A DNA stretch of 47,254 nucleotides, from the NCBI GenBank assembly GCA_021323995.1, contig JAJPJY010000091.1, forward strand, positions 1 to 47,254, given 5' to 3'. The position numbers were made by a program, and so were the translations under genes. This document shows positions 1-47,254 of this stretch, one piece after another; within the stretch, counting starts at the first letter, position 1; the number at the start of each line of letters is the position of its first letter. The stretch comes from a bacterium. Lineage in GTDB: Archaea > Thermoproteota > Bathyarchaeia > 40CM-2-53-6. Under the pieces are notes generated by a model. It was not told where the DNA came from and ran no database searches. It saw only the letters and a list, made by a program, of their open reading frames with translations.

Positions 1-1
1 C

Positions 2-130
2 GGCGCACACGAATTCCTCCCTGTTGACGTCTACGTCCCAGGATGCCCTCCCAGGCCAGAAGCGCTAGAGCACGGAATCATCATGCTTCAGGAAAAGATT
101 CGAAAATCGAAGGTGTACCCTGAGGGATGA
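2..130 (+). CDS. nuoB: NADH-quinone oxidoreductase subunit B (20 kDa/PSST), C-terminal fragment; 5' end outside the window
   Basis: Not in the ORF track because no start lies in the window. Frame 2 reads [42 protein letters not shown]. The VDxYxPGCPPxPEAL block is the conserved C-terminal NuoB motif. The stop overlaps the nuoC ATG (ATGA). Confidence 0.8.
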
Positions 131-609
131 GCCTCGCACACGAAAGGGAAGATAGTCTAGTCAAGACTCTCAAGGAAAGCTTCCCATCTGACATTAAAGA
201 GGCAACAGTTGTCCGACGTTCAAGGATTAACCTTGTAGTGGCACCGGACAAGATCGCCGATATCGCAGTCTTCCTACGAGACAAGCTCGGCTATGACCAT
301 CCTAGCGGCGTCTCAGCAGTCGACTACAACAGGGAAGGACGGTTCGAAATCGTATACCATCTGTCCTCGATCAAGACCCGAGACCAGCAGGATATCGTGA
401 TCAATCTGAAAGAATCCGTGCCGCGGAACAGTCCCAAAGCCGTCTCGCTCGTCAGTGTCTGGCCGGGAGTAGAGAACTACGAGAGAGAATCGATAGAGAT
501 GTTCGGCATACAGTTCGAAGGTCATCCACGGCCAGAGAAACTTTTCCTCAACGACAACTGGGACGGCCCCCCTCCAATGCGCAAAGAAGTCAGGTTCCCC
601 ACGGACTAA
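127..609 (+). CDS. nuoC: NADH-quinone oxidoreductase subunit C (30 kDa)
   Basis: 160 aa. [24 protein letters not shown] matches the NuoC signature (ERExxxMFGIxFxGHP). It sits between nuoB and nuoD. Confidence 0.9.
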
Positions 610-614
610 GACCT

Positions 615-1760
615 ATGACAACAACTGAAAAGCCTGCAGACACAACTGGAATGCAGGCTATGAGCCCGACCGAGCCGGGGGCTCAAACGATGACGCTCAG
701 TGTAGGTCCGCAACATTCCGGCTCGGGACATATGAGGCTCATAGTCGAGCTGGACGGGGACATCATAGTCAGTGCCATGCCTGACCCGGGGTATGTTCAC
801 AGGGGCATCGAGAAGATCATAGAACTCCGAAACATCATCCGAAGCATTCCAGTGATCGAACGGCCCTCCATAATCGACGCTTCCAACTTGAATCATGCAT
901 GGGTAAAGGCCATCGAGGAGCTTCAGGGAGTTGAACCCCCGGCTCGCGGCCAATATCTCAGATGTTTGATCAACGAGATGAACAGGATAATGAGTCACCT
1001 CTACTGGCTCTCAATCTACGGAGTTTTCCTCGGCCACACAACAATGTTCATGTGGCCCCTAGGCGATAGAGAACTCTTCATCGATCTCGCCGAGAGCTTG
1101 ACCGGCGCCCGAATTACATACTCATACCTCGTCCCAGGAGGAGTGAGGCGAGACCTTCCGAAGGGCTTCGCCGAAGAGGCGATCAAGAGAACGAAATATT
1201 TTGAAAAACGCCTAGACGAATATGAGAACATATTCTTCAAGAATCCACTATTCACGTCACGAGCCAAAGGTATAGGCATACTCACCAGAGAGAGAGCTAT
1301 CGCCCTAGGCTCAACAGGCCCAACGCTGAGAGGCTCAGGGATAGACAGAGACCTCAGAAAAGACGAGCCCTATGCGGCCTACGGAGAACTAGACTTCAAA
1401 GTCCACACTCGTCCAGGCGGCGACTCGTACTCGCGCGCCATGGTTCACATGGACGAGATGCGCGAAAGCAGCCAGCTGATCCGGCAGATACTGGAGAAAC
1501 TGCCGTCGGGACCGGTTAGACGAAAAGCACCGATTGTCGTCCCGCGAGGCGAGACCTATGCTAGGGTCGAGTCCGCACGTGGAGAATGCAGCTTTTACAT
1601 GATCGGAGAAGGCGGCGACAAGCCCTACCGGGCCCGATACATTACCGGGTCCTATCGAAACCTAGCCGCCATTCCGGAAGTGTTGAAGGGAGTCCGCCTC
1701 GCTGACATGCCCACCTCATGGTGGAGCATAGACTACTGGCCCGTAGAGGCTGACAGGTAG
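615..1760 (+). CDS. nuoD: NADH-quinone oxidoreductase subunit D (49 kDa), Nuo/Fpo type
   Basis: 381 aa with GPQHSGSGHMRL, GYVHRGIEK and a C-terminal ...WPVEADR. The NiFe-ligand cysteines of group-4 hydrogenase large subunits are absent: IERPSIIDASNLNH replaces RxCGxC and there is no C-terminal DPCxxC. Confidence 0.93.
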   Translation: MTTTEKPADTTGMQAMSPTEPGAQTMTLSVGPQHSGSGHMRLIVELDGDIIVSAMPDPGYVHRGIEKIIELRNIIRSIPVIERPSIIDASNLNHAWVKAIEELQGVEPPARGQYLRCLINEMNRIMSHLYWLSIYGVFLGHTTMFMWPLGDRELFIDLAESLTGARITYSYLVPGGVRRDLPKGFAEEAIKRTKYFEKRLDEYENIFFKNPLFTSRAKGIGILTRERAIALGSTGPTLRGSGIDRDLRKDEPYAAYGELDFKVHTRPGGDSYSRAMVHMDEMRESSQLIRQILEKLPSGPVRRKAPIVVPRGETYARVESARGECSFYMIGEGGDKPYRARYITGSYRNLAAIPEVLKGVRLADMPTSWWSIDYWPVEADR

Positions 1761-1766
1761 AAAGTC

Positions 1767-2237
1767 ATGGCACCGATCGTAGGCAAGTTCAAAGCAGCTG
1801 TCAACAGCTGGGTGGCATACTCCGCGGGACTGAGGCACCTATTCCACAAGCCATACACGCTAAGATTCCCTGAGCAAAGATATGCAGTAGAAGCTGGCTT
1901 CCGAGGACGACATCTGCTGCATCTTGACCGATGCACTGGATGCGGGATCTGCGCCTGGATCTGTCCAGAAAAATGCATCACCATAGTACAGCGGGGCGAC
2001 CGGTGGTTCCCACAATACTTCTACGGAAGATGTTGCTTCTGCCACTTTTGCACCGACTACTGTCCAGAGTTTGCCTTGGAGGAGACGGTCGAATACGACA
2101 TCGCTGAATACACCAGAGAGCTGCTCGTATGGTCACCTGAAAGACTGGCTAAGCCGCCCGCAAAGAAAGACAACAAGTATGTCTTCAGCGTCAATGGTTC
2201 AAGAGGAGCGTCGCAAGTCCCGGAGCAGGGGCATTAA
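1767..2237 (+). CDS. nuoI: NADH-quinone oxidoreductase subunit I (2x[4Fe-4S] ferredoxin-type)
   Basis: 156 aa. Two CxxCxxCxxxCP motifs (CTGCGICAWICP and CCFCHFCTDYCP) and a NuoI-like N-terminus (TLRFPEQRY...FRGRH). Confidence 0.88.
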   Translation: MAPIVGKFKAAVNSWVAYSAGLRHLFHKPYTLRFPEQRYAVEAGFRGRHLLHLDRCTGCGICAWICPEKCITIVQRGDRWFPQYFYGRCCFCHFCTDYCPEFALEETVEYDIAEYTRELLVWSPERLAKPPAKKDNKYVFSVNGSRGASQVPEQGH

Positions 2238-2242
2238 CCAGC

Positions 2243-3460
2243 ATGACTCAAACAGCCACTCCACCACAGACCCTGAAGCCTAGCGCTGAGGGCGAAGGGT
2301 GGAAGGCTCGCCCGATCAAGCTGAAGATCTTTGGAAATCTAATCGCCGAAGTTGTTCACAAAGGCATCTGCATGTACTGCGGTGCCTGCATAGCATCATG
2401 CCCCATCGACATCCTGTTCCACAGCGAAAACGAGGAACCGATCATGCGAGGCACATGCGCAGCCTGCCAAGTCTGCTACTACAGCTGCCCACGGATCGAA
2501 TTACCAGTCGCAGAGATCGAACGCCGAGTCTTCGGCAGAGAGCGAACAAGTGAAGAGACAATCCTCGGAATACACCTCGGATCATACTCAGTCCGCGCCA
2601 AGGACCCAGAAATTCTGAAAAACGCGCAAGACGGAGGCGCCGTCAGCGCCCTCATGCTGTACGCGTTGGACCAGAAGATCATAGACTACGCCCTCGTATC
2701 AGGATTCACATCCCTGCAACCCTGGAAACCCGGCCCAATGGTGGCCCGGACAAAACAAGAACTGGTGGAAAACGCGGGATCACAATACACACCCGGCGGG
2801 CAAGTCGGCGGACTAGCAGAGATCGCCGTTCCAAACCGGTCCGTAGTCGACTTCCAGGAGGAACGAATGGCACTAGTCGGACTTCCTTGCGAACTCCAAG
2901 GCTTTTGGAGAATGAACTCCCACTGGATAGCAGCTCCCAAAATCGGGCGAAATCTCGTTTTCACAATCGGACTATTCTGCTCGAAAGTCTTTGACTACCA
3001 GAAGATGATGGTCGACTATGTTCAAGGTGAAAGAGGCATCGATCTTAGGACTGTCACAAAGGTCAACATAAAGAAAAACCGGATGCTCATCTACACAGGT
3101 GACAGGCTGGCAATCGACGAACCCGTGGAGGTCATCGCGCACGCGGCCCGGGAAGAATGCAACATCTGTGTAGACTATTCAGCAGAACTTGCGGACATAG
3201 CTGTTGGAGCTATAGGGTCCGCTTCCGGATGGAGCACGGTCCTAACGCGTACTCCTCGAGGCGAGGATATCCTAAACGGCGCCGTAGACGCGGGCTACAT
3301 AGAGATGAAGCGGCTTGACCCACTCGGAAAGGGAATGAAATTTTTGGAGACTCTGTGCGAGAGAAAGCGACTCCGAGACCCATCAGCCTACATCCGACAC
3401 AACTCTGCCTTTCCAAGACCGGAGCCCAAACTCATGCCCCTCCAAGTGCCCACAAAATAG
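2243..3460 (+). CDS. FrhB/FdhB/FpoF-family F420-binding iron-sulfur flavoprotein with N-terminal 2x[4Fe-4S] domain
   Basis: 405 aa. It has CMYCGACIASCP and CAACQVCYYSCP ferredoxin motifs followed by an FrhB-like core (AQDGGAVSALMLYAL..., GLPCELQG, GLFCSKVF). It starts 6 nt after the nuoI stop. Confidence 0.72.
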   Translation: MTQTATPPQTLKPSAEGEGWKARPIKLKIFGNLIAEVVHKGICMYCGACIASCPIDILFHSENEEPIMRGTCAACQVCYYSCPRIELPVAEIERRVFGRERTSEETILGIHLGSYSVRAKDPEILKNAQDGGAVSALMLYALDQKIIDYALVSGFTSLQPWKPGPMVARTKQELVENAGSQYTPGGQVGGLAEIAVPNRSVVDFQEERMALVGLPCELQGFWRMNSHWIAAPKIGRNLVFTIGLFCSKVFDYQKMMVDYVQGERGIDLRTVTKVNIKKNRMLIYTGDRLAIDEPVEVIAHAAREECNICVDYSAELADIAVGAIGSASGWSTVLTRTPRGEDILNGAVDAGYIEMKRLDPLGKGMKFLETLCERKRLRDPSAYIRHNSAFPRPEPKLMPLQVPTK

Positions 3461-3477
3461 TCTGTCCGATCGAAGTC

Positions 3478-4050
3478 TCACTGTACAGAGTCTTTCCGAG
3501 AAGCCCCGATTGTCTCGACCAGACTGGACAATGGATCGATCGTCCGTTGTCCATGCCGCCGACCAAACGCTCGCGGCGGAACGAGCATCTGTAAGAGATG
3601 TCTGAGTGAGTCTCTCGACTCGTTCTCAGAAGAGAGGGCCACTGATTCTTCGCGGGACTCTACCTCCGCGACTATCGGCTGCGGTGAGAGTCCTCCTTCG
3701 TGAGATGGGCTTCCAACGAAATGCTCAGCCATGAGGGCTTGGGGGGCTTCCAGTCCACAACTTGGACAAGATAACGTGACTATTTGCCGTCCAGCTGTCG
3801 ACATTGAAGCTTCAACGATTATGTCGGAGGATATTCTTTCGGACGTCGGATGTCTAGGGCGCAGTCTTTTCGATCTGACGTGTTGAGTCTTAGCTCGTCT
3901 CGAGGATCTCCTAGATTTTGAAGGGGTCGACCTGACATTGCGCAAGCGCTTTGGCTGCGGGGTTTTCCTTCCCGAGCGTTTTACGATCAGGAGGCTGCAG
4001 CTTGCCCCTGCCAATACACCGAACAAGAACTCGACTATGATTATGTCCAT
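3478..4050 (-). CDS. hypothetical membrane-anchored, highly basic protein with a C2H2-like zinc finger
   Basis: 190 aa. It has an N-terminal hydrophobic helix (IIIVEFLFGVLAGASCSLLIV), an R/K/S-rich stretch, and CPSCGLEAPQALMAEHFVGSPSH. No family was recognised. Confidence 0.4.
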   Translation of the reverse strand: MDIIIVEFLFGVLAGASCSLLIVKRSGRKTPQPKRLRNVRSTPSKSRRSSRRAKTQHVRSKRLRPRHPTSERISSDIIVEASMSTAGRQIVTLSCPSCGLEAPQALMAEHFVGSPSHEGGLSPQPIVAEVESREESVALSSENESRDSLRHLLQMLVPPRAFGRRHGQRTIDPLSSLVETIGASRKDSVQ

Positions 4051-4062
4051 GGCGCCTTCTTC

Positions 4063-4314
4063 CTAGCTCAATGGGACGTCCAGGCAATTCTCTTGGGCGC
4101 ACTCATCACAGACGATCCTGCCGAAGGAGGTTTTATGGACATCGTCGAGGCTGAGTATTTCTCTGCCACAGTCGCTGCAGATAACCACGCACTGGCTCAT
4201 TCGCCGAGACCCTTGATAATCATAGGAACTCACAATGATGATTCCCCGCTTGTTACCAATCCCGATGAATCGCGGTAACAGTTGTCTTAAATACCGTGGA
4301 AAACCGCGTGGCAA
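4063..4314 (-). CDS. small zinc-ribbon protein; the true start may be the internal ATG at 4200
   Basis: CSDCGREILSLDDVHKTSFGRIVCDECA has CxxC...CxxC spacing. The first 38 codons (TTG start) look low-complexity, so the 45-aa form 4063..4200 is an alternative. Confidence 0.38.
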   Translation of the reverse strand: MPRGFPRYLRQLLPRFIGIGNKRGIIIVSSYDYQGSRRMSQCVVICSDCGREILSLDDVHKTSFGRIVCDECAQENCLDVPLS

Positions 4315-4441
4315 AACCCGCCTGACCCTTTCTAACTTACCGTTAGTGAGCTAGATGGTCTGGGAACCAAGACGGAATACGTTCTCATCGCTCTTCCAAA
4401 TATGGGGCGGTTCTACATTGCACTAGAACGAGAGAATAAGT

Positions 4442-4600
4442 TTGGATAAAGTAACGCACTCCACTTGTCCACGATGTGGCCAACAACAAATGAACGTTTA
4501 CTATTCAGATTCGACTGACAATCGAGTAGGTGCTTGGTGCGAAAATTGCAACATGAAAGGCTACTACCACGGCGACGAGCTCATTGCAATAAACTCGTGA
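4442..4600 (+). CDS. small zinc-ribbon protein (52 aa, TTG start), below the ORF-track size cutoff
   Basis: Hand translation gives LDKVTHSTCPRCGQQQMNVYYSDSTDNRVGAWCENCNMKGYYHGDELIAINS*. The CPxC...CxxC pair is kept only if the TTG at 4442 is used, and an in-frame stop lies at 4424-4426. Confidence 0.3.
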   Translation: MDKVTHSTCPRCGQQQMNVYYSDSTDNRVGAWCENCNMKGYYHGDELIAINS

Positions 4601-4620
4601 AAATTCGATGACCGCCGGAC

Positions 4621-4977
4621 TCATTCGGGCGGAGAAGCTCCTTCAGGAATGTTGACCGTCATCTCGCCCTCTACCAGTTTACGTTGAAGACGGGCTGTGA
4701 ACAGTTCAAGGTCCACCTCAAGATCCTCTAGTCGTTTCACTGACTCTGCTACAAGTGTAGGCTTGACGTTTTGGCCTCCGATCCGCCCGTACGCAACGGC
4801 TTCGAACGGTAACTTTTCGCCTTTGTAGACGGCATACCCTGTTAGGAAGTTTGCGACTCCTCCTCCCACGCCGCTCGCTTCGTCCATTGCGTCTACGAAC
4901 ACGTCCATCTCGTACTCCAGAGTCGCATCTTCGGCTCTTCTGAATGGATTGGTCGTTTTGCTCAATGTTCTATCCAT
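4621..4977 (-). CDS. hypothetical protein
   Basis: The ORF track gives 4621..5013. The ATG at 4977 (MDRTLSKTT...) reduces the overlap with the upstream gene to 8 nt. No recognisable domain. Confidence 0.4.
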   Translation of the reverse strand: MDRTLSKTTNPFRRAEDATLEYEMDVFVDAMDEASGVGGGVANFLTGYAVYKGEKLPFEAVAYGRIGGQNVKPTLVAESVKRLEDLEVDLELFTARLQRKLVEGEMTVNIPEGASPPE

Positions 4978-5860
4978 AAGCCGGCATGTCGAGAGGGTGC
5001 CATTGTCGCTCAATCATCCCCTTGATCTTTTGCCTAGCAAACCATCCCGCCACAATGTCCGCAACCAAAAGGACCGCCAATGCATAGTCTGCCGGCGCGA
5101 AACCGCTGGAGAATCGAGCAAGCGCATAAGCAGCTAGACCGAGTGCCGCCACGGCCGCGCCGAGTATCGGAGCCCAGATTCTCCTCTTTGAGAGGAAGTA
5201 TGTGCCAGCACCAGTACCCACAGCCACTAGGACAAATATGGTCCTAACCGTGATCGCCATGCTAGATGGAACTCCTGGAGCATAGATTGCTAGAACAACC
5301 GCCCATATGGCAGAGGCTATCAGAAGAATGCTAGTTACGTTCAGAAGGTTGTAACGTGACGGTTCGATTACCGTTGCGGAAAGTGGTGGAGTGTATGAGA
5401 AGGGTTTGCCCAGTGCTTGGTACGCGTTTGTAGTGGTAATGTGAGGTTTGCCTGATTCGACGTCAACCGCCGAGTTGACGAATTTCTCGATAAGGATTAG
5501 TCTATGTTGCCCGATACTGTTTGCCGGTCCCGATTGCAAATTGTAATCAGGTCCAACCGTCAGTTCTACCTTGGTATCAGGGGTACATGAATGGGCTATT
5601 GTCATTCCGGGCCCTGTCTGGGTTAATGTCCAGTTGGACCCCTTGTCTCGCGTGCAAATTAGTGCGGCCCACTTTGTATCTGCCACTATTTTTGGCAGAC
5701 CGACCTCTGGCGCTAGGTCTGTCATCCCGTATCTCTTGTCCTCACAAAAGAGTTGATTGCAGGACCGACAACGCCACACATCCACCGCTCCCATTACGTA
5801 ACTGTCATGGATCAGGTTGACGACGCCATAATACACGACGTCGTGCTGATGTGCCTGCAA
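4970..5860 (-). CDS. hypothetical membrane protein (soluble N-domain with CxxC, about 4 C-terminal TM helices)
   Basis: 296 aa with WRCRSCNQLFC near the N-terminus. Hydrophobic helices include ILLIASAIWAVVLAIYA, IFVLVAVGTGAGTYFL, ILGAAVAALGLAAYAL and LAVLLVADIVAGWF. Confidence 0.5.
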   Translation of the reverse strand: MQAHQHDVVYYGVVNLIHDSYVMGAVDVWRCRSCNQLFCEDKRYGMTDLAPEVGLPKIVADTKWAALICTRDKGSNWTLTQTGPGMTIAHSCTPDTKVELTVGPDYNLQSGPANSIGQHRLILIEKFVNSAVDVESGKPHITTTNAYQALGKPFSYTPPLSATVIEPSRYNLLNVTSILLIASAIWAVVLAIYAPGVPSSMAITVRTIFVLVAVGTGAGTYFLSKRRIWAPILGAAVAALGLAAYALARFSSGFAPADYALAVLLVADIVAGWFARQKIKGMIERQWHPLDMPAYG

Positions 5861-5973
5861 GACGCTAATCTAGATCCGAAAGACGCGTTGGCCTAGAAAA
5901 GGCTTGGTGTCCACTGAATTATTATGGAAAGGAACTTTCTTCTACCCATTTAACGACCGGACTAGGGGCCAAC

Positions 5974-7335
5974 ATGCTCGAGATCAGGCTAATCCGAGAA
6001 TCTCCAGATCGAGTGAAAAAGAACCTCGAACACAGAGGCATGACCGAGAAGATTCAGGATGTAAATCTGCTCATTCAACTCGACGCAGAATGGAGAAAGG
6101 GATTGGCTGAAGTCGAACGCTATCGAAGACGGCGAAACGAAGTTACCCAAGCTATAGCCGAAGCACGAAAGAAGGGAAACGATTCTTCTCAGCTTATGAA
6201 AGAGGCCGAGACAATTCCAAGTCAGATTAAGAGTCTCGAAGAGAAAGTTGACAGCTACGCAAAGCAGGCAGAGCATATTCTTCTCAACCTTCCAAACATC
6301 GTGCACGAGTCCGTTCCAGTAGGCAAGGACGAGAATGACAACGTCGAGGTCAGAAAATGGGGAGCTATCCCAAACTTCCCATTCAAGACCTTGGACCACA
6401 TAGACCTAGGACTCAAACATGCCCTGATTGACGTCGAGAAAGCAGGCAAAGTCGCGGGAGCACGCTTCTACTATCTACAGAAAGATCTTGTTAGGCTGAA
6501 TTATGCAATCATCCAATACGGGCTCGATTTCATACTGAAGAAAAACTATGAGCTGTTCCAGCCCCCCTACCTATTGCATCGAGACGTCGTGGCGGGAGCA
6601 GTCGCATTGGCCGATTTCGAAGACGTGATCTACAAAGTTGAAGGAGAAGATCTATACCTGTTGGCCACTTCTGAACACGCCCTATTAGCATTCCACGCAG
6701 ACGAAATCTTGGACGGAGGGAAGCTTCCACTCCGATACGCGGGTATCAGCCCATGTTTCAGAAAGGAGGCCGGGGCCCATGGGAGAGACACGAAGGGTAT
6801 ATTTCGAGTCCACCAGTTCGAAAAGGTCGAGCAGTTCATTTACTCTCCGCCGGAAGAATCCTGGAACCTACACGAGGAGCTGCTTCGGAACTTGGAAGAG
6901 TTCTGGCAGAGCCTAAAGATACCATACCGGATCGTAAACGTATGCACCGGAGACCTGGGAACAGTAGCCGCGAAAAAATACGATCTCGAAGCCTGGCTCC
7001 CAGCCCAGGGAAAATACAGAGAAATGGCCTCCTGTAGTAACTGCACCAGCTACCAAGCAGTCAGGTCAAAGATTCGATACCGGGAGAAACCAAACGAACC
7101 AACAAAGTATCTACACACACTAAACAGTACATTAGTTGCAACCGAACGAGCGATCGTGGCAATTCTCGAAAACTTCCAGAGACCCGACGGTACCATCACC
7201 ATTCCTCACGTCCTGGGAAAGTATATCGGCGGACAAGAGATTATTCCAGAGCAACGACCAGAGGTCATCGTAAGGAATCCGTCACCTGAAACAACTCGGC
7301 CGGGAGCCGTCGGCCTAGAAAAATCCAAACGATAA
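5974..7335 (+). CDS. serS: seryl-tRNA synthetase (bacterial/standard type)
   Basis: 453 aa. It has the MLEIRLIRESPDRVKKNLEHRG N-terminal coiled-coil arm and class II motifs (PCFRKEAGAHGRDTKGIFRVHQFEKVEQF; TLNSTLVATERAIVAILENFQ). Confidence 0.95.
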   Translation: MLEIRLIRESPDRVKKNLEHRGMTEKIQDVNLLIQLDAEWRKGLAEVERYRRRRNEVTQAIAEARKKGNDSSQLMKEAETIPSQIKSLEEKVDSYAKQAEHILLNLPNIVHESVPVGKDENDNVEVRKWGAIPNFPFKTLDHIDLGLKHALIDVEKAGKVAGARFYYLQKDLVRLNYAIIQYGLDFILKKNYELFQPPYLLHRDVVAGAVALADFEDVIYKVEGEDLYLLATSEHALLAFHADEILDGGKLPLRYAGISPCFRKEAGAHGRDTKGIFRVHQFEKVEQFIYSPPEESWNLHEELLRNLEEFWQSLKIPYRIVNVCTGDLGTVAAKKYDLEAWLPAQGKYREMASCSNCTSYQAVRSKIRYREKPNEPTKYLHTLNSTLVATERAIVAILENFQRPDGTITIPHVLGKYIGGQEIIPEQRPEVIVRNPSPETTRPGAVGLEKSKR

Positions 7336-8028
7336 ACCGATCAAGTACAATATCAAGGCTGCTGCCAAGCCGATCCCCAGCGTCTCTAGCCCCGTCTTCC
7401 AGAACTTTCTTCCCACCACATGGCCTCTCCAAGCTCCCACCGAAAATAGAAAGATTGGAGATAGGAGACTCGCGCCGATCAGCGAGTCTACCTTAGTCCG
7501 AAGCAGAAGGAACGGTCCAAGAGGGATAAGAGCGCCGGCTAGAAACGAGAGACCGATTACGACTCCCGCCTTAATCGGATTAGGTATCCTTGCACGATGA
7601 ACATGCAGCTCATGCATCAAAATGTCCTCGAGGAACTTGGCCTTGTTGGAGGCTATCTTTTCGACGACGCTACCAGCCTGGTCACGCGTTAGACCTTTAG
7701 CGATGTAGAACTCTCTCAACTCATTCTTCTCCTCCTCCGGCTCCTCTTCTATCTCCCCCGCCTCTCTCTTCGCATCTGCCTGATACAGCTCATACTCAGA
7801 ACGTCCCGCGATGATGCCCGCGAAGAACATGCTGATCGACCCGGCAAGCATCGAGGCAACGCCCGCGATCCTTATGATATCTAGGTTAGATGTCGCCGCC
7901 GCGAATCCACTGAGAAAGGCAAGATTCGTGACGAGACCATCAGACACTCCAAGCGAGGAGCTTCCTATGTAGGTCCTGGCTCGTATGTGCTTGTGAATCT
8001 CCCTTGGCAGCTGCTTCATCTCAGGCAC
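7315..8028 (-). CDS. VIT1/CCC1-family iron/manganese transporter
   Basis: 237 aa. It shows SDGLVTNLAFLSGFAAA, an acidic cytoplasmic helix (EIEEEPEEEKNELREFY), and C-terminal TM helices typical of the VIT family. Its 3' end overlaps serS by 21 nt (convergent). Confidence 0.88.
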   Translation of the reverse strand: MPEMKQLPREIHKHIRARTYIGSSSLGVSDGLVTNLAFLSGFAAATSNLDIIRIAGVASMLAGSISMFFAGIIAGRSEYELYQADAKREAGEIEEEPEEEKNELREFYIAKGLTRDQAGSVVEKIASNKAKFLEDILMHELHVHRARIPNPIKAGVVIGLSFLAGALIPLGPFLLLRTKVDSLIGASLLSPIFLFSVGAWRGHVVGRKFWKTGLETLGIGLAAALILYLIGLSFGFF

Positions 8029-8152
8029 GGTCTTGGCTACACGCAGTGTGCACGTGGTTGTTATTCAGTCTGACCTGACAAGTGTAAGAAACTAAAGGGA
8101 AGCAAACGGAATCTTCGCCTAGGACCATTGGATTTCCTCTCCTTCTGAGTCA

Positions 8153-8172
8153 ACCAAAGGTAAATTCTGACT
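8153..8172. repeat. candidate attL (direct repeat copy 1): ACCAAAGGTAAATTCTGACT
   Basis: Matches 23694-23713 (ACCAAAGGTAAATATTGACT) at 18 of 20 positions, with a 13-nt exact core. Confidence 0.55.
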
Positions 8173-8319
8173 GAGGTTTTGACGGGAACTTATTGTTGGC
8201 ATGAAAAAGATGATCGCGGACCCGATTTATAGGTGAACCTCGAAGATTTCCCGAAAATGATACCTCGAAAGGACTAAACAGCTAAATAACCGGCGAGCTT
8301 AACAAACATCCATACCGTG

Positions 8320-8362
8320 CCCACCGCGAGGATAGTATTTAATTCGCAATATACGCGGTGGG
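8320..8362 (+). promoter_or_regulatory. TATA-like box (TATTTAAT, 8336-8343) flanked by a perfect 9-bp inverted repeat (CCCACCGCG / CGCGGTGGG)
   Basis: The arms are at 8320-8328 and 8354-8362 with a 25-nt AT-rich spacer. The element is centred ~47 nt upstream of the GTG start of the NYN gene. Confidence 0.35.
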
Positions 8363-8386
8363 GTATCCTAACCCCAGTGAACAAGA

Positions 8387-8959
8387 GTGGCCAAGACTGC
8401 GATCCTTGTTGACAATGCGTACTTGGAAAAAGCCGCTATTCTCTACAATGCTTATCCAGTCGATATGACCAAGCTTCCCCAAGTAGTCCTCGCCAAGGAT
8501 GACGAGCACTTCAAGACATATGTCTTCGATGCCCTACCATACCTTCCAAAAGAAAACGCCACGCCAGATCAAAAGGAGAAGCATGCAAAGAAGTCGAGAT
8601 ACCTTGATGCTCTACAGTACAAGGAGCGGCTTACTGTCGAACAGGGACATGTCACAGGAAAGGGAAGGCAGTGTCCTAAGTGTGGAACGAAGACGCTAGT
8701 ACCGGTCCAGAAAGGAGTGGATGTTCGAATTGCAGTCAGGATGGGGTCCTTGGCGCGGGGTGGAATGGAAAAGATCGCTCTAATTGCCGGGGACGCAGAT
8801 TTGGTTCCTGCGGTCGAAGATGTGGGGGTGACAAATACGATAGTCAAACTCGTCTATGCAAGAGTGCATGAGGTAAACACGAGTCCTCGACTAATCATGG
8901 CATGTCCCGAGAAGCATCAATTGACCCCCCAGGATTTGCAGTTCCTGAAGCTAACATAG
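8387..8959 (+). CDS. NYN/LabA-like (DUF88) domain protein with an inserted zinc ribbon
   Basis: 190 aa with a GTG start. TAILVDNAYL, KGVDVRIAVRM and IALIAGDADLVPAVE are the acidic NYN/LabA motifs. CPKCGTKTL sits between motifs. Confidence 0.72.
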   Translation: MAKTAILVDNAYLEKAAILYNAYPVDMTKLPQVVLAKDDEHFKTYVFDALPYLPKENATPDQKEKHAKKSRYLDALQYKERLTVEQGHVTGKGRQCPKCGTKTLVPVQKGVDVRIAVRMGSLARGGMEKIALIAGDADLVPAVEDVGVTNTIVKLVYARVHEVNTSPRLIMACPEKHQLTPQDLQFLKLT

Positions 8960-9007
8960 ATCGGGTACAGTCGATATTTCTCTAAGACGCGACAGCCCCT
9001 TCCTGTC

Positions 9008-9382
9008 TTGCCACCTGAGATTTGTGTGCAAGTCCTTCTCGACCGCGACAGACGGAGAAGACTTGAGCGATTTACCAAGATGCACGAAGTCGAAACCATT
9101 CTTAAGAATGCGGCCAAGAATCGCAATCTGATAGATCGTCGTGGACTCGAACAAGTCCTGTCCCATCTCGTGAACCAAGATGTGTGGGCAAGGCATGAGA
9201 AAGGAGAAACTCTCAAAGAAATAGCCGAAGACTATGGAGTCACATTTCAAGCGATTTGGTGGAGAGTTTGTAGATGGCAGGAGGCTCTCTATATCAAGGA
9301 ATATTCTGAGGAACCACCTCCGGAAAGCTTCTACGGACCAACCGAGAAAATGGTCCGGCGGATCAAGGACATGGGACCTTGA
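9008..9382 (+). CDS. small helix-turn-helix protein (alternative ATG start at 9083)
   Basis: ETLKEIAEDYGVTFQAIWWRVCRW resembles a sigma-r4/resolvase-type HTH. The stop overlaps the next start (TTGA). Confidence 0.42.
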   Translation: MPPEICVQVLLDRDRRRRLERFTKMHEVETILKNAAKNRNLIDRRGLEQVLSHLVNQDVWARHEKGETLKEIAEDYGVTFQAIWWRVCRWQEALYIKEYSEEPPPESFYGPTEKMVRRIKDMGP

Positions 9383-10218
9383 TCGACCTCCAACGCTGGA
9401 CACTCGAACAATTCTGTCGAAGGCATGAGATAGATGTAGCAGAGATAGACAGCACGCTCACCTACAGTGAAAACATCAAGCATCTCTGGGATGTTGTCGG
9501 ACGACCCCTCGATTCCGTCAATCCTGGAACAGAGACTTCAGCCAAAGCAGACCTAATGAGTCGAGTAGTATGGGAAGGCCATGCTACCATCTACTGGCAA
9601 TTACTGAAGGACTTGACCGAGATCATCAAGGGTCGCCGGGCTAATGATGTCCAGACCCGTCATCAGATTGGGGTTCGAATCAACTACGCGAGAGCTCAAA
9701 TCTTCGAAGGTGGAGAATTTTCCGATGAGCATGGTTGGAGCGGTGCTTTGGGCGTTATGATGGAAACCCTCGCTAAGAAGCTGGATGTTGGAGTCAGCAC
9801 GCTTTACCAGTCAGCGGATTTTGCTCAAAGGTTCCCGGATTGGGATGGGTTCGCGAGTGCGAAGTTCGAGGTTCCGGGGAAGAAGCGATTCAAGACCGGA
9901 GGTCATGATATAATCATAAAGTCCGGAAACGACCTGAAATGGACAACAGTCCTCCGGCATGTCCTATATCCGGGCAAGAGACCCCCAGAAGCGCCTCCTG
10001 TCAATCCCGTCTGCTGGTATGATGAAAGCGGGCTCTGGGATTGGGTAGATTCTGGATGCGAAGGTGAGGTGAAGACTCGCACGATCAAGATGTGCGAAGA
10101 GCATTGGGAGGAATTCAATATCTGGAAGGAGCTACGAGAGATGAAAGGGCCCCCCTACGCTCCTCCGCCTGACTGGTTCAAACACTCCGAAACGAGACAA
10201 ACGAAGATCGAAGGTTGA
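9379..10218 (+). CDS. hypothetical protein (possible internal HTH: LAKKLDVGVSTLYQSADFAQRF)
   Basis: 279-aa ORF translationally coupled to the upstream gene. No enzyme motif was recognised. Confidence 0.5.
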   Translation: MIDLQRWTLEQFCRRHEIDVAEIDSTLTYSENIKHLWDVVGRPLDSVNPGTETSAKADLMSRVVWEGHATIYWQLLKDLTEIIKGRRANDVQTRHQIGVRINYARAQIFEGGEFSDEHGWSGALGVMMETLAKKLDVGVSTLYQSADFAQRFPDWDGFASAKFEVPGKKRFKTGGHDIIIKSGNDLKWTTVLRHVLYPGKRPPEAPPVNPVCWYDESGLWDWVDSGCEGEVKTRTIKMCEEHWEEFNIWKELREMKGPPYAPPPDWFKHSETRQTKIEG

Positions 10219-10587
10219 CCGAACAAGTAACTCCAGATTTGCTTTGAGGGAAACAACCCTCGATTGACCCGAACACATCAAAATCGACCAATCTTTCACT
10301 CTTCAGATATCGGCGGGTGATGGACAAACATCTCAAGATCGACTTTCAGAATCACGAAAAAATCCCCGATGCGATTAGTAATGCTACCGAATATTTTTCT
10401 CACTTGTGCGTTCGTCGCCAGATATCTACGGGTAGCGTACTAACATCTTTGGATTGAAAGTCACTCCGGGTGCCTATAAAGAATGCCCGCCCTATCTCTT
10501 AGAGACGAAATGATCTCAACACCAGATGTCTATTGCGAAGTTTGCAAAGGGGAACATCATCCCCCAGCTTGCCGGAGGTGAGTTAGT

Positions 10588-10794
10588 ATGGTATGTGAGC
10601 ATAAGGAAATCGTTCTTCGAAGTCTCCAGCGGCGCTATCCAGATCGCTACTACGAATATGACCCCGAATCCAAGCAGTACATTTTCCAAAATGAAGCATA
10701 CGATGACGACCACGAGCAAATCTGGTTGTGCACTGAATGCGATGCGGAGCTGAAGGCAGACGATATTGTCGTAGATAGCAACAGCGACTATTGA
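10588..10794 (+). CDS. small acidic cysteine-containing protein
   Basis: 68 aa. It is preceded by GGAGGTGA 6 nt upstream of the ATG and contains LCTECDAE. Confidence 0.45.
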   Translation: MVCEHKEIVLRSLQRRYPDRYYEYDPESKQYIFQNEAYDDDHEQIWLCTECDAELKADDIVVDSNSDY

Positions 10795-10891
10795 CCCTTA
10801 GCAGAGGTTGAGAATAGGTGATATCTGGCGATAGTTTTAGACTGCCGATCATAGGATATGGTAGAGAGATACCTCCCTTAACTGCCTCTCT

Positions 10892-11491
10892 ATGCTTGGT
10901 AGGGTTCTCTATAGTCAACCTCGGGGCGGAGTGCTAAAGTTGGTTGCGCCTCTTCCCCGAGGGCGGCGGGAGCGGAATAAGCAGTTAGGCGACTTTCTGG
11001 AAGATGTAACCGAGTACGCTCTGTGGGCTCTTAGAGGCATTGAGATCGTCATTCAGCATGAGCGGTTCCGAGACCCAGACCCAACAGTGCAGGAGCATTC
11101 CCACTATCCTTTGTCAAAACTGATGCCAGATTTCCGTATCATTCTTCGGGACCTAACCTTTGTCGAGGCGGAGAACAAGAACCTCAACACCCACCAAGAC
11201 TCCGCGTGGATAGAGGAAAATATTCTGAACAAGAGTTGGAGCCCGAATAGTCGGCGGGTCATAATCACTCCCAAACTATCGAATCTCAACATGCCCGCGA
11301 GAAAGCTGTTATCTGAGTACCATATAATCGAAACCGTCGAACAGGTTCAATCTTCCGACGATATCGAGGCGATAAAGCTCCTCATCCGAAACCTCGGAGA
11401 CTTGTTCAAAGGAATCATGGTATACAATCGACAAGGGCACATCTTACCGCCTAAGGTTCTGCCTTTCGGAAATCAGCCTTGGAGGCGGTAA
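10892..11491 (+). CDS. hypothetical protein
   Basis: 199-aa ORF in the co-directional gene train. No motif was recognised. Confidence 0.42.
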   Translation: MLGRVLYSQPRGGVLKLVAPLPRGRRERNKQLGDFLEDVTEYALWALRGIEIVIQHERFRDPDPTVQEHSHYPLSKLMPDFRIILRDLTFVEAENKNLNTHQDSAWIEENILNKSWSPNSRRVIITPKLSNLNMPARKLLSEYHIIETVEQVQSSDDIEAIKLLIRNLGDLFKGIMVYNRQGHILPPKVLPFGNQPWRR

Positions 11492-11505
11492 AGCGGTAAT
11501 GACCA

Positions 11506-12261
11506 GTGACCGAAACAGCCCAACCTCCCGCTGACGATCTCAGCGGAGAAGATAATCAGATTCAGCCCAAATGCGGCTGTCAAAGGATAGAACTTGCTCC
11601 GGGAGTTATCCAGAAGGTACTATGCCCGCTTCACCAGCTTCTAAAGGCCAAGAAAGATGCCCGCGAGATTCGGAGAATCTACCACAGGGTCGAGGAACGA
11701 AGCGCTTACCAGCTTAGAAAGACCGACATACCAAAAACCGAACAAGAAGTCGAAACCAGCCAGCGAGAAAGTGCAGGCGGGGAAGAGAAGTCGAGTCTCG
11801 GTCGCATAAGGGATGATGGGCTCGATAGAGTGGTTCAAGTTGTCCAGAAAGACGCTACTGAGGAATCTCAAGAACAAGGTCTCTCAGAAGGTGTCCGGGA
11901 TGCTTATGGTCGAGAATTAGTACCAACCGGGAGCGAGGTAGGGCAATCTTCCAGTGCGGGAGACGCTCAAAGGAAGGAGTCTTCGTTCATACGAGCACAG
12001 ATGAAACTCGGTAAAAAGCTGAAGCTGGATAAGAGTAAGCTAACTATCGGTCTCAAGCGATGCGAGGCCGTCGAGGAAAACGGTACTAACTGCCCCGACC
12101 TCTTAGAAGGAGTCAGTATCCGAGAATCTACCTTGTTAGACGGTCGGAAAGCGTACCTTTGTCGTCGCCACCGATATCTGCTCAACCTTGAGTTGAACCG
12201 TCGCCGACGGAAGAAAGGACGGTATACGGCGATAATATCGGGACAGAAACCACCTAACTGA
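11506..12261 (+). CDS. hypothetical protein with cysteine clusters and an acidic/disordered centre
   Basis: 251 aa with CGCQ...LCPLH at the N-terminus and CPDL...LCRRHRY plus a basic tail at the C-terminus. Confidence 0.45.
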   Translation: MTETAQPPADDLSGEDNQIQPKCGCQRIELAPGVIQKVLCPLHQLLKAKKDAREIRRIYHRVEERSAYQLRKTDIPKTEQEVETSQRESAGGEEKSSLGRIRDDGLDRVVQVVQKDATEESQEQGLSEGVRDAYGRELVPTGSEVGQSSSAGDAQRKESSFIRAQMKLGKKLKLDKSKLTIGLKRCEAVEENGTNCPDLLEGVSIRESTLLDGRKAYLCRRHRYLLNLELNRRRRKKGRYTAIISGQKPPN

Positions 12262-12313
12262 TGCCATAGTACCGCCTTGACGACGGAGCCCCCTATAGTG
12301 AGAGCGAGAGAAC

Positions 12314-12584
12314 ATGGATAAGCTCGAAAAAGCATTCTTGACAAAGTGCGACCAGTTTGTGGAAGAGAATACCCGCTACCTGAAGGAACATGGTATCGAA
12401 CTGCTCGCCTCAAGTGAGATTATTTCGGACGGAAAACGGTTCATGGTATACCGGGAAGGACCTCGTAACCGAACTCTTACGCCTATGTAAGAGCATATCG
12501 GAGCTTGTCGAAGAGCGACAGCGAGAAGCGGATCTTTCCGACTGGGTCGCTAATCTCTCCAAGAACTCATACTACATCAAGTGA
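12314..12584 (+). pseudogene. two overlapping short ORFs (12314..12490 and 12390..12584) that read as one ~90-aa helical protein if one base is skipped near 12453-12458
   Basis: Frame A reads MDKLEKAFLTKCDQFVEENTRYLKEHGIELLASSEIISDGKRFMVYREG and then degenerates (PRNRTLTPM*). Frame B becomes protein-like exactly there (KDLVTELLRLCKSISELVEERQREADLSDWVANLSK...). The junction lies in cGGGAAGGa. Confidence 0.3.
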
Positions 12585-12588
12585 TTTT

Positions 12589-12789
12589 ATGCCACTTCAT
12601 CCAGCAGTGAAAGAATACCTTAGTCGCCCTCATCCGCCCCAAGCAAATTCCGATACTGGGGCTGGAATGACCGCCGCCGTCGTTGAGCGGTTTTGGGCCA
12701 ATCAAGATCAAATTCAGAAGCGCGTCGAAAAATCCTCGACCCGCCATGAAACAACCGACGCGGTTCCAACCGCAGGTAGTCAAGAATGA
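12589..12789 (+). CDS. small hypothetical protein (66 aa from ATG 12589)
   Basis: The ORF track lists 12505..12789. The ATG at 12589 follows the upstream stop by 4 nt, and the stop overlaps the next ATG (ATGA). Confidence 0.35.
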   Translation: MPLHPAVKEYLSRPHPPQANSDTGAGMTAAVVERFWANQDQIQKRVEKSSTRHETTDAVPTAGSQE

Positions 12790-13364
12790 CAGACGCATTT
12801 GAAACATTCGTAGGAGGCGTGCTCGGTAAACGAGCAACGAAAGTCCTCCGATACCCACAAGATTATCCCAGCACCATTGTTAGGATATTTCTTCAAGACA
12901 ATCCGCCCGATAGCGCGGAAATGAACTTCCTTAGAGAACACTTCGAGGAAGCTCGAAAGAACCCAGAGATACGCCGCCTCATCCAGCGAAATAACGAGAC
13001 CCGCGATCCTGAGGAATATTTTGCAGGACTTGAACGAGTTTTCAAGGCCGAAAAGTCTCAGATAGGGGTTATAGCAGAGCGACCAGAGATCAACCCCAAG
13101 TTCTCATTCAGACAAGATGTCCAGAGGTACCCGTGTGGTCACGAGACTACAGGTCGAGTCTATCAACCGTATCGACAGGATGGAAAGACTTTCGTTCAAT
13201 GTCCGCTCGATGGGAAGGAATGGGAAGTCAAAATTATTCTGGGTAAGCAAGTCAAAGATTCGCCGACCCTAAGCTCACCTTCCGATAACGCGCTCAATGA
13301 CAAGGAACTATTGGCTCACGGTGGCCAATGGGATGCCGGACACGAAAGAAAGGAGAAGAAATAA
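12786..13364 (+). CDS. hypothetical protein
   Basis: 192 aa, translationally coupled on both sides, with a YPCGHE...VQCPLDG cysteine/histidine cluster. Confidence 0.48.
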   Translation: MTDAFETFVGGVLGKRATKVLRYPQDYPSTIVRIFLQDNPPDSAEMNFLREHFEEARKNPEIRRLIQRNNETRDPEEYFAGLERVFKAEKSQIGVIAERPEINPKFSFRQDVQRYPCGHETTGRVYQPYRQDGKTFVQCPLDGKEWEVKIILGKQVKDSPTLSSPSDNALNDKELLAHGGQWDAGHERKEKK

Positions 13365-13366
13365 CC

Positions 13367-14575
13367 ATGGGAATCCTACAGAAAGCAGTCAACAAACAGT
13401 TCTCGAAAACCTCTCTTCCTACCTTGGATAAATCTGAGGCGGCAGAGATGAACACGATAGCAGATATTCTATCCAACCCGACCCTAACACCGGTCCAGAA
13501 GGCGGACTTACTCTCTAAGATGAGTACCTTCGTTCGCGGCAAGAACTCTAAGGTTCTCGCTGATTGTTTCAAATGCGAACAGCCGGATACTGGGCAATCA
13601 ACCGAGACTGATCAAGCGACGAATTTGTTCCCCGCAACCGGTTTAGGCTCTCAAGGTCCGAGTGGTCAAGGTCAACCGGGTTCTCAGATTACTTCAAGGC
13701 GCATGACAACCGTCCGCGAGGAATCATACTTACCGGTCCAAAATCCTCAGGCAGGCGGGCAAGTTTCAGCAGAGCAAGGACAGTTACAGCCCCCGCCCCA
13801 AACGGCGGCTGGACGATCTGCCCTCGCCCAGCGTCAAGCTATGAAGCCCCGAGAGGATGAAGATAACGCCAATCCCGAGTTTCAGTATGATGGTCAAACT
13901 AATCCCCCGGCCCGCATAGCGGCAACTCCCGGTCAGAGTGGTTCCAGCCAAGTATATCGGGATAGAGAAATAGCTCACAGGCGGCTCAAGGCGAGAGAAC
14001 ATCCAGCTCTCATTCCGCTAAAACATCGTTCTGAGGAGTTCGGTCATTCCGCGTCTATCGGTTTCCGAAAATCGTTCATGACCTCCACGAGTGGCGACAG
14101 CTATCGAGTCGATAGCATCTACAAAGGCTCAGACGGCAAATCGTGGTACTTAGAAGGAATCGCAAGCGACGGGTTGGTCGATCTCGAAAATGATCGCATG
14201 ACACCTAATGCGCTCAAAGCGATGGAGGAAGCACTCAATCGCGGTGTGAATGTCTTCGTAGACCACGATCATACAGTTAGCAATCTAATCGGAACGACCG
14301 TGAAAGGTGAGCTTAGGGGTAATCAGCTCAGAGCAGTAGTCAAACTCGAAGACCCGGATTACAATCCATTAGTTAGATCGATTCTTTCAAAGGTCGATGC
14401 GGGAGCCCGTCTTGGGTTCTCGATTGGCGGCGACTTGACAGAGAGCCGCCCCGGATGGGACGGGTCTAAATCAGTTCGCGATATCGACGGCGTAAATCTC
14501 ATGGAGCTAAGCGTCGTGGGATTACCCGCAAACCCCAGATCATTCGTGACTGGGTCTTCCTACAAGGGAGCATAA
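13367..14575 (+). CDS. HK97-family prohead (head-maturation) serine protease domain (S78/U35-like) fused to a ~230-aa Q/G/P-rich N-terminal region
   Basis: The C-terminal ~170 aa read WYLEGIASDGLVDLENDRMTPNALKAM...VFVDHDHTVSNLIGT...LGFSIGG...LMELSVVGLPANPRSFV. These match the His, Ser and E-x-S-x-V-x-x-P-A-N blocks of prohead proteases. I chose the ATG at 13367, 2 nt after the upstream stop. Confidence 0.7.
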   Translation: MGILQKAVNKQFSKTSLPTLDKSEAAEMNTIADILSNPTLTPVQKADLLSKMSTFVRGKNSKVLADCFKCEQPDTGQSTETDQATNLFPATGLGSQGPSGQGQPGSQITSRRMTTVREESYLPVQNPQAGGQVSAEQGQLQPPPQTAAGRSALAQRQAMKPREDEDNANPEFQYDGQTNPPARIAATPGQSGSSQVYRDREIAHRRLKAREHPALIPLKHRSEEFGHSASIGFRKSFMTSTSGDSYRVDSIYKGSDGKSWYLEGIASDGLVDLENDRMTPNALKAMEEALNRGVNVFVDHDHTVSNLIGTTVKGELRGNQLRAVVKLEDPDYNPLVRSILSKVDAGARLGFSIGGDLTESRPGWDGSKSVRDIDGVNLMELSVVGLPANPRSFVTGSSYKGA

Positions 14576-14580
14576 GAAAC

Positions 14581-15813
14581 ATGTCAACACAAGAAGACTA
14601 TCAAGCGATGCAAGCCCTACACGAATTAGTTTATGGGCTCGCTAAAAGAAACATCAAAAGTGCCGCGGACTTTTCCGCGTTCACGAAAGAATTCGACTCT
14701 ATTGTCAGTCAGGTTTTCCAGCCCCAAGGTGGGAGCGAAAATTTTACCAATCTGAGAACTCCTGGAACTGGTCCTGGCAAGGTCCCTGCCTCGCCGGGTC
14801 ATAGCGGCGACTACGATAAGCCTGCAAAGCCTATCGACGGACCGAACAAATCCGCTTGGGATAAGACTGGATTCTACGATTCCTCCGGTGAGAAAACTGG
14901 TTCAGGTTATGTGACTGAGGAAGGTCGCGAGCGATATGGAAGTACTGCGGCTGGTGGAACAGGTGAAAGTGTCGCCAGAACCGGAACTGGTTACTCTAAC
15001 CCTTACCATCCACAGGAAGGAACTGACAAGTATCCGAGCAAGACTGGTTTCACATCTGACCCTACGATTAGAGCAGGTCCCGGAGAGTCAGGCAACTACG
15101 GCGAATCTGCTAAGATCATAACATCTCAGAGCCCCACTCAAACTGGCATTCCTACCTACGGTCCCAACCAGTCCGCAAGTCTCGCACGGAAATCGAGATA
15201 CACCGCTTCAGAAGCTGTCCACGCTATTCCGATGCCCGACGGTACTCTCCCAGGAACAGAAGCGACTCGCTACCAGTATAAGGAAAAGTCAGCATCCCTA
15301 TTCCCGACCTCACAAGAGTCGATTGATACCAAAGGGGCAATCAGTTCCAACACGGCTCAAGGTGAATTATGGCAAGCTCGGAAAGCTTTCTTCGAAAAAG
15401 ACGAGTCGGCTGGTAAGAACGCCACTGCTTTAGTTAAGTCGATGACTCGAGTAGCTTTTCGTGGAACAGGTGACGATAGCCCTGTCGCGCTTGAACGGCT
15501 ACGAAAATCAATACTAATGGAGGAAGAAATGGAGGAGACTGAAGAAATCGGTTCTCCTGCCGCCTCACAAGCCGCTCACGACTTGCTTCTACCCAAAAAG
15601 GAAGAGGAGGAAGATGAGTCAAGGAAGCTTGAGGAAGCCGCTAAGAGTGCTGACAGCAACGCTTCCAGATTCGAAACCATGGCAAAGGATGTAACCGTAG
15701 ACTTTACCGATAGGGCGAGGGCGACCGAATACGCCAAGAACTATCGCCAGACCGCTATGAAACTCCGACGCAAAGCTCGGAGATTCGGTGTAGGGAAATC
15801 TGATATTATCTAA
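14581..15813 (+). CDS. low-complexity G/T/S/P/Y-rich protein with an acidic and coiled-coil C-terminus (scaffold-like?)
   Basis: 410 aa. It carries repeated (K/R)TG(F/S/T)-type motifs (DKTGFYDSSGEKTGSGY, ARTGTGYSNPY, SKTGFTSDP), then EEEMEETEE...KKEEEEDESRKLEEAAK. It lies immediately downstream of the protease. Confidence 0.5.
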   Translation: MSTQEDYQAMQALHELVYGLAKRNIKSAADFSAFTKEFDSIVSQVFQPQGGSENFTNLRTPGTGPGKVPASPGHSGDYDKPAKPIDGPNKSAWDKTGFYDSSGEKTGSGYVTEEGRERYGSTAAGGTGESVARTGTGYSNPYHPQEGTDKYPSKTGFTSDPTIRAGPGESGNYGESAKIITSQSPTQTGIPTYGPNQSASLARKSRYTASEAVHAIPMPDGTLPGTEATRYQYKEKSASLFPTSQESIDTKGAISSNTAQGELWQARKAFFEKDESAGKNATALVKSMTRVAFRGTGDDSPVALERLRKSILMEEEMEETEEIGSPAASQAAHDLLLPKKEEEEDESRKLEEAAKSADSNASRFETMAKDVTVDFTDRARATEYAKNYRQTAMKLRRKARRFGVGKSDII

Positions 15814-15816
15814 GCG

Positions 15817-16176
15817 ATGTCCCGAATAACCATCCTCGCGGCGATAGTCAAGAATAAGATGGTTACCGAGGTACTATCGAGAAGCGATAACCCGAAGTGC
15901 CCGGTAAAAGAATGCCAAGGCAAGATCGTGGAGTTAGAGGCGGAACCGACTGACCTCGGGCAACATCAGTTCGAGTGCTTCAAGTGCCACAAGTTATTCT
16001 TTGGAATGTCCGCTGAATCGGTCTCCAAGAATATCAAAGTCTCCGGTAGAGAGTTATCGATGTGGCGGGTTCGAGTCAAGTCTCAAGGCTACAAGGGATT
16101 CGACCGCCTGAAACTCACTACTGATGAAACCCGGATGGTTCAAGAGATCAAAGCCGGAAGGGCTTTCTTAGCATAG
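15817..16176 (+). CDS. zinc-ribbon protein
   Basis: 119 aa with CPVKECQG...FECFKCHK. Confidence 0.48.
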   Translation: MSRITILAAIVKNKMVTEVLSRSDNPKCPVKECQGKIVELEAEPTDLGQHQFECFKCHKLFFGMSAESVSKNIKVSGRELSMWRVRVKSQGYKGFDRLKLTTDETRMVQEIKAGRAFLA

Positions 16177-16455
16177 ATAGAGTCACGGGAATCTTTCGGT
16201 AGTAATGCCGAGAGTCGGTTTTCAGCTATTTGCTTCCCGAGTTCGCTTCCCGAGACACACATGTCTATCCCTCCAAGAAGACAAACCGACAGCTCAGAGC
16301 CGGGTTGTAGCTCCGAGCATCTTCCTAATAGCCCGTTAACCAGAGCAACGGTTTAGCTTTCACCGGCCTTCCCAGGAAAGATCGCTCGATGCTTATCCGT
16401 CGAGTGCTGGGTTTTGCGATGAAGGTTTCGGGCTTAATCGTTATGTTGTGAAAAA

Positions 16456-16704
16456 ATGGTAACTTCAGGTGCATTAGGCGACTATCCGCAACCGAAACGC
16501 GGGATAGATCCCAAAGAGGCGGCAGAATATCGACCTCCAGAATATTCCACCCCCGCGGAGTATTATGCTCTAAGGCGGAAGCTCGAAGAAGAAACTCATC
16601 CATGCGCGGAATGTAAGAAGCCGTGCCGGATCAAGTTCGATAAGTGTTATGATTGCTCAGGAGGAAGGAAACGGTTTGGGTCATCGTCGAAGTTTCGCAA
16701 GTAG
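16456..16704 (+). CDS. small zinc-binding protein
   Basis: 82 aa with CAECKKPCRIKFDKCYDCSGG. Confidence 0.4.
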   Translation: MVTSGALGDYPQPKRGIDPKEAAEYRPPEYSTPAEYYALRRKLEEETHPCAECKKPCRIKFDKCYDCSGGRKRFGSSSKFRK

Positions 16705-16870
16705 AATATCCAACCAGATTGAATGGGGCGACAATCGAGAAGTTACTGTTTGCCGAAAGTGTGGCAGGATAACTTACTCAACTAATGCGAGGATTTGCTG
16801 GTACTGCTATTCCGGTGCTCGCGCACCAGAGACATACCACGATCCGAAGACTCTCAGAGTGCTTCCATAA
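16649..16870 (+). CDS. small zinc-ribbon protein (true start uncertain; the 5' part overlaps the previous ORF)
   Basis: Contains VCRKCGR...ICWYCYSG. The stop overlaps the ATG of a 33-codon mini-ORF (16870..16971, TAATG), which in turn overlaps the next gene (ATGA). Confidence 0.35.
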   Translation: MIAQEEGNGLGHRRSFASRISNQIEWGDNREVTVCRKCGRITYSTNARICWYCYSGARAPETYHDPKTLRVLP

Positions 16871-16967
16871 TGACTGAGCTGACCAAGAAGATTTGGCGAT
16901 ATTATCCCTCTACTGAGCGACTGGTAATACGAGAGCCGAAACGATCTAAGAATGGACGGTTCACCAA

Positions 16968-17273
16968 ATGAGCTACGCTTATTCCTATCTTCCTACGGGT
17001 CAAGATAAGCTACCGCCTCGAAGTTATCATAAGTGGAATATGGATGTCAAGCTACCTCAAGGCGGTCAGTGGATTAACCCAGAAGTACCAACTCAATTCG
17101 TTGTCGAGAAATGTACCGATTGCGGTCTTAGGATAGTATTCTGCCTCGGTCAAAACGAACAGTACTTCTTCCCAAATAACTCAAAGTGCTCAATGTCTTA
17201 CTCCTCGAGGAAATCTTTGGTGCCAAGGCTGAAGAATCGTCGAAGTCGGAAGTTAGAGGAGATGTACCGCTAA
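16968..17273 (+). CDS. small hypothetical cysteine-containing protein
   Basis: 101 aa with KCTDCGLRIVFC and a basic C-terminus. Confidence 0.4.
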   Translation: MSYAYSYLPTGQDKLPPRSYHKWNMDVKLPQGGQWINPEVPTQFVVEKCTDCGLRIVFCLGQNEQYFFPNNSKCSMSYSSRKSLVPRLKNRRSRKLEEMYR

Positions 17274-17296
17274 TCCCGATAGCGCACGATGTACTG

Positions 17297-17554
17297 ATGC
17301 ACCAAGATAATCAGAGAGAGCTAATCGAGCGCAAGGTCAATACGATCTATCAGCCGGTTGAATGGAACCCACAAGCGCATCCGAGAAAGGAATACAAGCC
17401 CACTTCAGGTAAGTTCAAGGAAGACGATTCGTTTACCCGAGAGCAAGCGCAGTTAGGTGGTATAGCGCGGTGGGCAAATCGTCAAAGATCCGCAGAGGAA
17501 ATGAAAGGCTATCTGTCTCGAAAAGCCCGCCGAGACCGCAAGAAAGGCAAGTAG
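17297..17554 (+). CDS. small basic hypothetical protein
   Basis: The ORF track lists 17186..17554. The ATG at 17297 avoids an 88-nt overlap with the previous gene. The tail is lysine/arginine-rich (RKARRDRKKGK). Confidence 0.38.
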   Translation: MHQDNQRELIERKVNTIYQPVEWNPQAHPRKEYKPTSGKFKEDDSFTREQAQLGGIARWANRQRSAEEMKGYLSRKARRDRKKGK

Positions 17555-17816
17555 TGATAGAGAGTAATCTAAAGAGCAATCTACGAGGCTACATGCCGGA
17601 TAAGATATCTAACCTCGTATTCGCTCCATCGTAGCCCCTAAGAGTTCGTCAAATGCTCTACCGTTGCCTTAGAGAGATATGTGGGCTGATTCTCGGGCCT
17701 ATCAAGCGGGCTTCGTTTCAATATGATGATTTAGACTGACTGAGCTGGTACGATTTTAGTGGGGTTTCAGGAGTCCCAGATTCCTTCGGTGGAATCCTCT
17801 CCCTCTCCGGACGGAT

Positions 17817-18206
17817 TTGGAGACTGTATCGTACAATCTACTTGGAAGCGAGACTTTGATCAATCAAGCACTCATTCAATGGGCAGAGAACAAGTACAAA
17901 GTCAAATCCCCCAGAATAATTTACTCAAGACACTTTCCTCTTCCTGGGGCGGACTCTGCTTACTGTTCAGGAGAAGGAGAGACCCCCAGTCATGAACCGG
18001 TTATTATGATCTGGAAGGGCGCACAGAATCCAGAGTTCCTATACTTGCACGAGCTTCAACATCATATCAGACGGGAGCTTGAGAAAAGAGAAAGTCCTGA
18101 TTTGAAGGAAAGGTGGGCCGATTACTTGGCGAAATGCGACTTGGTCGAATATCACTTTCGCGAGCAATTAGCCGACCTCAAGCCTCTCGTTTCTGTCTTG
18201 GGCTGA
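17817..18206 (+). CDS. small HExxH zinc-metallopeptidase-motif protein (SprT/WLM-like?)
   Basis: 129 aa with a TTG start. It reads PVIMIWKGAQNPEFLYLHELQHHIRRE, a hydrophobic strand followed by HELQH. Confidence 0.45.
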   Translation: METVSYNLLGSETLINQALIQWAENKYKVKSPRIIYSRHFPLPGADSAYCSGEGETPSHEPVIMIWKGAQNPEFLYLHELQHHIRRELEKRESPDLKERWADYLAKCDLVEYHFREQLADLKPLVSVLG

Positions 18207-18803
18207 GTAGATCCAGTTTGACCTAAGTCTAAGGACCCCCTTTCTTAGTATCGACGCGGTTATGGTTCTTCGCGATTGACCTTTGCGGCCACTGAAAGAC
18301 CAATCGTCATCGTCAAGTTCCGCGCTGAGGACCTCATCGATCTGTGTCGGAAAACGATCTTCTACTGGTTGCGTCTCCATATCAATCCGATAAACAAAGA
18401 CCACCAACCAGCCCTTTTCGGGATTATGCCCTTGCCAACCTCCTCTCTGTTTGGATGCTTTGACCTCCAAACCTTGACCACGCAAGACTTGATCACTTGG
18501 ATACTTGCCCTTTGGTATTAGGTCCGGGTATCCTCCAATCTTTCTGTTGCGTGTTAGTTGCACTGAATGGTCAGCCAGGTTCTTGACGATAATTTCGCTT
18601 AGGAATCCAGCAAACGCGTTGCCTAACATCATTTCTTCGAGCCGTGGCTGTCCCTTACTCACGAGGAAAGAGTTCATTCCGTATAGAAGATCGTGAGTCG
18701 CCTCAATCGTCAGCCTGACATTGTCTATCGTCAGACTATGAGGCAACACCGCTCTTGGATTGAATGAACCTCTGACTGTGGCCTTTTCGATGTACTTTGG
18801 CAA
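18168..18803 (-). CDS. putative type II restriction endonuclease (PD-(D/E)XK fold)
   Basis: 211 aa. GGYPDLIP...GQGLEVKASKQ gives a PD...(E)VK catalytic arrangement. It is divergent from, and 92 nt away from, a DNA methyltransferase. Confidence 0.55.
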   Translation of the reverse strand: MPKYIEKATVRGSFNPRAVLPHSLTIDNVRLTIEATHDLLYGMNSFLVSKGQPRLEEMMLGNAFAGFLSEIIVKNLADHSVQLTRNRKIGGYPDLIPKGKYPSDQVLRGQGLEVKASKQRGGWQGHNPEKGWLVVFVYRIDMETQPVEDRFPTQIDEVLSAELDDDDWSFSGRKGQSRRTITASILRKGVLRLRSNWIYSAQDRNERLEVG

Positions 18804-18895
18804 TCAGTTTGGCGGACAAATCCGACACTTTTAAGGAGAGCGGACCTCAGAGATAATTCGATGCCGTCTTGCGCGGATCAAGTTGAGGGGAGATT

Positions 18896-19849
18896 ATGAC
18901 ATTCGACCTCTACTTGGCTGACTGCATGGAATGGCTGAAACATTCTCCAAAAAATTCCTTTCACGCTGTCATCACCGACCCCCCTTATGGCATGGTCGAG
19001 TATAGCGAAAAGGAGTTGAAGAAGCTCAAGAAGGGTCGCGGAGGAATCTGGCGCATTCCTCCCTCCATTGGAGGGAGCCAACGGAAACCGCTTCCCCGAT
19101 TCACTGTCCTCTCAAAGGATGAAATTGCTGATCTGAGGATGTTCTTTCAAGAATGGGGCGACACGCTCTGCCCGACTTTGGTTCCAGGTGCGCATGTGTT
19201 CATTGCGTCGAACCCGTTGTTGCTAAGCACAATCTCTTCCGCGATGATCGAGGCAGACTTCGAGTTTCGTGGAATAGTTGTGCGCCTCGTTCGGACTTTG
19301 AAAGGAGGCTTCAGACCTAAATTGGCGGAAGAAGAATTCAAGGAAGTCTCGTCAATGCCGCGTTCCGGATGGGAACCTTGGGCCATTTTGCGAAAACCCT
19401 TCTCGGGGCGACTGTCTGAAAACCTAAAGAAATGGGGAACTGGCGGTCTCAGAAGAAACCCAGACGGGAATCCGTTCACTGATGTAATATTGAGTACAAG
19501 GACCCCTCAGGAAGAACGAAGAATCGCTCCTCATCCATCGCTAAAGCCTCAAAGTCTTATGCGACGGTTAGTCTGGGCCGCTCTCCCTCTTGGTAAAGGG
19601 AAAATCTTAGATCCTTTCTGCGGTGCGGGTTCAACTTTAGCCGCGGCTGAGGCAATCGGATACGATAGTGTTGGACTCGAAATCTACCCAGAATATTTCG
19701 AGATAGCACGAAAGGCGATTCCTCGCCTTGCCGCGTTGAGAGTTGATCAATGGCAAGCTTCCAAAATTCCAATGAGTAGATCAGTCACTAAGGTGCATCC
19801 TGCTCAAGTGAGTTTGAGAGAAATCATCCAACCCGTTCCCGCTTCCTGA
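18896..19849 (+). CDS. DNA methyltransferase, beta-class N6-adenine/N4-cytosine (N6_N4_Mtase family)
   Basis: 317 aa. Motif IV VITDPPYGM is near the N-terminus and motif I ILDPFCGAGSTLAAAE near the C-terminus. HPSLKPQSLMRRLV is typical of this family. Confidence 0.9.
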   Translation: MTFDLYLADCMEWLKHSPKNSFHAVITDPPYGMVEYSEKELKKLKKGRGGIWRIPPSIGGSQRKPLPRFTVLSKDEIADLRMFFQEWGDTLCPTLVPGAHVFIASNPLLLSTISSAMIEADFEFRGIVVRLVRTLKGGFRPKLAEEEFKEVSSMPRSGWEPWAILRKPFSGRLSENLKKWGTGGLRRNPDGNPFTDVILSTRTPQEERRIAPHPSLKPQSLMRRLVWAALPLGKGKILDPFCGAGSTLAAAEAIGYDSVGLEIYPEYFEIARKAIPRLAALRVDQWQASKIPMSRSVTKVHPAQVSLREIIQPVPAS

Positions 19850-19855
19850 TCGCGA

Positions 19856-20176
19856 ATGGCAGACCAATTCGAATGCAGAATTTCCAAACATCAGATTAGT
19901 TCAGGATGCCTCTACATACCGACGCGAGTTCGTCCGGTCTTCCCAAAAGGGTATGATAAAGCAGAGATTCATGTAATTTTCGACGACGAGGAAGAACCCC
20001 GGTCTCTTACCTACGACCCCTACAATCACATAGTTTGGGGTCTTAGAAACTGGCACAACTCACATGGGGCGAAGATTGGAGACTTGGTAATAGTCGAACC
20101 CCTTGCCAAGGATTCCGTTCCTCCCAGCTATAGGTTCAGATTCGAGAAACAGACAAAGGTCCCGTTGCCTGGCTGA
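19856..20176 (+). CDS. small protein with a B3-like/pseudobarrel DNA-binding pattern (tentative)
   Basis: 106 aa. It reads CLYIPTRVRPVFPKG..AEIHVIFDDEEEPRSLTY......VWGLRNWHNSHGAKIGDLVIVEP. The pattern iP..a..fP, a v.l.d stretch, an aromatic-G and GD.v.f resembles EcoRII-N/BfiI-C/B3 domains. It starts 6 nt after the MTase stop. Confidence 0.35.
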   Translation: MADQFECRISKHQISSGCLYIPTRVRPVFPKGYDKAEIHVIFDDEEEPRSLTYDPYNHIVWGLRNWHNSHGAKIGDLVIVEPLAKDSVPPSYRFRFEKQTKVPLPG

Positions 20177-20266
20177 AAGATTCGCTGAGCACCAAGAGTT
20201 GCCGGGCATTTACTGGTTTCGAATTACACTCCACCTTAATAGCTTCAGACGACTTCGCTCAAGCAC

Positions 20267-21205
20267 ATGGCGAGGCCCATCTTCCGTTGCCCGTTATGCA
20301 AATCGATAATTTCCAAGGGCGTCTTTGATCGAGTAACCGGCATTCTGGAGGAGCGAAAGCGACTTGAGAAAAGACTTCGAGACGAAGCAAAGTCTGCAAT
20401 CGAGAAGGGAAAGGCATCAGAACGAAGCCGGGCTAATCGTCTTGCTGGCATGCTTGAGTCTAAGACCGATAAGATTCGGGCCTTAATGAAAACCGTAGGA
20501 GACTTAAGAGATCAACTTCGTAAAGGAACAACTCCTCAAGTTGAAGGTCTCAACTTAGAAGAAGACCTCGCTCAAGAGTTGCGAGGTAGGTTCCGGGGCG
20601 ATAGAGTTCAGCGCTTCGGCAAGAAAGGTGACATTCTTCAAACCATAATGTATCGGAAGCAGGTCGCGGGGGTCATTCTTTACGAGTGCAAGAGAACCCA
20701 ACGATTCTCTCGCAAATATGTTGCTCAAACCAAACGCGCAATGGTAAAGCAAAGCGCAACATACGGCGTTCTGGTGACGACATCATTTCCGAGGGATTCT
20801 GCTGGCTTCACCGTATCTGAGGATATTTTCGTCATTCATCCGTTCGGGGCTTGTGACCTCGCGGAGTTCTTGAGAAAAGGGCTAATCGAGCTTCAATCTC
20901 TAAGGATAACTGGGGAAGAAACGAATCAACGGGGTAGAGTGTTATTGGATTACGCACGATCTGAGGACTTCAGAAACGCGATTCAAGATTCCATCCATTC
21001 GACCCATGCTCTCCGTGATTTGTTAGCGTCAGAGGTTCGGTCTCATTATCTGATGTGGAAGAAGCGGATCGATCACTATCGAGGGATCAACAATAACATA
21101 ATCCTGGTAGGTGAAAACGCCCGTCGTGTGGTCAGAGGAGAACCCCTAATCAAGCGAATCGACCAAACTCAAGTCCTCGCGCCGGTAAAGGAGCTACCGG
21201 CATGA
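20267..21205 (+). CDS. DUF2130-like protein: N-terminal zinc knuckle, coiled coil, C-terminal PD-(D/E)XK-like domain
   Basis: 312 aa. It has FRCPLCKSII, then a long charged helix, then GDILQTI...GVILYECKRTQRFSRKYVAQTKRAMVKQSATYGVLVTTSFP (D...ExK followed by a helix), as I recall for DUF2130. Confidence 0.5.
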   Translation: MARPIFRCPLCKSIISKGVFDRVTGILEERKRLEKRLRDEAKSAIEKGKASERSRANRLAGMLESKTDKIRALMKTVGDLRDQLRKGTTPQVEGLNLEEDLAQELRGRFRGDRVQRFGKKGDILQTIMYRKQVAGVILYECKRTQRFSRKYVAQTKRAMVKQSATYGVLVTTSFPRDSAGFTVSEDIFVIHPFGACDLAEFLRKGLIELQSLRITGEETNQRGRVLLDYARSEDFRNAIQDSIHSTHALRDLLASEVRSHYLMWKKRIDHYRGINNNIILVGENARRVVRGEPLIKRIDQTQVLAPVKELPA

Positions 21206-21506
21206 TTTCTCCTATCCGAAGCTGGAGCTTCATCGACTAGGATGCTGTCGGCTTAGATGCCGACGATCTAAATCTTAGAGATTTTCGAGGATTCCGCGTG
21301 AACCAAATCCGCGTTTTGAGGCTGATTTGGACTCAAAACTACTCCTGTTCGAAACACAGGCTCTGATCTGGAAGATATTCTTATTAGAGAATCTAAGGGA
21401 ATGACCGATTGAGCAACACAGCGGAGATCATCTCCGGGGGCGGCCGGCGTAGGCCGTCTCAAATGAAGCCGCTAGTGCCGGATTACTCCGAGTATTTTTG
21501 CCTCGG

Positions 21507-22118
21507 TCATTCCTTGTCTGAGTCCTCCGGCTCTACCGTCGGGCCCATGACTCTGACTCCTCCTTTTCCCACTTTTGCAAAGGCAACATAATAGCCCCAG
21601 CCTCGGTCCGTCTTTACCCGGCTCACTTCTCCGGCTCTTACGAGATTGGTAAGGGCTCCCGAAATATCCGTGGACTGAACATATATTCCGCTGACCTGAA
21701 GCGCGTCCACAATCTCCTTTATGGTTCGAGGACTGTGAGCCCAGCCTGAGACAAGGAGCTGTTTCACTGCCTCAGCCTTGGACTTTGGGTTGACGATCCG
21801 AGGTACTTCCTCGGTGGGCTGAAGGAATTCCTCGTCGCTCATCGGTCTCGGTTTTCCTGCCGGAGAGAATGTCTTCCGGAACTTTTCGGTGTATGAGTCG
21901 ATATTGTTGAAAGCCTCGGCTACTTCCTTCTGCGTACCTTGAATCTCGACCTCGATATCCCCTATCTTGAGCCGGACTTTCAGCGACAAGGATGCTGTGG
22001 CCTTAGCGCCCGGCCTTATATTCTTTAGGGTCACAGGGGCCACCGCGCGACTTTTAGCGAAATCAGCTCTAACAGCCTGTCCGGGGCCTGTTTTCAGGTT
22101 ATTTTCTGATAGTGACAT
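21507..22118 (-). CDS. hypothetical protein with a C-terminal winged-helix domain
   Basis: 203 aa. SPRTIKEIVDALQVSGIYVQSTDISGALTNLVRAGEVSRVKTDRGWGYYVA looks like an HTH plus wing. It is co-oriented with, and downstream of, the integrase. Confidence 0.48.
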   Translation of the reverse strand: MSLSENNLKTGPGQAVRADFAKSRAVAPVTLKNIRPGAKATASLSLKVRLKIGDIEVEIQGTQKEVAEAFNNIDSYTEKFRKTFSPAGKPRPMSDEEFLQPTEEVPRIVNPKSKAEAVKQLLVSGWAHSPRTIKEIVDALQVSGIYVQSTDISGALTNLVRAGEVSRVKTDRGWGYYVAFAKVGKGGVRVMGPTVEPEDSDKE

Positions 22119-22187
22119 TTAGCACGAGTGTTATCGCTTATGCAGTTGATACATACGCATACAGCTTCCTCGTCGATGAAGGTCCGT

Positions 22188-23645
22188 CTATGGATGGGAG
22201 AAACCTTTCCGCATTATGATTGTTCCGTTTATCCGGCCCTTTTCCTCGAACCCGTCTGCGATAGCCTGTGCGTAAGCTTCGACATCATCATCCGGGACTT
22301 TCCTGATTTCGTGCTTGTTCCCGTTTCCATTGGTTGAAGCTACTTCGACAGCCAACATAACTCTCTCCTCATGATTGAGCATCTGTAGATGATCGTAGTG
22401 CCCCTTTCCTTCAGCGGCGTATTCCGCTGTCTGAGCGGCCTTCAATCTCGCCATGATCTCTTGGAATAGGTCCTTGTGATTCTTGTAGAGATCGTTCAGC
22501 ATTCGGTTATGCGCTTCTTCCTCTGAGATATGTAGCTGGATTGCGAGAGTCGCAGCGAGCCGACAACATTCTCTCTCCCCACTAACTTTTTCCTCTCCTT
22601 TACCAGTCCGCAGATTCAGTATTGGTCTAAGTCGGGATAGTTGACGAATGATTAGCTCTCGACCATCCCGCGTCTTGTGGAAGCGATTGTATTCCAGCGG
22701 GTCGATCTTGTGGCCCAGACTGAACTCCGCTATAGTTGGGGAGACTTCATGGATTTCGCAGAGGGTCCTGAAGAAATCTCTCCCGAGTTCGTGGGGACGG
22801 ATTCTGTAGCTCAGCTTTCCCGGCTCTTTACTTTCGAGACCCGACCTATCAGCCAGATGTCGGATGAACGACTGAACCACAGCATCCGAAATCGGCTCAC
22901 CAGTTTGATTCACAAATAACGGGTCTTTATCGTGGAGGGGACGCTGAAGCTCCCGTTCCCGTTCTTGAATGAGCGTCCTCAAATCCTCGACGCAATCATC
23001 CCAGAGCAGAACGAAGTATGTGATTCCGGTCTTATGCCGAGTGACGGAGACTTCGACCGGAACGGTCTTGGCCTTGATCTTTTCGCGATACTTGCTCCAA
23101 TCATGCGCGAACTGTAACCATTCCGATATTCCAAACCCAACTATCAGGCTGGAAATTATTGCTCTGTCTCTCGTTGTCCGGCAGGCATTGTAGAGTTGTT
23201 TGACTTCATCGACCGAGAGGGGTAGGCGTTCTTCTCGTTCGCGGGCCTCTGCAACTAACTGGTCTCGATCCGCTAATGTGATGGAGTAGCTTTGAACATC
23301 ACCTAACTGATTTTCCAAGAAGCTTCTGACAGCAGAAGCGATCACATTCCGGGTGTCGCTGGTGAGATGGCGTTTGGTCCGGGTAGAGATATACTGATGG
23401 AGGAATGTTTCAAGATCAGTACCCCAAGATCGTCGGGTTTTGACATCTTCGGCTCTCTGAGATTCCTTGACGAATTCAAGCCACTTAGGAATCGAGGCGA
23501 ACCGGCGGGACAACCAATGTCGCCAGTAAACGCTCAGGCTCTGTAGATACAGTCCGGCAGTGGCTTTTGACTTCAGAGCGACCTTGGAATGCCATTCTAA
23601 AACAGCAGGTATCTCAAGCAGAGCGGCGACCACAGGTCGGCTCAC
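22188..23645 (-). CDS. tyrosine recombinase/integrase with a ~150-aa C-terminal extension
   Basis: 485 aa. Candidate catalytic residues are R (TTRDRAIISSL), K (VTRHKTG), H..R (RPHELGRDFF), H (SLGHKI) and Y (LEYNRF), in the canonical order. It lies at the edge of the island next to the right repeat. Confidence 0.78.
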   Translation of the reverse strand: MSRPVVAALLEIPAVLEWHSKVALKSKATAGLYLQSLSVYWRHWLSRRFASIPKWLEFVKESQRAEDVKTRRSWGTDLETFLHQYISTRTKRHLTSDTRNVIASAVRSFLENQLGDVQSYSITLADRDQLVAEAREREERLPLSVDEVKQLYNACRTTRDRAIISSLIVGFGISEWLQFAHDWSKYREKIKAKTVPVEVSVTRHKTGITYFVLLWDDCVEDLRTLIQERERELQRPLHDKDPLFVNQTGEPISDAVVQSFIRHLADRSGLESKEPGKLSYRIRPHELGRDFFRTLCEIHEVSPTIAEFSLGHKIDPLEYNRFHKTRDGRELIIRQLSRLRPILNLRTGKGEEKVSGERECCRLAATLAIQLHISEEEAHNRMLNDLYKNHKDLFQEIMARLKAAQTAEYAAEGKGHYDHLQMLNHEERVMLAVEVASTNGNGNKHEIRKVPDDDVEAYAQAIADGFEEKGRINGTIIMRKGFSHP

Positions 23646-23693
23646 CGGAGAAGACCTCCGATAGGGCTCGATAAAACGATGTCAGAACCTACG

Positions 23694-23713
23694 ACCAAAG
23701 GTAAATATTGACT
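23694..23713. repeat. candidate attR (direct repeat copy 2): ACCAAAGGTAAATATTGACT
   Basis: See 8153-8172. This copy lies ~35-50 nt upstream of the Elf1 start, so it overlaps the AT-rich stretch that could be the Elf1 TATA box. Confidence 0.55.
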
Positions 23714-23744
23714 CTCCGGCTCTAAGCTACAAGAGTAGTGTCGA

Positions 23745-24377
23745 TTGGGGAGAAGAAGACGCCGGGTAGTTCGCATTGTTAAGAAGAAACTACCCACTGT
23801 CTTCGTTTGTCCAAGATGCGGTGAAGAAGCAGTAAGGGTCACCATCGCTAAGGACACAGGACACGCAACAGTCCTCTGTGCTCTCTGCAACCTGAAGGAC
23901 GATTTCCCAGCCCACCCGGCGGCACAAGCTATCGACGTCTATTCGTATTTCACCGACCGATTTTATGGAGTAAAAGATCCGCACCCTATCATTCCCCACG
24001 ACAGAGAATATCAACACGTTCCCTCTGAAGAAGAGCCGCTGGAAGAAACCATTACGCAACCTGCCAGTGAGGCCGAACCTCAACCATCAAGGCTCGAGAT
24101 TGAGAATAAGAAGCTGGAAATAGAATCTCGGTCATCAGTCCAAGAGGCTACGCCGCCCGAAATATCCGATCAGCGATCCGCTGAGAACACTCCGGTCGAA
24201 GCGTCAGCGGTGACGGATCAAGAAACGACCAGTGAAGCACAAACGGAGACTCCGCTAGAATCGGAGAAGGAACCAGAAGAGGACACGGAACCGTTCGCTG
24301 ATATTATGGAGAACAAGGATAAGAAGCGATACAGCTCTACGCCGTTGCCTCAATCGACTTCTGAACAGACTAGCTGA
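23745..24377 (+). CDS. transcription elongation factor Elf1 homolog with a long acidic C-terminal tail
   Basis: 210 aa with a TTG start. It has a basic N-terminus (GRRRRRVVRIVKKKLP), then FVCPRCGEEAVRVTIAKDTGHATVLCALCNLKDDFPAHPAAQAIDVYSYFTD. This aligns with the eukaryotic Elf1 core (F.CPFC...C..C...PIDVYS.WID). About 130 E/S/T/P-rich residues follow. Confidence 0.85.
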   Translation: MGRRRRRVVRIVKKKLPTVFVCPRCGEEAVRVTIAKDTGHATVLCALCNLKDDFPAHPAAQAIDVYSYFTDRFYGVKDPHPIIPHDREYQHVPSEEEPLEETITQPASEAEPQPSRLEIENKKLEIESRSSVQEATPPEISDQRSAENTPVEASAVTDQETTSEAQTETPLESEKEPEEDTEPFADIMENKDKKRYSSTPLPQSTSEQTS

Positions 24378-24383
24378 ATTCGG

Positions 24384-24785
24384 TTAGCTTCTGTGGATTT
24401 TCCTCTCTTCGTAGATCGGTTCGAGCATATTCACAACTCGATCGACGGTAGTTCTATGGGAGCGCAGAGCGTCGATCACTCCCTTCTCATAGATTTTGAA
24501 AATGTTTGTCATCGTCATTCTCGGGTGAAGGGGAGCGAACCTTGTCTCAGAACCGGTCGCTCTTATTATGAGACCATTCAACAACATTCGTTCAAGGAGA
24601 GCTTGCGTTTCTGCAAGCGGGATATCCAGCGCAAGACCGAGTTCGTGAGGCGTCATATCGAAGCCTTCCAGTAATCGCAAATACGCCTTGGTCTCAACTG
24701 GTTTGATTTCGAACTGCCGCTGAAGGAGTTCGACAAGTTCTCTTTCGTCGACTGGTCTACGCTTTAGTGAGCCCGGCACTGGCAT
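24384..24785 (-). CDS. winged-helix transcriptional regulator (TrmB/MarR-like N-domain)
   Basis: 133 aa with ETKAYLRLLEGFDMTPHELGLALDIPLAETQALLERMLLNGLIIR. Confidence 0.55.
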   Translation of the reverse strand: MPVPGSLKRRPVDERELVELLQRQFEIKPVETKAYLRLLEGFDMTPHELGLALDIPLAETQALLERMLLNGLIIRATGSETRFAPLHPRMTMTNIFKIYEKGVIDALRSHRTTVDRVVNMLEPIYEERKIHRS

Positions 24786-24897
24786 GATTCGTCTCTGGCG
24801 AGGCTAGTATTTCATCTTGTGAACGTAGCCCGATGGTCGACTACCTCCAAAGAGCTCTAATCTCGGCTCAAGGACAGCATGGAGCCACGGCGTCCGA

Positions 24898-25443
24898 CTA
24901 TCTGCATCCAGCGCAGGTTGCAGAATGCTTCTCGACCGGAGGCAGCAGTTTGAGAATGAGAGATATGGCTTCTGACATCATGAAGTTTGAAGGACGGGAC
25001 GTGTAGCGTTCCGTCCATGCTAGTGTACGGATGTATGCGACATGTTTCTTCATGAGTTCATACGATTTGTGCATCACCATGGCGAGTTCCTGTGATTCCC
25101 ACATGTTGCTCCTGAGAAACGGAGCTATCACATCCAGTATGCCCGGGGAGCGCGACCTATGCGGAAGAGTCGGCGCTCGCACATTCAGCCCGAGGTCGGT
25201 CATCCGAGGTCCGCGCTGAAGAAAAACAGGTCTTATCATTAGTGCAAGGCCCGCTACAGACGCGGCTGCTAACCCAAGTGCTAGAACCGTCAAGCTTTCG
25301 GTTGAACCAAAGAGCGGCGGATTGGTCTGCGGGCTAACCCAGTGAAATGCTGTAAGAAATAGAAGGAAGAGTGGAGGTTCGAATAAGGCCATGAGGAACG
25401 CGGGCTTGTAGAGAGTGAACCAGGATAAGGCGTGAGCCCGCAA
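24898..25443 (-). CDS. hypothetical membrane protein
   Basis: 181 aa with a TTG start and two to three N-terminal TM helices. No motif was recognised. Confidence 0.38.
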   Translation of the reverse strand: MRAHALSWFTLYKPAFLMALFEPPLFLLFLTAFHWVSPQTNPPLFGSTESLTVLALGLAAASVAGLALMIRPVFLQRGPRMTDLGLNVRAPTLPHRSRSPGILDVIAPFLRSNMWESQELAMVMHKSYELMKKHVAYIRTLAWTERYTSRPSNFMMSEAISLILKLLPPVEKHSATCAGCR

Positions 25444-25758
25444 TGAGCCGATGCTCGGCCTGGTCTTTCTTTTCAGAACTATTGTCAGGTGTTAAACTCA
25501 CCCCACCTTGTTAGGCGCGGCGAGCATTGTCTCACATGTCCTCCGCTGAACAGTGAAAAGCGCGTCTTGGTAGCGAGAATAAGAGTTCCGTTACATTCCG
25601 CCTTTCTTCCGGGTTACGTGATTTCGAAGAATAGAGCTCTCGCGTTAGTCAAGAGCACTTACGAAGGTGGGGAGTTGTTCCCCGCCTTCACACGGGTATT
25701 AGTGTCAGAAGACTTATTAGCGGTGCTACTGGCGTATTCACTACTCAGAGTGGTATAA

Positions 25759-27420
25759 TTGGCGCTATTAGAAATTGAGCTACCAGTTGAACTGCAGCCC
25801 GAGCAGAAGCAAATAGGACGCTTCATCCGCAGAACCCAGAGCGTCTGCCCGGAATGCAACCGCATACTTCCAAGCACCGTATTCGAACGTGATAACAAGG
25901 TCTTCATGACCAAAACATGTCCGGAACACGGGGAGACCGAGGAGCTGTACTTTGGATCATATGACATGTATCAGAAGTTCGCCACATACTGGAGCGACGG
26001 CAAGGGAACTCATGCTCCAAACGTTCCAATAGAGAGCTGTGCCTGCCCGGCAAACTGCGGTCTCTGTTCAAACCACCTTAGCCATACTGGACTAGCCAAT
26101 ATCATCGTCACCAACCGTTGCGACCTCACATGCTGGTACTGCTTCTTCTACGTGAAGAAGGGTCTCGAAGGAGCATACGTCTACGAACCCAGCATGGACC
26201 AGGTCCGCGAAATGGTCCGGGCACTAAAGGCCGAGAGGCCAGTCCCCGGAAACAGCCTCCAGATAACTGGAGGAGAGCCAACACTCCGCCCAGAACTCCC
26301 TGAGATCGTGAAGATCATCAAGGAAGAGGGCGTAGACCACATCCAGCTCAATACGAACGGAATCAACCTCGCACTAAACCCGAACCTCGCGCACGAGCTA
26401 AGAGACGCTGGACTTAGCAACCTCTACATGAGCTTTGACGGAGTCTCACCCAGGACCAATCCGAAGAACCACTGGGAAGCACCCTACACCATCGAGAGCT
26501 GCCGAAAGGCCAACCTAGGAGTAGTACTGGTCCCGACAGTCATCAAATCAATCAACGATCACGAGCTCGGAGGCATTCTCAACTTTGCCCAACGCAACAT
26601 CGACATCGTCCGGGCGATAAGCTACCAGCCCGTCTCACTCACTGGAAGAATGAAGAAACAAGAGCGCGAGAAATATAGGATCACAATACCTGACTGCATC
26701 GAGAGGATCGAGGAACAGACAAACGGAGAGATTCCGAGAGACGCATGGTTCCCCGTTCCAAGCTGCTCGCCCGTAACCCACTTCGTTGAAGCATTCACAA
26801 AGCGTCCGCAATACGAGCTCTCAATACACTTCGCATGTGGAGCAGGCACCTACGTCTTCGAAGACAAGGATACGAAGAAGCTCGTCCCGATAACCAGCTT
26901 CGTAGACCTCAAAGGACTCTTCGAATACCTCGACGAGAAGACCGACGAGCTCAACTCAGGCACCAACAAGTACCTCGTCGCTGCCAAGTTCATCAGCAAA
27001 CTCAACAGCTTCATCGAAAAAGACAAACAACCAGCAGGTCTCAACCTGTCAAAACTTCTGGTCGGAGCACTGCTCAAGCACGACTACAGCTCGGTTGGAC
27101 AATTCCATGTCCGAAGCATGTTCCTTGGAATGATGCACTTCCAGGACAAGTACAACCAAGACGAGGAAAGGCTGCAGCGCTGCGACATACACTACCTGAC
27201 ACCAGACATGAGGATCATTCCCTTCTGCTCGTTCAACGTAATACCCGAATGGTACCGGGACAGGATACAGAAAAAGTACGGTATCACCGTGGACGAGTGG
27301 GAGAAAAAGAACGGCGAAAAGCTAGAGGCGAGACTCTACAGAGGAACACTCCGAAGAGGGAAGCACGCCGACGGCTGCGGATGCAGTAGTGTACACATCG
27401 AGCCCATAACGGGCACCTAA
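25759..27420 (+). CDS. radical SAM enzyme with an N-terminal zinc ribbon; tetraether lipid synthase (Tes/GDGT-MAS)-like
   Basis: 553 aa. It has RRTQSVCPECNRILPSTVFERDNKVFMTKTCPEHGETEELYF (the zinc-ribbon leader I associate with the MJ0619/Tes family). NRCDLTCWYCFF is a CxxxCxxC radical SAM cluster and LQITGGEPTLRPE is also present. The radical SAM call is confident and the Tes assignment is tentative. A non-ATG start is required. Confidence 0.8.
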   Translation: MALLEIELPVELQPEQKQIGRFIRRTQSVCPECNRILPSTVFERDNKVFMTKTCPEHGETEELYFGSYDMYQKFATYWSDGKGTHAPNVPIESCACPANCGLCSNHLSHTGLANIIVTNRCDLTCWYCFFYVKKGLEGAYVYEPSMDQVREMVRALKAERPVPGNSLQITGGEPTLRPELPEIVKIIKEEGVDHIQLNTNGINLALNPNLAHELRDAGLSNLYMSFDGVSPRTNPKNHWEAPYTIESCRKANLGVVLVPTVIKSINDHELGGILNFAQRNIDIVRAISYQPVSLTGRMKKQEREKYRITIPDCIERIEEQTNGEIPRDAWFPVPSCSPVTHFVEAFTKRPQYELSIHFACGAGTYVFEDKDTKKLVPITSFVDLKGLFEYLDEKTDELNSGTNKYLVAAKFISKLNSFIEKDKQPAGLNLSKLLVGALLKHDYSSVGQFHVRSMFLGMMHFQDKYNQDEERLQRCDIHYLTPDMRIIPFCSFNVIPEWYRDRIQKKYGITVDEWEKKNGEKLEARLYRGTLRRGKHADGCGCSSVHIEPITGT

Positions 27421-27495
27421 ACTCCCCTTTCAACCGAAGACCTTTTTCTATCCCGATAATCACCGGAGGGACTAGACCGGAGAGAATCTGACAGT

Positions 27496-28056
27496 TTGCA
27501 ATCATCCCTAGAGAGAGTGAAAGGCGAGCAATGGGCAAGCATCCAAGACTTGAGCATAACAGCTTCCCCTCAAATCGCCAAACTCGACGATAACCTAGCG
27601 CTCACTGTCGGCTTCAAGCTCAAAGGAGGAATCAGGCGTAACTTCGTCCGACCACTTTGGGAGAAAGCGTACGACGAACACGATCTCGGACTCCGTATGG
27701 CCTACAGAGTTGACCTGTCCAAACAGAGGGTCAAGGTCTTGCCCGGTTCCGAACTCAAACGCGAAAAATTTGTCAGGCGAGCAGTATTCTTCTGGACTCG
27801 AAACCCAGAACTACCTTACAGGGTCTGGGCAACGGTCGCTACTGAATTCGAGACTATCCTCTACCCGAAAACTGAGGAAGAAGCTCAAACAATGCTGTTT
27901 GACGTTACCCGGAGCTTCGAACTATCAGCCTCAGAATTAGGCAAAGGACACCACACTCTCGAAGCCAAGGTTCACGCAAAATGGGGGAAGCACATCTTCA
28001 CAGAGAGAGGTGAAGCAACCGCCAAGACGCCCACTCTCAAAGTCGACGTGCGATAA
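27496..28056 (+). CDS. hypothetical protein
   Basis: 186-aa ORF with protein-like composition. No motif was recognised. Confidence 0.42.
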   Translation: MQSSLERVKGEQWASIQDLSITASPQIAKLDDNLALTVGFKLKGGIRRNFVRPLWEKAYDEHDLGLRMAYRVDLSKQRVKVLPGSELKREKFVRRAVFFWTRNPELPYRVWATVATEFETILYPKTEEEAQTMLFDVTRSFELSASELGKGHHTLEAKVHAKWGKHIFTERGEATAKTPTLKVDVR

Positions 28057-28307
28057 ATAATCAAAGATTTAAGAAAGAAATCTGGCCAAGAAAACCACCG
28101 AGTGAGATTTGAATTGGCAAAGTACGATGGAATAATTGGACAAGATGTCCTGACTGTTACAGAAGGAGAGAACGAGCTTACGATAATCTTCCGCGACAAT
28201 CGATTCCTGTTCGTAAAAGTAATCAACGGAAAACTAGTCGCTGACTCAGTCCCCGAGTGAACTGGATCTCGCGAACCGGTGCAAAGAGTTCGACGATCGA
28301 TCCTAGA

Positions 28308-29336
28308 CTATATTTTCAAAACTATCTTGCCAAAGTGTTCGCTTTTTTCCATCGTAGCCTGAGCCTTCGCCGCGTCAGATAGGGGAAACACGGAGTCGAC
28401 TACAGGCTTCAGTCGTCCGTCTTCGAAGAATTTCAAGACCTTGAGCAACTCGCCGCGTCCCCCCATGTAGGACCCCATCAGAGAAAACTGTCGGACGAAG
28501 ACGAAACGAATGTCGATCTCTGCCTTTCCACCACTTGTAACTCCACAGTTTACGAGCCGTCCCGCCGGGGCCATTGCCCGCATGCTCTTGTCCCAGGTAG
28601 CTTGACCGATGTGGTCGAAGATCACGTTCGCCTTTCGGCCGTTGGTGATTCGTTTGACTTCTGCGGGGACGTCTTGAGTATGATGGTTTACGACCCAATC
28701 GGCTCCAATTTTCTTGGCCTTTTCGAGCTTCTCGTCGTTTCCTGCGGTAGCAATTACTTTCGCACCGAGAACCTTCGCGACTTGGATTGCAGCGCTCCCC
28801 ACTCCGCTTCCGGCTGCCCAGACCAGCACGGTTTCCCCAGCAGTTAGGCGTGCTCTCGTCACTAGCATGTGCCAGGCTGTCAAGAAGACTAGGGGAACCG
28901 CTGCTGCTTCATCAAAGTTGAGATGACCAGGGATCGGTAGAACATTTTCCGAGGGCACAGCCACATACTCTGCGTATCCTCCTTGGGTTTCGTAGCCGAT
29001 GATCTTGTAAGATTCGCAGAGACTATCCCAGCCCGTAGCACAGTATTCGCAAGTTCCGTCACTGATTCCTGGCGCGATCAGAACTCTGTCGCCTAGTCTG
29101 TGATTTTTGGCCAGACTTCCGACTTGAGCCACTTCGCCTGAAATGTCGCACCCTGAAATGTGAGGCATAGGAATCCTTTCTCCTCGAGTTCCTTGCCTTG
29201 CCCATATGTCGAGACGGTTCAGTGCGCATGCTCTGACGCGGATCAGAACTTCGGTCTCACTAACCTTCGGCTCTGGGACATCCTCATAGCTCAGCTTTTC
29301 TGGACCGCCAAATTCTCGAAACACAACGGCCTTCAA
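28308..29336 (-). CDS. zinc-type alcohol dehydrogenase/quinone oxidoreductase (MDR superfamily)
   Basis: 342 aa. It shows MKAVVFREFGGPEKLSYEDVPEP, the GCDISGEV, CEYCATGWDSLC structural-zinc loop, and a VLVWAAGSGVGSAAIQVAK Rossmann motif. Confidence 0.9.
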   Translation of the reverse strand: MKAVVFREFGGPEKLSYEDVPEPKVSETEVLIRVRACALNRLDIWARQGTRGERIPMPHISGCDISGEVAQVGSLAKNHRLGDRVLIAPGISDGTCEYCATGWDSLCESYKIIGYETQGGYAEYVAVPSENVLPIPGHLNFDEAAAVPLVFLTAWHMLVTRARLTAGETVLVWAAGSGVGSAAIQVAKVLGAKVIATAGNDEKLEKAKKIGADWVVNHHTQDVPAEVKRITNGRKANVIFDHIGQATWDKSMRAMAPAGRLVNCGVTSGGKAEIDIRFVFVRQFSLMGSYMGGRGELLKVLKFFEDGRLKPVVDSVFPLSDAAKAQATMEKSEHFGKIVLKI

Positions 29337-29456
29337 TTTTCGTCGGGCTCCTCGGGAGCAGTGCTCGGTTTAAGCTCCATGCTATGCTCCACTGATCTGC
29401 CTACACTTATTTAGAACAGATTCATTCAGGACCTTCATTCTAGAGGAACCGTTCAG

Positions 29457-29903
29457 TTGAACTCGCCGGAGCAGGCAGAATCAGAGAGAGTTGCGAGCGA
29501 GCTCAAGGGGAACACTCTTCGAGTGTATTGGTATGTGATGAACGCGAACAAGCAGACGGTCGGCGTTCGTGAGGTTCAGAGAGCCCTCACCTTTTCGAGT
29601 CCCACTCTTGCCCTCTATCATCTTGACAAACTCAAGGATCTTGGGCTAGTCTCAAAAGACTCTGGAGAATACCGCCTCATCAAAGAAGTGAAGGTTGACG
29701 TTCTCAAACAATTCCTCCGTCTGGGAGGAGTCTTCGTACCTAGATTCGCCTTGTACGCCTCCCTCTTCACCGCACTATTCGTCTATTACGTTATAATCAT
29801 ACCAGATCTCAACCTATTCACGTTCTTCGGTCTTATCTTCGGCGGATTAGGCTCCGCTATTTTCTGGTTTGAGACCTGGAAAGCTTGGAAACAACAGCCG
29901 TGA
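29457..29903 (+). CDS. winged-helix protein with two C-terminal TM helices
   Basis: 148 aa with a TTG start. It has VGVREVQRALTFSSPTLALYHLDKLKDLGLV, then FALYASLFTALFVYYVIII and FFGLIFGGLGSAIFWF. Confidence 0.55.
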   Translation: MNSPEQAESERVASELKGNTLRVYWYVMNANKQTVGVREVQRALTFSSPTLALYHLDKLKDLGLVSKDSGEYRLIKEVKVDVLKQFLRLGGVFVPRFALYASLFTALFVYYVIIIPDLNLFTFFGLIFGGLGSAIFWFETWKAWKQQP

Positions 29904-29990
29904 CCGTACAACGATTGAACAAGCCGATCAAAATCGTAGGTCTATCACTCGGATAGCCCTCTCTAAGGGAGAAGAACCACGACCAATCCT

Positions 29991-30602
29991 ATGACGAAAA
30001 AGCTGGTTGGATATGGCATTGTTGGGCTCGTGATTGCAGTTGCCCTCATAGCTGGATTACAGGTAAGGCCACAGAGCGTCTTACCATCGATGGGAAACCT
30101 TCAGATCTCGATAACAGGCGATCCGACAACAAGTGATCCCCTGAATGTAACATGCCATGGCAATTCAAGTCACGGCGGGCAAGACGGGCAAATTTTGAAT
30201 CTCACAAGTCTCGTCGTGAATATTTCCTCAGTACAAGTCCATAGGACAGGTGAGTTGAATCTCACTGGGGACTGGATCACAATTCCCAATGCTCCAAAGA
30301 CTCTGGATCTCTTGAGTCTCAAGACTTTCAATCAAATAATCGGTTCGACGAGCATGCCTGATGGCGTGATAAGTCTCGTGAGACTAACGGTAGGCTCTAC
30401 AGCGACAGCGGGAATCGGAACTGGTTCAAAGACTGTGACTGTTTCTAGTGGACATTTAGATGCTCAAACGAGTGCGCAGGTGACTAGCGGAAGAGTAACC
30501 AGCATCACTCTAGAACTCGTGCAGCCACACGTCGTATGTCAGGGGAACGGAGATCTCAGGCTCACTCCGGAGCTAACTGTTACTTCAGAGTCCACTGACT
30601 AA
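29991..30602 (+). CDS. secreted/membrane-anchored DUF4382-like protein
   Basis: 203 aa with an N-terminal signal/anchor. The pattern VNISSVQVHRTGE...GDWITI...PKTLDLLSL...MPDGVISLVRLTVGS...ITLELVQPHVVCQGNGDLRLTPEL follows the DUF4382 layout as I recall it. Confidence 0.5.
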   Translation: MTKKLVGYGIVGLVIAVALIAGLQVRPQSVLPSMGNLQISITGDPTTSDPLNVTCHGNSSHGGQDGQILNLTSLVVNISSVQVHRTGELNLTGDWITIPNAPKTLDLLSLKTFNQIIGSTSMPDGVISLVRLTVGSTATAGIGTGSKTVTVSSGHLDAQTSAQVTSGRVTSITLELVQPHVVCQGNGDLRLTPELTVTSESTD

Positions 30603-30634
30603 GTCGAGCACGGGATTCGAGAATTCTCCTGAAT

Positions 30635-30781
30635 TGGTAGCGGGGGGTGGAGTTTCGGGTCCCACTCGGGCCCTTCGAACCACCGCTTGAGGATCGAAGG
30701 CTTCGATCAATCTCAGGGTTATGAGCCCTGCGGGTTAAACCTGGATAAGCTTCTCTGTGAGAGAATCTACCCCACCCCGCT
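30635..30781 (-). tRNA. initiator tRNA-Met (anticodon CAU) with three insertions (putative introns) in the D loop, variable loop and T loop; CCA encoded
   Basis: The minus strand reads AGCGGGG-TG-GGGT-[D loop+22 nt]-ACCC-G-CAGGG-CTCATAA-CCCTG-AGAT[+24 nt]C-GGTGG-TTCGA[+22 nt]CT-CCACC-CCCCGCT-A-CCA. The acceptor is a perfect 7 bp with A1:U72, and GGG:CCC closes the anticodon stem (initiator hallmarks). The anticodon is at 30721-30723. Confidence 0.8.
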
Positions 30782-30807
30782 ACAAACCGGAAGCGAACCG
30801 AGCCGGC

Positions 30808-30813
30808 TTTAAA
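30808..30813 (-). promoter_or_regulatory. TATA box (TTTAAA within the palindrome GGCTTTAAAGCC) for the tRNA gene
   Basis: Located 27-32 nt upstream of the tRNA 5' end at 30781, the standard archaeal TATA-to-TSS distance. Confidence 0.5.
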
Positions 30814-30850
30814 GCCTTAACCATCCGCAAAAGAAACAGGCTAGGAATTC

Positions 30851-32131
30851 TTACCTCACTGTGTTGCCGGGGCGGCTCAGATGTCGGCGTGCTGATACAA
30901 CAGCAGTGTAAGTGGCGAGCTGTAAGCTTCTTGGTGTCACAATTCTGATCGTGGTTCCAGTTTCATTATGGAGGCCACATTTCTTGCACCTTAATCCTTG
31001 GCCTCGTCCCATCGACTCACATCGACTACCGCATAAATTGCAGATTGGATTCTCTTTGTTGACATTCTCGACTAGTGACAAGAGGTCGATTTTCTCTAGG
31101 TTTAGAGTCGGCTTTCCGTTTCTGTATCTACGGATTCCGCCATAGACCCTAGCCCTGTCGCCAGGCAGCAGATCTCTCGCCGCAGCCTTGAGAGATCGTG
31201 TGGGAGCATACGCGGCGCAACTCAACGACCCTGTCTCATCGCTGAGCTGAAAGATCACGTGTCCGCCTCTGACGATTTTAGGAACGGTGTCGACTCTCCC
31301 TGTGACAACAGCTGATTGATAGCGCGCCAGCTCGATTACTTTTCTATGCTGTGTCAGATGTGCGTCAGTACCTTGGTTTGTCTTGAAGATCATGATCCGC
31401 TCAACAGTCTCGTTGATTTGCACTCGATTGAACGCGTCCTGTACCCCTTGGGGAGTCAGACCTCTGATTCCCAGGAGGACAGGATCCGGACCATGCGGGC
31501 AAACTAGAATTCTACCCGATTCAGGATCAAGATTATGGAATGTTCCGGAGCCTTGTTTGGAATCCATGACTTTGATAGATTCGCTGTTCACCCGCCTAGA
31601 GGTTCCCAGATTTTCCCTAGTTCTGTATGCGATAATCTCGAATGTGTGCGCTACCGAATCGAGTCCAGCGCCGATTGACGCTAATGACCCGATGAGACCC
31701 CGGGAACCCTTCAACAAATGGGTCTCAACTGACGCCTTTCGCGCTACCGATCGTGCTTGATCAATCGAGAGCACATTGTGAAGCGCTGAGAGTGAGTATT
31801 CCTGCAGGATCATCGGGACCGGACCTCTCAGGAACACGACTGCGGGGTCGGCTCTTTTGTCGGACAAATGGGCTGTTTCTTTAGTGATTCTAACGGCTAG
31901 ATGCTGAACTGTTTCAATCTGGTCTTCATCAATGATGAGATGAATTGAGATGGCACCGTTCCCCCGAGTCTTCCATGGAATGTTCGGATTTAGTCTGACG
32001 AGCCAGGGATAATCTGAAGGCCGAATTCCAATGTCATAGAGTTCTTGATAGAGGACGGCGCCTGTGTAGGTTGTGCAGCCTCCTGACTCCGAGTCTGTGT
32101 CATCGATGCCGATGTGAAACTCCGTTGGCAT
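30851..32131 (-). CDS. tiaS: tRNA(Ile2) 2-agmatinylcytidine synthetase
   Basis: 426 aa. It has the HIGIDDTDSESGGCTTYTG N-terminal signature, WLVRLNPNIPWKTRGNGA, and a C-terminal zinc ribbon CNLCGSRCESMGRGQGLRCKKCG. Confidence 0.88.
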   Translation of the reverse strand: MPTEFHIGIDDTDSESGGCTTYTGAVLYQELYDIGIRPSDYPWLVRLNPNIPWKTRGNGAISIHLIIDEDQIETVQHLAVRITKETAHLSDKRADPAVVFLRGPVPMILQEYSLSALHNVLSIDQARSVARKASVETHLLKGSRGLIGSLASIGAGLDSVAHTFEIIAYRTRENLGTSRRVNSESIKVMDSKQGSGTFHNLDPESGRILVCPHGPDPVLLGIRGLTPQGVQDAFNRVQINETVERIMIFKTNQGTDAHLTQHRKVIELARYQSAVVTGRVDTVPKIVRGGHVIFQLSDETGSLSCAAYAPTRSLKAAARDLLPGDRARVYGGIRRYRNGKPTLNLEKIDLLSLVENVNKENPICNLCGSRCESMGRGQGLRCKKCGLHNETGTTIRIVTPRSLQLATYTAVVSARRHLSRPGNTVR

Positions 32132-32184
32132 GTTACGCCACGAAGAACCGAGGATTCTGGAGTGTCGAGATTGGCTCTTGGAGA

Positions 32185-32418
32185 CTAGTTCTCGATCACT
32201 ATCATCGTGAGGGTTGATTTGACCTTGTTGAGTCGGCGGACCTTCCAGGTTATGATCTCTTTGAGCTTGTCCATGGTGTCTGCCGCGACCTTTGCGACGA
32301 TATCGTATACCCCATACACCATGTATGCCTCCTTAACATTGGCCACAGCTTTCAGCTCTTTGACTACCGCGTCTTCGGATCCGATTTCCGCGTTTATCAG
32401 GACAAACGCCATGGGCAT
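32185..32418 (-). CDS. stand-alone Lrp/AsnC ligand-binding (RAM) domain protein
   Basis: 77 aa with AFVLINAEIGSEDAVVKELKAVANVKEAYMVYGVYDIVAKV. Confidence 0.8.
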   Translation of the reverse strand: MPMAFVLINAEIGSEDAVVKELKAVANVKEAYMVYGVYDIVAKVAADTMDKLKEIITWKVRRLNKVKSTLTMIVIEN

Positions 32419-32574
32419 CGTTTAGCAGCCTCGGCGGTGTACTACTAGGTCTTTCGTTTTAAGCTTTGACCCGAATAGGCTCGACACTAATGCTGAGTAG
32501 TACCGGCCGTTTACTAGCGATGGTTCCAGAACTGATATCGTTCGTCCCCAAGGCAACCAGAATTCCGAGTTCAA

Positions 32575-33384
32575 ATGATTCCCTCGGTTCCCTCGTCACT
32601 GGACTTGGCAGCATTGCTAGTGACCGTGGGCGTCTTCATTGCCGCCTCACTTAGCGACTTGAAGACTAGGGAGATCTCTAACAAGTTCTGGCTCGTCTAC
32701 GGACCCATAGCAGGATTGATCTTTGCCTTACGACTAGTGTATGCTCCGGATTCTATTCCGATCTTCTTGGTTTCTGGTGGTGCTTCGATTGTTGTTTCAT
32801 TCTTGTTATTCCAGTTCGGCGTCATGGGAGGAGCTGATAGTAAAGCAATGATGTGTCTTGCCCTTGCTCTGCCAGTAGCGCCAAGCTTTCTCAATCCTTT
32901 CTGGCAACCACCCTTTGTTTTTTACCCCTTCCCAATCGCCATCCTAGTGAATTCGTTCCTTCTATCAATAGGATCAGCAGTCTTCCTCCTCGGGAAAAAT
33001 CTAGTGCAGCGAGCTTCAGCCGGGAGAGGGTTGTTCCAAGGATTCGAACGTGAATCGATTCTTAGGAAAGTTCTAGTCATGTTGACATCATACAAGACCA
33101 GTTTCAGTTCGCTAGAGTCCAAAGTGTACCTGTATCCAGCCGAGGAAGTCGCAGTTGTCGATTCCAAACCTGTCAGACAATTTCACTTAGTGGCCTCTGC
33201 GGCAGAAGAACGCGACAAGATGGTTAGTGGCCTAGAGGGCTACAAGAACCAGGGCATGTTCTCTGACGGTGTATGGGTGACACCCGGTCTCCCACATCTC
33301 GTCTTTCTGACTGCAAGCCTCTTGGTAACAGTAGTTATCGGCGATTTGATGATGTGGCTCTTCTTTAGAGCAGTAGGTTATTGA
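32575..33384 (+). CDS. archaeal prepilin/preflagellin peptidase (A24 family, PibD/FlaK-like)
   Basis: 269 aa and polytopic. The two catalytic Asp motifs are AASLSDLKTREISN and VMGGADSKAM. Confidence 0.85.
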   Translation: MIPSVPSSLDLAALLVTVGVFIAASLSDLKTREISNKFWLVYGPIAGLIFALRLVYAPDSIPIFLVSGGASIVVSFLLFQFGVMGGADSKAMMCLALALPVAPSFLNPFWQPPFVFYPFPIAILVNSFLLSIGSAVFLLGKNLVQRASAGRGLFQGFERESILRKVLVMLTSYKTSFSSLESKVYLYPAEEVAVVDSKPVRQFHLVASAAEERDKMVSGLEGYKNQGMFSDGVWVTPGLPHLVFLTASLLVTVVIGDLMMWLFFRAVGY

Positions 33385-34265
33385 TGATGTCAACAGAAAC
33401 TAGTTTAAAAACCGTCGTCAGTGAACCGCGAAGTCTAGGCGTAAAAGTATTGGCCGCCGACGAGTTCAGCGTACAGTCACTGATGAAACTCGGCCTCACC
33501 GAATATGAGGCTAGAATCTACGTTGTCCTGACCAAGATGGGACCAAGAAACGCAAGCGAGATCAGCTTCCTAGGCAAAGTGCCTAGGCCCAAAACATACG
33601 GCGCCATACGAGGACTCGAAAGCAAAGGACTGTTACGGATCGTTCCCGGCAAACCGGAAAGATACATGGCAGTCTCACCCAACGACGTACTCGTTCCACT
33701 AGTTGACAAGCTGAACAAGGAGACCGGCGAATGCGTCCAGGTCGTTGAGAACCTTGCCATGGCCTTCGAATCGTCAAAGTACGTCTACACAGAAAAGCCA
33801 TACGAAAGATACGACCTATGGAGTGTCAGAGGCAGAGACAAGGTCTACAAGAGAATACAAGACATGATCGGAGAAGCCAAAGTCAACGTCTGCTTCACCA
33901 CAACCGCCAATGGGCTTGTAAGGATCTACAAAGCACACTCAGAGGTTCTAGAGAAAGCTGCTGATAGAGGAGCAAAGGTCAAGGTCATGGCACCAGTAAA
34001 CCAGACGAACGCAAGCGTCGCCAGAGAACTCGGCGAGGTCATAGAAGTCAGAAACGTATCTGTGCCGATAATGCACTTTGCAAGCGCCGACTCTGCAGAA
34101 ATTATCTTCATAGAAGACATTCCGGACGACACAAACGTGAACGCTGGACAAGACGTCGCTACATGGACAAACGATCCGTTGCTAGTCAAGTCGCACGAGA
34201 AAATATTCGAACAGACCTGGTCCACACTCCAGCCGAAAGAAGCCGCCAAGGCTAAAGCTCGCTAG
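33381..34265 (+). CDS. TrmB-family transcriptional regulator (in-frame ATG at 33384)
   Basis: 294 aa. It has LMKLGLTEYEARIYVVLTKMGPRNASEISFLGKVPRPKTYGAIRGLESKGLL plus a TrmB-type C-domain. It overlaps the peptidase stop. Confidence 0.85.
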   Translation: MMMSTETSLKTVVSEPRSLGVKVLAADEFSVQSLMKLGLTEYEARIYVVLTKMGPRNASEISFLGKVPRPKTYGAIRGLESKGLLRIVPGKPERYMAVSPNDVLVPLVDKLNKETGECVQVVENLAMAFESSKYVYTEKPYERYDLWSVRGRDKVYKRIQDMIGEAKVNVCFTTTANGLVRIYKAHSEVLEKAADRGAKVKVMAPVNQTNASVARELGEVIEVRNVSVPIMHFASADSAEIIFIEDIPDDTNVNAGQDVATWTNDPLLVKSHEKIFEQTWSTLQPKEAAKAKAR

Positions 34266-34455
34266 CAACTCCAGAGATCGCGGCTCCAGTTTTCTTTGAG
34301 CCGCTCACACTCTTTCAGGAATCCAGGAATATCCTGGACTCTTGCCAGATATCCTGCTAAAGCCTAGGATACGATCCAGAGATAATGTAACTGATTGAGA
34401 ATTCTGGAAGTTACAGGATGCATATGTTGGGTGCGGCTTTGGGTATAGTCGTGGC

Positions 34456-34752
34456 TTGTGGGCAAGGTCCAGGCTACAACCCCAGAGCGAGAAACACTTG
34501 AGTCGGATAAATCGTTCCAAGGATACGCTACGGGACAAGATACTGCACGTTCTCTCCGGCGCTACCATACCCATGGACGTCGAGAATGTCAGGATCAAGT
34601 CGGGACTGAAGAACTGGGAAAGCACCAAAGCGTTGCTTCTCGAGCTCGTGGTGGAAGGAATCATCAGCGGACAAAAGACGACAAAATCTTGGGTTTTCTG
34701 GGTAGACCACACGGATACCCGGATGAGCATCGCGGGGAGAAACCACGCATGA
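34456..34752 (+). CDS. small winged-helix-like protein (start codon uncertain)
   Basis: 98 aa with DTLRDKILHVLSGATIPMDVENVRIKSGLKNWESTKALLLELVVEGIISGQKTTKSWVFW. The two overlapping ORFs in other frames have non-protein-like composition. Confidence 0.4.
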   Translation: MWARSRLQPQSEKHLSRINRSKDTLRDKILHVLSGATIPMDVENVRIKSGLKNWESTKALLLELVVEGIISGQKTTKSWVFWVDHTDTRMSIAGRNHA

Positions 34753-34894
34753 ACACGGCTCCTAGAAACTTCCACTCGATACCAACGGTACCAACGCGCA
34801 CATCAACGCCGTCTTCTCGATATGTCCCGGCTTGCACCCAAACTGGGGAACTAGCAGAGACAAGCCCACGGGAAACACGAAAGGAGTGAAAAAA

Positions 34895-35401
34895 ATGAGA
34901 AAAATAACAGGGAACAAGAAAGGCATCGACACAATACTCGCAGCACTGCTCATGGTCGTAATCGTCGTCGTCGCCGCAGTCATGGTCTACGCATGGTCAA
35001 CAGGACTACTCGGAACATTGCTCGTCAATCCTAACAACAACAAAGAAGGACCACTCGAGGCGGACAACTCTGCAATATGCGCCTCAAGCCAAACCTGCAA
35101 CTACCTAACGATCAACATAAGAAACGCTGGAACACTCGCAGTCACCCTCAACTCATACTATATTACTGACAGCAGCGGCAACCAATGGGCCAATACCGCA
35201 TACAACAATAATACATCAATAGCGCCGAACGCGGTCGCGGTATTCACTCTATACGTTGGCTCAGGCAAGGGTTGCACTTACTCCGGCGCCTCTTCAGGAA
35301 ACTTCTACAATAGCAACAACGGCGGATTCCCGAGCGGCTCCTACACACTCAAAGTAGTCACTGCCAGGAATAATCCATTCACCTTCACTGTTTCCAAGTA
35401 G
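34895..35401 (+). CDS. type IV pilin-like protein with class III signal peptide (paralog 1)
   Basis: 168 aa from ATG 34895, with GGAG 8-11 nt upstream. It starts MRKITGNKKG/IDTILAALLMVVIVVVAAVMVYAWSTGLLG. The body has the LTINIRNAGTLAVTLNSYYI beta motif and ends NNPFTFTVSK. Confidence 0.8.
   Translation: MRKITGNKKGIDTILAALLMVVIVVVAAVMVYAWSTGLLGTLLVNPNNNKEGPLEADNSAICASSQTCNYLTINIRNAGTLAVTLNSYYITDSSGNQWANTAYNNNTSIAPNAVAVFTLYVGSGKGCTYSGASSGNFYNSNNGGFPSGSYTLKVVTARNNPFTFTVSK
34937..34989. repeat. 53-nt perfect direct repeat, copy 1 (pilin TM-helix coding segment)
   Basis: ctcgcagcactgctcatggtcgtaatcgtcgtcgtcgccgcagtcatggtcta is identical to 35468-35520. Confidence 0.9.
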
Positions 35402-35416
35402 TTCGGTGATCAAGCG

Positions 35417-35962
35417 ATGATAAGCAAGCGAAATCTCAACCACAACAGAAAAGGCATCCAAACTATCCTCGCAGCACTGCTCATGGTCGTAATCGTCGTC
35501 GTCGCCGCAGTCATGGTCTATGCTTGGTCAACGGGACTTCTCGGAACTTTGCTTGTGAATCCTAACAATAACAAGGAGGGACCACTAACACTAGACACGA
35601 CTGGGACGTTTCCGAGCAACAACAACGTTACGCTCTACATTAGGAACAGCGGCACTCTCGGGGTTACTTTGACCTCGTTCTATGTCTATGACTCGTCTAA
35701 TGATATCTGGCAGGCTATCAGTTGGACTAACGGGCCGAGCATCAGTCCTAACGCGGTTGTTAGTGTGACAATGTCTGTTCCAACGACTCAGGGCGGCACT
35801 ACTTGCTATGCTAGTATTGCCGGCGCGGCCTATGCGAGCACTACCTGCAGCTATATTGCAGGCTCCGGAACATTCCAGTCTGGATTCTTCCAACCCGGCC
35901 AGTACACTGTCAAAGTGATCACTTCGCGCAACAACCCCTTCACCTTCACCGTGACAAAGTGA
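35417..35962 (+). CDS. type IV pilin-like protein with class III signal peptide (paralog 2)
   Basis: 181 aa. It starts ...NHNRKG/IQTILAALLMVVIVVVAAVMVYAWSTGLLGTLLVNPNNNKEGPL, has VTLYIRNSGTLGVTLTSFYV, and ends NNPFTFTVTK. Confidence 0.8.
   Translation: MISKRNLNHNRKGIQTILAALLMVVIVVVAAVMVYAWSTGLLGTLLVNPNNNKEGPLTLDTTGTFPSNNNVTLYIRNSGTLGVTLTSFYVYDSSNDIWQAISWTNGPSISPNAVVSVTMSVPTTQGGTTCYASIAGAAYASTTCSYIAGSGTFQSGFFQPGQYTVKVITSRNNPFTFTVTK
35468..35520. repeat. 53-nt perfect direct repeat, copy 2
   Basis: Identical to 34937-34989. The flanking codons differ mostly at synonymous positions. Confidence 0.9.
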
Positions 35963-36004
35963 GCAACCCATGTTGGCGTGTCGATATGCCTGGTCTGAAC
36001 TCCC

Positions 36005-36020
36005 CGGTTTTTAGAAACCG
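36005..36020 (+). terminator. candidate terminator/attenuator hairpin containing a T5 run (CGGTTT-TTAG-AAACCG)
   Basis: A 6-bp stem sits 43 nt after the stop of pilin paralog 2 and ahead of the downstream assembly genes. Archaeal termination typically uses oligo-T tracts. Confidence 0.3.
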
Positions 36021-36062
36021 TATCTGAACAAGAAAAAAAGAATAGGAGAAAGAGGAAAAGAA

Positions 36063-36602
36063 ATGGGCCTAGTAAGATGGGCAAAGAAAACACTCGATAG
36101 AAACCGTAGGTCACGGAGCGCCATCAGTACCATAATGGCAAACCTGACCATGCTAATCATAGTCGTAGTCCTAAGTTCAATATTATTCGTCTGGGCGATA
36201 TCCAGCTTCGGCGCCTACCAAGGCGGAGCAGGATACTGGTTCTCGAGCAGAAGCCTCGCCAACCAGGAGAGATTATCGATTGAAGGAGCATACTTCTACA
36301 CTTCAGGCGGCACAAACTACGCGCTAATCTATGTCCGAAACGTAGGAACCATTCCATTCACAATCGCGTCTGTCTACCTCAACCAGACACTCTACCAATG
36401 GACCCCACTCTTACAGTACAACGTATCCCAGGTCTATCCAGTAGGCCTGATTCCCTCTCAAGTCCCCGCTTACAACGCGAATCCGGGAACCTACTCGGGA
36501 CTCTGCATGACATGCGCTCCACAAACATTGTCACATGGACTGTGGACCGTAACAGTTGCGACCCAACGTGGCACCGTCATTAGCACAACAGTGGTGTACT
36601 AA
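36063..36602 (+). CDS. pilin-like/ArlF-G-like protein with an N-terminal hydrophobic class III-type segment
   Basis: 179 aa. It has RRSRSAISTIMANLTMLIIVVVLSSILFVWAISSF, then ALIYVRNVGTIPFTIASVYL, the same beta motif as the pilins. Confidence 0.6.
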   Translation: MGLVRWAKKTLDRNRRSRSAISTIMANLTMLIIVVVLSSILFVWAISSFGAYQGGAGYWFSSRSLANQERLSIEGAYFYTSGGTNYALIYVRNVGTIPFTIASVYLNQTLYQWTPLLQYNVSQVYPVGLIPSQVPAYNANPGTYSGLCMTCAPQTLSHGLWTVTVATQRGTVISTTVVY

Positions 36603-36603
36603 G

Positions 36604-37665
36604 ATGAGCCTCTACAGACGAGTCGCCAGATCCAAGAAAGGCATGAGCACAGTCTTCGGAGGACTATTCTTCGTCATACTCATCCTCATGGGGTTCAACG
36701 TAATGCTCTGGGGCTTCGTACAATGGGACGCCTACAACCGGGTCATTGCCAACATGAGCCAACGCGACCAACAAGCAATCTCCGAAAACATAGTTCCTGT
36801 CAACGCCACGTGCAACGCCAGTTGCAAGGCAGGCTCTGGGACCCTTAGCATCTGGGTAAACAATCTAGGAGGTTCGTCCGTCACAATCAACACGGTGTAC
36901 CTGTTCAATGTAAATGGAACAGGAATATGTCAACCCGCTCCGTGCATCGCCAGTCCCGCTTCAGGGTCCGGGAATATTGCGGCTGGATCAGTCAACTACC
37001 CAATCCAGGTCAACAATATTGCGATTGGCAGTTACAGCTACCACATAATACTAGCCTCAAGTCGAGGAAGACTGTTTAGCCTGTTCTATCCATGGCGATT
37101 CAATAGTCTTACAATTAACCAGAACGGTGGTGGCAATTTCGTCACAAACATCGGCCCCTTAGCAATTTATTTCGACACCAAGTCCTTCAACTATACACAG
37201 GGCAGTCAGACAGTCTCTCAGTCAGCATTCTGCATGCCCGCTGGTACCTCAGTAATTCTCTATCTAAGAATTGCCAATACTGCAACTGATAGCAACGTTA
37301 CTCTGCTGACTCAGACAGGTATGCAGGCGCAAGCTTATGGTGTGAACGGTTTCGGACAGTTCTCCCACGCCTGGATCGAGGCCAGCAACACAATCAATCC
37401 CACTACCAACTTCCCGTATGTTTACCCCAGCGCGACCGATTATGTTCTTCAACCTGCGGGTGCTAATGGTCCCGGACCATCGAGTTTCGCGATCGTCAAG
37501 ATTGGAGCGACTAGCCCAGGCGCTTCAGGATCAGTATCTTTCGGCAACTCGGACGTGAGCTGGATAACTTTCATCGGGCTATACTACTATTACAAGGGGC
37601 AGGTTCAGGGTCAGACCATTCCGTTCATGGACTTCGTAACGAACGCCCCGAACTGTCTTCAATGA
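36604..37665 (+). CDS. large pilin-like protein with class III-type signal peptide
   Basis: 353 aa from ATG 36604, which overlaps the upstream stop region. It starts MSLYRRVARSKKG/MSTVFGGLFFVILILMGFNVMLWGF and has GTLSIWVNNLGGSSVTINTVYLF. Confidence 0.6.
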   Translation: MSLYRRVARSKKGMSTVFGGLFFVILILMGFNVMLWGFVQWDAYNRVIANMSQRDQQAISENIVPVNATCNASCKAGSGTLSIWVNNLGGSSVTINTVYLFNVNGTGICQPAPCIASPASGSGNIAAGSVNYPIQVNNIAIGSYSYHIILASSRGRLFSLFYPWRFNSLTINQNGGGNFVTNIGPLAIYFDTKSFNYTQGSQTVSQSAFCMPAGTSVILYLRIANTATDSNVTLLTQTGMQAQAYGVNGFGQFSHAWIEASNTINPTTNFPYVYPSATDYVLQPAGANGPGPSSFAIVKIGATSPGASGSVSFGNSDVSWITFIGLYYYYKGQVQGQTIPFMDFVTNAPNCLQ

Positions 37666-37684
37666 GTGTTGAGATGGATGCCTC

Positions 37685-38725
37685 TTGAGCTACGAGGATC
37701 AAAACCAGCCCTACAGTAATGACCCATACAACTATCAGGACTCTTCTCAATACGACACCTCCCAGCAACCGCAAGACCAAGGATATGGGCCTCAGGACAA
37801 TTATCAGGGCCAGGGTTACGACAATTCACAATACCAGGCGCCTCAGCCCTCTGAACAGAGGCCAAGTCAGAATCTTCAACAGCTCCAGAGAATACAGTCA
37901 GGCATTCCCGGTTTCGATCAGATCGTCGGAGGTGGGCTGATCCGTGACAGGGTCTATCTTCTCGCGGGACCTGCAGGAGCAGGTAAGACGATTTTCTCTT
38001 CCGAGTTCATCTGGAACGGACTGACAAAATTCAACGAAAACGGTGTCTATGTCGTTCTAGAAGAGACTCCGCAGCAGCTTCGCGAGAACCTGTTCAACAG
38101 TTTCAACTGGAATATTGCCAACTACGAAGATTCGGGAAACCTGATCATTCTGGACGCGATTTCAAGCCGCCTCGGTCTTGCCAGTCAAGAAAGATTCGTC
38201 GTTCCCAGGCCTTTCACTCTAGAAGCGCTCCTCTACGAGATACAAACGGCTATCCAGGCTTGCCAGGCTCGGCGTGTTGTGATCGACTCGCTCGACGCAA
38301 TGAGTCTCGAACTAACACAAGTTGATCTTCGGAGTCTCATACAGCGGCTGACTATGATTCTCAAATCTTTCGGCTGCACAACGCTACTGGTCAGCGGCCA
38401 AGCGGACAACACCAACCAAGGAAGAAAGGCCGTGGAAGAATACGTTGTTGATGGGATGATCCGGTTACACCACACTCTTGAGGAAAGTGTCAGTGGTGAG
38501 ACTACGTTGGAGCAGAATGCTTTGCAGGGCAACTCGCTTGAGGAAGACTCGTTTGCAATGAAAATGCGGTCTCGAAAAATCGAGATTCCGAAGATGAGAG
38601 GAACGTCTCACTCCCATTACCTTCACCCATTCACCATTGGAGAGCAAGGGATCGAAGTGAAGTCTGAGCCCGAAGTTACGAAGCGTTTGAGGAGAGCCAT
38701 ATTCAAGGCGAAACAAGTTGATTAG
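37685..38725 (+). CDS. KaiC-like (RecA-superfamily) ATPase with a ~68-aa Q/N/Y-rich N-terminal extension
   Basis: 346 aa with a TTG start. The KaiC-type entry motif is SGIPGFDQIVGGGLIRDRVYLLAGPAGAGKT (Walker A) and Walker B is RVVIDSLDA. No other ATG/GTG/TTG is in frame between 37685 and the conserved motif. Confidence 0.85.
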   Translation: MSYEDQNQPYSNDPYNYQDSSQYDTSQQPQDQGYGPQDNYQGQGYDNSQYQAPQPSEQRPSQNLQQLQRIQSGIPGFDQIVGGGLIRDRVYLLAGPAGAGKTIFSSEFIWNGLTKFNENGVYVVLEETPQQLRENLFNSFNWNIANYEDSGNLIILDAISSRLGLASQERFVVPRPFTLEALLYEIQTAIQACQARRVVIDSLDAMSLELTQVDLRSLIQRLTMILKSFGCTTLLVSGQADNTNQGRKAVEEYVVDGMIRLHHTLEESVSGETTLEQNALQGNSLEEDSFAMKMRSRKIEIPKMRGTSHSHYLHPFTIGEQGIEVKSEPEVTKRLRRAIFKAKQVD

Positions 38726-39500
38726 TCGAAACAGAGCCAACAGGCAACTGCGAATCCGGACCGGCATGGGCGGCCTCGACGAAAAGCTAGGCGGAGGCAT
38801 TCCCTCCGGTAGTTCCGTACTCCTGATCAGCAACGAGGAAGGACCTGTCCGATTATTCTGTCAACAGATCGCGTTCTTGTTAGCCAACGAGGGCCATCGA
38901 ATTCTCTACTTCACGATCGTCCGAGAGCCCAGCTACATCCGCGAGGAGATGATGGTGTACGACTGGGATACCAGTGAAATGGAGCGGGGGAGACAGTGGA
39001 CCTTTATCGACGCGTACAGTCCAAGAGTGCAGGCGCTCCAACAGGGGGGTCCAACCCAGCAACCAATGGGCCTACTCGGACCTGGTATGATGAACGCAGG
39101 CTCAAGGGTTCTAGGCTCAGACCTCTTTGTGACGCTACGGAGAGACATACTGTCACAACTGGATGAGGGAGACATAGTGATAATCGACTCGCTTTCAGAT
39201 CTGCTCGTCACTCACGAGACCAGTTCCGTCCGAGAACTCTTGGAGATCCTAGGAAACCAAGTCCGGAACAGAAACGGTCTCGTCTTCATGCCGATACTTT
39301 CCGCTATGCATGATTCAAAAACGGTAGCGGAGATTTCCCACCTCTCAGACGTAGTCGTAGAATTCGAACTCGAATCAGAACACTTGGAGGGCAAACTGCG
39401 CTTCTACAAGATGCGCCGATCGCAGCTTCGCCCGTTACTCTTGCCCTTCTCCATCACGGACAGAGGGGTTATGGCCGAGACGTTTGGCAGAGTGATCTAA
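38718..39500 (+). CDS. KaiC-like paralog lacking Walker A (predicted pseudo-ATPase)
   Basis: 260 aa with a TTG start and an 8-nt overlap with the upstream gene. It reads IRTGMGGLDEKLGGGIPSGSSVLLISNEEGPVRLF, where GxxGxGKT is expected. A DIVIIDSLSDL Walker-B-like strand is retained. Confidence 0.7.
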   Translation: MISRNRANRQLRIRTGMGGLDEKLGGGIPSGSSVLLISNEEGPVRLFCQQIAFLLANEGHRILYFTIVREPSYIREEMMVYDWDTSEMERGRQWTFIDAYSPRVQALQQGGPTQQPMGLLGPGMMNAGSRVLGSDLFVTLRRDILSQLDEGDIVIIDSLSDLLVTHETSSVRELLEILGNQVRNRNGLVFMPILSAMHDSKTVAEISHLSDVVVEFELESEHLEGKLRFYKMRRSQLRPLLLPFSITDRGVMAETFGRVI

Positions 39501-39505
39501 TAATC

Positions 39506-41122
39506 ATGTCTAAGACTCAGAAACCTGGCGAGAAGAGCGACAAGATCGACAACATAGTCGGCATGCTGATGGAATACGAACGCATGACGATTGACCTAAT
39601 GAAGAAGGCGACCGACACCCCAATACTAGACCAGTATGATCTTAACGCGCCCTATGCTAAAGCCCGCATAGTCAAAGAAGAAGGACAGACAAAGTATCAG
39701 ATCGCCGAGGTACAACTCAGCGAGGATGAAAGAAAGAAGCTCAAAGAGATTGGAGAGCTTCTGATCGAAGAGCTCGACGTCGACATCAAGAAGCTAGGAA
39801 CTAACGAAAACGCCGCGGCCTATATTAGAAAACTCGTCGAGAAGATTATCAGGAATTACAAGATCAAAGTAACACCCGACGCCCTCGACCGGCTGATGTA
39901 CTATATCGTCCGGGATTTTGTTCACTTCGACAAGATAGACCCGATGATGAGGGACCCATGGATCGAAGACATATCGTGCAACGGATTCGGAATACCCATC
40001 TACATCTGGCACCGAAAATACGAGTCAATACCCACCAACGTAATCTTCCAGACAAGCGAAGAACTCGACAAGTTCATCCTCAAACTAAGCTACATGTCCG
40101 GACGAGCCATATCGATCGCACAACCCGTCCTTGACGCAACCCTACCTGACGGGAGCAGAGTCCAGATGACCTACGAGAAAGAGGTCACCAGACGCGGATC
40201 CACATTCACAATACGAAAGTTCAGAGAGAGACCTCTCACAGTCAGCGACCTAGTAATCTACAACACCCTCGGCGCAGAAATTGCCGCATGGTTCTGGTAC
40301 ATCATAGAAAAACAAGCATCAGTCATACTCGTCGGAGGAACCGCCTCCGGAAAGACAACCACCATCAACACCCTAGCCATGTTCATCAAACCCAACGCAA
40401 AGATCGTCTCGATCGAAGACACGTCCGAAATTCAACTGCCCCATGAGAACTGGTTGTCCTCAGTCGTTAGAGCAGGCTTCGGAGTCACCGGAGAAGTCTC
40501 CGAAATCACTCTCTTCGACTTGCTCAAGAACGCCATGAGACAGAGGCCAGAATACATCATAGTCGGAGAGGTCAGAGGTTCAGAAGCATACACACTGATG
40601 CAGGCAATAGCCACCGGTCACGGAGGCTTAGCAACGCTCCACGCAGACTCGGCAGAGGCAGCCATCCACCGACTCGAAAGCGAGCCCATGAACATACCCA
40701 GGCCCCTAATCCCGACGATCGATGTGATCGCTGTCCAGACCCGAGTCCAAGTCGGCGAAAAGAGCGTCCGACGCATGGTCGACGTAGCCGAGGTAGTCGG
40801 GCTCGATCCGACCACCAAAGACGTGCTGACCAATGATGTCTTCAAGTGGAACCCGAAGAGCGACACGTACGTCTTCTACGGACGAAGCTATGTCCTAGAG
40901 AACATAATGAAACGCAACGGCTACAAGCACGAAGAAGTGATGGAGGAACTCAACAACCGACGCATGGTAATCGAATGGATGGTCCGCAACAACGTCCGCG
41001 ACTTCAAAGATGTCGTAGAGGTCATCCGAGCCTACTACCTGAACCCACAGCAGCTACTCGACCGGGTCAAGCGGGAAAAGATGGTAGAACCGACTAGTCA
41101 AGGAGCCCCTCCCAAACAATGA
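39506..41122 (+). CDS. FlaI/ArlI-PilB-type type IV filament assembly ATPase (VirB11-like superfamily)
   Basis: 538 aa. It has RGSTFTIRKF, Walker A LVGGTASGKTTT, Walker B/Asp box RPEYIIVGEVRGSEA, and His box ATGHGGLATLHA. Confidence 0.92.
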   Translation: MSKTQKPGEKSDKIDNIVGMLMEYERMTIDLMKKATDTPILDQYDLNAPYAKARIVKEEGQTKYQIAEVQLSEDERKKLKEIGELLIEELDVDIKKLGTNENAAAYIRKLVEKIIRNYKIKVTPDALDRLMYYIVRDFVHFDKIDPMMRDPWIEDISCNGFGIPIYIWHRKYESIPTNVIFQTSEELDKFILKLSYMSGRAISIAQPVLDATLPDGSRVQMTYEKEVTRRGSTFTIRKFRERPLTVSDLVIYNTLGAEIAAWFWYIIEKQASVILVGGTASGKTTTINTLAMFIKPNAKIVSIEDTSEIQLPHENWLSSVVRAGFGVTGEVSEITLFDLLKNAMRQRPEYIIVGEVRGSEAYTLMQAIATGHGGLATLHADSAEAAIHRLESEPMNIPRPLIPTIDVIAVQTRVQVGEKSVRRMVDVAEVVGLDPTTKDVLTNDVFKWNPKSDTYVFYGRSYVLENIMKRNGYKHEEVMEELNNRRMVIEWMVRNNVRDFKDVVEVIRAYYLNPQQLLDRVKREKMVEPTSQGAPPKQ

Positions 41123-42645
41123 GCCTCCTCGACCCGATAGTTCCATTCCTGGGCCCTCTTGGCCCCGCCCTGGCTGTAAGCGACACCGTTGTCATAGGTC
41201 TGGCAATATTCGGTCTAGCCTGTCTCGCACTGTACAAAGTGAAAGCCGACATTTTCGAGACCAGCAAGAGCTGGGTCGGAGCGACCGTCGTCCTATCATT
41301 CGTCACCATTCTCTTCCGCGGAATGTCATACATCTGCAACTGTGCCTGGTATTTCGACACCAACGGAAACCCCACGGCCCTCGTCCCAGTAACCTATTTG
41401 CTGATTACCGGATCCTTCTTCGCAATCATCTACAACTTCAACATACCCACGCTGAAGAAACACAAGTGGCTCATCAGCATTCCATTGTCTGTAGGACTCT
41501 CAATCGCGTCAAGCCTGTTTCTGCCTCTATCTGAAAACTTCAACGCGACTCTCACACCAGTTGTGCCGACGCCACTAATCTTCATCGAAATTATCGCTCT
41601 CGCTCCTCTTGGAGCTATCTATAGCAACTTCGTCTATGAAAGAGCAGTGCTGCACATGGGCGACTACAGAGCCAGACTCCAACGATTCCTCGCCCAAGGA
41701 GAAAAGAACAAGAAGGCTGGAGCAGAGCTTCCCCCGGAGAAGGAGGGCTTCAGCTACTTCACATACGCTCTACTTGGACGCAAACTAGGCAAAGTCTACC
41801 AGATGTTCAACGGGCTAAAACAGGTCTTGAGCCTAGCGGGAATGAAGATCGGCTACAAGGCATACGTAAGCTCAATCGTTTTCGCGGCACTGGTAGGAGG
41901 CGGAATCAGTTTCCCCGTCTGGTTCCTGCTGTTCTCGCTAGGATTAGGAAGCGCACTGGGACTAAGCGGATTCAGCATATTCGCAATACTGGGAACTCTT
42001 GTCTTCTCAATCATAATGGCAGTTGTCACGGGCCTCGCGATTCTGGGCTTCGGATACATGATGCCCCTGATGAAAGTCGGATCGCGAAGACAGCACCTAG
42101 ACACTTTCCTGCCATTCACTTCCAGCTACATGACTGTCCTAGCTTCAGCCGGAGTGACACCGGAGAGGATCCTAAGATCTACCGCAGAGAAGGATCCAAA
42201 GTTCATGCTCTCAGACGAGATCGCGAACGTAGTCGGACGAATAGACTTACTAGGATACGATGTGCTTAACGCGCTGAACGCAGAAGTCGACAGATCACCC
42301 TCAACAAACTATCAGGATCTCCTACGAGGATTCGCCGGAGTAATCCGAACCGGAGGTGACATGAAGAAGTTCTTCCAAGGCATCACTGACCACCTATTCC
42401 AGAAGAGATCTCTCCAAGTCCAAGCGTTTCTCGACTCGCTCGGAATCATTGCAGAGACATACGTGCTGATGCTCATCGCGTTCCCCTTGATGCTTGTAGT
42501 CATGCTCAGCATCATGGCATCCATCGGCGGAAGCCTCGGAGGAGTTGACGTGTTCTCGTTCATGTATCTCATGGCCTTCATACTCATACCCATCTGCGGA
42601 CTAATGTTCCTCTTCATACTCGACTCGATGCAGCCGAAAGGTTAG
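41119..42645 (+). CDS. polytopic platform protein, one T2SSF (FlaJ/TadB-C-like) domain preceded by an extra ~175-aa multi-TM N-terminal module
   Basis: 508 aa with an ATGA overlap with the ATPase gene. The cytoplasmic T2SSF-like domain reads LDTFLPFTSSYMTVLASAGVTPERILRSTAE...LLRGFAGVIRTGGDMKKFF and is flanked by TM helices. Confidence 0.75.
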   Translation: MSLLDPIVPFLGPLGPALAVSDTVVIGLAIFGLACLALYKVKADIFETSKSWVGATVVLSFVTILFRGMSYICNCAWYFDTNGNPTALVPVTYLLITGSFFAIIYNFNIPTLKKHKWLISIPLSVGLSIASSLFLPLSENFNATLTPVVPTPLIFIEIIALAPLGAIYSNFVYERAVLHMGDYRARLQRFLAQGEKNKKAGAELPPEKEGFSYFTYALLGRKLGKVYQMFNGLKQVLSLAGMKIGYKAYVSSIVFAALVGGGISFPVWFLLFSLGLGSALGLSGFSIFAILGTLVFSIIMAVVTGLAILGFGYMMPLMKVGSRRQHLDTFLPFTSSYMTVLASAGVTPERILRSTAEKDPKFMLSDEIANVVGRIDLLGYDVLNALNAEVDRSPSTNYQDLLRGFAGVIRTGGDMKKFFQGITDHLFQKRSLQVQAFLDSLGIIAETYVLMLIAFPLMLVVMLSIMASIGGSLGGVDVFSFMYLMAFILIPICGLMFLFILDSMQPKG

Positions 42646-42656
42646 GAGAACCAAAA

Positions 42657-43658
42657 ATGTCGAATCCAGACCCGAACCAGTCAAGCGCAGGCGGTCCTGT
42701 CCCTACTTCCTCTCCAGGAGTGGACACTAGGCAAGGAAGAGGAAGTAAGGAAAAACTCGGAGGAGGAATGCACAACCTTGTCGCAAAGCTAACCCGGAAA
42801 ATGGTCTGGGTCTTCGCAGGAGTCATCTTCGCCGGAATCTTCTTCTGGGGCATCCTAGAAATAGCCACCCAAGGTCCTGCCCCGACCGTTGTCATCGCCG
42901 GAGCAACGGGACACTTCAGTATCGACCGGTTCCTACTTCTCGCTGGAATCGTCGGCCTAGTCCCGCCTGCCATCATGTACTACTTCGACTCCAAACGCCG
43001 AGACGCCATTGACAACAATATCCCCCACCTGATCCGTGACATTGCGGACGCAGGACGCAGTGGAATGACTCTAACACGAGCTATCGAGATATCGGCGGAA
43101 CGGGATTATGGACCGCTAACCACCGAGATCAAGAAGCTAATGGCAAAAATCAGTTTCCGTGTCCCGCTCGAAAGAGCACTCCAGTTCTTCGCAGACAGAA
43201 CCGGGACTATGCTATCCCGCAGAACCGCGATGCTTGTAGCAGAGGCAAACAAGTCCGGAGGAGACATACAGGAGAGTATGGAGTCGGTAGCAAAACACGT
43301 CCAGGAGATTCAATACCTGGAAAGAAAGCGACGAGCCACCCTAAGACCATTCATCGGGGTCATGTACATCAGCTTCGCGGTTTTCCTCGTAACAGTCTAC
43401 CTGCTCATCTCGAGCTTCTTCAAACAGCTAGCTAACACCAACTTCGGCGGAGGAGGCTCGATAGGCGGCGTTGGATTCAGTTTCGTCAGCCTACCGCTTC
43501 CCAAGATCACCGCAGTCTTCCTCTACATGGCAATGATTGAGGCAATGTTCGCAGGGCTAGTCGGCGGAAAGATGGCTACCGGCTACATCAGAGACGGTCT
43601 CAAACACGCTATATTGCTGATGATGATCTGCTTCATCACCTTTGTATTCTTCGTCTAA
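42657..43658 (+). CDS. second polytopic platform protein with one T2SSF (FlaJ/TadC-like) domain
   Basis: 333 aa with its own AGGAG 9-13 nt upstream. It reads IPHLIRDIADAGRSGMTLTRAIEISAE...MLVAEANKSGGDIQESMESVAKHV, followed by 3 TM helices. Confidence 0.78.
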   Translation: MSNPDPNQSSAGGPVPTSSPGVDTRQGRGSKEKLGGGMHNLVAKLTRKMVWVFAGVIFAGIFFWGILEIATQGPAPTVVIAGATGHFSIDRFLLLAGIVGLVPPAIMYYFDSKRRDAIDNNIPHLIRDIADAGRSGMTLTRAIEISAERDYGPLTTEIKKLMAKISFRVPLERALQFFADRTGTMLSRRTAMLVAEANKSGGDIQESMESVAKHVQEIQYLERKRRATLRPFIGVMYISFAVFLVTVYLLISSFFKQLANTNFGGGGSIGGVGFSFVSLPLPKITAVFLYMAMIEAMFAGLVGGKMATGYIRDGLKHAILLMMICFITFVFFV

Positions 43659-43725
43659 GTCCACACACCGCTTCGCGAGACGATTACTAGAGGCGTTTCC
43701 GCTCAGTCAGGTGACACAACAGACA

Positions 43726-44556
43726 ATGTCCATTGCAAACATGCCCGCGAGACTATGGCATGAACTGGTCAACACAAAGTGGTCAAAGAAAACCGTCTCT
43801 TGGGCTATAGCCTACATCTACACTCTCTACGTCGCCCTCAGCGCTATTCCCCCCCTCAAGGGTAACGTTGCTTTCTCAGTTACTGCCGCGTCTGGACTGC
43901 TTGTGGTACTCTACGTTTTCCACTCGTTCACTAACCTCAATCTGAAGACCGCTGGCATGTTCCTCATCATCGCGGCCGTCATCTCATATCTATGGGAATT
44001 CGTCGGGGTCGAAACGGGCATTCCTTTCGGTAGCTATTATTACACCAGTGCGCTCGGACCCCAGATTGGTCCAGTGCCCATCGCCATCCCTCTGATCTGG
44101 TGTGCTCTCGGATACTTCTGTCTGCAAGCCTCAGATCACTACATAATGGCCAGTGCATTGATGGTGTCTCTCGATCTGTCCTTTGATCCAGTATTCTCCG
44201 GTTCGCTTCACCTCTGGAACTGGACTGGTCCAACCCAGTATTTCGGGGTCCCGTGGACCAACTTCCTCGGTTGGTTCATCGCTTCATTGACTTTCTTCGG
44301 CGTCTTCTACTACACTACCAAGACACAGTTGAAGTTGTCAAAGCACGCCATCGTATTCTACTATCTCTTCGGACTTGACAATGTCATCGGTGACTTGGTC
44401 TCGGGTTCAGCTGCACTAGCAGCAGCGTCTTTCGTTATCTTTACTGTAGCAACCGGGATCATAATTCTACTTCACCGAAGTAAAGTTTCAAAGACTAGAG
44501 TGCCGCAGGCAGTGCAGGTAGCCGGTTCTACTCGGCAGCCTGTAGCCTCCCAGTAG
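43726..44556 (+). CDS. carotenoid-biosynthesis-protein family (PF04240/CruF-like, DUF422) membrane protein
   Basis: ~276 aa from ATG 43726 (the ORF track starts at TTG 43642). It is polytopic, with GIPFGSYYYT...PIAIPLIWCAL...FGVPWTNFLGWFIAS resembling this family. The assignment is tentative. Confidence 0.55.
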   Translation: MSIANMPARLWHELVNTKWSKKTVSWAIAYIYTLYVALSAIPPLKGNVAFSVTAASGLLVVLYVFHSFTNLNLKTAGMFLIIAAVISYLWEFVGVETGIPFGSYYYTSALGPQIGPVPIAIPLIWCALGYFCLQASDHYIMASALMVSLDLSFDPVFSGSLHLWNWTGPTQYFGVPWTNFLGWFIASLTFFGVFYYTTKTQLKLSKHAIVFYYLFGLDNVIGDLVSGSAALAAASFVIFTVATGIIILLHRSKVSKTRVPQAVQVAGSTRQPVASQ

Positions 44557-44646
44557 AAGCTACGGCACTTAGACGTCTCAGATATTTCCCGACAATAACA
44601 AAGAAAATGTAGAGAACGCTTCCGTTTGGAAGCGTCTCGCTTTTGG

Positions 44647-45474
44647 CTAGTCGACGAAGATTGTTTCTTTCGGAAAGACTTCGATGCCGTTGCCTGAGAT
44701 CTTGTATGGGCGTGGTTGCATGTCGATTGGCGTCTCTCGCATCTTCTCCACCTGTAAGACTCGGTTGTATGTCTTGCCGACTTTGGCGTTGGACAGTATG
44801 ACCACTCCGTGGGCTAGGTATTCTTCTAGCTGAATAGCGCGTTCGACCGTGGGACCCATCGCTCTGAGCTCTGTAGTCATGAGGCATGTCGCGCCTGTCT
44901 TCACGAGAGCGTCGACCAGGTCAAGTATGGCGGTTCTGCGTTCGACCATCTCGGGATACTGGAAGATCAGTGATGTGACGGGATCAACGACGACCCGTTT
45001 GGCATTGATTAGCTCGGTGTGGGTCTTTATTCCCTCGATCAGGCTTAGAATCGAAAAGTCTTTTCGTCCAATAGCTTGTCGTCCGATCTTGACTTCACCA
45101 GGCATGTGACGGAGCGGGGAGGCGTTGATGAACGCGAATTTTTTGCCCTTCTCGAGCTCTTCGAACTTCCATCCGAAGAGTGCCATTTCTCTATAGTAGT
45201 GGGACTTTGACTCGTCGAGGCTGACGAATGCTCCGTTCTCTCCGTATGTCTTGATCCCGTTCATTAAGAACTGGGATGTTAGAATAGTCTTGCCGGTTCC
45301 GGGTCCTCCAACGAGGAGTATGACTCTTCCTCGTGGAAATCCGCCGCTTAGAATCTCATCTAGTCCTGGTATCCCTGTGGGTGTTCTGTCAACCATTGGC
45401 ATTTTGCTCTTTACGCCCTGACTCTGAACTTCGTATCTTTCGGCCATGGTATAAATCGCTTCGGATTTCTCCAC
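44647..45474 (-). CDS. single-domain KaiC-like/RecA-superfamily ATPase
   Basis: 275 aa. It has TGIPGLDEILSGGFPRGRVILLVGGPGTGKT (Walker A) and RVVVDPVTSL (Walker B). Confidence 0.85.
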   Translation of the reverse strand: MEKSEAIYTMAERYEVQSQGVKSKMPMVDRTPTGIPGLDEILSGGFPRGRVILLVGGPGTGKTILTSQFLMNGIKTYGENGAFVSLDESKSHYYREMALFGWKFEELEKGKKFAFINASPLRHMPGEVKIGRQAIGRKDFSILSLIEGIKTHTELINAKRVVVDPVTSLIFQYPEMVERRTAILDLVDALVKTGATCLMTTELRAMGPTVERAIQLEEYLAHGVVILSNAKVGKTYNRVLQVEKMRETPIDMQPRPYKISGNGIEVFPKETIFVD

Positions 45475-45612
45475 TTCGAATGTTGTTTTGAACCCTATTG
45501 TTACCCCTGCACTACCACCATGGTAACGCCCTGTTTAGCAGAATTGGAATGTTGGGATTAGCGTCGGACTTCCAGGCCGCCCTCTCTGTGTGAGACCGAG
45601 TAACACTCGACG

Positions 45613-46662
45613 GTGGAACATGTGGCGCATCGAAAGAAGCACCAGTACGACCCCATGGTGCCACAACCGCTGCCTACGTTTGGGACGGTCCCGATTCTTC
45701 CTCACACGTTTCAGATAGTTCTTCGACTCTCGCGTCCTCGAACCTGGACTTTCGCCGCGTCCAGTTTTATCCTCGGTTACACACTTGCAGGGGGCTCATC
45801 GCTCTTCCAGATGGCGCTTGGTCTTGCAGTCGCGGGTCTCGTCACCGCAGCTACAAACGTTGTGAATGCCTTTGCAGACAGGAAAGAAGATGCTGTCAAC
45901 CAGCCTAGCAGGGTTCTCTGGGTCGACCAAATAGGAAGACATGGAACCATCGTCAGTGTATTCATCCTCTACGCCTTAGCCTTCGCCGCTTCTCTACTTC
46001 TCGGCCCGCTCTTCATGATCGTCCTCGCGGTAGGAATATTCAACTCCGTGTTCTACTCCATGCGGCCCTTCAGATTCAAATCAAGACCACTACTCAGCTT
46101 GATTTCCTTCTCGGGAGCTGTAGGTCTCGCATTTCTCAGCGGCGTCAGTATTGTTGGCTCGCTAAGCCTCCTCAATCCGGTCTTCTTGTTAGTCACCTAT
46201 TTCATGCTCACATATGGAACGGTGAAGAACCTTCCTGACTATTTCGGGGACAAGAAGGCCGGCACCAGGACAACGGCGACCGTTTTTCGAAATATTATCG
46301 GCGCGGTTAGATTCAGCACTATTCTCCTCTTCACGCCATATCTTCTTCTGGTCGGCCTAGTGGCAAATGGCCTTCTGGCCCCAATCTATCTCGCCGACCT
46401 CGGAATGGCAGTAATCCTAACGATTATCGTTGCAAGGATGCTCAAGTCGAAGTCATCTCAAGAGTTGGAGAAGACCCATACTATCGGATTTTTCTACGCT
46501 ATCTCATTCCTCCTCTTTACACTCGTCTTAACATCGCCAACGTTGGCCTCAATCGTAGTAATTCTCTCGGCGTATCTCTGGACGCTTCTCGTTTCGAGGG
46601 TCAGCTTGGATTCTAGAGTCGAGAAGCGTGATTGGGAGAAGCCTCGGAGGAAGAGCAGTTGA
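45613..46662 (+). CDS. UbiA-family aromatic/isoprenoid prenyltransferase
   Basis: 349 aa and polytopic. Motif 1 is NVVNAFADRKEDAVN (NxxxDxxxD) and motif 2 is LPDYFGDKKAG (DxxxD). Confidence 0.85.
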   Translation: MEHVAHRKKHQYDPMVPQPLPTFGTVPILPHTFQIVLRLSRPRTWTFAASSFILGYTLAGGSSLFQMALGLAVAGLVTAATNVVNAFADRKEDAVNQPSRVLWVDQIGRHGTIVSVFILYALAFAASLLLGPLFMIVLAVGIFNSVFYSMRPFRFKSRPLLSLISFSGAVGLAFLSGVSIVGSLSLLNPVFLLVTYFMLTYGTVKNLPDYFGDKKAGTRTTATVFRNIIGAVRFSTILLFTPYLLLVGLVANGLLAPIYLADLGMAVILTIIVARMLKSKSSQELEKTHTIGFFYAISFLLFTLVLTSPTLASIVVILSAYLWTLLVSRVSLDSRVEKRDWEKPRRKSS

Positions 46663-47254
46663 ACAATGCTCTAGCTACGAAAGAGTTCTCGTTCGATATT
46701 CTCAAAGGACTCATTATCAGTCCCGTATCGACGGGCTTCAACCTCGCGGTGATGGGACCTCCGGGGGTCGGCAAATCCACTCTCTGTCAAGAGCTTATCA
46801 GGGAAGCGTTCAAGTCAGGTCTTCGGTGTATCTACGTTATCACCAACAATCCGATCCCTCTCGTAAGGGAACAGCTTCGGGAGATGGGAGTTGCACCGGT
46901 CGCACGAAATGAACCGGTCATATTCGTCGACATGTACTCTTGGTTATTGGGCGAGAGGTCACCGGAGAGATTTCAGATCGACAACGCCTCGGACGTAGCC
47001 GCTCTCAGTGTCGTATTGTCGACCGCGGCAGAGACTGCAGGGGACAAGTCCTTCCTGATCTTCGATACACTTTCCACTCTGTTGGCATACAACTCCGAGG
47101 AGCTTACAATCCGATTCATGAAGTCGCATATTGCGAGGATGAAGAGACATGGCAACATCGGAGTCTATCCGATCGAGACAGGCATTCACAGCAACTCGTT
47201 CTACAATGAGGTCAAAGCAACCTTCGACGGGGTCCTAGAGCTAAAGCTTGAGGA
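46659..47254 (+). CDS. KaiC-like/RecA-superfamily ATPase, N-terminal ~198 aa; runs off the window end
   Basis: Not in the ORF track because there is no stop. Hand translation from the TTG that overlaps the UbiA stop (TTGA) gives LNNALATKEFSFDILKGLIISPVSTGFNLAVMGPPGVGKSTLCQELI...KSFLIFDTLSTLL. These supply Walker A and Walker B, and the frame is open to 47254. Confidence 0.68.
   Translation, partial: MNNALATKEFSFDILKGLIISPVSTGFNLAVMGPPGVGKSTLCQELIREAFKSGLRCIYVITNNPIPLVREQLREMGVAPVARNEPVIFVDMYSWLLGERSPERFQIDNASDVAALSVVLSTAAETAGDKSFLIFDTLSTLLAYNSEELTIRFMKSHIARMKRHGNIGVYPIETGIHSNSFYNEVKATFDGVLELKLE

Follow-up and report, generated by a model that had tools for sequence, protein, structure and literature searches.

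A capsid-less integrated element of Bathyarchaeia encoding a prohead protease and a scaffolding-type protein: a candidate satellite of head-tailed archaeal viruses

Tailed phages possess capsid-maturation proteases of the HK97 gp4 (S78) type and, in cases such as gpO of P2 and C/Nu3 of lambda, genes in which the protease and the scaffold are fused. A gene with the characteristics of such a protease is found in the chromosome of a member of the Bathyarchaeia (assembly GCA_021323995.1, contig JAJPJY010000091.1; the whole stretch of 47,254 nucleotides that was analyzed is referred to here as the window), and the question raised by this locus is what purpose a prohead protease serves where no capsid gene can be recognized. 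A preliminary description, made by eye, left three options unranked, viz. a virus whose capsid genes are hidden, a satellite-like element retaining part of a head module, and an exapted protease acting on its disordered neighbor.

The gene at positions 13367–14575 (forward strand) encodes a protein of 402 aa, in which a disordered N-terminal half is fused to a genuine prohead serine protease of the HK97/S78 type (domain at aa ~250–395). The ATG start codon at 13367 has a GGAG sequence upstream of it, and the homolog from contig L003 starts at the equivalent point. The blocks VFVDHDH, GFSIGG, and ELSVVGLPANP, from which a protease had been recognized in the C-terminal part, are all present, and this identification is borne out by matches to the Pfam family PF04586 (Peptidase_S78; 32.8 bits against a cut-off of 21, E 9.2e-8, aa 275–395) and to phrog_80 (head maturation protease; E 2.4e-15), as well as by the assemblin-type fold of the AlphaFold2 model. 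In Foldseek, the modeled protease domain (pLDDT 64–84) was most similar to T4 gp21 (5jbl; E 8e-5, probability 1.0, TM 0.55–0.59), followed by the herpesvirus assemblins (the HCMV, EBV, and KSHV proteases). Searches of PDB sequences with the protease, either singly or as a profile, gave no match, and only the fold comparison was successful. The ~230 aa preceding the domain, described earlier as rich in Q/G/P/S, contain 35% of these residues, and 197 of residues 1–249 have pLDDT values below 50 (1–5, 12–22, 54–103, 105–144, and 159–249). This disordered arm bears the motif RIAATPGQSGSSQVY, with PGxSG starting from aa 188. The residues His300 and His302 (VDHDH) and Ser352 (GFSIGG) are invariant in all seven element and virus sequences compared, and His300 and Ser352 are, by their positions in these motifs, the putative catalytic pair; the substitution of His or Ser that had been named beforehand as the mark of a decayed remnant was thus not observed. 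The protease domain is 46–47% identical to the proteases of the virus contigs L018 and L012. In L018 the protease is encoded between the portal and capsid genes, whereas neither of these two genes is present in the element. A tree based upon the proteases did not resolve, and the element branches in it were long.

The next gene (positions 14581–15813, forward strand) encodes a protein of 410 aa that comprises an N-terminal core (aa 1–76), a disordered middle part (aa ~50–225), and a C-terminal acidic/basic helical region (aa 226–404). The abundance of G/T/S/P/Y, the recurring (K/R)TG(F/S/T) motifs, and the acidic tail noted by eye were all recovered: G/T/S/P/Y make up 55% of residues 47–225, the motif occurs four times (aa 95, 105, 133, and 154), and the final 110 aa contain 22% D/E together with 19% K/R. 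A PGxSGxY motif is also present twice (aa 72 and 167). In the AlphaFold2 model, eight helices and no strands are predicted, including two N-terminal helices (3–24 and 28–46; pLDDT 83–96) and two long C-terminal helices (326–370 and 375–404; pLDDT 78–90), and about 175 residues are disordered, with most of residues 80–214 having pLDDT values below 50. The predicted structure is that of an elongated, alpha-helical, and partly disordered protein with no globular beta fold, as is characteristic of scaffolding proteins. Foldseek searches with this model detected only helical hairpins (E 0.75 or worse) and no capsid protein, and no match for the protein was found in either Pfam or PHROG; hence, the earlier view that it is not an HK97-fold capsid protein holds also at the level of structure.

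The core of this protein (~75 residues) consists of a helical hairpin followed by the motif QPKGGxENxTNxxSPGxxxGKxxAxPGxSG. An exhaustive profile search identified 61 relatives with this N-terminal core (clusters at 50% identity), forming a family that has no Pfam or PHROG model. In all five virus contigs (L011, L012, L016, L018, and L110), a core-bearing gene is located directly 5' of the gene for an SU10-type HK97 capsid protein (PF17236/phrog_25898), and it either follows the protease gene or is fused to it. In L018, this gene is also downstream of both the portal and the S78 protease, and its product, the scaffold-slot protein, is 47% identical to the core of the 410-aa protein. Two of the 61 relatives (P0019 and P0029) are protease-linker-core fusions adjoining a capsid gene. 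The gene in the window likewise follows a protease, and no capsid gene comes after it. Because its relatives directly precede the capsid gene in each of the five virus contigs, the protein encoded at 14581–15813 can be assigned as a scaffolding-type protein, related to the protein that occupies the scaffold slot in head-tailed viruses, and it is likely a substrate of the adjacent protease. Sequence comparisons thus place the closest informative relatives of both the protease and the scaffold among the proteins of head-tailed viruses with an SU10-type HK97 capsid. As a further observation, word-based searches with single proteins retrieved only 2–3 relatives, and it was the exhaustive profile search alone that opened up this family; the 410-aa protein is therefore no orphan, and its kinship to scaffold-slot proteins goes beyond what could be read by eye.

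These two genes are part of a 15,541-bp insertion in the Bathyarchaeia chromosome, spanning 8153–23713. The stretch of 9008–17554 considered in the preliminary description was too small, and the revised borders add to the element an integrase, a methyltransferase together with a candidate restriction nuclease, and a DUF2130 protein. The left copy of a direct repeat (candidate attL; ACCAAAGGTAAATTCTGACT, 20 nt, 8153–8172) separates the host gene VIT1 from the first gene of the element, and the right copy (candidate attR, 23694–23713) matches it at 18 of 20 positions and lies 15,541 bp from it. In congeners that do not contain the element, VIT1 and Elf1 are neighbors, and the two flanks, once joined, form one unbroken alignment with congener G289 and are adjacent in G191 and G140. 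The tyrosine integrase (22188–23645, reverse strand, 485 aa) was identified by PF00589 (33.6 bits against a cut-off of 27.1) and phrog_1 (integrase); it is 36–42% identical to the integrases of L003, L004, L017, and L019 and belongs to a family that is common to the capsid-less elements described below. The insertion is thus an integrated element that encodes an integrase and has well-defined ends. In contigs of the one metagenome run in which the element is present, the read depth of the element and its flanks was equal and no excision joints were detected.

Several other genes of the element are also shared with related elements. A 94-aa ORF (12505–12789, forward strand) is conserved in the sister elements L003 and L005 (BLASTP, 47% identity to L003_321_527, E 2e-16). 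It is followed by a 192-aa zinc-ribbon protein (12786–13364, forward strand), the family of which is always found just 5' of the protease/scaffold genes in these elements; phmmer places in this family proteins from L003 and L005 as well as L017_9022, L019_5953, L026_1_231, and L028_33_794, and its alignment includes a 173-aa protein from C155. No family match was obtained for it in Pfam or PHROG, and our guess is that it may be an accessory in packaging or assembly. A second zinc-ribbon protein, of 119 aa (15817–16176, forward strand), is 42% identical to L003_4352_4726 and is grouped by phmmer with L017_11672 and L026_2978, its gene being conserved immediately 3' of the scaffold gene in several elements. 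Lastly, a Cys-rich ORF of 101 aa (16968–17273, forward strand) is common to L003 (BLASTP, 44% identity over 55 aa, E 4e-15).

None of the ORFs scanned showed a Pfam or PHROG match to capsid, portal, terminase, or replication genes, no Walker-A motif was present in the open frames of at least 60 aa between 8150 and 23720, and tail genes are absent from the element. When all proteins of the head-tailed virus L018 were compared by tblastn with the 2.0-Mb assembly, only the protease and the 410-aa gene gave matches. The earlier statement that no capsid, portal, terminase, or replication gene is recognizable here therefore stands, and the profile searches also failed to detect the standard portal-protease-MCP-terminase set of an ordinary provirus. 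Similarly, blastn comparisons of the virus and element contigs revealed no pac/cos site, small terminase, or non-coding stretch in common with the virus contigs. The element thus contains an incomplete virion module, made up of genes that would presumably act in the morphogenesis of a helper, and it does not possess the major capsid protein and portal of its own that distinguish the capsid-forming PICIs.

The capsid-less layout is found in at least 10 related neighborhoods, distributed over eleven contigs that derive from soil metagenomes and from this genome, viz. the element in the window, C155, L003/L005 (one element type on two contigs), L004, L013, L017, L019, L026 (a 15.4-kb JGI contig), L027, and L028, and a capsid gene is present in none of the 10. 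These elements share the integrase family and flanking gene families, the identity of the family proteins goes down to 25–50%, and all of their frames are intact; the element therefore belongs to a conserved capsid-less family. Three family members (L004, L017, and L019) contain no protease, and hence this protein is not essential to the lifestyle. No confirmed relative was found among the IMG/VR viral contigs, a scan of JGI metagenomes yielded two short contigs, and the S78, scaffold-core, and capsid profiles detected almost nothing beyond this genome in 401 genomes of the class. The rare and patchy occurrence of these elements among congeners suggests that they are spread horizontally. Because these profile searches were nearly empty, no helper provirus could be identified: a provirus with a matching capsid gene was found neither in this assembly nor in ~20 congeners, and only one of the 401 genomes, the MAG G189, contains a distant relative of the SU10-type capsid family, which there adjoins an S78 protease.

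The relationship of the elements to viruses can be examined further where both are found together. The element L019 and the virus L018 (a contig of 30.2 kb, which is incomplete) come from the same sample, and they exhibit 70% identity over the 84-aa core and share nothing else; the element L027 and the virus L110 are from one and the same assembly. Such co-occurrence in two datasets constitutes weak evidence for a connection between them. In a tree based upon the core, the virus and element proteins interleave, with well-supported branches that force at least four switches. As regards hosts, a serine-tRNA ligase is 71–74% identical to those of Bathyarchaeia MAGs, and the flanks of L017 and L019 are 70–83% identical to this genome.

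Of the three options originally put forward, a satellite-like element with a partial head module is favored by these results; the virus with a hidden capsid gained no support, and the exapted protease is partly compatible with them, because the neighboring protein is likely its substrate. In the interpretation that we prefer, to which we assign a somewhat better than even probability, the element is a satellite whose own scaffold and protease are placed in the procapsid of a helper virus, in much the way that CpmB of the SaPIs is. When a helper virus of the L018-type group infects the cell, the scaffolding-type protein of the element would enter the assembling helper procapsid by means of the ~75-residue hairpin-plus-motif region that it has in common with the helper scaffold, and its C-terminal helical region, which is unlike that of the helper, would then alter the assembly. 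The likeliest outcome would be a shell too small for the helper genome but large enough for ~15.6 kb, a redirection of size that is proposed here purely by analogy. The disordered arm of the element protease has the same PGxSGSS motif and may serve to bring the enzyme into the procapsid, and upon removal of the scaffold by this protease the DNA would be packaged by the portal and terminase of the helper. The virus-matched motifs argue that the module continues to function in a capsid-assembly setting. Points against this interpretation are the unsuccessful searches for a helper provirus and for a pac/cos site, the equal read depth and lack of excision joints, the family members without a protease, and the location of the shared region in the N-terminal core and not, as in CpmB, in a C-terminal capsid-binding helix. 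On a fuller statement of this interpretation, these elements of 15.5–15.8 kb in the Bathyarchaeia would constitute the first satellite family on record for head-tailed viruses of archaea, and the first satellites reported from any domain with an internal-scaffold mimic and a maturation protease of their own and no shell gene. Entry into the helper procapsid would be gained by way of the short disordered motifs QPKGGxEN..SPG..GK..A.PGxSG, PGxSGSSxVF, and SMRPGGxQGY, which would either have been exchanged many times with the helper lineages or be co-evolving with them; we consider the chances of this whole scheme to be evenly balanced.

Capsid-pirating satellites are well studied in bacteria. 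In SaPI1, CpmB competes with the scaffold of phage 80alpha for its site on the capsid protein, which leads to the formation of small capsids (Dearborn et al., 2017, PMC5644958). The SaPI1 CpmA/CpmB system resembles the element in being part of an integrase-bearing island of ~15 kb with no capsid gene (PMC5644958), and in both cases an alpha-helical, internal scaffold-like protein has only a short region in common with the helper scaffold. However, the region shared by CpmB is the C-terminal capsid-binding helix, whereas that shared by the element protein is the N-terminal hairpin and a disordered motif. The element also differs from SaPI1 in its archaeal host, in the length (410 aa) and largely disordered nature of its protein, in having its own prohead protease, and in the lack of a TerS-like gene. 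With the protease-scaffold arrangements of the tailed phages it shares an identical protease family and fold, and the relatives P0019 and P0029 are similarly fused and located beside a capsid gene; in the element, however, a disordered arm precedes the protease domain, and the scaffold has a gene to itself, with no capsid gene behind it. The cf-PICIs encode a whole capsid (capsid protein, portal, connectors, and packaging genes) and steal only tails (bioRxiv 10.1101/2022.09.08.507074); they too are satellites with head-morphogenesis genes including a protease, whereas the element has only the protease and the scaffold. Satellite proteins that shrink the helper capsid are also known in P4 (Sid, with P2; PMC7552001) and PLE (TcaP, with ICP1; PMC10945586), but these act on the exterior of the shell and have no kinship with the helper scaffold, whereas the element protein is a homolog of an internal scaffold. 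Among archaeal elements, pSSVx/pSSVi, the haloarchaeal SRCEs (bioRxiv 10.1101/2025.02.15.638363), and the putative Asgard NMV2S also have an incomplete morphogenetic module and are presumed to be helper-dependent. However, pSSVx/pSSVi and the SRCEs are plasmid-derived parasites of spindle-shaped viruses, while NMV2S is a small circular element with replication-type genes that is associated with a head-tailed virus (bioRxiv 10.64898/2026.08.12.739948), and a protease or scaffold of the HK97 system is not among the genes listed for any of them in the papers cited.

The element could alternatively be an anti-virus interference island, in which a decoy scaffold and protease poison the procapsids of infecting head-tailed viruses, and which spreads by its integrase or vertically and is never packaged. 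The virus-matched motifs fit this possibility equally well, the methyltransferase with the candidate nuclease and the DUF2130 protein are cargo of a defense type, a sister element is noted to have a TIR gene, and no packaging gene or signal was found. Nevertheless, we regard it as unlikely. The sizes of three elements whose proteins are at most 50% identical are nearly constant (15,541 bp for the element in the window, ~15.6 kb for L017, and ~15.8 kb for C155, the last being an earlier estimate), which is expected of a limit set by capsid capacity and not of a defense island; their rarity and patchiness among congeners suggest horizontal spread; and in bacteria interference and piracy usually go together.

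A small and independent virus of some unknown type, with a shell formed by an unrecognized protein (perhaps the 410-aa protein or the small ORFs) and matured by the protease, appears even less probable. The capsid proteins of archaeal viruses are often unique, most ORFs of the element have no family assignment, and in L003, L005, and L028 small beta-rich ORFs are present 3' of the scaffold gene. However, no such ORFs occur in the window, and the L003 ones are not similar to the ORF of 103 aa that separates the genes for the protease and the scaffold in L018. Further, the homolog of the strand-free 410-aa protein is a protein of the internal scaffold slot and not of the shell, an ATPase is wholly absent from the element, and the element has no conserved hydrophobic protein. 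The sole two-helix hydrophobic candidate, a 67-aa ORF (10516–10719, reverse strand), was considered as a capsid protein of the spindle-virus type and rejected, because it is antisense and not conserved. The only upstream ORF of at least 250 aa that is large enough for an HK97 fold, of 279 aa, gave weak matches of the helix-turn-helix type.

A decaying head-tailed provirus, from which the capsid, portal, terminase, and tail genes were deleted, is very improbable even though the protease and scaffold are clearly of head-tailed virus origin, as the same compact layout recurs with divergent proteins and intact frames in the neighborhoods described above, the sizes are uniform, the integrase, both repeat ends, and the catalytic residues are retained, and the pair of genes is flanked by element-specific gene families. 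We give just as little credence to an exapted protease and disordered substrate that function in a cellular or element process unrelated to capsids, such as regulated peptide release or a condensate, for although the protease is found beside, and in some cases fused to, disordered proteins that resemble substrates, the shared motifs track the co-occurring viruses, which is hard to explain without a common viral partner.

In our survey of the literature, no report was found of a capsid-pirating satellite for head-tailed archaeal viruses, or of a design consisting of a scaffold plus a protease without a capsid gene. If the satellite interpretation is correct, capsid piracy by scaffold competition would have arisen in archaea too, and it would employ this previously unreported design, in which conserved short motifs may mark proteins for entry into the procapsid. 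Pairs of matched virus and element sequences that share a sample are now to hand, and the protein family of 61 clusters escapes the current detectors of capsids, scaffolds, and satellites. These elements are also relevant to understanding how mobile defense cargo, in the form of restriction-modification genes, moves among uncultured soil archaea.

The gene at 13367-14575 encodes a 402 aa protein in which the prohead-protease blocks reported in the preliminary description (VFVDHDH, GFSIGG, and ELSVVGLPANP) are indeed present. Residues 275-395 matched the Peptidase_S78 family of Pfam at 32.8 bits (threshold 21), PHROG 80 ("head maturation protease") was matched with an E value of 2.4e-15, and the start of the gene is backed by an upstream GGAG and by the same start in the homolog from the element contig L003. 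In an AlphaFold2 model built from an alignment of seven sequences, the C-terminal domain was moderately confident (means of ten-residue blocks, pLDDT 64-84, over residues 251-380) and most of the N-terminal half had pLDDT values <50. The best Foldseek match of this domain was the T4 gp21 prohead protease (5jbl; E value 8e-5, probability 1.0, TM 0.55-0.59), followed by the herpesvirus assemblins, and it is 46-47% identical to virus proteases. As His300, His302, and Ser352 are invariant in the homologs from elements and viruses, the suggestion that the catalytic His/Ser might be substituted, leaving a decayed remnant, is ruled out.

The neighboring gene (14581-15813) encodes a protein of 410 aa that matched no Pfam or PHROG family. 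Its described composition was borne out: G, T, S, P, and Y make up 55% of residues 47-225, four (K/R)TG(F/S/T) motifs are present together with two PGxSGxY motifs, and the tail is charged. In the AlphaFold2 model based upon a 59-sequence alignment, an N-terminal helical hairpin (helices 3-24 and 28-46; pLDDT 83-96) precedes a disordered middle (residues 80-214 mostly pLDDT <50) and a C-terminus of several helices, the final two of which are long (326-370 and 375-404; pLDDT 78-90). Since this model contains no strands, and Foldseek found nothing beyond generic helical hairpins (E value 0.75 or worse), a jelly-roll capsid identity is rejected, as is the HK97 fold, which had already been judged absent by eye.

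Word-based searches with the 410 aa protein found three relatives, and a profile of these, run against 1.84 billion representative proteins, found 61, all of which share the hairpin and a strongly conserved disordered motif (KEFDxxLxQVFQPKGGTENFTNLRSPGQPPGKIxAxPGxSG), together a core of about 75 residues. In two relatives (P0019 and P0029) this core follows an N-terminal S78 protease and a long linker. In the virus contig L018, a portal gene (PF04860, 44.7 bits vs. 39.1) lies upstream, and further on, in this order, are genes for an S78 protease, a 103 aa protein, the core-bearing protein, and an SU10-type capsid protein (PF17236, 27.3 bits vs. a cut-off of 24.1; phrog_25898, E value 1.6e-15). 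The same capsid gene directly follows the core-bearing gene in the virus contigs L011, L012, L016, and L110, and the core-bearing gene occupies the scaffold slot of the head module in all five. These virus proteins (A-type) continue past the motif with SGSSxVFRTDTG...GxGYQ. The B-type, to which the window protein and the majority of the remaining relatives belong, has the motif close to the N-terminus, then a middle rich in G, T, S, and P, and finally an acidic C-terminus resembling a coiled coil. Among the putative helper viruses, the capsid proteins (L018:11664-12746, L012:2437-3519, and L016:2001-3080) are 75-86% identical to each other, and the scaffold-slot proteins are very different outside the core. 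Pieces of head-tailed proviruses were also observed in two Bathyarchaeia-class MAGs, one with a portal followed by a 602 aa protease-scaffold fusion (G271:C1) and the other with an S78 protease adjoining a distant member of the capsid family (G189:C193), which is 24-26% identical to the capsid proteins of L016, L012, and L018.

The protease and scaffold genes of the window lie in an insertion bounded by a direct repeat (18/20; 8153-8172 and 23694-23713; spacing 15,541 bp), with a 485 aa tyrosine integrase at its right end. It is a true insertion, as its flanks, when joined in silico, form a contiguous, 71%-identical alignment in the congener G289, and VIT1 and Elf1 are adjacent in two further congeners (G191 and G140). 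The host, a bathyarchaeon from soil, has a serine-tRNA ligase with 71-74% identity to those of Bathyarchaeia MAGs, and the sole run containing the window sequence is a soil metagenome. In this one available dataset no excision joints were found and the element has single-copy depth. The earlier failure to recognize a portal, terminase, or replication gene was upheld: no ORF of the element matched a capsid, portal, terminase, tail, or replication family in Pfam or PHROGs, PF05065 was also not found, no open frame of at least 60 aa contains a Walker-A motif, and tblastn searches of the whole assembly with all L018 proteins gave no matches other than the protease and scaffold genes, which were hit in the window and in contig C155. 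Neither a packaging signal nor a small terminase came to light. A 67 aa ORF (10516-10719, reverse strand) whose product has two highly hydrophobic helices overlaps a small zinc-ribbon ORF (10588-10794) in antisense; as it has no conserved counterpart in the sister elements or in the rest of the genome, it is probably spurious.

The same genome contains another, distinct capsid-less element (C155:42982-55168). It encodes a 697 aa protein consisting of the protease, a HAD-like region, and a disordered tail carrying KIAAEPGMSGSSEVFRTDTG, a 360 aa B-type scaffold, its own integrase of 464 aa outside the window integrase family, and homologs of the 192 aa and possibly the 199 aa ORFs of the window; the protease/scaffold gene order is swapped relative to the window. 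By eye, its 184 aa ORF (C155:54614-55168) has a PD-(D/E)xK-like pattern (PDFWV...LLECKN) suggestive of a nuclease, perhaps shared by the window 199 aa ORF (10892-11491); BLAST at E 1e-4 found no link between the two. Further B-type contexts were found in L003, L005, L004, L013, L017, L019, L026, L027, L028, and a 15.4-kb JGI contig. A capsid gene was present in none of ten B-type neighborhoods, which lacked even a weak capsid match, and in five of five A-type neighborhoods. Common to the elements are an integrase family of 480-524 aa, a zinc-ribbon family always just upstream (window 12786-13364), a second such family just downstream (15817-16176), and a further disordered protein characterized by the motif GQPPAKIxxxPGxSGSSGV(F/Y). 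This protein has its own gene in L004, L017, L019, and L026 and is fused to the protease in L003, L005, L027, C155, and the window, where the motif reads RIAATPGQSGSSQVY (aa 181-195); three family members are without the protease. The genes flanking the L017 element, 70-83% identical to those of the window genome, lie 16,104 bp apart in L017, compared with 534 bp in the window genome, so the L017 insertion is about 15.6 kb. The window and L017 elements (15,541 bp and ~15.6 kb) are thus near-equal in size though their proteins are at most 50% identical. The L026 protease (234-1199; 321 aa) carries the core hairpin (EETEEAVGAMRSAVTELADKHFG...FKADFEFLLQQV) N-terminal to its S78 domain without the QPKGG motif, which indicates that parts of the protease and of the scaffold have been recombined in various ways across the family. 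Two small beta-rich ORFs (~90-113 aa) follow the scaffold gene in other elements (L003:3628-4256, L005:4214-4758, L028:3222-3889, and L026:2701-2976); they are missing from the window and show no similarity to the 103 aa ORF of L018.

The window and L018 scaffold cores are 47% identical over 75 aa, and the rest of the proteins does not align. One JGI sample yielded both element L019 and virus L018, which are 70% identical over the 84 aa core only, and element L027 and virus L110 belong to one NCBI assembly; this co-occurrence in two datasets is suggestive only. The matching capsid family was not found in the window assembly or its congeners. In a tree of the core region, in which trust is limited to well-supported branches because the alignment has only 74 columns, such branches force at least four switches between interleaved A-type and B-type proteins; one clade (98/97 support) unites capsid-neighbored virus proteins (P0025 and P0029) with those of capsid-less elements (P0016, P0060, P0034, and P0012). 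Additionally, SMRPGGxQGY, a candidate procapsid-targeting signal, occurs in the C-terminal tail of the L018 protease (8837-9592) and in the disordered regions of L003 (1081-2424) and the C155 697 aa protein.

As shown by sequence comparison, both gene products have homologs among the head-assembly proteins of one particular group of viruses. The element is capsid-less but conserved and mobile, its protease catalytic residues (placed by motif) are intact, and its motifs match those of viruses. On balance, we consider it somewhat probable that it is a satellite acting on a helper procapsid through the scaffold core and protease. An island that only interferes with the virus would also account for the motif mimicry, but it leaves the constant element size unexplained and appears unlikely. 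An autonomous virus whose shell protein escaped recognition is less probable still, as the element lacks an ATPase and any conserved membrane protein, and its 279 aa ORF has only weak PHROG matches of transcription-repressor type. Provirus decay, contradicted by conservation over deep divergence, and exaptation outside capsids, which leaves the virus-matched motifs unexplained, are both very improbable.

Among known systems, the closest likeness to the window element is the scaffold competition of SaPI1, in which CpmB and the scaffold of 80alpha compete for the same capsid-protein site (PMC5644958). However, the window element belongs to another domain of life, shares another part of the scaffold, and carries a protease. 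The absence of capsid and portal genes sets it apart from the capsid-forming PICIs, and P4 Sid and PLE TcaP differ in acting outside the shell. Head-tailed viruses of Bathyarchaeia are already known (PMC10848311). The archaeal satellites described to date derive from plasmids and parasitize spindle-shaped viruses (bioRxiv 10.1101/2025.02.15.638363), apart from one putative Asgard element that carries genes of a replication type (bioRxiv 10.64898/2026.08.12.739948); our literature search found no paper on capsid-less elements of this type or their scaffold family. As a satellite, the element would place its scaffold-type protein in the helper procapsid through the shared core, whose conserved motif may bind the capsid protein, the protease active site, or the portal. 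The scaffold would be cleared by the element protease, whose disordered tether bears the same motifs, and the helper would supply the portal, terminase, and tail. The distinct C-terminal helices of the element scaffold would alter the shell geometry, plausibly giving a small capsid for ~15.6 kb.
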